From Chrysemys picta bellii (Eukaryota), in the NCBI RefSeq assembly GCF_011386835.1, contig NC_088805.1:28892001-28956000 (forward strand): a stretch of DNA of 64,000 nucleotides, written 5' to 3'. Below, one piece after another: positions 1-64,000 of the stretch. Below the pieces are notes generated by a model that was not told the DNA's origin, did no database searches, and saw only the letters and a program-made list of their open reading frames with translations. The position numbers were made by a program, and so were the translations under genes. Numbering within the stretch: position 1 is the first letter of the stretch; every line of letters begins with the position of its first letter.

Positions 1-90
1 TTTATTAATGATCTGGAACAGCATCGGGCCCAGGCCTAGTACTGATCCCTGCAGAACCCCACTTGAATGCCTACATGTGATTTAAAAGAC

Positions 91-209
91 AGACAAGTTG
101 GGTGAGGTAGTATCTTTTATTGGGCCAACTTCTGTTGGTAAGAGACAAGTTTTTCAGCTCCACAGAACTCCTCATCCACCTTGTGTCTCTCATATCCTGG
201 GACCAACAC
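91..209. mobile_element. Penelope-like remnant (second family), partial
   Basis: agacaagttgggtgaggtagtatcttttattgggccaacttctgttgg shared with 62785-62992. Confidence 0.7.
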
Positions 210-1442
210 TACAAATCATGTATTGTTTGCAATGCAGCAGAGACCATATTCCCCAATCAGGCACGTGTTTCCAGACATATGGGAAAACAATACACCATCC
301 CTGCCCAGAGTGGTTTACAATAGGTACCTAACTTTCAGCACTCAAGTTAGAAAGCTTTGTCCAGGGAACCTCTCATTGCCATTTCCTCAGCCACTGCAGA
401 CTACAACTGTAATTTTAGCTTATGCGGAATGAATATTAAAGAAGCTACTAGACTGAACTATGAAGTTACTAGATTTAGAGAGGTTTCCAATGACTATTTG
501 GAGCCTTTTTTAAACTGTACAAGTAACTTTTTCCAGCATCTGAGATTAATTATTTAGGATTTGTCTGAGACCATATTAATTTATTTATTACCTGTGAATT
601 TTAAGTTTTATATTTGCATACTTAAACAATAAATCACTGCAGACACTACATAGGCAACTGATACAAAAAAGAAAAAAAGGACATAGGAAAGGAGCAGTGA
701 AGTACATTCAATTTTAAGATGACACAGTAAAATAGATTGTTTTAGTGATTAGAATGTTGTACCTCACTTGAGTCTCAGTAAAAAAAGATCTTAAAGACTG
801 GTTGGAAAGCTATTGCATAATTAATTTGAATTTAAAACTTCATGCTAAAATATTAGCATTTTAATTTTCTTTTATGTGACATCACTGAAAAGCTATTACC
901 ATTCAAAGGGTAATAGTGTATATTATTTAGTAGTTACCAAAAATAACCCTATCACATTCTAGTTACAGGAGAAAACTAAGAGAAAACGTGCTGCAACATT
1001 TTGCATGTTTGATGGTTTTTTGTCCTAGACTAGCGTTTCATGGTATGAATATTTGAAAAGCTCACAGACTTACCTACTACAAGCTATTTGTCAGCCAGGA
1101 ATTTGTGTAGATTCAAAACAGTGGGATCTAACTTGCATTTGGGAAGCTACCAGATACAGTATAGGCACCCTTCGTTTAACATTTCAGAAGGATAGCTTCA
1201 ACATTACTGCAGTAATTCTTTTTTCTCTCATTCTCCCCAAAAATATTTCATTGGAAAGACTATTAGTTGAGTCTTTATATTGTGACTAAAAACACTAAAT
1301 TTTGGCAAGGGACCAGAAGATTAATAAATGTTCTAGGCTTGTAAGCACAGCTCAAGTTTCCAATTGCCTAATACATAGCATTCTATTATAGCTACTATTA
1401 TTAAGTTTGCATGTCCAAACATCTACAGACCACATGGTAGAA

Positions 1443-1590
1443 ATCACAGAATTGTAGGATTGGAAGGTACCTCGAGAGGTCATCTGGTCCAGTCCTCTGC
1501 ACTCATGGCAGGACTAAATATTATCTAGACCATCCATGACAGATGGTTTGTCTAACCTGCTCTTAAAAATGTCCAATAATCCACTCTTGA
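1443..1590 (-). mobile_element. CR1 3'-end fragment
   Basis: ggaaggtacctcgagaggtcatctggtccagtcc, same tail type as the SINE and CR1 copies. Confidence 0.75.
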
Positions 1591-2137
1591 GGATAGTAGT
1601 GATTGGATGTGCTACTCTGAACAACATCTACAATAGAAAGTTTATGGATCGTATTTACGGTCAAATGCAGCACTTCAAGCTTTCTATCATATAGGATGTA
1701 GCCTCTACAATGAGGGAGGCTGGAATTTAGAGTGCTAGACAACTATATATTTGGTAGCCTAAGGCACAAAACTCAGCACTATCTTCACTAGTATTTGGGC
1801 AAGTGAAAGCATGAGGGTAGGCCTGTATATATGAACTGAAGTCCCTTCAAAACCCACTTCTGCAATAACACCTATAAGAAATCAAGCAATATATCAGTTA
1901 CGCTGAGAGGCAATTGGGGAAGTTTTCTAATTTTTAGTTGCTTACATAAATATTAAACATACATCTGAATAATGGTGTAAATATTGATCACAGAGCACAT
2001 CTATCCCTGTACAGCACCTGGCACAACAGGGCACTAATAGCTTACTTCTGATTTTAAGTCCCACCTCCTATTAATCATCATCTTAAATGTGCCAAGAATA
2101 TTATATTTAGTTAAGCTGTTAGACAAATCTATTTTAC

Positions 2138-2290
2138 CTGCACGCCTGGGCTCACTGGGACCGGGTACATCATATTTGGTGCAAAACAAACAGGCTGAGT
2201 ATACACAGGAGTTGGCTGTTGATGACCCACCATAGAAGGGCTAGGCTGAGCTTGTGGACGAGGTGAGGTTGGTGTAGTAGAAGGCTTGGG
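2138..2290 (-). CDS. ATXN2: Ataxin-2 exon 17: PKPSTTPTSPRPQAQPSPSMVGHQQPTPVYTQPVCFAPNMMYPVPVSPGVQ; gene continues left of the window
   Basis: 153 nt, AG/GT; no exon 18 found in 1-2137. Confidence 0.96.
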
Positions 2291-3227
2291 CTACAAATAA
2301 ATGAAACAGTTCACTCTGTGTCAGTGCACAGTTCACTCATGTATGCCATATATGCCAGTTTTACCTATGCTCAGAGTTTGCTCATGGCAGTCAGATAGGA
2401 ATGGAACAGGTTGTGCTTCTTTAAAGACAGGCATTTAAAACATGTAAATTCTTTTCACCTGATTGCATGGTGAAGTTAAAAAGACAAAGAAGAAAAGTTT
2501 AGCAAGATTTGAAGACTCTGAAGGCTAGTGCTAGAGTTAGTGTTTTCTGACTCAAAGTACTTCAAAGCAGAAAGGCTTGCTCCTTGAGCAGAGGAGGAGA
2601 GCACTACAGAAATGGCACACTGCTGGTGGGGAAGGGGAAGGCAAGGGCAAGGGTTAAGAGCACATTTCCTAGCAGCATCAGTTTTCAAAGATGCAGCAGA
2701 CCCTCCTTGTGGTAGACTGGATGTAACATTCACAGCTGCTGTTTCCTCACTAGGAGGAGGCAACTTTTCAAGGGAAAGGTGGACTGGCTTTGGACCCGCT
2801 GGCAACAGCTCCAGGTAGAATATTGTTGTCAGTCAAGACCAAAATCTTGAAAACCTTCCTAGAGGGCTTGTGACTATCTGTAAATAAGTTCCATTAAGTT
2901 AAATACGGTCATCAGAGTTCAGAAGAATGTAATTAAGAACCAGTTTAGACAACAGGGGAGGGAGGGGATGTGAGGATATGTGGTGAAGATCTGAAGGAAA
3001 TATAATATGGCCTCCCAAATGGTCACTCAGACCTGGTATCTAAGACAGCCTTTTTTATTAAATAAAATAGTACTCCACATTTGGTGTAGTCTGTTGTTTA
3101 CTGAAATATAGTGAACCCCTTTCAAAATGTGTTATGGTTTGATGTACCGAATTGCCGTTCTTAAAAACCCTGAGAATTAATCTGGTACACTGTTAAATTA
3201 TGAAGGAGAATTGGTCAGAGACACAAA

Positions 3228-3405
3228 GGGTATGTCTACACTTCAAATGCTAGAGCAGCACTGCTTTAGCGCTTCAGCGTAGACACTACTTACACCAATG
3301 GGAGGGGCTCTCCCATCGGCATAGGTAATCTATCTCCTTGAGAGACAGTAGCACTGTCTTCTACACCAGGGGTTGGGTTAGCACAGCTACATCTCTCAGG
3401 TGTGT

Positions 3406-3442
<37 letters not shown>

Positions 3443-3494
3443 AGCCCTGAAAAACGTAGCTATGTCAATGTCAATTCCCAGTGTAGACCAGCCC
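3228..3494. mobile_element. Harbinger/PIF-like MITE (GGGTATGTCTACACT TIR family)
   Basis: 15-bp TIRs; interior shared with the 8933, 37845 and 61619 copies. Confidence 0.75.
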
Positions 3495-3622
3495 TCAGAC
3501 TCAACTAGCAGAATACAGCGTACTTGACCCACGTGTACAAAGAAAAACGATATTACTGTGCAATTACTTGAGAGGTTGTATGTCACCACATGCAATATCG
3601 CTTAATACAACTATCAACTTAC

Positions 3623-3686
3623 TTGAGCAAAAGATCGAGGGTTGAACTCCTTTGCATTGGGATTAAGTGTTGATTTCCTAACTTGC
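3623..3686 (-). CDS. ATXN2: Ataxin-2 exon 16: QVRKSTLNPNAKEFNPRSFAQ (PAM2 motif)
   Basis: 64 nt, AG/GT, LNPNAKEF PABP-binding motif. Confidence 0.97.
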
Positions 3687-3969
3687 CTACACACAAAAAC
3701 ACACAAAAGGATTTAAAGTTCAGAGATATTCCTTCACAAACATTTCCCCTGAAGTCTTCCACAGTTCAACTGTTAGAGTTATTAAAATCCCATCACAACA
3801 TAAAAATATTGTCAGATTAGGTTTACAACTGAGAAGACTTATGGGAAACTAAGGGGCACATGGCTAATCACACTATATGGAAAGAAAAAGGAAAAAGTCA
3901 TCTACTACACTTATTTCTACAAAGCACATTTTTGATGGTGCTTAGTCTGATTGACAAAGGGACAGCGTT

Positions 3970-4140
3970 TAGACAAATGAGTGCAGGATTAGGTAGCAGG
4001 AGGACCAGAGTTCTAGCTCGGCCACCAACCTGCAGCGTGTCTTTGGCCAAGTCATTTAACTTCTGCCTCAATTTCCCCATTTGTAAAACGCAGATGTTTA
4101 CCCACCTAACTCAGAGGCGTTGTGAAGATTAATTCATTAA
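3970..4140 (+). mobile_element. MIR/CORE-SINE-like ancient element
   Basis: ggccaagtcatttaacttctgcctcaatttccccatttgtaaaa resembles the CORE domain. Confidence 0.65.
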
Positions 4141-4257
4141 TGTAAAGTCCTATATAAATACTAAGAGTTAATTTTTTCAAACAGTAGCTCTCCCCTTTGC
4201 AGGGGATTTTAAAAACAGAACACACCTGATTTGCTTATTAAGAACACAATTACTTAC

Positions 4258-4565
4258 TCAGAGGTATCTTTCTTCTCTTCTTTATCCTCTTTATCTTGTT
4301 TACTTCCAGGTCCAGATGTCTGTACACCCTGAGAGGTTACCTCTGGCCCTCGCTTCTGCTCAGAGCTACTACTAGTTGATGGAGAAATACTGGGACTATT
4401 CGATTTGCTACTGCCACTGTTAGAGTTCGCATTACTGCTGGTTTCAATGACAGATTCTTTAGAGTTTGATTCTGTTTTCTCTTTAATCGCATCTCTGGAT
4501 TTTTCACCTTCTCGATTTTTGTTTAGCAGTTGATCCACAGTCTCTGGGGTGGAACTTGGCTGTAA
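4258..4565 (-). CDS. ATXN2: Ataxin-2 exon 15: LQPSSTPETVDQLLNKNREG...KEEKKDTS(E)
   Basis: 308 nt, AG/GT; within ORF 4254..4631. Confidence 0.96.
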
Positions 4566-5166
4566 CTGAAAGCACCAATAGTTAACACTTTTGATAAATA
4601 TCATCCCTATGCAGGGATACAGAAAACACATGAATTACTACCAACAATACTTATGCAATCAAAAAGGAAAATTTCCATAAACTGTTCAGCTGTAGGAACC
4701 TGAAGTTATTTTAACAGAAGATGCAGGTTTCATCACTAAAAACAGAAATAAGCACACATATGTGATGGATCTATAAACTTAAGGAGGCTTAGATGAAAGA
4801 ACGAACTTGATGGGATTGAAGAAGTTTCCTTTTCATTTTCTAATGAAGGTACAAATCACAGCAACACCTAAGTAGTACTAGACACTATTCAATGCAATGT
4901 AACAGTAACACTTAATGATGAGATAGCAATTTAAGAAGCCATTTTTGCCCCCAGATAGCTAAAAGGTTCAATTAAATGTTTTAAGTTAGGCAAACTATTA
5001 GATATATTACGGCATAGCTGCTTTGGGGATTTAGAGGCTCTCTGGGAGGGAAGATGTGCACCATAGCTACATCACAGTTAATTATACAGGCCCCAAGTGC
5101 TCTAGCGATTTACAGTGAGACACAAAAGGGTTCCAACGAGTGTTCCAATAGACAGTATCTAAATTA

Positions 5167-5931
5167 CCGTATATACTCGTTCATAAGTCCAATTTTTTTT
5201 AGGAAAAAAAGGAAGCACCAGAGACGGGGGTTGGCTTAGGGGAACGGGTATAGAGAGGGAGAGGTGGGACACAGCCCCTCCCGCAACAGAGGGAGCAAGG
5301 AGAGGCAGCGCAGCCAGCAGAGACAGAATGGAAGAGGTGGGGCCAGAGTCTCTCCACTTCTGGCCACGCTGCTCTCCCCCCAGCCTCCAAAGCAGCTACA
5401 GCTCCGGGGCTGGCAGGCTGCAGCCGTGCCGCTCGGCCTCGCCCCCCAGAGCAGGCTGTGGCTGCGCCGCCCTGGCACCAGAGCACACTGCGGCCACGCC
5501 ACCTGGCCTGCCAGATCAACTCCAGCCAGGTCAAAGACATCCTCCCCTAGCCCTCCCCAGATAAGGTGGGAAGGGATGGGATGGAGAGAGTGTGGGGGTC
5601 CCAGGCTAGGGATGGGGTCATGTGGGGGGTGGTCACATGGGTTACTCCCCTGACTCCCAGCTTCTCCCCCCAGTTGCTGTCCCAGCCCGTCAGGGTAAGC
5701 AGCTGGCGCGCCGGGACACTTTGTTTACTTAGGTTTACCTCTGTGCCTGTGGACGCTCGAGGTAAACAAACCATCTCGGACCACCTGATGGCCCGGGAGC
5801 CAAATTTTGCTGACCCCCTGAATTATAGGGTTGGCTTATGAACGGGTTATAAAAATTTTCCATTTTTACTTATCTATTGGGGGGGGGGGGTCGGCTTATA
5901 AACGAACCGGCTTATGATCAAGCATATATGG
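5167..5931. mobile_element. Non-autonomous Tc1/mariner-type element with a GC-rich interior
   Basis: TA flanks, TIR-like ends CCGTATATACTCG...AGCATATATGG. Confidence 0.75.
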
Positions 5932-6211
5932 TATAATCTGCATTTTACATATGCGCAATAGTCTGAGTCACTTAAGTACCACATACAGATTAAAGGAGAG
6001 TCAGCACTGACTTTGTTTATATTGGCTTGTGTCATGATCTTATATGAATATGTTTGTTTGAATGACATTCTAATATGTACTCATTAATTTAAGGGCCTAT
6101 TTTCCTATTGATAAATATGCTCAACTCCTTAATTGAAAACATAGATGCACATCAAAGGAAAAGGACGGTATAAAACTCTTTTTAGTCAACACCCACATGA
6201 AAGACACTTAC

Positions 6212-6282
6212 CCTAAAGTCATTCTTAAATTTCTTTAAATCATCAATCTGTTTTCTGTGTTCTGAAGCAGCTGAAGATACAC
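6212..6282 (-). CDS. ATXN2: Ataxin-2 exon 14: VSSAASEHRKQIDDLKKFKNDFR
   Basis: 71 nt, AG/GT, conserved IDDLKKFKNDF motif. Confidence 0.97.
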
Positions 6283-7566
6283 CTGCCGAACATAATATAC
6301 CCATGAAAAACCCAAACTCCTACTCCACATAAAACAAAACTTATAGTAACTGGAGTCATGTCAGTAACACAAATATCATGTTTCCAAGAATGAAAGAAAG
6401 ATAATGCCTTTGATTTGGAAAGTTGTTGTTACTCCAACGGGAGCAAACATTCAGTGGCAATTCTAATCCAAATCACTGCATAAGAGAAATTGAAAAGCCC
6501 TAAGGGCTGAACTGATTGATCAGTTATCTAAGTGCTCCCTTAAATACATTACACTTTGGGGATTTTAAGTTAAATTTTGTGCTTTATCTGCAGAGATCCT
6601 TAAATTTAGTTACAATGCAGCCTTCAGAAACTTGAGCTGTACTAAAGAGGAAAGATCCAGTAACGTATCAACCTCCTACCCATGTTTCTAAACAAAGCAG
6701 AGAGAGAAGTAGAAGCAGCTCTGTATCTCAAGAAACTGCAGCCACTCACTCCTGTTTCCCCAAACTGAAGCAGTCTTGTTCAATTCTGCTTTTCCCACTC
6801 TCAAATTAGTTGTGAGAGCGCCATGGCTTTTAAACCATTTGAAGTACAGGACTGTTAATCTTTTTATGGAGACCACACAAAAAACCCAGGTTCTGTGCTT
6901 TATATTACTAGAACCCTACAACAGAATGACAGCAGGCCATAATTCACAATAAGGAACACACATACACACACGTAATACAACATCAAGTTACAAATTTAAA
7001 ATAAACAAGGAAATGCAAGTGTTCTAACTTTAATACAAAACAATTTGGCCTAATTAGTAATTCAAAGTACAACCTGTGTGCAAGTTAACTACAAAAACTA
7101 GAGCTGACTGAATAATTGACTAGGTCAATGAATTTTTCTGAATAACCATTAGTTGTTAATTTTTCCACTCACATTATTCAGCCATTTCTAGGAAACATAA
7201 CTTCTGCATTTCATATTTTAAATTTGCAACATTAATGTAGATCTTTGTGCTTATTTTCTTTAAAAAAAAAAAAAAGAAAAAAAACCTGCTGGTTCATTGT
7301 AGCTATACAGTTTTACACAACTCCACAAACTGCATTCTTAAACACACAAAAATCCTTACCCCTGAAACCAGGGTTATTTTTTGGCAGATCCAAACGTTTT
7401 TGCTACACCACACTCTAGATACAGGAAAACCTAGATGTAGAGCTAAGGAACTCTGCAATGCACTCTGTCAGACGCCAATGCAATAATATAACCCTAAAGT
7501 TTACATTGCATATGGCCATAAATATTAAAATGTTAAGACTAGAGACTAAACTGAAAAAAATTAATA

Positions 7567-7749
7567 ATCACAGAATATCAGGGTTGGAAGGGACCTCAGG
7601 AGGTCATCTAGTCCAACGCCCTGCTCAAAGCAGGACTAATCCCGAGACAGATTTTTGCCCCAGAGCCCTAAATGGCCCCCTCAAGGATCGAACTCACAAC
7701 CCTGGGTTTAGCAGGCCAATGCTCAAACCACTGAGCTATCCCTCCCCCC
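7567..7749 (-). mobile_element. Tortoise PolIII/SINE (tRNA-derived head, CR1-derived 3' tail)
   Basis: Minus strand GGGAGGGATAGCTCAGTGGTTTGAGCATTGGCCTGCTAAACCCAGGGTTGTGAGTTC followed by CR1-like tail. Confidence 0.9.
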
Positions 7750-8188
7750 ATAGAAAATTTTTTGAGACCTATGAGCAACTACGGAGCAGGTTATAAAGAA
7801 ACCTGAATCAAAACCATACATTTATTTTTTGTTACTATGAGAACTATAATATCCAAGAAGCAAAAATCTTATGTATCATGAACATAATACTTAAAAGGGA
7901 AACTCTGGTCCATTTAAGCTTGGTTAAAAACAAGTCTTTACAAAACTAGTCAACAGAAGTGTTTCCATATTTTATTTTAATTTTGATGGAATGGTTAAAG
8001 AATAATAATCCCTCTGCAAAGTTCACTTTCACAGCTGCATGAACAAAAATTCTTACCTATAGAAAGCTGAAGCAACTGCCTAAAAGTCACTCTAATAAGA
8101 TGTTAACTTCACTAGTTGATACTGGGATGTGTGTTTACAATTCCCTAAATTACGCTAAAAATATTTAAGGGAACTTTTAGATACAAAC

Positions 8189-8296
8189 CTTTGTTTTCAG
8201 ATTTAGGAAAGCTAGGAGAAATCTCACTTGGCTTAGCATTTTCCTTGTTTCCAGCTGCAGAGTTCTGCCTCTGGTCCTGAAGCCTGGAATCTTTAG
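8189..8296 (-). CDS. ATXN2: Ataxin-2 exon 13: KDSRLQDQRQNSAAGNKENAKPSEISPSFPKSENK
   Basis: 108 nt, tttctag acceptor, AAG|GTTTGT donor, phase 1-1. Confidence 0.95.
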
Positions 8297-8932
8297 CTAG
8301 AAATATAATTTCAATTCAAAGTTACTTTCAAATATATATATTATTTATAGACACACACCTCAAAGAAGATGGTAAGAACTGCAGGGGAAGAAATATTTGA
8401 GGGAAAACTTTAGGCCAGAAGAGAACATAAGAGGAAGAAGAGGAAGCTAAGAACCATTTTACATTTATGAAAATTCTGTTAAAGGTAAGCTGCAAAGGAA
8501 AAAATATAGGCTTAATTTTTTTAAATGCTTTATGATGTTTAATGAGAACCTGGAAAAAAAAATTGCATTTTACATTAGAAATTCAGGGCCTGCCTGGGCT
8601 GAAGGACTATGGTGACTTGAGAACTAGTGAAAAGAACTCACAACAGTCAAGTGAAAGATTTAAACAGTTTGGATAAAGAAAGCGACTGTTAGAAAAATGA
8701 ACCGCGTGGGCTCTTCAATTAAGGTTTTACAGATGTTTGGGAGTTCTGAGACCTTCAAGCATTCTGCTAACAAAAAATTGATTTTATATTGCTGATATTT
8801 TGGGCACAAGAAAAGGCTGCAAATTCAGTTTTTAAAAAAATCTTTTCCGGTCACCTTTAACTAAGTATGACAATAACTGTATGCTACACATTCTGTTAAG
8901 AGAAGTACAGAGGAATGGGGAGAAGTTTATTA

Positions 8933-9223
8933 GGCTTGGTCTACATTTAAAATATGCGTTAGCATAGCTATATCAGTCAGAGACATGAAAAAAAAAAAAA
9001 ACCAACAACCACCTCACAACCGTGACTGACACAGCTATGCCAACAAACCCCCCCAGCACAGATGCAGACAGAAGAGTGCTTCTGCTGGCATAGCTAACGT
9101 TATCCAGATGTGATGTTCCTACACCAGCAGAAAAAATTCCTTCTGGCGCTGTATGTTGCATCTACAGTAAGGGCTATGCCACACTAGGTATGCGAACACA
9201 GGCTCTGTAGTGTAGACATAGCC
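8933..9223. mobile_element. Harbinger/PIF-like MITE
   Basis: TIRs plus TTA/TTA 3-bp TSD. Confidence 0.8.
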
Positions 9224-9436
9224 TTAGCCTATCAAAATGTTTTTCAGCAGTGTTGCTGTGTCAGATACCCACCCCCACACTCAACTGACTATATACAGTG
9301 GAACACAATGTAATCAAATGCACAAAACAGAAGAAAAATTTTGTTTCTAATAGGAAAGAAGTGTAGTTGGGTCAGTATATCCTTTCCCTTCACTTAAGAC
9401 TAAAACTGAAGAATTTAAAGTATCAGGACAGTTTAC

Positions 9437-9634
9437 CTTCACTGGATGGGGTAACTGCTCTATTGGATGCAGGACTGGCAGGTGTGGGAGATGCAGCTGG
9501 GACAGGCATGGCAACTGATTCAGTAGGAATAGTACCAGCTTGCGGAGAGGACAGAGCTGGCCCAGCTGGAGTACTTCCAACACTGCTCTGTCTTGGTGAC
9601 CTAGGCCTGTGTGTTTTAGGGGATAATCTTGGAA
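9437..9634 (-). CDS. ATXN2: Ataxin-2 exon 12: PRLSPKTHRPRSPRQ...NRAVTPSSE
   Basis: 198 nt, AG/GT, phase 1-1. Confidence 0.96.
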
Positions 9635-11279
9635 CTAGAATAAATAGAAACAATAGTTATAGGATAGTTGAGCCCCTATAGCTGTTAAGTGCTTAAAAGA
9701 AAAATGAAGCCTAAGAACATGCTTTAAAAATAGTTAGTGCAACATAATACAATTATTGAAAACCTGTTTACCTTTCAGGTACATTTCTTAGTTCTTTATA
9801 ATGCAGCATTTCAGATTACATGTAGGATTTGTCTGCAGAAAGATTCCCTCAATACACAATCACTGCCCTGCAGTCCTACAACGAAGCTGCAATTCCAAAT
9901 CGGTCCAACCATAACAGCTCAGATTAACACACAGTTTCAGGCACAGCAAAAGAGGTGGCCCGCTATACAAACAAATGTAAAACACTTTTTTAAAAGTGAC
10001 TGAAGGATATGAGTATCTTACACATGACTTGCTTTATATGCTCCTCTTTAGAGATTAATGCCTACTGGGAAACTGAAGTATTCCACTGAGACAGATACTT
10101 CTATATGAAATTTGCTGCCACCCCACAAGTTCTATAACTAAGAAGAAATATATGCATACAGAATAAATATTCTTTAGGAGACCACCTGCTCCTCCAGCCT
10201 ATTCCTCGCCATATATTATAATCTACTTTGACATTGATTATCTTGAAAGCAACTAGCTGTGATGCCAGAAGATTATGACTTCAAGAGACAAAAGAAAAAG
10301 GACTAAAAAAATATCCTGTTTTCATGTTAATAGCCCTATTGTAAGTTAATAAAAGAAAGAAGAAAAATCACCAAGGAGAGTGACAGAATTGTACTGAAAT
10401 AGAAAGCTTAAGGCAGCAGGTCTAAGAAATAGTCTTAGTCTATCAAAATGTGGCTATGCATTACAAAATGACAATCTATTCACATATTCTTTCATTAAAA
10501 CAGTGTCTCCATTGCACAATCTTATAGAGGTCTAGCAGTGCTAAGCTTCAAGTTCCAGACTGTATCTCACTTGTTGGGGGCTGACTGTTGCTAACTCACT
10601 AAGACACAGTCCACAGTATAAAAGAGTTTAAAAGCCTCTAGAGTAGACATTCTGTGTCATAAAAATAAGCTTTAAATACTAGGCCTTCAATTAAGAGGCT
10701 GTTAACTGAAAATTCTGATTGAAAGAATTCAGAGCTAGAACAGAACGAGACAGACCTATTTGTACTGACTGTACACAGTAATCCTGATTTATAAGAATGG
10801 AAAGGAAGCAATTTAAAACGTAGGACAGTTTTAAGAGAAACATGTAATTTTGAATTCCCTTATAAAGGCTTCACCTTAAGTAGAATTCCAACTTTTCTTG
10901 GTCTATCACTCTTACTTTCCTCTCTACCCAAGGTTCTTGTTCATATACAACTGCACATGAATTTAGTCACACAGCAGTTACTGAGGTATAGTTGTGGGAA
11001 TGGGGCCTATACACTGTTACTCGCCTCTTCCAATAGCTTTCTTAGGACTACACTTCCTTTCAGCTAACTCCTAGGCATTTTCCTTCCTTTCAATTATGTT
11101 TAATTGCAGCAAACAGTTGACGGAACAACCCCTTTCAAGTTAAGGCAATAATACAATCATTTAGCAGATCTGATGTTTATTCAAAGGCTGAACTGCCTGG
11201 AAGTTTAAGATTCTGCTTAACATTAATATTCTAAAAACATCCCTGGAAAACCATCTGCAATAAGCCAAGCTATACCTAC

Positions 11280-11462
11280 CCCCACTGACAACTGATGACC
11301 ACGTCCCACCTGATGGGCTGCCTCGTGCCACTGTAGAAGTAGATGCTTCCCCTGGTGCATTATGAGATACAAATTCTAAGCCACTTGAAATTGTACCCCT
11401 ACCAGTAGAGACTCTGTGACCTCGAGGGTGCCGTTGTGCCTTAGGAGACATCCGTGGTGGCC
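11280..11462 (-). CDS. ATXN2: Ataxin-2 exon 11: PPRMSPKAQRHPRGHRVSTGRG...WSSVVSG
   Basis: 183 nt, AG/GT, phase 1-1. Confidence 0.96.
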
Positions 11463-12859
11463 CTGGGAAGAAGAACACATCCCCACACTATGAATACCTA
11501 ATATCTCTCTTACTGCAAGTGTAGCTAAGTTTACTATCCATTTTTACAACTGGATCTAAGCTGCAATTCCAGTAAGCTCTAGTAGGACAATAAAGTAACA
11601 ATAGGTGTTGACCATAACCGGGGTTCCATGGGTTCAGGGCAATTGGACACATGGGTGAATATTACTGGTCCAATCAATCTAGGAATCCTAACTTGCCAAT
11701 CATCTTGGTATCGGAGCATGAATTCACTAGCAGTTACAAGCTTCATTAGCCTTTAACAAAAAAAATTTTGCAGCACCAATTTACTTCCTGAGAAATTTTA
11801 AATTCAAGAATTATGTGCATTTTAATATTGTTTACTGTGACCTGAGCCAAACAAACTAGTCTACTAGCTTCCTCTGGAGGAGTGTTGAAACCTGAACCAT
11901 CTAACATGCTTCATTCCACACTTGTTGAATCAGAGCAGATTAAAAAAAAAAATAAATAAACAGTGGAACTTGCATGCTGGATTCTCAAGATTTTATTTAG
12001 TCACTAAGGCTAGCAATGATAGCCAAAAGCAATGAAGGAAACTCCTGCGGGTATGTCTATTACCATCATCTTTGAAAGATATGATCTTGAGATTTTAGCA
12101 GGGAAGTCACGGCATATTAGTAATGGATTCAGCTGATCGGAGATTGCTGTGTCCCTTACTGAAGTTTCTGCTGAAATATCTATTTTGAGGGGCCATCAAC
12201 TTTCCAGTTAATGCACTGGTATGCAGTACTGTCTATTTCTTTACATGATTTGACTATGAATCACACATTCATGAGGTGCCTATCACCATAATACTGGAGT
12301 GCACCATATATAAATTTAGTTCAAACACTTCTTCACGTATAACTAGGAGATTGAAGAATGTGATCCTTTATATGTACTGTTAGCTACCAAAGGTATGCCA
12401 CGCTGCTGCCCCACTGATGTAAGCGTCAATTATGTCAATATTTTCTACAGGTTCATTTTTAAAGTAACTCATTCTAATCTCTTTTCACAGTGCACTTTTA
12501 TCAAAAACAGGATTTGGGGATCTGTGAGTAAGCAGTTGGAATGAGTCTGGTTAACTGTTGTATGTGGTACAACATGACAAAATGCTTGAGATTTTTAGAG
12601 CAATCCTAAAAATAACATTCCTAAGAAAGTCTTCTAAAAAACTGCCAGGCCCTGTGTGTTGCCGTTTGCTAGGTTAAGACACTGAGCAGCGTTACAAAGC
12701 TGAGTTTATTTCATACCAACTCGGGAAATTTCACAGCTTTATATTTTGTTTTTGTAAAGTTTCTTTAAATAAAAAGGTTAATAGAAATAGTCTGATAAAC
12801 TAAAGTTAAACACAAATTATAGGTTAAGTAATGAAGAGGAAAAACAATTTTGTAATTAA

Positions 12860-13183
12860 NNNNNNNNNNNNNNNNNNNNNNNNNNNNNNNNNNNNNNNNN
12901 NNNNNNNNNNNNNNNNNNNNNNNNNNNNNNNNNNNNNNNNNNNNNNNNNNNNNNNNNNNNNNNNNNNNNNNNNNNNNNNNNNNNNNNNNNNNNNNNNNNN
13001 NNNNNNNNNNNNNNNNNNNNNNNNNNNNNNNNNNNNNNNNNNNNNNNNNNNNNNNNNNNNNNNNNNNNNNNNNNNNNNNNNNNNNNNNNNNNNNNNNNNN
13101 NNNNNNNNNNNNNNNNNNNNNNNNNNNNNNNNNNNNNNNNNNNNNNNNNNNNNNNNNNNNNNNNNNNNNNNNNNNNNNNNNNN
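12860..13183. other. Assembly gap (324 N), probably hiding ATXN2 exon 10
   Basis: Run of N; a minus-strand polypyrimidine tract abuts the right edge; exon 10 not found elsewhere between exons 9 and 11. Confidence 0.85.
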
Positions 13184-26444: not shown

Positions 26445-28518
26445 CAGTAACATATAGTGGTGTACAGTCATCCTTATCAAGATGATTAATATCAGAATCC
26501 AGTACTATTATGAAGCAATGCAGAGGCACTGTTTTCACCTATGCCTCACGTTGGACACATTTTCATGAAGTTATAGAGCATAGCTCCACAAGCTTAACCA
26601 TCAGGACGGATCTCAAATGTGAAAAATACAGTTACCCTTAAGGCAAATATATACTGGGGAAAAAACTGACTTCTAGTCACATGACTCCAATCTCATGCGC
26701 AGCCTCCGAACAAACTTTAAATGTATCAGGAGCATATTCCCTTATGTTATGTTTTGAGACAGACCGACAGAGATCAATTGATGCTCATGTGACTCCTTGC
26801 AGAAGAATCCCAATAATATGCCATGTTCCCTTACTTCACTGAAGGCGATCTGAGATCTTTGATAGCCTAGGTTAATTCAGAAAGCCACACGGAGAACATG
26901 AAGCAGTAATCTAAAAGCTAAATAAGTATACACAGGGCACTGAGATAAATAAAATAAAAAAAATAAGAGGCAAAACAAACAAGAAGTGAGTTAGCAAAGT
27001 TAATGAACAACTGAACATTCTGGAAAACCAGAGAAAAGCAAAGAATTCTGCAAGAGTTCCTAAAATAAAAAAGTGCTCTTATTTTTGATGAGTGTTAACA
27101 TGGAAGACAGTCCAATACATGGAGTGCGGCTACAAATGTTATTCTGCAGCATGGTAACAGACAGGACTGTGAAACATGCTTAGCATCTATTGTATATGGC
27201 ACTTCATATCACCAAAGCACGTCATGAACTATTCCCATGACACTTTGAGAGATAGTCAAGTCCACAATCAGTCCCATTTTATACCTGGTAAAACCGAGGC
27301 AAAGAGATTAAGTAATGAGTGGACTTAGGCAAATGAAGCCAGTAACAGCTGGAGATGTAACAGTTCCTGGCTAGTCTCATGCTGCCTCTCTGACCGGATG
27401 AGGACACAGAATCCTCACCAGGAGGCTAAAGTTTTAGCATTCAAATCCTTTTCTTTCCTGTTTTGAATCCTGTAATTGAGCAGCGAAGAATCTCAATGGC
27501 ATTTCTTTCTCTACATGGCAAAATTGCATGGTATGCAAAGGTGAGAGATATAGATACACATGTTCTGAGAAGCTTCAGATTAATATGTTCTTGAACAAGT
27601 TAGAGCTAGAGCTTGTCAGAGCTAGAGAGTGACTAGGGAGATTAGCACAAAATGTTTCATTTGCTCTTGTTTTCATGAGTAAGTAGGTTCTAAGTTGTTA
27701 GATGCATATTCTAATTATTGCCCCATAAGCATGACTGGGAGGTTCAGATTTTACTAAGCCAGTGTGCTTTATAGACCAATGATGTTCAAATTACTTGTCA
27801 AACTGAAACCAAGTTTACTTTTGCTTGAAGTAAATTGTGGTTTTAGCTTAAATGTTTTAAGAGTAACAACTCTGATGTGTATTGTCCCTGCCTACTACTG
27901 ACTTGAAAGCATTAAAACAAGCTACCACCACTGCACAGTTACATTTCTTTCCTTTGTTCACATTCTGCCTACTACCATTCCCCTGCTGACACAGTTGGTC
28001 TGGAAGGATGCCACCTCCACCATTACAACCCCCCAAAAGAACTTGATAGCTATTTCCCTTTGCTTTTTTATATTTTAGCCTGGTGGTACTAGCTCGGATT
28101 TACTGTCAAAGTACTGTGAACAAAACACTTCAGAATACTGCGGTTGGACTAGCAGAACCCACCCTCTTGAATTACCTTCTCTTAAGAGGGGAGCCAATCA
28201 GCCACATCTGAGCCAATTTAAACTACATGAGAGCTGGCATTGCTGGCATTTTAAATCAAGACAGCTTTTAGGATTACAGGAAATGCTGGAAGAGACTCAC
28301 ACTGCTGAGCCATACATGCAAGGTAGTGGGCAGCTGCTGAAGAGTGTACATGAGCCTGGTCTGAATCGAAGTACTCTGAAGTCTTCTATCTTTAAGCATT
28401 TAGGAATAGAAAGTTGCTTAATTGTCACCTATTACTGAAGTTCTGTTTCGCATATCAACGGCTGGATTTGCAGCCTTTTGATTCTACAAGCACAGTTTGT
28501 ACCCATACTCGGCAGGTA

Positions 28519-28712
28519 CACTGCTACCTCGATATAATGCGACCCTATAGAACACGAATTCGGATAGAACGCGGTAAAGCAGTGCTCCGGGGGGGGGGGG
28601 GGGGGGCTGCACACTCCGGTGGATCAAAGCAAGTTCAATATGACGCGGTTTCACGTATAATGCGGTAAGATTTTTTGGCTCCCGAGGACAGCGTTATATC
28701 AAGGTAGAGGTG
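28519..28712. mobile_element. Intact Tc1/mariner-type MITE, same family as the interrupted copy
   Basis: TA on both flanks, imperfect TIRs, shared internal sequence. Confidence 0.88.
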
Positions 28713-31029
28713 TACTTGTGACAAAGGCTATGAATAAGTACAAATAGCTTCATATTTATTTCCTAGTGCATATTCATTTACAGAAGCTAAAAAGGGAAGC
28801 AGCCTCATTGCCTTGAGCTGCCCATTTAGCTTTATTCATCAAGCAGCCCACAGAGTAAGGCCCTAATCCTGCAATGGGATGCCCTAGCCCCAGCCCTTTC
28901 ACCTATGGAGTTCTACTGTAGCCAACAGGAGTCCGCATAGACACAGAAGACCACACAAGCTCATACAGACACAGGTTAAGGCCCATACAGCCTTTTTAAA
29001 AATAAACTGGTAATGAGCCCACTGCAACCAACCTCTTGCCTTTCTTCCCCACTTCAAATTTCTGTAATCTGCAGGCATTCCTCTCCACTGCACAGTCTAA
29101 GACTCAATCATTTTTCCCCTAGCTGCCATGGTCTATTAGAAGATGCAGGATACTAGAATTATTGGGCACTAGTAGTGTACTAGAAAAGAGTTATTTTAAC
29201 AAGTGATCTACTGGCATCACAGGGAAAGTCAGTAGGGAAAGGAAATTGTTATTTGCCAGTGGAGCAGATGGGCTTTTACCAGATAAATTGGAGAGAACCC
29301 TGTAGATGGAAAAAGAGAATATGGTAAGTCTACTCGGACTCTAGCTTTTGCTACTTGTCTAGGCCTTAAAGACTCCACTTATCAAACACCACATCTGCCA
29401 ATGGCAAAGCATTCAGCCAAGGTGACAGTTTCAGGTGGCTCTTTCACTAAGGATTCCCCATTTCCAGGCAAGAAACTTGCATGGCTCCTGCAGAAAGCCT
29501 TGAACAGGACCGGAAATGAACTGAGCTGTCCCATTCTTCCACCTCCAATATCAGCTTGGAGTTGAGTTAGTTTCTGTCCTATCCACTTTGACAGGAAGAA
29601 TCTTCTGTTGGATGACTGGTTTATGACATAGCAGATTTAGGGATAATAGCAAAAGTCTCTTCACCATTCTGAGATCTGTGGACCATGGTCTTCCAGGCTA
29701 CTCCCAGGCTCAAAACCATTGTTTAACTGCACTTCCAGATCACAAAACTCCACAGCAGCAAAACAGAATATGCATGTACAGAGAGAAAAATCCACAGGAT
29801 TGAAGAGGAGACTGGCTTTTACTGAATCAGGATACGGCTACAGAATTTTAGAACTAATACCCCATGACGGGAACATTTGTCTGAAGCACTCCCCAGAAAG
29901 CTATTTGACCCTGAGCATTTTTTTAGACACTACTCTGCTACATGCAAAGGCTTCCAGCTGAGCCTGTCCTGCAACATAGCAGAGATGTCACCTGAATGAA
30001 AGGGCCATTTCTTTAAAAACTGAGCTGCCTTTCACATGCTACTCTGGCCAGACTGTCCACTGACTAATTACTTCACAGCAGAGCTCTCAAGAGCCAGGCA
30101 GAGCTTTACAAACTTTGTTGGCTTCTGGACACGTTCTTTTGAAATCTACAGAATTTAGTTGGCTGTATTTTACATCACACATAGTGTTGTCAAAATTAAC
30201 TAGGCACTACAATGTATCAATTTCCAGTACAAATACTGAAGGAGAACATAGCTCCACCAAGAAACTCTTATAACATGAACCGTTAGCTTTCACTATGAAA
30301 GGAAAGTGCCTGTCTGACACTATAAACCAAGAAAAACCTGAAGTTATTTTTAAAAAACAGATGGCCCATAATTCCTGTATGTTCATAAGCATGCATTACT
30401 CCCTGGGAGTCTATATTTATTATTCATCTACTTATTTCTCAAAGGAGTCTCCTATTTCTTTTAAATTTTCAAGTGTGATCAGAAGGTTCACTTACTCCTA
30501 CAAATACCATCCTGGTACTATTCCTTCTGAGACACCATTGAGAGGATATGAATATTCCACTACAGATCATCATGCATTGCAGCCATCTCTGATCTACCCT
30601 GCTCCAAATCTCTATAGGTTCATCAAAGTTCTCAGAGGTAAACTTTGATCTCCAAGTAGCTGAATCTAGTATTTCCAAAGTTTCTTTATTCTCAAAGAGA
30701 TTCCATCCAATAACCACATGTAGCAGGTGACGTTTTAGTCTGAGGCAGCTGCTCCTCCTAGAATACTTCCTATCAATGAAAGATACCTGGAAGGAGATCG
30801 GGTGGGAGAGAAGTAACAGAATCTACACCTCTCTGCTTACTGCAAGGGTCTGGATTATTAGCCCAACTCTCATTTATGCTAAGGCCATTTTAAACTGATC
30901 TGGAAGAATTTGCACTTAAGTTCTGTACTTCACTGCCCCTTGTGCTTGGACTGTGTACCTTCCCCTAAAAAGGTAGGGTCTTTCAAAAGCCTGGAATCAG
31001 CAAGGCTCTATTTTCAGGATTAACATTAA

Positions 31030-31226
31030 TATGGAGATATACCTATCTCATAGAACTGGAAGGGACCTTGAAAGGTCATCGAGTCCAGTCCCCTGCCTTC
31101 ACAGCAGGACCAAGTACTGTCCCTGACAGATTTTTGCCCCAAATCCCTAAATGGCCCCCTCAAGGCTTGAACTCACAACCCTGGGTTTAGCAGGCCAATG
31201 CTCAAACCACTGAGCTATCCCTCCCC
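31030..31226 (-). mobile_element. Tortoise PolIII/SINE, second copy
   Basis: Highly similar to 7567-7749. Confidence 0.9.
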
Positions 31227-32510
31227 GCATGGCAGGTCAGAGGGCATTAAAGCAGATCCTCCTGTTATGTTTCTTCTACATCACAGATGTGTAGAAATCC
31301 CATGTCTGGATGGTCTCTTCAGCAATAAATCCCAGGCTGTTGTGGCACAAACATCTAACCTACCAGTGGTACTTGTTGAGGCCTGCCAATGTATAAGCTC
31401 CGCAGGTGGTGCACTTTTGGTTTTGTTTCACTGCACAAAAAGGAATAGATTGTCTTTCTTCTTTCGTGGTCCAGCAAAGTGGGGACTTGTTAAGCAAACA
31501 AAGGAGACCATAGAGATTTGCTATAAACAGAGAAAAACCCTTCAAAAGAAGCAGAGCTGCCTGACCTGTGAACATCTTAGACACCAAAAAATAACTACAG
31601 TCTTGGAGGCTGCACAGTAGAAAGAGAAGAAAGAAAAAAGACTCAAAAAGTCTATGTGACTGGCTGTCAGATGCCTGATATGCTATAAAATTATTAACCC
31701 TTTCTGGCAGTTACAAACCAAACCATGGCTTGAAATATTAAGGTCATTTTTGTCTCAGGTCCCACTGGATTCTTTTATATTTTTTAAAGTCTGAACTATA
31801 AAGCTGTATGCAGTTGATAAGAAATAAAAGTGAGTTATTTATATAAAGAGGTGGGTCCTTCCTAAGAGAAACTCATAATTTGAGCTTTTTACTCTCCACC
31901 TTTTTTGCAATAGTTTTTAGGATTTTGAAAAGAGACTTCTTTCTAAGCAAGCATGTTCAGAGACAAATCCTAATTTTTGACTAAGGGGACTTCACATACC
32001 ACATTACTTTTGGAAGAATGCAATACATTTAAAAGTATTTATGAATTTATGGATTCTCATGTAACATTAAAGTGCCTAAAACAAATGCAAACAAACCATC
32101 CACATTTGTAAGAAAATTTAGCAATTTCTGTGAATAAATTACCTCATTTTCTAGAGAACTAGTAACATCACATTTGTTAATACTTCCGGAAGTTAACTTT
32201 TCAGACAACATAAAATTACAGGCAATGTTTAGCCAAATTTTTAAATCTGAGTGCCTAAAGTTAGGCTTCAACATATATATATTTAAGCACCTAAATAAAA
32301 GTAGACTGATTTCAAAACGGTGCAGAGCATCTGCACCTCCTATTGACTTTAATGAGATCTTCAGGTACTCAGCATTTCTGAAGAGTCTTATTCAGGTGCT
32401 TACATTTGGTTTTCAGAGCCTAACCCAAAGCATCAAGATTTAAAATGTTTACCTTTATGATGTAAAGCTATACCCAATTTTAAAAAGCCATTTAAAATAC
32501 AGAAACATAC

Positions 32511-32661
32511 CTCTCCTTGCATAATTGGTGTCCATATCTTTAAACTGCACCATAACAAAATCTGAAGACTTGAACAAGATACTCTCTAATATGTCTTCCC
32601 GTTTTGGCCCCAGACTGGATTCTGCAGGTTTTCGATGAGCAGCATCAAGCACTAAATCACA
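32511..32661 (-). CDS. ATXN2: Ataxin-2 exon 5: CDLVLDAAHRK...ESILFKSSDFVMVQFKDMDTNYARR (LSm)
   Basis: 151 nt, AG/GT; overlaps ORF 32455..32652. Confidence 0.97.
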
Positions 32662-32972
32662 CTAACATTAAAAATACAAGTGAGTTTGATTCTAAATATT
32701 TAATTTAATAATAAATATTCTGACTATTGAACAATTAACTACTTGTTAACAACCTACACAACAAGATTTGCCACAAGTATTAGGCATATTTCAAATAGTG
32801 AATAACTTCATGAAAATGAAGCTGTTTGTGGGCAATTCCCAAACAGAAAGAGTCTAGATCTGAATGAACTTATTAAGAATTATTTGCTTTACTCTACTAC
32901 TGAGTAGTAAAATCAGTGGAGCTTTGCAGAAAACTGATCAGAAAAAAAAAAAAACAAGCAAAAAAAAGTTAC

Positions 32973-33044
32973 CTTAGGACTGTAGGTTTTAAAAACTCCT
33001 TCATATACACCTCCGTTTTTCACTTGTACTTCACATTTGGATCC
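32973..33044 (-). CDS. ATXN2: Ataxin-2 exon 4: GSKCEVQVKNGGVYEGVFKTYSPK (LSm)
   Basis: 72 nt, AG/GT, Sm1-like motif. Confidence 0.97.
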
Positions 33045-33825
33045 CTAAAATGTAAGGCAAAAAAAAAAAAATCAAAGATGCTCTCTCACTCTGGCATAAA
33101 GACTGTCAAGTTACATTTGAATGCTTTCTTCTACACTTGTGTCTTTATGTATTTAATGTGAAGGGCTCAATTTTTAGCCAGGCCTCTACCCAATCACCAT
33201 TTCCATACGTTCACAAACATGCGCCTATGCTTTGCAGATGCAAACACCTGTGTGCACTCAAGAGTTTGTCTTAATGGGGTTTGAAGTTGTCAATTCAAAC
33301 ATTTATGGCACACAAGTGTTACAATTGTTCAAGTGCACATGCAAGTTTTTGCAAGAGCAAAGTGTGCGCACATATACATGCATGCAAGGGGAGGGTGGAG
33401 GCTAAAAGCTTACCCAAAGTATCTAGCAGCAAGAATGTGGGATTGCCTGGGTGATTCACTTCTTACTTTCACCGTGCCAGCATTTTCCTTAAAACATAAC
33501 TTTTTTGGTGTGCTGTATTCAAACTTAATGATTTTTAAACTTCCATTTGTTTCACTCATTCAAAATCTATCCTAAGATGGCAATGTCAAAAGAAGTAGGG
33601 TTGTGGGAAGAAACATACCATACCCATCACAAGCAACTTGCAACTTTCTAAACTAAGAAAAACAGAACAGTCACCACTGTGGTTCCTCATGGTTAAATCT
33701 TGGTACAAGATATCCCTTGTTCTAATTTCAAGGCTCTCAATTACGCTGTGGTTAGTTTAATATTATAATTAATTCTGTATCAACATCTCTAGAGATGTTT
33801 ACTCTCCCGTCATATGACGACTTAC

Positions 33826-33885
33826 AACAACTGATGTAAGTATGTGAACCATTCTCATGTTTGCATAGATGCCATCAAAAGAAAT
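33826..33885 (-). CDS. ATXN2: Ataxin-2 exon 3: ISFDGIYANMRMVHILTSVV (LSm domain start)
   Basis: 60 nt, canonical AG/GT, peptide matches recalled human ATXN2. Confidence 0.97.
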
Positions 33886-34524
33886 CTGAAAGATAAAAAG
33901 CTTGTATCAGAAAGCAAAAAAGCAGAACTATTCACCACAACAATTCAAATGAGATAATGGAAGAACTGCCAGCTTCAAATATTACAACATTGAACATACC
34001 AGTTTGTAAGAGCGTGTGGTTCAAATACCTTCCTCAGGGCTTGCCAACATAAATTTAGTTAGCATCAACCTGGAGTGTGAATCTACTAGCCTGCTGCACA
34101 CTGCTGACATGCACTAACAGTTCCTCAGTGCACTCTGATCTACTCCTGTTCCAAAGCAGGGTAGGTCAAAGTGCACTAAGGAACTGTTAGTGTGTGGCAG
34201 GCTAGCATGGGGCAGATTTACACCTCAGCTTCATGCGAACTACATACTCCTGTAGACAAGGGTAAAACACAAAATTCATTAATTCACAGGTCACTAGTTG
34301 ACTCAATGCCAACAAAGGAATTAAGCCATCCAAAAAAACTCAAATCCTCCCAAACATGCCCTACTATCATTGCCCTCCAGTTTAAGACTACAGGCTGTTG
34401 GTGCAAATACCTCAACGGCCACCCAAGAAAGAGAGCTGCTTTAGCTAAAAGCCTGTTGATAAATCTTCTCTCCCCCCCCTCCCCCTTCACCCCCATTTCA
34501 GGGACTAACTAACAGACCCAGGTT

Positions 34525-34647
34525 TAGGGTGACCAGATAGAAAGTGTGAAAAATCAGGATGGGGATGGGGCGTAATAGGCTCCTATACAAGTAAAAGCCC
34601 CGAATATCAGGACTGTCCCTATAAAATCAGGATATCTGGTCACCCTA
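34525..34647. mobile_element. Short MITE with TAGGGTGACCAGAT TIRs (hAT-like)
   Basis: Clear TIRs; TSD degenerate. Confidence 0.7.
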
Positions 34648-36071
34648 CCCCAGTCATATTAGCAGCAGTTAAAAGTATCAAAATTACAAATTGCCAAGAC
34701 AACCACAGAACATATTCTAAATAAACCAAGACTAGATTTACAATCATATCAAAATCTAAGATCCTAGGCTAGGCAACCCCACCAAATATCAAGCATGATG
34801 CTAGATTTGTTGGATTTGCACTTGCATACATTAAGTGATGAGAATGTGCGCATGGTGCGACATCTCTCCTCTCTCCCTGCCAGCTTCATTCTTGTGAGCC
34901 AACGGATGCTGAAACAGATGAATACCCCATCATATTTTGAGCCTGTCAATTGACAGCATCTCTTTTAGGCTGTGTCAAACTGTTTAGCTTAGTCCAGTTA
35001 TGCTTATGTATTGAAGTACATGTTTTGTGACATCACCCATTGTTCTTAGAAACCGTCTTTAGAGGTACATACTTCAATATTTGTTAGTGTGGGTGATTTA
35101 AAGACAAACAAAATATTTTGTTTAGCTTTAGCCTCTCAGATAAAGTATATGACATTTGAAGGGACAAGGGAAAATTGTGTGCTTTACTGTTATTATAAAG
35201 ACACTTTTCTATCTGTAAAAATGATGCACCAGGTATAGCAATTTCAAGTCACCCTCTCCCCCTACAAAAAAAATTAAACATTTTAATTGCCCTTAAAAAC
35301 TAGCACCATATCAAGGTTACACACATACATGCTTTTAGGGAAGGGCTTATCAAAGGTGTCTGAAGCAAGGTTTAACATCATTTTTGTTTCGCTAGAACTC
35401 CAAATGTGTAAAACTATATAACTATGCTAATTTGTAGAACATTTTTCAGAGCTATATGGAATTTGAAATAACCAAAACTAAACTGCCAGTTTAAGAGACA
35501 ATTAGCCCAACCTTATCAATAGTGCTAAAACATTTGTTGCTTTTGTTCAAGTCAGTGATGTCTTATACTAGCTTTAGACTTCTCTACTTAAGGGAAGGAC
35601 TAATATTACAGGCCTCAAATAGGAACAAATATGTAGCCATTGCCACGAGTAACACCTATATATGTACTACTATGCACGTGTATGGTACAGTTGCCAAGAA
35701 TATATAGAAAATTGATTTACACAGACACAGTTCTATATTTTGTAGGTAAGTGCTGTGTTTGGGAGACTACTAGTATTAAATGAATGCAAGGCCCTGAATT
35801 TCAAGAGAGTCACTCAATGTTTGACCAAGTGTTTCCTAACAGTGTCTGTGAAAATGGCTAGAATATCAAAAAAGGTATTAAAACCAAGAGAGCTTTGATA
35901 ATTAAGACAGTTTACTGTCTGCTATTCTCAAATTACCTATCTACACTGAACCGAAATTAGAGATTTAAGTTTATTTCCCTGAAACAAGAATTGAAATTTT
36001 CAAGTTATTAGATATTAAATTTCCATGCAAATCAAGACAGTACTATGAGAAACAATGAAATATGTACTTAC

Positions 36072-36108
36072 TGCAGGCGGAGGCGGCCCTTTGCCACTGC
36101 TGCGACCT
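36072..36108 (-). CDS. ATXN2: Ataxin-2 exon 2: (R)GRSSGKGPPPPA
   Basis: 37 nt, tttcag acceptor and gtaagt donor; phase matches exon 1. Confidence 0.9.
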
Positions 36109-37389
36109 CTGAAATTATTAAATATGTATCAGATTCAATAAAAATGAGACAATAAGATTGCTGAAATTAGACATCTCTTGAACTCAAGTATTCAGGGAAA
36201 CTGGTTGAGTACAGAAAACCTACCCAGATTACTGGTGCTGAAGAGAAAAACCAATCTCAAAAAGCAAGAAGCGTTTTATCCCAATAAAGTTTCCCTTACA
36301 TCTTTTTTAAAAAGAACAAAAGCAGAGATAAATGTTAAAGCTCCTGTAACATTTTCCTCTATCAAGAGGAAACCAAATTTAGAATCATTTTACTAATCTT
36401 AAAAAGATACCATTTCTACATCTACAACAGGCCAAGGAACATAGCCAAGGAACACTTCTAAAGCAATTTCACTTTAAAGATGTGTTACCTCTTAAATACT
36501 AGCCCTTTTCATACTAAAGTTATCATGTATTTATGACCAAGTGCTATGTGTCACGAAGGTAATTACCTGATGTTTCAAGTTATAGAGTCAAGTACCACTG
36601 CAGAGTCATAACTGAGAACACTAATGTGTATGTCCAGAAAGAGAAGTGGCAACTTTATAAGCAAATAAGTGTGAATTATAGCATCTTTATTCTACTAAAA
36701 GGTGCTGATACCATAGTACTTTAGAATAAAGCATATCAATATTACAGATATTACAAATATATCTAAAATTGTAAAAAAGTTTTCGTATTTAATAAATTTT
36801 ATTTTGAAACAGTATGATCGCAAAATGCATATGTTCTGGTTTCATGTTAAGCCATAACTTTCGCATTTCTGACTTCAGACTTAATTTCATAAACTTAAGG
36901 TTACATAATATATGATTTTTTGCATTTTAATTTGATCATCTTGTCTCCTCCCTTCCCAAAGAAAAATTCTGGGCGCGATTTAGATTAGAGGAATTTGAAA
37001 GGCACCTTCTTTCTGTGGCAATCCCAAACTCAAAAAGGGTTCTTCGTTCTCAAGTACATACAGCTTTCAATCCTGAATCTATTTCTGCACTGAAAACTGT
37101 ATGAGGTGAGATATAAACTATGAAGACACTGTCAGTAGTAAAATAAACTGGTACGCCTAACATTAATAGTGCAAAATACGAGTTTCTAAAATGTTAGCAT
37201 TTGTTTTTCCATAAATAAAAAAGGATCTGAATAGCCATTCTGAAAATCTGGTACCTCAATATTGGGCAGTTCATTGTATAAGCGTCAGAAAGCAATTTGA
37301 TATACTTAAAAATTAGAGACTTTTTCACCCTTCCAAAACTAAAACAAAATCCAGAACAGCTGACCATTTTTTCTTCAAACATTTACTAC

Positions 37390-37420
<31 letters not shown>

Positions 37421-37775
37421 CAACGTCAGCTACAGAAAATGTCAGGCCCAAAACTAAAGCTTAAGCAACTCAAAACAAGGGATTCTGGAAGGGTCTCATA
37501 TCTGTAGCGTACACTGCCAGGCACCTGCTGTAAGAGAGAATCTGTGTTGCTTTAGACCTGCACAGCAGTAATAAGCACCTCTATAGTGCTTTTGAATTAC
37601 ACTCAAATTACTTTACAAAGTGCTATAAAGCAAAAGATGTTCATATGTAGGAAGAGATCTACATTTCCAACATTAAGAAAATAGTTGACTAAATATTAGC
37701 ACTTCTGAGTCCACGTGTTTACCTTTTATAGAGCTGCATAAAAAAATGGGAAAGAATTTGCAACTATCTGAATAA

Positions 37776-38238
37776 GGACTTGTCTACATAGGGAATCTGG
37801 CTGGAATAGCTATTCTGCAATAACTCCTCATGTTGACACTCCTAAAGCTTGTCTATGCTACAGGGACTACAGTGGCCTATAGCACTGCTATTATGCCACC
37901 ATAACCCCATAGTATAGATGCAGCCTACAGTGACAGAAGGGTTTTCCATTGCTTTAGGTATCCACCTCCCCGAGTGGTGGTAGCAAGGCTGATGGAAGAA
38001 TTCTTCTATCAATCTAGTTGCATCTACACCAGGGGTTAGGTCACCATAGCTATAGCACTCAGGAGTATGAATTTTTCACATCTGAGTGATGTAGCTATGC
38101 CAATCTAAATTTAAGTGTAGACCAGGCCTTATTCTAGAATAAGGGTGTCCATGCAGGGAGTTATTCCAGAATAGCTGTGGCACTTTAAAATTCAAACCCT
38201 GTCTTCTTCCAGAATAACTTCCCCATGTAGACAAATCT
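37776..38238. mobile_element. Harbinger/PIF-like MITE containing a nested copy at 37845-38128
   Basis: Outer TIRs with TAA/TAA TSD; inner TIRs with cta/tta TSD. Confidence 0.8.
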
Positions 38239-38668
38239 TAAATTCCTAGTGCCAATTTAGAGGTACCAGCATACAAATAATTTTCCAACTGTCTTATGTA
38301 TTCCATATTTGGCATATTTTAACATTTGAAGAATGAGATCTTCTGCATCGGAATATATTGTGTAAGTTGTATAAATATATCTTTCTGAATTATATTAATA
38401 GTCCCTTCTGGCCTTGAAGTCTATGTTAGATCAATTGCACATATAACCACACAAAAAGCACAAATACTGGTGATCCTACAAGTAAGTGATATACTAAATG
38501 GAATGGTAACTGCTCATGAGTAGCCCTACAGGTTCATCACGGTGATAAAATGTCACAGATTCAGTTTTTTTCCATCTGTCCAAGACTTCTCTTTGTATTA
38601 ACAAGAAGAAGGGGAACAGGAAGACTCTGAACTGTCGGCTGTCCTGTTTAAAATATAAGCTTCTTGAG

Positions 38669-38835
38669 CAGTGGTTCTCAACCCACGGCCTGCTGTGGCC
38701 CAATCAGCACACAGCTGCAGCCCATGTGACATCCTCAGGACCATACAGGTAATATATCTATTGTGTGGATGCAGCCCACATAGCACAGAGAGCTCCATAT
38801 GCGGCCCACAGTGGTAAATAGGTTGAGAACCACTG
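38669..38835. mobile_element. hAT MITE
   Basis: TIRs CAGTGGTTCTCAACC / GGTTGAGAACCACTG; TSD ttcttgag/ttcttgaa. Confidence 0.88.
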
Positions 38836-41371
38836 TTCTTGAAGCATGACTTCATCCACCTTTCTTTACACAGCCTCATGCATACTGATGATGCCCCATA
38901 ATTAGTAATAAAATACAGGTCATTCAGAAGTCAAGCTGCCCAATTCGTTTTCAGAAGTCTAGTGAAACATCATAAACCAGGGAAATAAATAGAAGTTTAT
39001 TTGCATGAGTTCTCTGCCTCTCCATTAGCATCACAGCTTTCTGCAAAATAGTGCCACACACTTCACTTTGAGCTTTGGTTACAAGTAGCTGACTAGGTTA
39101 ATCACTTGTCAAACTACATGCTATAGCATGGGGAGCCCTTCATGTTCCTGGAACATAGGAACATCCATCTGAGCCACTCATGCAGAAGGCAAAAAAGTGA
39201 TGTAATCAGAGGTAAGAGCTCCATGAAAGAAGCTGTAGTTGAGTTTCCATTGTGCTCTATTACACAAATGTTCAAAACATCGCACTTTTAAACATTACAG
39301 AAGTCAGACAGCTGACTCAACCAGCCTAGAAATTAGCTTGGAGATTCTTCACTGGACTCTTTTTTGTTGGTGTCAAAAGTCATTTCAATAACCTACATGC
39401 CTCCAACATTAGATTTAAAAGTGACCATCACAAATAAAAAGATTACGAAATCCCAGTTTTATTCTAGTGAGAAGCGCTTCTTAGCCTATAAGCTTTTAGA
39501 CTGCTGGACTGAGCAAAATGGTTGCAGTTTTTCTTTAACATTTTCAGTGTGTGCAAAGTTATAAATTCCACATCTGCTGCAGCACTTCCATTCCATTAAC
39601 AAAGTGACTGTTTTTTCCTTTGTTTCTGTAGCAATGGCCCTCTGCAACAATTCTCCTTGTCCTCACTAGCAATAACGTCTCAAATTCTAAATTGGTCCAA
39701 GAGTTAGGTTAACTTTGGGGTTTTCACCTTCTGCATTATGAGTTACTAGATATCTTTCTGAATCTTACTTCTTGTTTTCAAGCTACATCTTAAGCCCTAC
39801 AGAATAGAGGGGGAGAAAATCACCAAAATTTTTAATATCATTCTGCTTATATTTTGCAATGCAACCAGAGTGGTACATGCCTTCTGATAGAGGCCAATCA
39901 ACTTGATGTTTCTAAAAGGCTCAACCTCAAAACATCCTTGCAGAAGTACAATAAAGAATATTCTGAGCCATTTAATTGATTATGTTCATAACACCCAAGA
40001 GCATACTAGATTTTAACTAAACAGAGAGATATAGATTAATGGTAAACTCTTTGTGTCAGGAACTGAGACATAACCTAAAGGAACGTAACAATCAGTAAGG
40101 ACAGGAGGTGGTGAGAAGGGAAAACAATCACAGCAATCACCACGCAGACTGTCTAAGCAGTGCACGTCCTGACTGTTCAGCTAAGTTTCTAATGTAATAG
40201 ATTATTACTCACTTCTTGTGGGCACTGCAGAAGTGAGGTTAAGGAGGGATTTGAATAAGAGGGTAGCAGCTGGCAGACCAAACTTGGAAACCATTCCGTG
40301 CATGGTGGGGGAGCAAAATCACAGATAAAGGCACAGACGTTGTCTGTTAGAGTACGTCTCACAAAAGAAACAGTTTAAGCCATTATTTTGTAGGAAGAGC
40401 GCCAAAATAGCAAACTTCTCATATCAGGCCGATATTTACATTATGGGTCTGTTGTGCTCAGAATTCGCATTGAAAATTCAGACTGTTACAAAAGGGTATT
40501 ATCCCATGTGTGAAATGGTAAGTAAGTTTTCTTGGTAAGGAAGTTTTCGAGGTTGATAAAAGCTAAGTCATACTATTTATAAATGCTACACAATTATACT
40601 TCAGTTATTATCACCTAAGCATCAAATACAGTATTAATACAAAAGACAAGCAGAATGCCATTCCTTTAAACTATTTAAAGAAGTGTCAACTTTTATATAT
40701 TTTTCTAGTTAAAAAGACAAACATACAAAGAACACAAGAATGTTTAAAGAAAGGGAACTTAGTTTTCCAACAATATACATAAAGTCTCATGATTCTTCTC
40801 CAAATGGAATATTTTTGTTGGTTACATTGATTTTGCTATACAAGACTGAATATAAGAAAAAGCTCCACATATACGCTGCATTTAATGGAAATAGCTAGTG
40901 CGGACAGTTTAAAACAAGCAACTGAAAACTACAGTTCAACAGAGCAAAGAGAAGACTTTTGGAGGCATCAATTATTATTACTAAGGCTTCGAAGACGATA
41001 TATGGGATGAGTTGGCTCCAGAACGCTTTCCCTACAAAATAAATTGCCTAGAAACTGTAAACCAGTTTCTTGTATTGGAGAAATACCTTAACAGACAACT
41101 ATACTTTTTTCCAACAGATTCTCTCAGGCTTGGTCTACACTACAAAGTCAGGTCGACATAGTCAGCTTGTTTCGACCTATTCGTGCATGCGTAACTGCCT
41201 GCATCTTCTGAGAACCTCTACAAAAGTTTATCTACCTCAGTTCAGTTCGGCATCTTCCAAAAGCAGACTGTTTTTATAAAAATGTTTGTATACCACAGAT
41301 GCAAAGTTAAAAATCCCACATGAAGTATTAAAACAAGATTTTCAGTAGATTTTCTACAATACGGTCTACTT

Positions 41372-41891
41372 CAGAGGTGGGCAAACTACAGCCCACGGGA
41401 TCGTCCTGCCCAGCCCGGGGGGCTAGCCCCCGGCTCCTCCCCTGCTGTTCCCCCTCCCCCGCAGCCATGCTGCGCTGCTCCTGCCAGGCTGCGCAGCTTG
41501 CACCCACCCATCTCCCAGGCTTTCCAATAATCCAGTCCTGCCACTCTGAGAGGCATGGTAAGGGGGCGGGGAGCAGTGGAGTTGGATAAGGGGTAGGAGG
41601 TCCTGGGGGGCAGTCAGGGGACAGGGGGTTGGATAGGTGTGGGAGTCAGAGGGCGGGGATCTGGACAGGGAGCAGGGGAGGGGGTTGGATAGGTGGTGGT
41701 CAGGGGACAAGGAGCAGGGGGGTTTGATGGGTTGGGGGCTCTAAGGGGGGCAGTCAGGGGGCAGGAAGTGTGAGGGGGCGGATAGGGAGCGGGGGCCAGG
41801 CTGTTTGGAGAGGCATAGCCTTCCCTGCCCAGCCCTCCATACCATTTTGCAACCCCGATGTGGCCCTCGGGCCAAAAAGTTTGCCACCTCG
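41372..41891. mobile_element. hAT MITE with GC-rich interior
   Basis: Perfect 8-bp TSD gtctactt; TIR CAGAGGTGGGCAAACT. Confidence 0.88.
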
Positions 41892-43119
41892 GTCTACTTA
41901 ATGCTAAACTCCTATCCTTTTAAAGTACACTCCATCCTGTAAATATACAGTGAACATGAGGTCAAAGTTACAGCTCAGTAACTTATATCAGTGTCTTTTT
42001 TATACACCTCTTATATAAAGTAGAACAGTTGATATAAGAGGCACTGAAGAGCCTTCTTCACATAATTGTTGCAAATCACAACCATTTATGTTGTCAACTG
42101 CACTTTCTAGAAAGTATGAAACAAACATCACACTGATAACTGTTTATGAACATTAGTAGCAATCTACAATTAAGAGTTACCTGTAGGTTACAAGTTAGTC
42201 TGTTTGATAATTTAACAGTGTTACATTAAGGCAAAACTAATTTGATGTAGATTTTATTATAAACTTGGACACCACAAAGGATTATGTAATCCTGGAAAAT
42301 ATTTTACACATATAGTGCCCTCCAACCAAGGACTTCCAACTGCTTTAAAACGATAAGTTAAACCTTGAAGTAGCACTGAGAGATAAAATAGGAAATTATC
42401 CTAATTTTGCAGTTGAGAAAAGTGAGGAACAGAGAAATTTAGTAACTTACCTTATATCACACAAATCAACTCTGTCAGGCACTTTACACACAAGACAGCC
42501 CACCTTTCCCTAAAACAGTTACTAACACGATGTACAAAAATGAAAAAGTTACAGGTATTCAATGACATCCAGGGAATGATTACTATATCATGAAATGGTT
42601 ACTATGACAGAGGTGAAGGCTTCTAGTCAACTGAGGTCACTACTAAACGTGTGCATGCACACAAGCACAGAGGACAGTAAGTAAGCTCTTTAGGGTAGAG
42701 AAAGTGGTGGTTTAACGTTGACTCTGGCACAACCAGTCTGCATTTCAAAACAAGCCACCACAATAATATCTAGGAGTTAGCATACACTTAATATTCTCAA
42801 CTAGTTCTGTCCAGGTGGGACAACCATTCTTCTCCCTGCTCTTGGTTTACACATTTTCATGAAACTACTGAAAAGTGAAAATGACTAACCTACTTCATTG
42901 CTTACAATGAAACCTGATAGAGAACAATTGGCATTAATGGTGAAAGGGGAGTTTTCAATCATTTCAGCTTTAATCTGTTCATAAGCAAGGAATTTTTAAA
43001 ATACTTTTAATTTGCATCCCTTTAAAACTGAATATTCAGCACAGTTAGGCAACTGATCAAGATGCTAAAGTACAGACAAAGAGTCTTCTACAATTGTAAC
43101 TCAACTACTCAAAGTAGAC

Positions 43120-43324
43120 TGCAAAAAGAACGAGGAGTACTTGTGGCACCTTAGAGACTAACAAATTAATTTGGGCATAAGCTTTTCTGCGCTAAAACCC
43201 ACTTCATCGGATGCATGAGTATACAGTAGCCCATGAAAGCTTATGCCCAAATTAATTTCTTAGTCTCTAAGGTGCCACAAGTACTCCTCGTTCTTTTTGC
43301 TGATACAAACTAACACGGCTACCT
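43120..43324. mobile_element. Penelope-like (PLE) inverted-repeat remnant with 12-bp TSD
   Basis: 65-bp inverted arms 43121-43185 and 43236-43300 (1 mismatch); ctcaaagtagac on both flanks. Confidence 0.85.
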
Positions 43325-45148
43325 CTCAAAGTAGACCCTGATTTAAAAGACTGTTTTAAATAACTTTATCTGAGGACAAAAATATTGATATTTCCTCACA
43401 ACAAAATTTTCCTTTGGATGGTGCCTCCTGATGAGATTGATGCAGCTGTTTATGATTACAGGAGAGATGCAGAATAACTAAATTTATATTTGGATAAAAC
43501 TGAACCGAACATCAAAATACAATTCGAGAATGTTTGGCTAGCATGCTGTAGTTTGTCAGGTCTGTATACAGTGTCTGTATTTTTTGTAATAGTTTTTTAA
43601 GCGGTTGGATGGAGGATACCAACAGCATGCTATGTCCATATATGCCATATTCCACATATACAGACCCTAAATGAGTATGGCATTTAACACATTTGCCCAT
43701 TTGTAAGAGACACATCTGCTTCTTGTAATGCACCTTTTTGAGAGGTTTTGTTTTTTAAATATTCTTACCGAGAGGCTGCTAATCCCCCACCCAAAACACA
43801 CACAAATCTTTCTTATATAAGGGTAGTTATGGCAATCATTAAGCAAGCAAAGCAAGGAAGCATTCCACCCCACTGTCAAAAGAGAAGCAGGTGCTTGTCC
43901 TTACTAATTTCTACAATTATAAATGTTATGCCTCCAATAACTCAAATGAGCTTTATGGACAAATTTCAACTCCTAAAATCTGACTACCCATGCAAAGCAA
44001 CAGCATGTGCATCTCAAGAATGTATTATGCATGTAAACATTATGGAGTGATAAGTAATAAAAGTGTTAGTGTCAATACATTTTTAGTTTGCATTGTTCTT
44101 TTCACCTTAGATCTTTCCCCCCACTTTGTTCTGTTGACTGGTAATAAAATGAAATCCTGCTTTCAGATGTGTCCCACACCAGTTGTCTAGTATATTTTGT
44201 TTTACTGCTAGTACACAGAACTTGAATAAGAGTAGAACTGCCAAACTGGAATGCAATGCAAGAAGGAAAACTTAAATAGCAAGTGCCCTGAGAGACCAGG
44301 AACTCCAAAATGGAAACATTATGCATGATCCCTCAAGGTGTCAGGAGATCCAGGATACCAGAAAGCCTGCATGAGGGGGAGGAGCAGGTGACAGGGGCAA
44401 GCACAACTAAAGAGTGGAACCCGTTTGAACGATGAAGAACTGGGAGCATCTCTTTGCCCTGAGAATCATACCCAATCATGAAGCAAAGGATGGCAGCTCT
44501 GATATAGGGTCAGGAGTAGGGAGCTTACTGCAGGGAGAGTCTCAGTACCATCAGTGGGCACTGAGAACACCTGACACCTCCCACCAGTGAGAAACGGCTT
44601 TACATTACGAACTTGGATGGCATTTCACGACATGAGCAAGTGTGCTCAAAAACCTCATCTCCTCTGCCTGGCTTAACGTTAATCATCTTCACCTGCATTG
44701 ACTGCCTTGGATACTTTAGGCCGTGCCCCTAGCAGGCGACCCGGCGGGGACGAGCCGCCTACTGCGGTGCCAGCCCCGGGGCTGGAGCAGACTCACCACG
44801 CGGGTCTCAATAAAACGCCTATTTCGAAAATAAAATGGTCACCTCTGTGCCGGCTGCGGGCAGGGCGCCCATTCGCTGGGCCGGGGCCTCCTTCCCCCAC
44901 CCCCGCAGGTGGGGGTTTAGTCCCCTCCTCCCGCAATCGGGACCCGCCCGCCGGCAAAGCGATCCCCGAGCCCCCACCCGGCACCCTCCGGCCCTAGGCC
45001 GCACGCCTGGAGCCCGCCCCCGGCCCCACGAGCGTCCTTCGCGAGCCGGCCTTGGCTCTGCTGCAGCCTCGGCCTGGGAAACCGAGGCCTAGCAGCGGCT
45101 GCTCCTCTGCGGAGCCACCAGCCCCCGAGTCGGCTGCCCCTCCCCGGG

Positions 45149-45965
45149 GCCCCTTCACCCCCCCCCCCGCGATGCCAGGCCCAGCCCCCCGCAGGGCCGG
45201 TGCCCCTTCACCCTCCCCCCCCGCGATGCCAGCCCCAGCCCCCCCGCAGGGCCGGTGCCCCCTCACCCTCCCCCCCCGCGATGCCAGGCCCAGCCCCCCA
45301 CAGGGCCGGTGCCCCTTCACCCCCCCCCGCGATGCCAGGCCCAGCCCCCCGCAGGGCCGGTGCCCCTTCACCCCCCCCCCCGCGATACCAGCCCCAGCCC
45401 CCCGCAGGGCCAGTGCCCCTTCACCCTCCCCCCCCGCGATGCCAGCCCCAGCCCCCCGCAGGGCCGGTGCCCCTTCACCCTCCCCCCCCGCGATGCCAGG
45501 CCCAGCCCCCCCGCAGGGCCGGTGCCCCTTCACCCCCCCGCGATGCCAGGCCCAGCCCCCCGCAGGGCCAGTGCCCCTTCACCCCCCCCCGCGATGCCAG
45601 CCCCAGCCCCCCGCAGGGCCGGTGCCCCTTCACCCTCCCCCCCGCGATGCCAGGCCCAGCCCCCCGCAGGGCCGGTGCCCCTTCACCCTCCCCCCACCGC
45701 GATGCCAGGCCCAGCCCCCCGCAGGGCCGGTGCCCCTTCACCCTCCCCCCAACCCCCACCGCGATGCCAGGCCCAGCCCCCCGCAGGGCCGGTGCCCCTT
45801 CACCCTCCCCCCCCGCGATGCCAGGCCCAGCCCCCCTCCAGGACCGGGTGGCCCTTCACCCCCCCGCGATGCCAGGCCCAGCCCCCCCTCCAGGACCGGG
45901 TGGCCCTTCACCCCCCCCCCCGCGATGCCAGGCCCAGCCCCCCCGGGCCGGGTGCCCCTTCACCC
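45149..45965. repeat. GC-rich minisatellite, about 15 units of about 54 bp, in ATXN2 intron 1
   Basis: Unit gccccttcaccc(t)c(n)gcgatgccaggcccagcc(n)gcagggccggt; 15 gatgcc/gatacc cores counted. Confidence 0.95.
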
Positions 45966-46172
45966 TGCTCGGCATCTCCCGCGGACTAGACCCACCCAAT
46001 CGCTCCGCTCCGCAGCCTGCCATAGGCCGGAGCGGCCTAGCAGGGAAAGGGAATCAGCGCCCGGCCCGCGCCGCGTCCTCTGTCGCCCCCCCTCCCCCCA
46101 GGCCCGGGGGCCGCTGAAGGCCCGCGCGGCAGCGCTGCTCTGAGGCCCGGTCTCCCCGCGCCCCAGACCCAC

Positions 46173-46324
46173 CTGCCCATGTTCTGCCGGCCGCCGCCGC
46201 CGCCTCCTCCCCCCGCTGCTGCCGGGATGCCGGGGCCGCCGCTGCCGCCGCCGCCGGGGGGTTTGCGGTTGTTGCCGGCGGCCTGGGCCGCCGCCTGCTG
46301 CTGCTGCTGCTGCTTGAGGGACAT
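46173..46324 (-). CDS. ATXN2: Ataxin-2 exon 1 (coding part): MSLK-QQQQQQ-AAAQAAGNNRKPPGGG...RQNMG(R)
   Basis: ATG in TTCGCCATGT context, MSLK followed by polyQ as in human ATXN2, donor AG|GTGGGT; 152 nt, ends in phase 2. Confidence 0.93.
46295..46312 (-). repeat. (CAG)6 uninterrupted polyQ tract of ATXN2
   Basis: Plus strand reads (ctg)6. Confidence 0.97.
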
Positions 46325-49300
46325 GGCGAAGGGGCCGGGCCGGGTGCGCGCCGGGGCCTGCTGCGCTCGCTCGCTCGCTGCTCCGGAGCCGCCGCTGTCT
46401 CGGCCGGTTGCTCCCAAACAGTGTGAGCCGGGCCGGGGAGGGAGGGGGAGCGCGCGGGCAGCGGGGCGCGGAGGGATCCGGCGGGGGGAGGGGAGGCGCG
46501 CTGCGTACCTGCCCGCCCAGCCCTGCCCGCCGCCTGACAGCGCCCCGCCGGGCGGCCGCGCCCAGCCCCGCGGCCCGCGGGACCCGGCCGGGGGCGTTCG
46601 GGAGCCCGGCTCCGCTCCGCTCCGCCGCCGGGAGCCTCTCCGCGGCCGGACTCTTTACGGGAAGTCGGAAGGGTCTGAGCGGGGATGCGGCAGGTGAAGG
46701 GGCGGCCGGGGAGCGAGCGCCGGCCGGGACACGTGAGGCGGCCGGGGACGGGCCCAGGGACACCGGCCTCACCCCACCCTCTGCGGGGAGGTGGCGCCGC
46801 ACGGCCGCGCCGGCACCAACGCCACAGGGCGGGCTCCCGGCCTGGGAGATGCTGCGTCCCGCCTGGCTGCGCTGGCTCCTTCCCTGCCGGGCGGTGCGGC
46901 CGGCCCAGCCCCAGCGCTCTTCCGCGCCGCTGGAGGGGAGCTCGGCCCGGCCCGACCTCCAGCTGCGCCGGGCAAGTGGAGGCAGCTGCACGGGCTCCTA
47001 CCACCGCTCTGCGGTGGGGCGCTGGGCCCCCAACAGCTCTCCCTGCTCCAGGGACAAACCCTGCTTCAGGGCAGCTGAGCGCTCAGTGGAGCCCCCTGGG
47101 AGTTACCCGGGAGCCTGGCACCACAAAGCTGCTCTCTGCCAAGTTACCTCCCCTGCTCCCCAGCTTACTGTCCACTCCTCTCCGCTGCTGTCTGCTGCCG
47201 CTCTGGGTAACTTTTTGGGTTGTAGCTGTTTGGGGCCCACTCCCACAACAGGATCCGCTAGCAGCGACTTCTGCACGCTCCTGGGACCTGGCAGACTTCA
47301 CTGAGGCAGAGCAGGCCCCTGATTGTAGGCTTAGGGCATTAGATTGTAAAAAAAAAAAAAAGTTGTGGGGCACAGACCTCCAGGTTTGTAATGCACAGTG
47401 TGCAGAGGGGGCTGTGTGTTATTTCAAGTTTATGAAAATGATATGCCCCTCCTCCCATAAATTAACAAATGTTAAAGGACTGCTAATAGATCAAAAATTA
47501 TGGGAACTGGTGGTTAACAATTGTATTGTGCTTTACATCTTCAAATCACCTTTGCAAACATTCTTAACACTCCTGTGAGGAAGATAAATATTCCTGTTTT
47601 ACCCAAGGAAAACTGAGACGGAGGTTAAGCCTTTTACTAGTTCTAGATACATAATTGACCTCAGTTAACATTTTTTACATTTGAAATTTAAAAATCTTTG
47701 CTTCCCTCTTTGTTGGAGAACATAGGCATGCAGTTGACCCCAGAGCTGTAACATTCCCTAATCTCTCTAAAGTTTAGAAAACCATTTCCTTCCTCTGGAG
47801 GAGGAAGTGAGGCAGCTCAGTTGTGTATGACATCACTCTTCAGATCCTCCACCAGAGAAGGAAATAAGGATCTAACATTTATATAAAAGACATTTAAAAA
47901 AAAAAAAAAACCTCAAGCCTGTCTGCATCACAGAAAAGTAGTAAAGGAACAAATCGGATAAAGTTTGGCTTTGCATTTCACCTTTAAAAAGACTTATCCA
48001 AGGCTACACTGAGTTTTTTAATTTCAGTCCACTTAACCAAATTGCCCTAGCGACCAAACAAAAAAACAACCTCAAATCATATATGCAAACTTCTAAACAA
48101 GTAGTTGAGAATTTTCTGAGGAATCAGTGGCCCTTTAAATGTAGATTTATCACATAACATCAGTAACTGATTACAGCATTAGTTTTGAATTTAAACAGCT
48201 GAAATGGATCCCACAGGGTTATCACATTGTTTTGCCAACTCCCTCAGTACTTAAGATTCCTAATTTCTTAAAAATGCAATTTAAGACATTCAAAGAAAAA
48301 CTTTACACAATTAATGTTGGATTGCCGTAATTGGCAGAAGCCAGAACATACTGTAAGTGCTGAAATGCCAACAAACCCTGGTTGCAAGATATTTTATTAA
48401 TGTATAGTGTTGAATATCATCCAATTTTAAGCACTGAGTTTTAACTTTAGCGCTCTTTGAGGTGTTCCTTGTACCTGTTACTTTATTCTACTTGTCATTT
48501 CCAGAGGGACCAAAGTGCAACCAATTCATTCTAATATGTAAAAATAAAATCTGGACTGGCCTGCTAAAAGTCTGTCATGTACATAATTAGCATGAGCAGA
48601 TGGAATTTCAAAACCAGGAGAATAAATTGATTTATAACCATGGTTACTCAAAATTCTTGAGGCTAGTCTATTCATAGAAACTCTCTAGGAATCCCAGAGA
48701 ATGTAAGTGTAATAAAAACAAATGATGCTGGTAGGCAGGCATTATTTATACACCTTGCTTGTAAAGCAAGTTTTCCCATAGGTTTAGCGGAGTTGTGGGT
48801 GGTAAAACACAATGGTAAGAAACAGCAATATTTAACAGTTTCTTAAATTAGCATTTCCCCCACATTTGTGCACTTTTGGCTGCTAAGTTTCTTGTTTTGT
48901 TTTATCTTACAGGCCTGAATAATGATGTGGTGACACATTATTGGCTGGGTGACAGTAGATGCCAACTGAAGTGGACACAGAAGAAAGAATTCTTTATATT
49001 TAATTGGAAATGCTTGCACTGTGAGGAGCCAGAAATGTAAAGCTCTCTTTTTTCTCCCCTTTTTAGTAAATTTTGTGGCCAACTAGTGATTTCATAACCA
49101 CAGGAATTGAAAGCCATGGACATCAAGTATTCATGCAGTTCGTGGAAGAGACTTCTGTGTGCACAGAGTTGGAGACCGCTAAAGTTACCCCTGGCACAGG
49201 TTTCAATGATATTTGCAGGAAAATTAGTCTTATGCCAAAATGCTGTAACCCACCTGGTGCCTGCTGCTAGAGATGATCTTGAGCCTTAAATAATGAAAAA

Positions 49301-49494
49301 GAAATTTTTTCCTTTAAAAGGCAACCTGCATATTTTTATAAAATGAAGCAAGTATCCTGAACACCTAAATTAGACTAAGCTCTTCAGGCCATTGGCTGAA
49401 GAGATCATATGTACAGTTCCTAGTAATATGGTGCTTTAATCACGACAGGGACCTCAACATGCTACTACAATACAAATAATGTAGCAGTTAAGAC

Positions 49495-51590
49495 TCAGAT
49501 TCTAAGGTCAGAAGGGACCATTATGATCATCTAGTCTGACCTCCCGCATGATGCGGGCCACAAAAGCTGACCCACCCACTCCTGGAATAATTCCCTCCCT
49601 TGACTCAGCTGTTGAAGTCCCCAAATCATGATTTAGAGACTTCAAATTGCAGAGAATCCTCCAGCAAGCAACCCCTGCTCCATGCTGCCGAGGAAGGCGA
49701 AAAACCTCCAGGGCCTCTGCCAATCTACCCTGGAGGAAAATTCCTTCCCGACCCCAAATATGGCCATCAGCTGAACCCCGAGCATGCGGGCAAGATTCTC
49801 TAGCCAGACCCTCTGGAAAAAGTTCTCTATAGTAACTTTTAATATCCCATCATTGACCATTGTTACTAATTACCAGCGATGGCACGTCATTGACCTATTG
49901 ACTAAAATCACTTTATCCCATCAAACCATCCCCTCCATAAACTGGTCAAGCTTAATCTTAAAGCCAGAGAGATCTTTCGCCCCCACTGTTTCCCTCGGAA
50001 GGCTGTTCCAAAACTTCACCCCTCTGATGGTTAGAAACCTTTGTCTAATTTCAAGCCTAAACTTCCCGACGGCCAGTTTATATCCATTTGTTCTCGTGTC
50101 CACATTAGTACTGAGTTGAAATAATTCCTCTCCCTCCCTGGTATTTATCCCTCTGATATATTTAAAGAGAGCAATCATATCCCCCCTCAGCCTTCGTTTG
50201 GTTAAGGTAAACAAACTGAGCTCAGAGTCTCCTTTCATGCTACAGATTTTCCATTCCTCGGATCATCCTAGTGGTCCTTCTTTGTACCTGTTCCAGTTTA
50301 ATTTCATCCTTTTTAAACATGGGAGACCAGAACTGCACACAGTACTCCAAATGAGGTCTCACCAGTGCCTTGTATAATGGAACCAGCACCTCCTTATCCC
50401 TACTAGAAATACCTCGCCTAATGCATCCCAAGACCGCATTAGCTTTTTTCACGGCCATGTCACATTGCCGACTCAGTCATCCTGCGATCAACCAGGACTC
50501 AGAGGTCCTTCTCCTCTTCCGTTACCTCCAACTGATGCGTCCCCAGCTTAACTAAAATTCTTGTTAGTCATCCCTAAATGCATAACCTTACACTTCTCAT
50601 TATTAAATTTCATAATATTACTATTACTCCAGTTTACAAGGTCATACAAATCTCCCTGCAGGATATCCCGATCCTTCTCCGAATTGGCAATACCTCCCAA
50701 CTTTGTGTCATCTGCAAACTTTATCAGCCCACTCCTACATTTGGTTCCGAGGTCAATAATAAATAGATTAAATAAAATTGGACCCAAAATCGAACCTTGA
50801 GGAACTCCACTGGTAACCTCCCTCCAATCAGACAGTTCACCTTTCAGTACGACCCACTGCACTCTCCCCTTTAACCAGTTCTTTATCCACCTCTGGATTT
50901 TCATATCTATCCCCATCTTTTCCAATTTAACCAATAATTCCTCATGTGGTACCGTATCAAACGCTTTACTGAAATTGAGGTATATTAGATCCACCACATT
51001 TCCTTTATCTAAAAAAATCTGTTACTTTCTCAAAGAAGGCGATCAGGTTGGTTTGGCACGATCTACCTTTTGTAAAACCGTGTGGTAATTTGTCCCAATT
51101 GGCATTGACCTCAAGGTCCTTAACTTACTTTCTCCTTCAAAATTTTTTCCAAGACCTTGCATATTACAGATGTTAAACTAACAGGCCTGTAGTTACCCTG
51201 GTCACTTTTTTCCCCCTTCTTGGAAATAGGAACCACATTAGCTATTCTCCAGTCAAACGGTACCACCACCGAGTTTACAGATTCATTAAAAATTATCGCT
51301 AACGGGCTTGCAATTTCTCGTGCCAGTTCCTTTAATATTCTCAGATGAAGATCATCCGGTCCGCCCGATTTAGTCCCGTTAAGCTGTTCGAGTTTGGCTT
51401 CTACCTCCGATACGGTAATGTCAACCCCCCCTCCTTTATTCCCATCCATCTCGCTTCCACTATTCCTCAACCCTTCATTAGCCTCATTAAATACCAATGC
51501 AAAATATTCATTTAGATATTGTGCCATGCCTCGATTATCCTTAATCTCCAGTCCATCTACAGTCTTAAGTGGTCCCACTTCTTCTTTTCA
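49495..51590 (-). mobile_element. 5'-truncated CR1 LINE (3' part of ORF2 with RT domain, plus 3' UTR), frameshifted
   Basis: ORF fragments [56 protein letters not shown]; CR1-type 3' end GGTCCCTTCTGACCTTAGAATC; ends approximate. Confidence 0.95.
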
Positions 51591-53237
51591 AGCTTGTTTC
51601 AAGGCATATTTGGGATCTTTCAAAGTAGTTGGAGCTGGAAAGGATTGTGTCTAGTGACATGTACCAATGTGCCCCAAATTTAAAGGAAATGACAAGATAC
51701 AATTAAAGCAAGTAAAACTGACAACATACAATGATTATTCAATAGTTTTTTGCATATTAAATTTTAATTCTAGAAAAATATTTTAAATAAGAAGATACTA
51801 TCAGTTTGATATGCAGGTACTAAAGAGTTACTATCGGATCCAGAAACAAAATGTCAGTAGCGTGATCTGGCATGCATAAGATTGACAGAATGATAGTCCT
51901 TGCAGTTCAGAAACGCTGGAATGAGTACACTTGGGATGCATTGCCATAGGCTGCTTCCAAGAGATGTAGTATGAACACACATTTAAACAAGTTTTCTTTA
52001 ACATTTGTATAAAAACAGTCTCTTGTTAATGCCTGGTATAGCAAACTGGGTGTTAAGTGATTGATGTCTACTACAGTTCCTCAGTGACTGCCTTTAAGGA
52101 CATTGGGCCCATAATAGAAAAGCTAAAAACCACTTAGGAGAGAGATATACACTCTCTCAATCCCACACCTTTCTGCCAACTTCTAGTGCTTAGTACATCA
52201 TTTTTTTTATGTTCTGCCTATCCCGCTTCTGTGATGTTTGTTTCCTCTCCCTTGCATACTCATCTCTCTAGTCACTTTGCAGTTTGGCTCTGTTGATCTA
52301 GGAGTTTTGCCTCTACTCTTTCTAGTGACATCTGCAAGTTTAATCACAAGTGAACGTGTGCCAAAGCAGCACTTACGTCAAGAGAGAGGAGACAGCCAAT
52401 TAGTTTAATCAAAAAAGTTTCTATAAATCTTCATGGCCAAATTCAGACCAACTAGGATTAAAAAAGGGCACACGCTACACAGCATCTAATGTTTATCACC
52501 TGGATGTTTTCTATAGAATGCAGTTTAAGAACCATTGTTTTCAGGGCATACTACAAATCCCTTTTATTTTTGTCGGCCTTCCCTTGACTTGTTTTTCCCT
52601 TTCCACGCTAATCTTTGCACCAGCAAACGAAGTGTTCTCTTTTGTTGGTGGGGTGGTCTGCTGATGGTTATTGGGTTTGCCTTTGTGCCAAATGCAGCTG
52701 GCATTATCCCAACTGTGTAGTTCAGTTGTTTGTATCTAGGTGGGTTTTTAATACTTTGCCTTTGGATACCTTCAGCAGGCACCTTATAAACTAGACAATC
52801 CAGCATGACTGATTTATCTACAGGTTTAGCAAGGGGAAGGATCAGGATTCAAGAAGTTTTCAAAGAACAACTATTTTTGATAAAGAATTATCTTATTTTA
52901 CAGCAATTGATGGGTCTGAGGCTCTCATTAATTCAATCTCTGATCATTCTTTACATGGCATTGTTCTCTTGCTGGAACCATTAAGGATGGGGACCATATT
53001 TAACAAGGTGATGCACACATGCCTGTGATGACGCAGCTGACAGTAACACTCTGCTTTTATATAAAAAAATGCTAACAGCTTAAATCCCTAATTATAATAG
53101 TAGTTGATCTTTAACAAAAATATTCAGAAAAAGACTAAGTAATTTCTTTCCCATAGTCATAGTCCTACTTTTGGACACAAACATTTTAATTCTCTGTTCA
53201 AGCATATAAGTCCCTCTAGCAAACAAAGAGAAAAGTA

Positions 53238-53361
53238 CACCTCTACCCCGATATAATGTGACCTGATACAACACGAATTTGGATATAATGCGGTAAAGCA
53301 GCGCTCCGGGGGGGCAGGGCTGCGCACTCCGGTGGATCAAAGCAAGTTTGATATAACGCGG
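53238..53361. mobile_element. Left half of a Tc1/mariner-type MITE interrupted by the Gypsy element
   Basis: TA followed by TIR CACCTCTACCCCGATA; homologous to the intact copy at 28519-28712. Confidence 0.88.
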
Positions 53362-54441
53362 TGTGACAATGCGGATCTGGCGGAACCCAACTGAGAGTGC
53401 CAACTCAGGACAAATTGCTCAAACAGGGCAGTTACAGCCCAAGGCTGGGGTTTCTTCCACCTCTAAGGCAAACCAAACCAGCCAGACTAGGAGGACTTCG
53501 GTCTCACCCCCTGGCTAACCGCAAGTCTCACAAGCAATCTCCTTAGACACCCCAGTTTCCCAGTATACCACCAGTGCCACTCGTTATGGGGACAAATGGT
53601 TATGAAAACCAATACCCCAGTAAGAAAAAGGTTCTCCTGATCCCAAAGGACCAAGCCCCAGACCCAGGTCAATATACAAGTTAGATCTTACCCACAAATC
53701 ACGCTGTTGCCAATCCTTTAGAATCTAAAATCTAAAGGTTTATTCATAAAAGGAAAAAGATAGAGACGAGAGTTAGAATTGGTTAAATGGAATCAATTAC
53801 ATACAGTAATGGCAAAGTTCTTGGTTCAGGCTTGCAGCAGCGATGGAATAAACTGCAGGTTCAAATCAAGTCTCTGGAACATCCCCCGCTGGGATGGGTC
53901 CTCAGTCCTTTGTTCAAAGCTTCAGCCTGTAGCAAAGTCCCTCCAGAGGTAAGAAGCAGGATTGAAGACAAGATGGAGATGAGGCATCAGCCTTATATAG
54001 TCTTTTCCAGGTGTAAGAACAGCAAATGGAGTCTGGAGTCACATGGGCCAGTCCCTGCATACTTTGCTGAGTTACAAGGCGTATCTGCCTTCTCTCAATG
54101 GGTCCATTGTATAGCTGATGGTCCTTTAATGGGCCATCAAGCAGGCTAGGCAGAGCTAACACCATGTTGTCTGGGATGTCACCCAGCAGCATAGCCTAAG
54201 TTTGAAATACAGACAGTATAGAGCCAGCCTAAGTTTGAAATACAGACAGTATAGAGCCAATATTCCTAACTTCAACTACAAAATTGATACATACATATAG
54301 ACCGCATAATTATAACCAGTAAACCATAACCTTGTCTTAGACACCCCATTTGACCCCCTTTACACAAGATCTGGGTGCCACTACAGGACCTTGGTTGCAA
54401 CAATGATCTATATGGTCCCAGAGTATATCAATAACGTCACA
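53362..54441 (-). repeat. 3' LTR (1080 bp); minus-strand TATATAA at 53993-53999 and AATAAA at 53739-53744
   Basis: Direct repeat of 59208-60287; preceded on the minus strand by a short G-run (putative PPT). Confidence 0.97.
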
Positions 54442-54496
54442 CCCCCAACGCAAAATTGATGCAGGAAGGGATGTCACAAACACCACTGACTGCATC

Positions 54497-57400
54497 CTAA
54501 GAGCTCTCCACTCTGGACAATGCATCAGCTACAATATTTTCCTTTCCCCTTATGTGGACTATATCCATTTCATACTCCTGAAGGGCTAAACTCCAACGCA
54601 GCAACCTGGAGTTGTTGCCCTTGGCCCTGTGCAGCCAGACCAGAGGGGCATGATCACTCAACACAGTGAATTTTTTATTGTACAAATAGGGCTTAAGTTG
54701 CTTGACAGCCCAGACAATGGCGTAACATTCCTTTTCAATGGTAGCGTAATTTTGCTCAGTGGGGGACAATTTCTTACTTAGATATGCCACGGGATGTCTC
54801 TTCCCTCCTTCCCCCTCTTGCATTAGCACCGCCCCCAGCCCAATATTGGAAGCGTCTGTACATAATAAAAAGGGCTTTTCAAAATCTGGGCTGGCCAAAA
54901 CAGGCTCCTTGGCCAAAGCGCTCTTTATGCTTTGAAAACCCTGCTCACAGGCCTCCGTCCATAGCACCCGGTCTGGTTTTTCCTTTTTCGTCAGGTCTGT
55001 GATGGGAGCAACAATGTCGCTGAATCCCTGCACAAATCTCCTGTAATAGTTGGCCAGACCAATGAAGGATTGGACCTGCTTTTTAGTTCTAGGGGTTGGC
55101 CAGTTTTTAATGGCCTCTACCTTTACAGGCTCTGGGCGCAGTTGCCCATTGCCCACCCTGTGCCCCAGGTAGGTCACCTCAGCAGCTCCCATTCTGCATT
55201 TAGAAACCTTAACCGTTAGATTGGCCTCCCTGAGCCGGTGCAGCACAATCCCTATGTGGTTCAGGTGATCTTGCCACGAACTGCTGAATACGGCCAGGTC
55301 GTCTATATAGGCCCTCGCAAAAGATTCTAATCCCCGTAGGACCTCATTTATAAGTCTCATGAACGTAGCCCCTGAATTTCGCATCACAAAGGGCAGCACT
55401 TTGAACTCATATAGGCCCGATTCCACTATGAAAGCGGATTTTCCTTGTGCCTCGGCATCTAGGGGTATTTGCCAGTACCCCTTAGTCAGGTCCAGGGTGC
55501 TTATAAACCTTGCCCCTCCCAGCGTATCCAGTAGATCCTCTATTCTGGGTGTGGGGTAAGGGTCAGGCTGGGTGATAGCATTTAGCTTCCTGTAATCCAC
55601 ACAAAACCTCATGGTCTTATCCTTTTTTGGCACCATCACAATGGGAGAGGCCCAGGGGCTCTGGGATCTGGTGATTATTCCCATTGTCAACATGCTCTCC
55701 ACCTCTTCCTGGATCTGTCTTTGCATCTCTCCCTTGGCCCTGTAAGCTCTGCTAGGGGCTGGGCGGGGACCCACCGTCTGAATGGAGTGTGTCATCCTAT
55801 CTGTGAGCCCTGGCCTATTGGAGAATGTTTGCTTGTGGTGTTTTAACAGCCTCAGCAGTTCCTTTCTTTGAGGGGGGGTTAAATCCTCCCCCATCTCAAT
55901 GCTCTCAAGAGGCGTCTCCTCCTGGCTTTCAGCAACCATGTCAATTAAAGGGGCAGATCCTGCCTCTTCCTCAGCATAACAGATTGTGTTCACATTTACC
56001 TCCCTTGCATGGTAGGCCTTCATTCTGTTCACATGCACTGTCTGCACACTTCCCTGGACCTGGGGCTTCCTCACATCATAGGTAACCTCATTAATCCTTT
56101 CCACTACCTCCATGGGTCCAGACCAAACATCTTTCATTTTGTTCTTCCTGACAGGATCTAGCACCAACACCATGTCCCCTATTTCAAACGCTCTCTCTTT
56201 AGCATCTCTGTCATACCAGGCTTTCTGCGTATCCTGGCTCTCTTTCAGATTCTGCTCAACCAACTTCATCATCTCCTGCAAACTCTCCTTGAATTGAGCC
56301 ACATACTCGGCCACCGGCTGCTCTGCCTCCTCCACATTACCTTCCCACGAGTCACGAACCAAATCTAGGGGCCCCCGGACCTGCCTCCCATAGAGCAGTT
56401 CAAAGGGAGCAAACCCTGTAGACTCTTGGGGCACACTCCTGTATGCATACAATAGATACGGCAGCATAACATCCCAGTCATTCTGGCGTCTATCCACATA
56501 CATTTTCAACATAGACTTCAGGGTTCCATTGAACCTCTCCACTAGACCATTAGTCTGGGGGTGGTAGGGAGCAGCTTTCAGGTGCTTCACCCCACATAAC
56601 TCCCACAACTGTTTGAAAACCACAGACATAAAGTTAGATCCACGGTCAGACAATATTTCCTTGGGAAAACCCACTCTGCTGAAAATAGAGAACAAGGCCA
56701 CTGCCACTGTCTCTGCCTCGATATTAGCCAAGGCTATAGCCTCCGGATATCTGGTAGCAAAATCTACCAACACCAGGATGTATTTCTTCCCATTTCTGGA
56801 AGGTTTAGGGAGTGGCCCCACAATATCCACAGCTACTCTGGCAAAAGCTTCCCCAATAATGGGCAGAGGCTGGAGGGGCACCTTGCTAGGCCCCCTTAAC
56901 CCCTTACGCTTCTGGCACAGCTCACAGCTCCTGCAGTAATCTCTCACCGACCCAAAAAGGTGAGGCCAGTAGAAATTCTGCTCTAGCCTGTCACACGTTT
57001 TGCCTACACCCAGATGTCCTGCAAAGGGACTATCATGAGCCAACTTCAACAAATCATTGCGGTAACTCTCAGGTACCACAAGCTGTTTGCGAGCTGTTGC
57101 TTGGGAATTCTTCCTTCCCCTAGGTGGTTCCCTATACAACAGCCCATCCTGCATAAAAAACCTGCCTCTCTCTTCACAGGCTGGGACCTGATTCTGAGCA
57201 TCATTCCTGGCCCTCTCTAGAGATACATCACTCTGCTGAGCCACAATGAATTCACTCTGGGTTTTGTTTGGATTCAGAATCATCTCTGATATTTCAGATA
57301 AACCCTCACCTGATCCATCTTGAGAGGCACTCTCTGTCTGGTTGCTGCCCCCCTCACTGCCATCAGTCCGGGTATCTGCCACAGCCCCAAATTCTTTCTG

Positions 57401-59089
57401 TGACCTGGTCACTACATTAACTTGGCCAGGCACCGCCAATATGTTATTTCCTACCAACACATCAGCCGGAATCAAATCCCGGACAGCAGCCTTCACATCC
57501 CCTTTAAAGCCATCCCACTCCAGGTGGATTCTAGCCATCGGCAGGTTCACCGAATACTCGGATAACGCCACTACCGTCACATACTCCCCCGGCAGCATGT
57601 CCTCCGGCTTCACCAGATGTCCCTTGACTATAGTTACATCCGAGCCAGTGTCTCGCCATCCCGTGCATTCAACATCATTGACCTTTGCCTCCATGATAAA
57701 CCTCTCACTCCCCTGCCATGCCTCAGTCCTGACATAACTGGTGAGCTTATCACCTCCTCCCATGCCACTGGAGACGATGGGGTTAACATTAGCTACTGCT
57801 GTGCTTGCACCTGAACTTAAGGTGGAGCTGTTGTGGCTTGGTTCAGCCTGAGTGCTCAGGGTAATGGAGTTGGCGTTTATCGTGGCATTTGGGGTTGCTG
57901 GCTTTGGGCTGCCCTTCAGGGTCGGGCAATCTGGTCTCATGTGGCCCAGCATACCACAGTGATAGCATGTAATCTGTTCCGTCCTGGGATGAGAGTTCCT
58001 ACCCTCCGGGCCCCCTTGAACTCCTCTAGAAGAGTCAGGGACAGATTTACTTTTAAATCCCTCCCTCCTCTTGAACTGGGGAGAATGGTGATTAGTTTTC
58101 CCCGGGGTTTTACACCCTTCTCGAGCCCTGTTTTGGGTATGGGCATCCGCAATCTCTGCTGCCCGTAGGACTGACTCAGGGTCCCTGTCACACACAGCTG
58201 CTCTCACATGGTCAGGCACAATATCTAAGAACTGTTCCAAAGTTATTAAATCCAGCAGTTTTTCAAAACTCCCATGAACCTTGGCTCCCACAACCCACTT
58301 TTTAACAAAACCCATCAGCTTATGAGCACATTCTACAAAAGTACAATCCTTAGGCATTTTAAACTCTCTAAACTTAACTCTGTAAGATTCAGGAGTAACC
58401 TTGAATCGCCTTAACACAGAATCTTTAAACTGCCCATAATCCAAGGCTTCTTGTTCCCCCAAGTCATTAAATACCTCCCTGGCTTTTCCAGTCAGTCTGG
58501 TCAGCAGGACAGGCATTCGCTGACCCTCAGGGATCTGGTACAGGTTGCAGAGGCGTTCAAAGGTAGACAAAAACTCCTCTATATCCTCAGTATCGTTGTA
58601 AATGGGACACATCCTTTCCCAGTTTTTCTCATGGCGTGGGGGAAGTGGAGTACCAGGTGGGGATGACTTTCTCCGCTCTTCCAGTACTTGGAGCTGAAGT
58701 CTGGCCGTCTCCTGTTCCATCTTGTGAGTCTCCTGCTCCATCCTGTGAGTCTCCTGCTCAGCAGCGAGCAGCTCTAGACGTCCCTTACGAGCTCTCTCTT
58801 CTCTCTCACTTTCCAATTCTGCTATTTTTTGCTTCTCCAGCAATCGAAGATCTGCTAGCTTCTGTTCATGCTCAAATTGCAGTTGACTTGTCACCCTTTG
58901 CATTCTAATTTTTTCTGCCTCTTCTGCAGCCTCAGGTAAGGGCTGTGCTCTTGCCCCCTGATCACTGGCTATTAACAGATTTCTCAGTTCCTGATTTGTA
59001 GCTTTCTTTCTAAAGCTTATCCTCTTTTCTGAACACAAATTTTCCAGGGCTTTTTTGCCAAGTCCCTCATATGCTCTTTGCTCAGCCAT
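54497..59089 (-). CDS. Gag-Pol polyprotein, 1530 aa: coiled coil, SCAN-like capsid, CCHC knuckle, aspartic protease (DTG), integrase (HHCC + DDE), RT (YIDD), RNase H
   Basis: Uninterrupted ORF; motifs CYHCGMLGHMRPDC, WRDTGS, HDSPFAGH..CRSCELC, VDIVGP, SDRGSNF, ERFNGTL, YIDD, TDAS..GLGAVL, ADALSR. Confidence 0.97.
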   Translation of the reverse strand: MAEQRAYEGLGKKALENLCSEKRISFRKKATNQELRNLLIASDQGARAQPLPEAAEEAEKIRMQRVTSQLQFEHEQKLADLRLLEKQKIAELESEREERARKGRLELLAAEQETHRMEQETHKMEQETARLQLQVLEERRKSSPPGTPLPPRHEKNWERMCPIYNDTEDIEEFLSTFERLCNLYQIPEGQRMPVLLTRLTGKAREVFNDLGEQEALDYGQFKDSVLRRFKVTPESYRVKFREFKMPKDCTFVECAHKLMGFVKKWVVGAKVHGSFEKLLDLITLEQFLDIVPDHVRAAVCDRDPESVLRAAEIADAHTQNRAREGCKTPGKTNHHSPQFKRREGFKSKSVPDSSRGVQGGPEGRNSHPRTEQITCYHCGMLGHMRPDCPTLKGSPKPATPNATINANSITLSTQAEPSHNSSTLSSGASTAVANVNPIVSSGMGGGDKLTSYVRTEAWQGSERFIMEAKVNDVECTGWRDTGSDVTIVKGHLVKPEDMLPGEYVTVVALSEYSVNLPMARIHLEWDGFKGDVKAAVRDLIPADVLVGNNILAVPGQVNVVTRSQKEFGAVADTRTDGSEGGSNQTESASQDGSGEGLSEISEMILNPNKTQSEFIVAQQSDVSLERARNDAQNQVPACEERGRFFMQDGLLYREPPRGRKNSQATARKQLVVPESYRNDLLKLAHDSPFAGHLGVGKTCDRLEQNFYWPHLFGSVRDYCRSCELCQKRKGLRGPSKVPLQPLPIIGEAFARVAVDIVGPLPKPSRNGKKYILVLVDFATRYPEAIALANIEAETVAVALFSIFSRVGFPKEILSDRGSNFMSVVFKQLWELCGVKHLKAAPYHPQTNGLVERFNGTLKSMLKMYVDRRQNDWDVMLPYLLYAYRSVPQESTGFAPFELLYGRQVRGPLDLVRDSWEGNVEEAEQPVAEYVAQFKESLQEMMKLVEQNLKESQDTQKAWYDRDAKERAFEIGDMVLVLDPVRKNKMKDVWSGPMEVVERINEVTYDVRKPQVQGSVQTVHVNRMKAYHAREVNVNTICYAEEEAGSAPLIDMVAESQEETPLESIEMGEDLTPPQRKELLRLLKHHKQTFSNRPGLTDRMTHSIQTVGPRPAPSRAYRAKGEMQRQIQEEVESMLTMGIITRSQSPWASPIVMVPKKDKTMRFCVDYRKLNAITQPDPYPTPRIEDLLDTLGGARFISTLDLTKGYWQIPLDAEAQGKSAFIVESGLYEFKVLPFVMRNSGATFMRLINEVLRGLESFARAYIDDLAVFSSSWQDHLNHIGIVLHRLREANLTVKVSKCRMGAAEVTYLGHRVGNGQLRPEPVKVEAIKNWPTPRTKKQVQSFIGLANYYRRFVQGFSDIVAPITDLTKKEKPDRVLWTEACEQGFQSIKSALAKEPVLASPDFEKPFLLCTDASNIGLGAVLMQEGEGGKRHPVAYLSKKLSPTEQNYATIEKECYAIVWAVKQLKPYLYNKKFTVLSDHAPLVWLHRAKGNNSRLLRWSLALQEYEMDIVHIRGKENIVADALSRVESS

Positions 59090-59195
59090 TGCAGCAGCTC
59101 TTTAACCAACAAAACTCTCAATCCCAAAATTCAAATTTGGACAGCGCGGGGTTCTGACCCAAAGCTTAATTGACCTGGTTCTGTGGATCCAAGCA

Positions 59196-59206
59196 CGACT
59201 ACGCCA
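59196..59206 (-). other. Primer-binding site TGGCGTAGTCG, complementary to the 3' end of tRNA-Ser
   Basis: 1 nt after the 5' LTR; matches 11 nt of the recalled vertebrate tRNA-Ser 3' end (...CGACTACGCCA). Confidence 0.8.
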
Positions 59207-59207
59207 C

Positions 59208-60287
59208 TGTGACAATGCGGATCTGGCGGAACCCAACTGAGAGTGCCAACTCAGGACAAATTGCTCAAACAGGGCAGTTACAGCCCAAGGCTGGGGTTTC
59301 TTCCACCTCTAAGGCAAACCAAACCAGCCAGACTAGGAGGACTTCGGTCTCACCCCCTGGCTAACCGCAAGTCTCACAAGCAATCTCCTTAGACACCCCA
59401 GTTTCCCAGTATACCACCAGTGCCACTCGTTATGGGGACAAATGGTTATGAAAACCAATACCCCAGTAAGAAAAAGGTTCTCCTGATCCCAAAGGACCAA
59501 GCCCCAGACCCAGGTCAATATACAAGTTAGATCTTACCCACAAATCACGCTGTTGCCAATCCTTTAGAATCTAAAATCTAAAGGTTTATTCATAAAAGGA
59601 AAAAGATAGAGACGAGAGTTAGAATTGGTTAAATGGAATCAATTACATACAGTAATGGCAAAGTTCTTGGTTCAGGCTTGCAGCAGCGATGGAATAAACT
59701 GCAGGTTCAAATCAAGTCTCTGGAACATCCCCCGCTGGGATGGGTCCTCAGTCCTTTGTTCAAAGCTTCAGCCTGTAGCAAAGTCCCTCCAGAGGTAAGA
59801 AGCAGGATTGAAGACAAGATGGAGATGAGGCATCAGCCTTATATAGTCTTTTCCAGGTGTAAGAACAGCAAATGGAGTCTGGAGTCACATGGGCCAGTCC
59901 CTGCATACTTTGCTGAGTTACAAGGCGTATCTGCCTTCTCTCAATGGGTCCATTGTATAGCTGATGGTCCTTTAATGGGCCATCAAGCAGGCTAGGCAGA
60001 GCTAACACCATGTTGTCTGGGATGTCACCCAGCAGCATAGCCTAAGTTTGAAATACAGACAGTATAGAGCCAGCCTAAGTTTGAAATACAGACAGTATAG
60101 AGCCAATATTCCTAACTTCAACTACAAAATTGATACATACATATAGACCGCATAATTATAACCAGTAAACCATAACCTTGTCTTAGACACCCCATTTGAC
60201 CCCCTTTACACAAGATCTGGGTGCCACTACAGGACCTTGGTTGCGACAATGATCTATATGGTCCCAGAGTATATCAATAACGTCACA
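59208..60287 (-). repeat. 5' LTR (1080 bp)
   Basis: Direct repeat of 53362-54441; one mismatch seen by eye (60245 G vs 54399 A). Confidence 0.97.
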
Positions 60288-60339
60288 CGCGGTAAGATTT
60301 TTTGGCTCCCGAGGATAGCGTTCTATCGGGGTAGAGGTG
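60288..60339. mobile_element. Right half of the interrupted Tc1/mariner-type MITE
   Basis: Ends TATCGGGGTAGAGGTG followed by TA. Confidence 0.88.
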
Positions 60340-60491
60340 TATATCCAGCAAGAAGACTAGCCAGTGAATCTAGTGTTTATTTTACATGAGGAACATCCCT
60401 CCCAAACCTGAATAAGATACCTACACAACAATGAACAAAAACAAAGCTATGTTTTAGAATTGGCAGGTGAGAAACTTCTATCTTTGACTCC

Positions 60492-60684
60492 TGTGGGTGA
60501 GAGAGAAAAGCTTTCCAGCCACACACAGCTCTTCAGGTCTGGGAAAGGTACTCCTAGAGCTGAAGAGCTGTGAGGCTTGAAAGCTTGTCTCTCTCACCAA
60601 CAGAAGTTGGTCCAATAAAGGTTATCTCACCCACCTTGTCTCTAATATCCTGGGACTGAGGCAGCTACAGCTGCACTGCATACA
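60492..60684. mobile_element. Penelope-like inverted-repeat remnant (second family) with 13-bp TSD
   Basis: tatctttgactcc at 60479-60491 and 60685-60697; internal inverted repeat. Confidence 0.8.
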
Positions 60685-60800
60685 TATCTTTGACTCCTTC
60701 ATTCTCTTTCCTCCCCCTCCCACCCCCCCATTGCCATATAGTATCTCATTGCTTGGAATTCCGTAAGTGGTTTACTAACTCCCACAGTGTACATTTCTTG

Positions 60801-61057
60801 AGGTATGTCTACACTATCATTTTTGTAATTCTTTCTTATGGTTGAACTACCATCAGTGCAGTTCCACTAATCATTGGAAATGGCGGAAGTACTCATGTGG
60901 ACCAGCCACCAGCGTTTAAAACCACCATGATGTCCTCCAGCTCAAAGGAGATGTAGGTGACAAAGATTAAAATGCCAGTGCCTAGTCTAAACTAGCATTT
61001 TAACTGTTGCTGCCACCAGTGGGCGATTTTAAGAAAAATGTTAATGTAGATAAGGCC
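60801..61057. mobile_element. Harbinger/PIF-like MITE
   Basis: TIRs plus ttg/ttg 3-bp TSD. Confidence 0.72.
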
Positions 61058-61618
61058 TTGAACAAAAGCTACAGAGTGACAAGCTTATTTTGCCAGCTAC
61101 AACCTCCCCCCCCCTTTTTTTTTTTGTTTTTTAATTAAAGTTAATCTCAGGAATGGACCATTTAAAGGAGCATGTTTTCTAGGAGGTGATTGTGGTCCAG
61201 CAGGGAGAGCACTAGGAGTCTGATCCGATTGTCATTAGAAAAAAAGGTGGAAAGACTTCCATTAATTTTAGTGCAAATTGAATTGGGCATAGGACTACAA
61301 ATCAGAAGATCTTGGGACTACTCCCAACTCTGCCAAGCAATTCACTGTTCACCCTTGGGCATGTCACTTCACCATCATTACTAACCCTTCTTCATAAAAG
61401 CGTTTTGATTAGCTACAGATAAAAAAAAATCTCAAGTATTATTACTAGAAGGTAGCAGTAGGTAAAGCAACAATTATTGCAAAGCTTATCTCCAGTATAG
61501 TTCTATAGGCATCATGATCTCAACACTTCTACAGAGCACGTGTGCATCTCAATGTAGATGACAGAGCCTCCTAACCTAGTCATGACTGCAATCCCACACC
61601 CCCGAAAGCAGTTACATA

Positions 61619-61893
61619 GTGTATGTCTACTCTATAGGGACTATACCCTATTCATCCTCATAGCTACGCTGGTGTGAGCCCGTAGCATATGGAAGCAGCC
61701 TACACTCGCTGCAGAAGTTTCTGTTGGTGTAGGAACTCCACCTTCTGGAGTTGATGGAAGCATTTTTCTGTTGACAGAGCTGCCTCTATCCTGGGGATTA
61801 GGTTGTCGTAGTTGCAGCTTTCAAGGAGGTGTATTTTTCACACCCCTGACTGACATAGCTATGTCAATCTAAATTTTAAGTGTAGGCCAGGCC
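61619..61893. mobile_element. Harbinger/PIF-like MITE
   Basis: TIRs plus ata/ata 3-bp TSD. Confidence 0.75.
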
Positions 61894-62784
61894 ATAGATA
61901 CTTCAGTGTACCCCTCTTCCATCCCTGCAGTTTATCATTGTCAGAACCAAATTGCTGCCTTAGAAACAAGGAGTTCACGCAATGGAGAAAAAGGGTTGCA
62001 TTTAAACAGGTGATAGGTCAAACCCCTCATACCAGCAATTCAGGGGGAGGACATTCAGGACAGGATCTTCACTTAGCAGGTGGATGGCAATCTGGTTTTC
62101 TTTGATACTCTTTCTGGGTCTGTTGGTTTCATCTCAATTTCCTCTCTGACAGTTCCCCTGGTTTCCCTATTAAAGTTCCCTTGCTAACTGTTTCTCTCTC
62201 GTCCTGAAGGGGGTTTCCTGATGGCCTTTCTTCCAACCCATGCTCCAACTGCCACAGATACTTTAGGGTCCCACATTCCATCCCTTGACATGCTGCTCAC
62301 TGTTTGAAGTGGAGACGAGAAAGGATATGGTGGTGTATGTAGCTAGGAACTTTGTGGTGCCTTGTTTTCTTTGTTCCACCGCTTTACATTCTGAAAGTTT
62401 TCCATGAATGGGTTTCAGCAGCCACTTTGTTCTCAGCTGCTGCAGCCTGGTACAGAGTAACACACACCATGCTCTCTCTTGTTCATTCCTGTCCTTTTCC
62501 TTAATTTAAAATAAAAGTCCTCAGACCAAAAGGGAAGGCTCTGCTCTATATACAGGGAAACAGTCTCATGCCATACAAGCACTTTTTCCATTCCCTCCTG
62601 CAGACCGTCTCTTTGGGAAGAGTCCTTTCATCCCTGCCTCATCTGCAAGTTCTCATTTCCTTTAGGCTTCGAACACAGTCTCTCCGGTTCAGAATGCAAG
62701 GTTCCCCCTGTATTTCCTGGGGGTATCTTCTTGCTCTTCTCCCATGCAGTCAAATTTCAGAAAAACATCAAAAATATTTGTTTA

Positions 62785-62992
62785 TGCAGTGGTGGTGTAG
62801 CCACGTTGATCCCAGGATATGAGAAAGACAAGTTGGGTGAGGTACTGTATTTTTTTGGACCTACTTCTGTTGGTGAGACAAACTTTTGAACTACACCGGG
62901 CCCGAAGAAGAGTTCTGCATAAGATGGAAAAGTTGTCTCTCTCACCAGCAGAAGTAAGTCTAATAAAAGATATTACCTCATCCACCTTGTCT
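62785..62992. mobile_element. Penelope-like inverted-repeat remnant (second family)
   Basis: gacaagttgggtgaggta... and ...tattacctcatccaccttgtc arms; similar to 60492-60684. Confidence 0.75.
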
Positions 62993-64000
62993 TAAGGACG
63001 TTTGTCTCAGGCACAGCCTTCTCCTCCCCAGAACAGGCAAAAATGGAGCTGGCACTCATGGAGTCCTCAAAATGGAGATGGCAGGTGTCCTACCTTTGCC
63101 TGGTCACCTCTTCTCCCACTCCCAAAGCAAAAGTTCTTTCCATTAACAGATACCAGAGCCCTAGGTTCTCCCTCCAAGCCCCAGTCACTAGTGCAGATGG
63201 AGAAAGGGAAGAGCCACAGGGGTTTTCCTTATCCCCCCTTGCACAGCAGGCTGCATTTTGCTCTGGGTAGTTTTTGTGGTTTCAATGGCCTTGAAGGCCA
63301 GTTCACAAAGGTTAGGCTGGATTGCGCCATTAGCCAAGCCACATGGTCAATTGTTCTGACTTGCACGCAGAACAGGTGCAAGATGACTGACCATCCATAC
63401 CCTGGGGCTCATAGGAAAGAGAAATCACCTCCCTTCCACCCAAGGCTTATTGATTAGATAGGCTTGATCTCTCCTGTAGGATTTGCTCTGCTGATTCCAC
63501 TAGGAAACCTGAATGTTTCTATATAGAATATAGTGCTAAAGAATGAAGTGTCACAAGAAATCCTCCCCTCCTTGCAGAGACAGTGCAGTCCCAACTGCTC
63601 CCATTATAGCCTTTTCCACCCAGTCAAGTCAGAAAAGGAGACTTTTCTGACATTTAATCCCCGTATTGAGACATTCCTACCAGCAGTGACACTACAAACA
63701 TGGATGGGAATGAAAGGGGACTATGGTGTACTCTTGGAATTCAGGCTCAGGGATATGCTAAGCTAAATTTGGTACAAAATTGACACTTCTGGCGATGGGC
63801 GACAGCATTGAAGGTTTCCAACACTGCCCCACTGGCAGAGAGAAGTTTCTTTACACTCCATGTCCCTCTGCTGAAACAGCCACACCCAAGAGGACATCAG
63901 CTAAAATAGCAATTTTAAAATGTGATTTCTTCATCAGATACCTGTCCATTAGAAACTGATTCAGCACCAAACTCACTTCACGTAGGCTGCCAGCAGCTTG

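What the first reader, a model, noticed from the sequence alone, without database searches (positions are those of the whole stretch)
53362..60287. Very young, structurally complete Gmr1-type Gypsy element 7 kb upstream of ATXN2
Seen: 1080-bp LTRs differ at only one position (CpG vs CpA, 60245 vs 54399), PBS present, and one unbroken 1530-aa ORF. Integrase (aa ~685-1025) lies before RT (YIDD aa 1261-1264) and RNase H. Known: PR-IN-RT-RH order in a Gypsy-like element defines the Gmr1-like clade; ordinary Gypsy elements have PR-RT-RH-IN. Inference: a recent insertion, possibly polymorphic, from a family that may still be active in this turtle lineage.
Basis: partly seen in the sequence, partly recalled or inferred. 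Interest (0 to 1): 0.75.

Follow-up and report, generated by a model that had tools for sequence, protein, structure and literature searches.

The report
Young intact Gmr1-like turtle retrotransposon
This is a complete, recently inserted copy of a Gmr1-like "jumping gene" about 7 kb upstream of the painted turtle's ATXN2 gene; the kind is already known in turtles, and the useful extra is that its family looks like the working helper of a far more numerous stripped-down relative.

Summary
Window 53362-60287 is a 6,926-bp LTR retrotransposon on the minus strand, the same orientation as ATXN2.

- **Structure:** two 1,080-bp LTRs differ at one CpG site. There is a 5-bp target duplication (CGCGG), an 11-nt primer site complementary to tRNA-Ser, and one unbroken 1,530-aa ORF.
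- **Classification:** the order is Gag (SCAN-like capsid, CCHC), protease, integrase, RT, RNase H. The RT/RNase H is Ty3/gypsy-type, and integrase comes before RT. That is the Gmr1-like arrangement.
- **Species and copies:** the nearest proteins are from Chrysemys picta bellii (seven loci at 97-99.8% identity) and one from Mauremys mutica.
- **Novelty:** Gmr1-like elements, including full-length ones, are already reported in turtles, so this is a new member of a known kind.

1. This copy has one private substitution at a nearly invariant RT position.
2. It sits inside a ~177-bp MITE-like repeat.
3. Its LTR, 5' UTR and gag are shared at 95% or more with a much more abundant form that switches to a different sequence just after gag. 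This scan has already noted such ~4-kb non-autonomous Gmr1-like elements at other loci of this genome, so this family is probably their autonomous helper.

Polymorphism of the insertion could not be tested.

The parts
53357..53361 (.). Left copy of the 5-bp target-site duplication (CGCGG)
   Evidence: the uninterrupted paralogous repeat at 28517-28714 has a single copy of this pentamer position
53362..54441 (-). 3' LTR in the element's sense, 1,080 bp, TG...CA
   Evidence: identical to 59208-60287 except at 54399
54442..54446 (-). Short G-run (GGGGG) directly upstream of the 3' LTR; the polypurine-tract position
   Evidence: position only, function inferred
54497..59089 (-). Single Gag-PR-IN-RT-RNase H ORF, 1,530 aa plus TAG stop
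57881..59089 (-). Gag (aa 1-403): coiled-coil N-terminus, SCAN-like capsid C-terminal domain (58124-58393), CCHC knuckle (57923-57970). This module is shared with the abundant non-autonomous form.
   Evidence: Pfam SCAN E 2.2e-13 and zf-CCHC; 94% aa identity to P0129 up to about aa 405; depth step and loose ends at 57881
57425..57697 (-). Putative retropepsin-type protease (aa ~465-555); D-T-G at aa 480-482 (57644-57652)
   Evidence: Motif seen; D/T/G is the majority residue in aligned relatives; Atlas feature search returns only aspartyl-protease clusters at 0.85-0.90. Pfam finds nothing, so this is inferred.
56009..57076 (-). Integrase (aa 672-1027): HHCC zinc domain, DDE core (D755, D815, E851), SH3-like C-terminus
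   Evidence: Pfam; residues invariant in 126-127 of 127 relatives
55154..55633 (-). Reverse transcriptase (aa 1153-1312), YIDD at 1261-1264
   Evidence: Pfam RVT_1 E 2.8e-31; Ty3 RT 4ol8 E 9.3e-90
55385..55387 (-). Codon 1235 in RT motif B: the only amino-acid position where this copy differs from all seven C. picta copies
   Evidence: all 8 family members agree with each other and with 125 of 126 aligned relatives; the window copy alone differs
54572..54961 (-). RNase H (aa 1377-1506); D1412, E1454, D1479, D1522 present
   Evidence: Pfam RT_RNaseH E 1.2e-41; conservation
59196..59206 (-). Primer-binding site, 11 nt, complementary to the 3' end of tRNA-Ser(AGA/UGA)
   Evidence: sequence against the tRNA sequences printed in PMC10359600. 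Those are mammalian tRNAs; the turtle tRNA was not checked.
59208..60287 (-). 5' LTR in the element's sense. TATA-like box 59839-59845, AATAAA 59585-59590, perfect 33-bp tandem duplication in U3 at 60039-60105.
   Evidence: promoter and poly(A) signals read by eye, so inferred
60288..60292 (.). Right copy of the target-site duplication (CGCGG)
53237..53361 (.). Left part of the ~177-bp TIR-bounded MITE-like host repeat into which the element inserted (the right part is 60293-60341)
   Evidence: 18-20-bp terminal inverted repeats; a 79%-identical uninterrupted paralog at 28517-28714 reads straight through the insertion point

Best explanation
Window 53362-60287 is a recently integrated, structurally complete copy of an autonomous-type Gmr1-like Ty3/gypsy LTR retrotransposon of the painted turtle lineage. 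It lies on the minus strand, inside a small MITE-like repeat about 7 kb upstream of ATXN2.

Inferred life cycle: the 5' LTR (TATA-like box, AATAAA) gives a genomic RNA. One ORF yields Gag (SCAN-like capsid plus zinc knuckle), protease, integrase, RT and RNase H. tRNA-Ser primes minus-strand synthesis at the PBS. Integrase makes the 5-bp duplication.

The family has a few dozen near-identical pol-bearing copies and has evolved under purifying selection, so it was active within roughly the last million years or so. This copy carries one private substitution at a near-invariant RT position. It may therefore not supply working RT itself, although its cis sequences are intact.

Its LTR, 5' UTR and gag module is shared with a far more numerous form that has a different sequence after gag. 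This family is most likely the autonomous helper of that non-autonomous population. The confidence given applies to the identity and youth of the element; the helper relation alone I put at about 0.5.
For: Shown directly:
- LTR pair with 1 mismatch, TSD, ORF and domain order.
- Ty3-type RT and integrase.
- PBS complementary to tRNA-Ser.
- Insertion boundaries confirmed by an uninterrupted paralog of the host repeat.
- All PR, IN, RT and RNase H catalytic residues are present.

Family:
- Seven C. picta bellii loci at 97-99.8% aa identity, plus Mauremys mutica at 91%.
- Per-contig k-mer depth of pol contigs is about 25-50 times that of the unique flank in three DNA runs (rough).
- Of 36 listed ORF differences between this copy and the family's contigs, 21 are synonymous against 22-30% expected (p 2.6e-6 to 3.8e-4).
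- In the RT-RNase H tree the copy nests in a turtle clade. All 44 integrase-first elements lie on one side of a branch with SH-aLRT 100, against 9 RT-first elements.

Helper link:
- Contig depth rises about 10-fold at 57881, which is aa ~403 at the end of gag, in all three DNA runs.
- The loose end at that point encodes the peptide found in P0129.
- P0129 is 94% identical to this gag but only 36% identical downstream.

An RNA-library run holds a pol contig with 1 mismatch in 203, plus gag and LTR contigs.
Against: - The empty or filled state in other animals was not resolved. All runs were contigs and the immediate flank is itself a high-copy repeat.
- Depth from contigs is explicitly not a copy number (tool warning).
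- RNA contigs cannot be assigned to a copy and may include DNA carry-over.
- The private change in RT motif B argues against this copy being an active source.
- Protease has no Pfam match.
- The type element Gmr1 was not in the tree.
LTR sharing with the non-autonomous form therefore rests on depth and on one RNA contig spanning LTR, PBS and 5' UTR.
Confidence: 0.85

Rival explanations
1. The insertion is fixed and several million years old rather than very recent. The near-identical LTRs reflect the slow turtle clock, or gene conversion between the LTRs.
For: Turtles evolve at about one third of the human rate (PMC4054807). With one difference, the Poisson 95% range reaches about 5-10 My. No empty allele was seen (uninformative).
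Against: The only LTR difference is at a hypermutable CpG. The ORF has one private amino-acid change. The closest other copy differs by 3 aa in 1,530. Other notes of this scan report polymorphic young Gmr1-like and DIRS copies in the same genome (unchecked).
Confidence: 0.2
2. Assembly artefact: a high-copy family was collapsed or patched, so the identical LTRs and the open frame reflect a consensus-like assembly and not a real single copy.
For: The LTR is extremely high-copy in the read contigs. The window contains an N gap at 12860-13183, so the assembly is scaffolded.
Against: Exact TSD within a repeat whose paralog confirms the joint. One LTR difference and a private RT substitution not seen in any other copy. 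The whole ORF is colinear with independent gene models at 97-99.8%.
Confidence: 0.05
3. It is a Ty1/copia-type element, which normally has integrase before RT, and not a gypsy-type Gmr1-like element.
For: The domain order PR-IN-RT-RH is the copia order.
Against: Pfam gives RVT_1, RT_RNaseH, Integrase_H2C2 and the Tf2/p58-type integrase C-terminus, not RVT_2. The best solved relatives are Ty3 Gag-Pol and Ty3 RT. Relatives with the same order span sponges to vertebrates and form one group.
Confidence: 0.01
4. It is a domesticated host gene of Gmr1 origin (GIN1, SCAND3 or KRBA2 type) and not a mobile element.
For: Databases name some relatives 'Gypsy retrotransposon integrase-like protein 1' or 'SCAN box domain-containing protein'.
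Against: LTRs, TSD, PBS, multiple near-identical copies on different chromosomes, and a full set of enzymatic domains.
Confidence: 0.01

Closest known systems
Gmr1 (Gadus morhua) and the Gmr1-like clade of Ty3/gypsy elements, including the SCAN-bearing Gmr1-like elements of Anolis and other vertebrates (Goodwin & Poulter 2002 and Emerson & Thomas 2011 as cited in PMC8220671 and bioRxiv 10.1101/2025.03.03.638093; PMC3670739 for turtles)
   Same: Gypsy-type RT/RNase H with integrase upstream of RT; SCAN-like capsid C-terminal domain followed by PR, IN and RT-RH; no env; LTRs with a short TSD.
   Different: A painted-turtle family only about 50% identical to the next Gmr1-like lineage in the same genome (P0002). 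Its relation to the cod type element was not tested directly.
MusD/ETn of mouse and plant pairs such as BARE-1/BARE-2 or RIRE2/Dasheng: an autonomous LTR element that mobilises a more numerous non-autonomous relative sharing its LTRs (from my own knowledge)
   Same: A few dozen pol-bearing copies against hundreds of copies that share the LTR and 5' region but have a different interior. The shared module ends at a sharp breakpoint.
   Different: Here the non-autonomous form keeps its own open gag and a protease-like region. That form is old, being shared with Caretta. Trans-mobilisation is inferred, not shown.
Ty3 of yeast (PDB 7q5b, 4ol8)
   Same: Closest solved RT/RNase H and integrase by sequence.
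   Different: Ty3 has RT-RH before IN, whereas this element has IN before RT-RH. Ty3 Gag has no SCAN-type Pfam match.
Ty1/copia (Pseudoviridae)
   Same: PR-IN-RT-RH order.
   Different: Different RT family (RVT_2), which was not matched here.

Membership tests
Gmr1-like clade of Ty3/gypsy (Metaviridae) | LTR retrotransposon architecture: direct LTRs with TG..CA ends, TSD, PBS and a PPT position | tested here: met
Gmr1-like clade of Ty3/gypsy (Metaviridae) | RT/RNase H and integrase of the Ty3/gypsy type | tested here: met
   Pfam RVT_1, RT_RNaseH, Integrase_H2C2 and Integrase_p58_C; Ty3 Gag-Pol 7q5b E 1.3e-129
Gmr1-like clade of Ty3/gypsy (Metaviridae) | Integrase encoded upstream of RT (PR-IN-RT-RH) | tested here: met
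   IN at aa 672-1027, RT at 1153-1312, RH at 1377-1506. Definition quoted from PMC8220671 and bioRxiv 10.1101/2025.03.03.638093.
Gmr1-like clade of Ty3/gypsy (Metaviridae) | SCAN-like capsid C-terminal domain in Gag | tested here: met
   Pfam SCAN, 50.2 bits against a cut-off of 27
Gmr1-like clade of Ty3/gypsy (Metaviridae) | RT groups phylogenetically with the type element Gmr1 | tested here: inconclusive
   The RT-RH groups with 44 integrase-first elements (turtles, alligator, lizard, frogs, urchins, amphioxus, sponges) against 9 RT-first arthropod elements, SH-aLRT 100. The cod Gmr1 sequence and the other reference clades were not available.
Autonomous (self-sufficient) element | All catalytic and near-invariant residues of PR, IN, RT and RNase H intact | tested here: not met
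   Catalytic residues are all present, but aa 1235 in RT motif B differs from 125 of 126 relatives and from every other family copy. The effect on activity was not tested.
Currently segregating (polymorphic) insertion | Empty allele present in some individuals | tested here: inconclusive
   Only contigs were available. The 55 bp next to the LTR are a high-copy repeat and unique contigs stop 30 bases into it.
Ty1/copia (Pseudoviridae) | RVT_2-type RT | tested here: not met
   No RVT_2 match; RVT_1 at E 2.8e-31
Helper of a non-autonomous family (MusD/ETn-like relation) | Shared LTR and 5' module with a more numerous form that lacks RT and IN | tested here: inconclusive
   Depth step and loose end at 57881 in three DNA runs. 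P0129 is 94% identical in gag and 36% after it. The full DNA of the other form was not available, and its lack of RT/IN is known only from unchecked scan notes.

The most novel reading that the evidence does not exclude
The family of this copy is the live autonomous helper of a still-expanding population of hundreds of gag-encoding, pol-less Gmr1-like elements in the painted turtle. The LTR, 5' UTR and gag module is repeatedly exchanged between helper and parasite by recombination, with the breakpoint just after the zinc knuckle at about aa 405. That would be a reptile counterpart of MusD/ETn in which the parasite keeps its own capsid gene, and the partnership would pre-date the split of pond and sea turtles.
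Probability: 0.4. Interest if true: 0.55.

Novelty: new member of a known kind. Interest (0 to 1): 0.35.

Why it matters
Gmr1-like elements are the source of the vertebrate SCAN domain and of genes such as GIN1 and SCAND3. Mammals and birds have lost the mobile forms.

A copy this young in a slowly evolving amniote shows that an autonomous lineage with a SCAN-type capsid was mobile very recently. It gives a concrete reference for the enzymatic partner of the many short Gmr1-like elements seen elsewhere in this genome. It also offers a possible presence/absence marker for painted-turtle populations.

Its 3' LTR points toward the ATXN2 promoter 7 kb away, so an effect on ATXN2 transcription is conceivable but untested.

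None of this changes what is known about the kind.

Tried and rejected
I could not fetch the DNA of the other copies, compare their LTR pairs, or check whether any lies at the ATXN2 locus.
- **Read laying** (5,991 letters, within the operators' limit) returned only contigs. The junction at 60287/60288 and any empty allele could not be read, because 60288-60342 is a high-copy MITE and the listing is truncated. The joints listed around 60342-60590 have 21-25-letter sides in repeats, and I treat them as chance.
- **Protease:** Pfam finds no protease even at E 10. A single-sequence AlphaFold model of aa 440-600 was useless (pLDDT 35), so no fold search was run.
- **Loose end at 57881:** its 30-nt consensus has no match in the window. 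It made sense only after translation and comparison with P0129.
- **Other blanks:** ARAGORN found no tRNA in the window. Rfam found nothing in 52000-61500. A look-up of earlier findings by sequence was blank, which per the operators means nothing. Emerson & Thomas 2011 (PMC3209298) is not held and is cited only through other papers.
- **Searches not run:** the costly representative-protein search and the third word search were not needed. The metagenome and genome collections were not searched, because they do not hold turtle genomes.
- **Considered and rejected:** copia-type element, domesticated gene, assembly artefact (see rivals).
Full report
**The observation.** The two LTRs are 53362-54441 and 59208-60287. 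Each is 1,080 bp, starts with TG and ends with CA. They differ only at 54399 (A) versus 60245 (G), where the right LTR has a CpG. A perfect 5-bp duplication, CGCGG, flanks them at 53357-53361 and 60288-60292.

The only ORF of 150 aa or more is 54497-59089 on the minus strand, 1,530 aa with no stop. The element therefore reads right to left, in the same direction as ATXN2. The ATXN2 exon-1 polyQ ORF is at 46037-46417 on the minus strand, about 7 kb from the element's near end.

**Anatomy.** Pfam gives these domains:
- SCAN, aa 233-322
- zf-CCHC, aa 374-389
- Integrase_H2C2, aa 672-729
- rve, aa 751-844
- integrase C-terminal SH3, aa 981-1027
- RVT_1, aa 1153-1312
- RT_RNaseH, aa 1377-1506

A D-T-G-S motif at aa 480-483 marks the expected protease. 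Pfam does not detect a protease. A language-model feature search returns only retroviral-type aspartyl protease clusters, at 0.85-0.90, so the protease is inferred.

One base after the 5' LTR lies TGGCGTAGTCG (59206-59196). It is the exact complement of the last 11 nt of tRNA-Ser(AGA/UGA) as printed in PMC10359600. A short G-run sits directly before the 3' LTR.

The LTR holds a TATA-like box, an AATAAA and a perfect 33-bp tandem duplication in U3. The roles of these three features are inferred.

These residues are all present and near-invariant among 126-127 aligned relatives:
- Integrase: HHCC and D755/D815/E851
- RT: D1165 and YIDD
- RNase H: D1412/E1454/D1479/D1522

**The insertion site.** The flanks 53237-53361 and 60293-60341 together form a ~177-bp repeat with 18-20-bp terminal inverted repeats. 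A 79%-identical, uninterrupted copy at 28517-28714 reads straight through the joint with a single copy of the duplicated pentamer position. This independently fixes the element's ends and the TSD.

**Classification.** The closest solved proteins are Ty3 Gag-Pol (7q5b, E 1.3e-129) and Ty3 RT/RNase H (4ol8). There is no copia-type RVT_2 match. Integrase upstream of RT in a gypsy-type element is the published hallmark of Gmr1 elements (PMC8220671). SCAN followed by PR, IN and RT-RH is the layout used to call Gmr1-like elements in 68 vertebrate genomes (bioRxiv 10.1101/2025.03.03.638093).

Most of the 128 proteins retrieved, from turtles to sponges, have the same integrase-first order. Several pseudoscorpion proteins have the usual RT-first order.

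In a quick maximum-likelihood RT-RNase H tree, the 44 integrase-first rows and the 9 RT-first rows are split by a branch with SH-aLRT 100. The window nests in a turtle clade, within sauropsids, within tetrapods. The cod type element was not available, so that membership row stays inconclusive.

**Species and family.** The best hit is Chrysemys picta bellii LOC135981218. Its 90% cluster holds seven C. picta bellii loci on different chromosomes and one Mauremys mutica protein. Identity to the window ORF is 97-99.8% for the C. picta copies and 91% for Mauremys. The window's exact protein is not in the collection. The next lineage, also in C. picta, is only about 50% identical.

**Age.** One difference in 1,080 bp gives K = 9.3e-4. 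Shaffer et al. put the turtle rate at about one third of the human rate (PMC4054807). Taking that as about 0.3-1e-9 per site per year (the human figure is from my own knowledge), the point estimate is about 0.5-1.5 My. The Poisson range runs from tens of thousands of years to several My. The one change is at a hypermutable CpG, which favours the young end.

The element's CpG observed/expected ratio is 0.28, similar to the neighbouring host DNA at 0.33. That fits long vertical residence of the lineage.

**Reads.** Runs under five organism labels hold 0.60-0.66 of the sampled words. RNA-library runs hold 0.05-0.14. I laid three DNA runs and one RNA run on 54800-60790. All were contigs.

The junction could not be read. 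The 55 bp outside the LTR belong to the MITE, and unique contigs start 30 bases inside it, at 60313, 60312 and 60298.

Per-contig k-mer depths were as follows. The tool warns that contig depth is not a copy number, so these ratios are rough.

| Region | X1 | X3 | X5 | Ratio to unique flank |
|---|---|---|---|---|
| Unique flank | ~15 | ~5 | ~9 | 1 |
| pol contigs (54800-57930) | 410-590 | 110-150 | 410-520 | about 25-50 |
| Gag and 5' UTR contigs | ~4,600 | ~500 | ~4,400 | hundreds |

The summed LTR depth is higher again, by more than tenfold.

The RNA-library run has one pol contig (55551-55753, 1 mismatch in 203) and gag, 5' UTR and LTR contigs. This shows presence in an RNA library. It does not prove transcription of this copy.

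**Selection.** Of the 36 best-supported ORF differences between this copy and the family contigs, 21 are synonymous and 15 are not. About 22% synonymous would be expected for random changes (p 2.6e-6, or 3.8e-4 if 30% is assumed). The lineages separating family members were therefore under purifying selection, as expected for elements that had to function in order to spread.

**This copy.** Across the whole ORF there is exactly one position where the window differs from all seven C. picta copies: aa 1235 (codon 55385-55387), in RT motif B. All eight family members and 125 of 126 aligned relatives carry one and the same other residue there. The ORF is unbroken, but this copy's RT may well be impaired. 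Its LTRs, PBS and other cis parts are intact, so other copies could still mobilise it. I deliberately do not spell out the reverse change.

**The abundant relative.** The depth step falls at 57881, which is aa ~403, just after the zinc knuckle. The loose end there translates to a peptide absent from the window.

A gag-only search found P0129 (C. picta bellii, 513 aa). P0129 contains that very peptide. It is 94% identical to this gag (aa 63-403) and only 36% identical afterwards, with D-T-A in place of D-T-G in the protease-like part.

Two Caretta caretta proteins (P0130, P0131) share the P0129-type tail and are 83-84% identical in gag. That form is therefore old.

Earlier notes of this scan describe many very young ~4.0-4.1-kb non-autonomous Gmr1-like elements in this same genome, with an open SCAN-Gag-protease ORF and no RT, RNase H or integrase core. 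Those notes are unchecked. None that I retrieved describes an intact autonomous copy.

My reading, at about 0.5 confidence: the window's family supplies RT and integrase for that population, and the LTR-gag module has been exchanged between the two by recombination.

**What is known.** Full-length Gmr1 lineages in turtles were reported in 2013 (PMC3670739). [quoted passage not shown] This finding is therefore a well-preserved new member of a known kind. Its interest lies in its youth and in the probable helper role of its family.

Noticed in passing
window 57881 (breakpoint); 57881-60287 compared with 54800-57880: Contig k-mer depth jumps about 10-fold at the end of gag and again at the LTR in three DNA runs. 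The abundant form continues with a different, P0129-type sequence after an 87-bp in-frame gap relative to this copy.
   Followed up: partly
P0129 (C. picta), P0130 and P0131 (Caretta caretta): Gag-plus-protease-like proteins whose post-gag tail is shared between a pond turtle and a sea turtle. The protease-like part has D-T-A (P0129) or D-P-A (P0131) in place of D-T-G. The non-autonomous lineage seems to pre-date the split of these families.
   Followed up: partly
window 53237-53361 + 60293-60341, and 28517-28714: A ~177-198-bp MITE-like repeat with terminal inverted repeats beginning ACACCTCTACC. One copy hosts the retrotransposon; another lies in an ATXN2 intron. It is high-copy in the read contigs.
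   Followed up: partly
window 60580-60650: A very high-copy SINE-like segment in the right flank. Many contigs end or diverge at 60619.
   Followed up: no
window 58707-58759: A 21-bp repeat (2.5 copies) in gag encodes the repeated EQETH(R/K)M peptide. Family copies and P0129 differ here by 7-aa and 14-aa indels.
   Followed up: partly
window 60039-60105 and 54193-54259: A perfect 33-bp tandem duplication in the U3 part of both LTRs, possibly an enhancer repeat.
   Followed up: no
window 44994-46150: A GC-rich (about 65%) tandemly repetitive stretch beside ATXN2 exon 1 gives long proline/alanine-rich ORFs on both strands. It is probably a minisatellite in the CpG island.
   Followed up: no
Read-laying runs X1, X3, X5: The two runs whose flank is identical to the window (X1, X5) have majority pol contigs about 1% different from this copy. 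The run with flank indels (X3) has majority pol contigs only 0.1-0.3% different. The dominant subfamily may differ between these animals.
   Followed up: no
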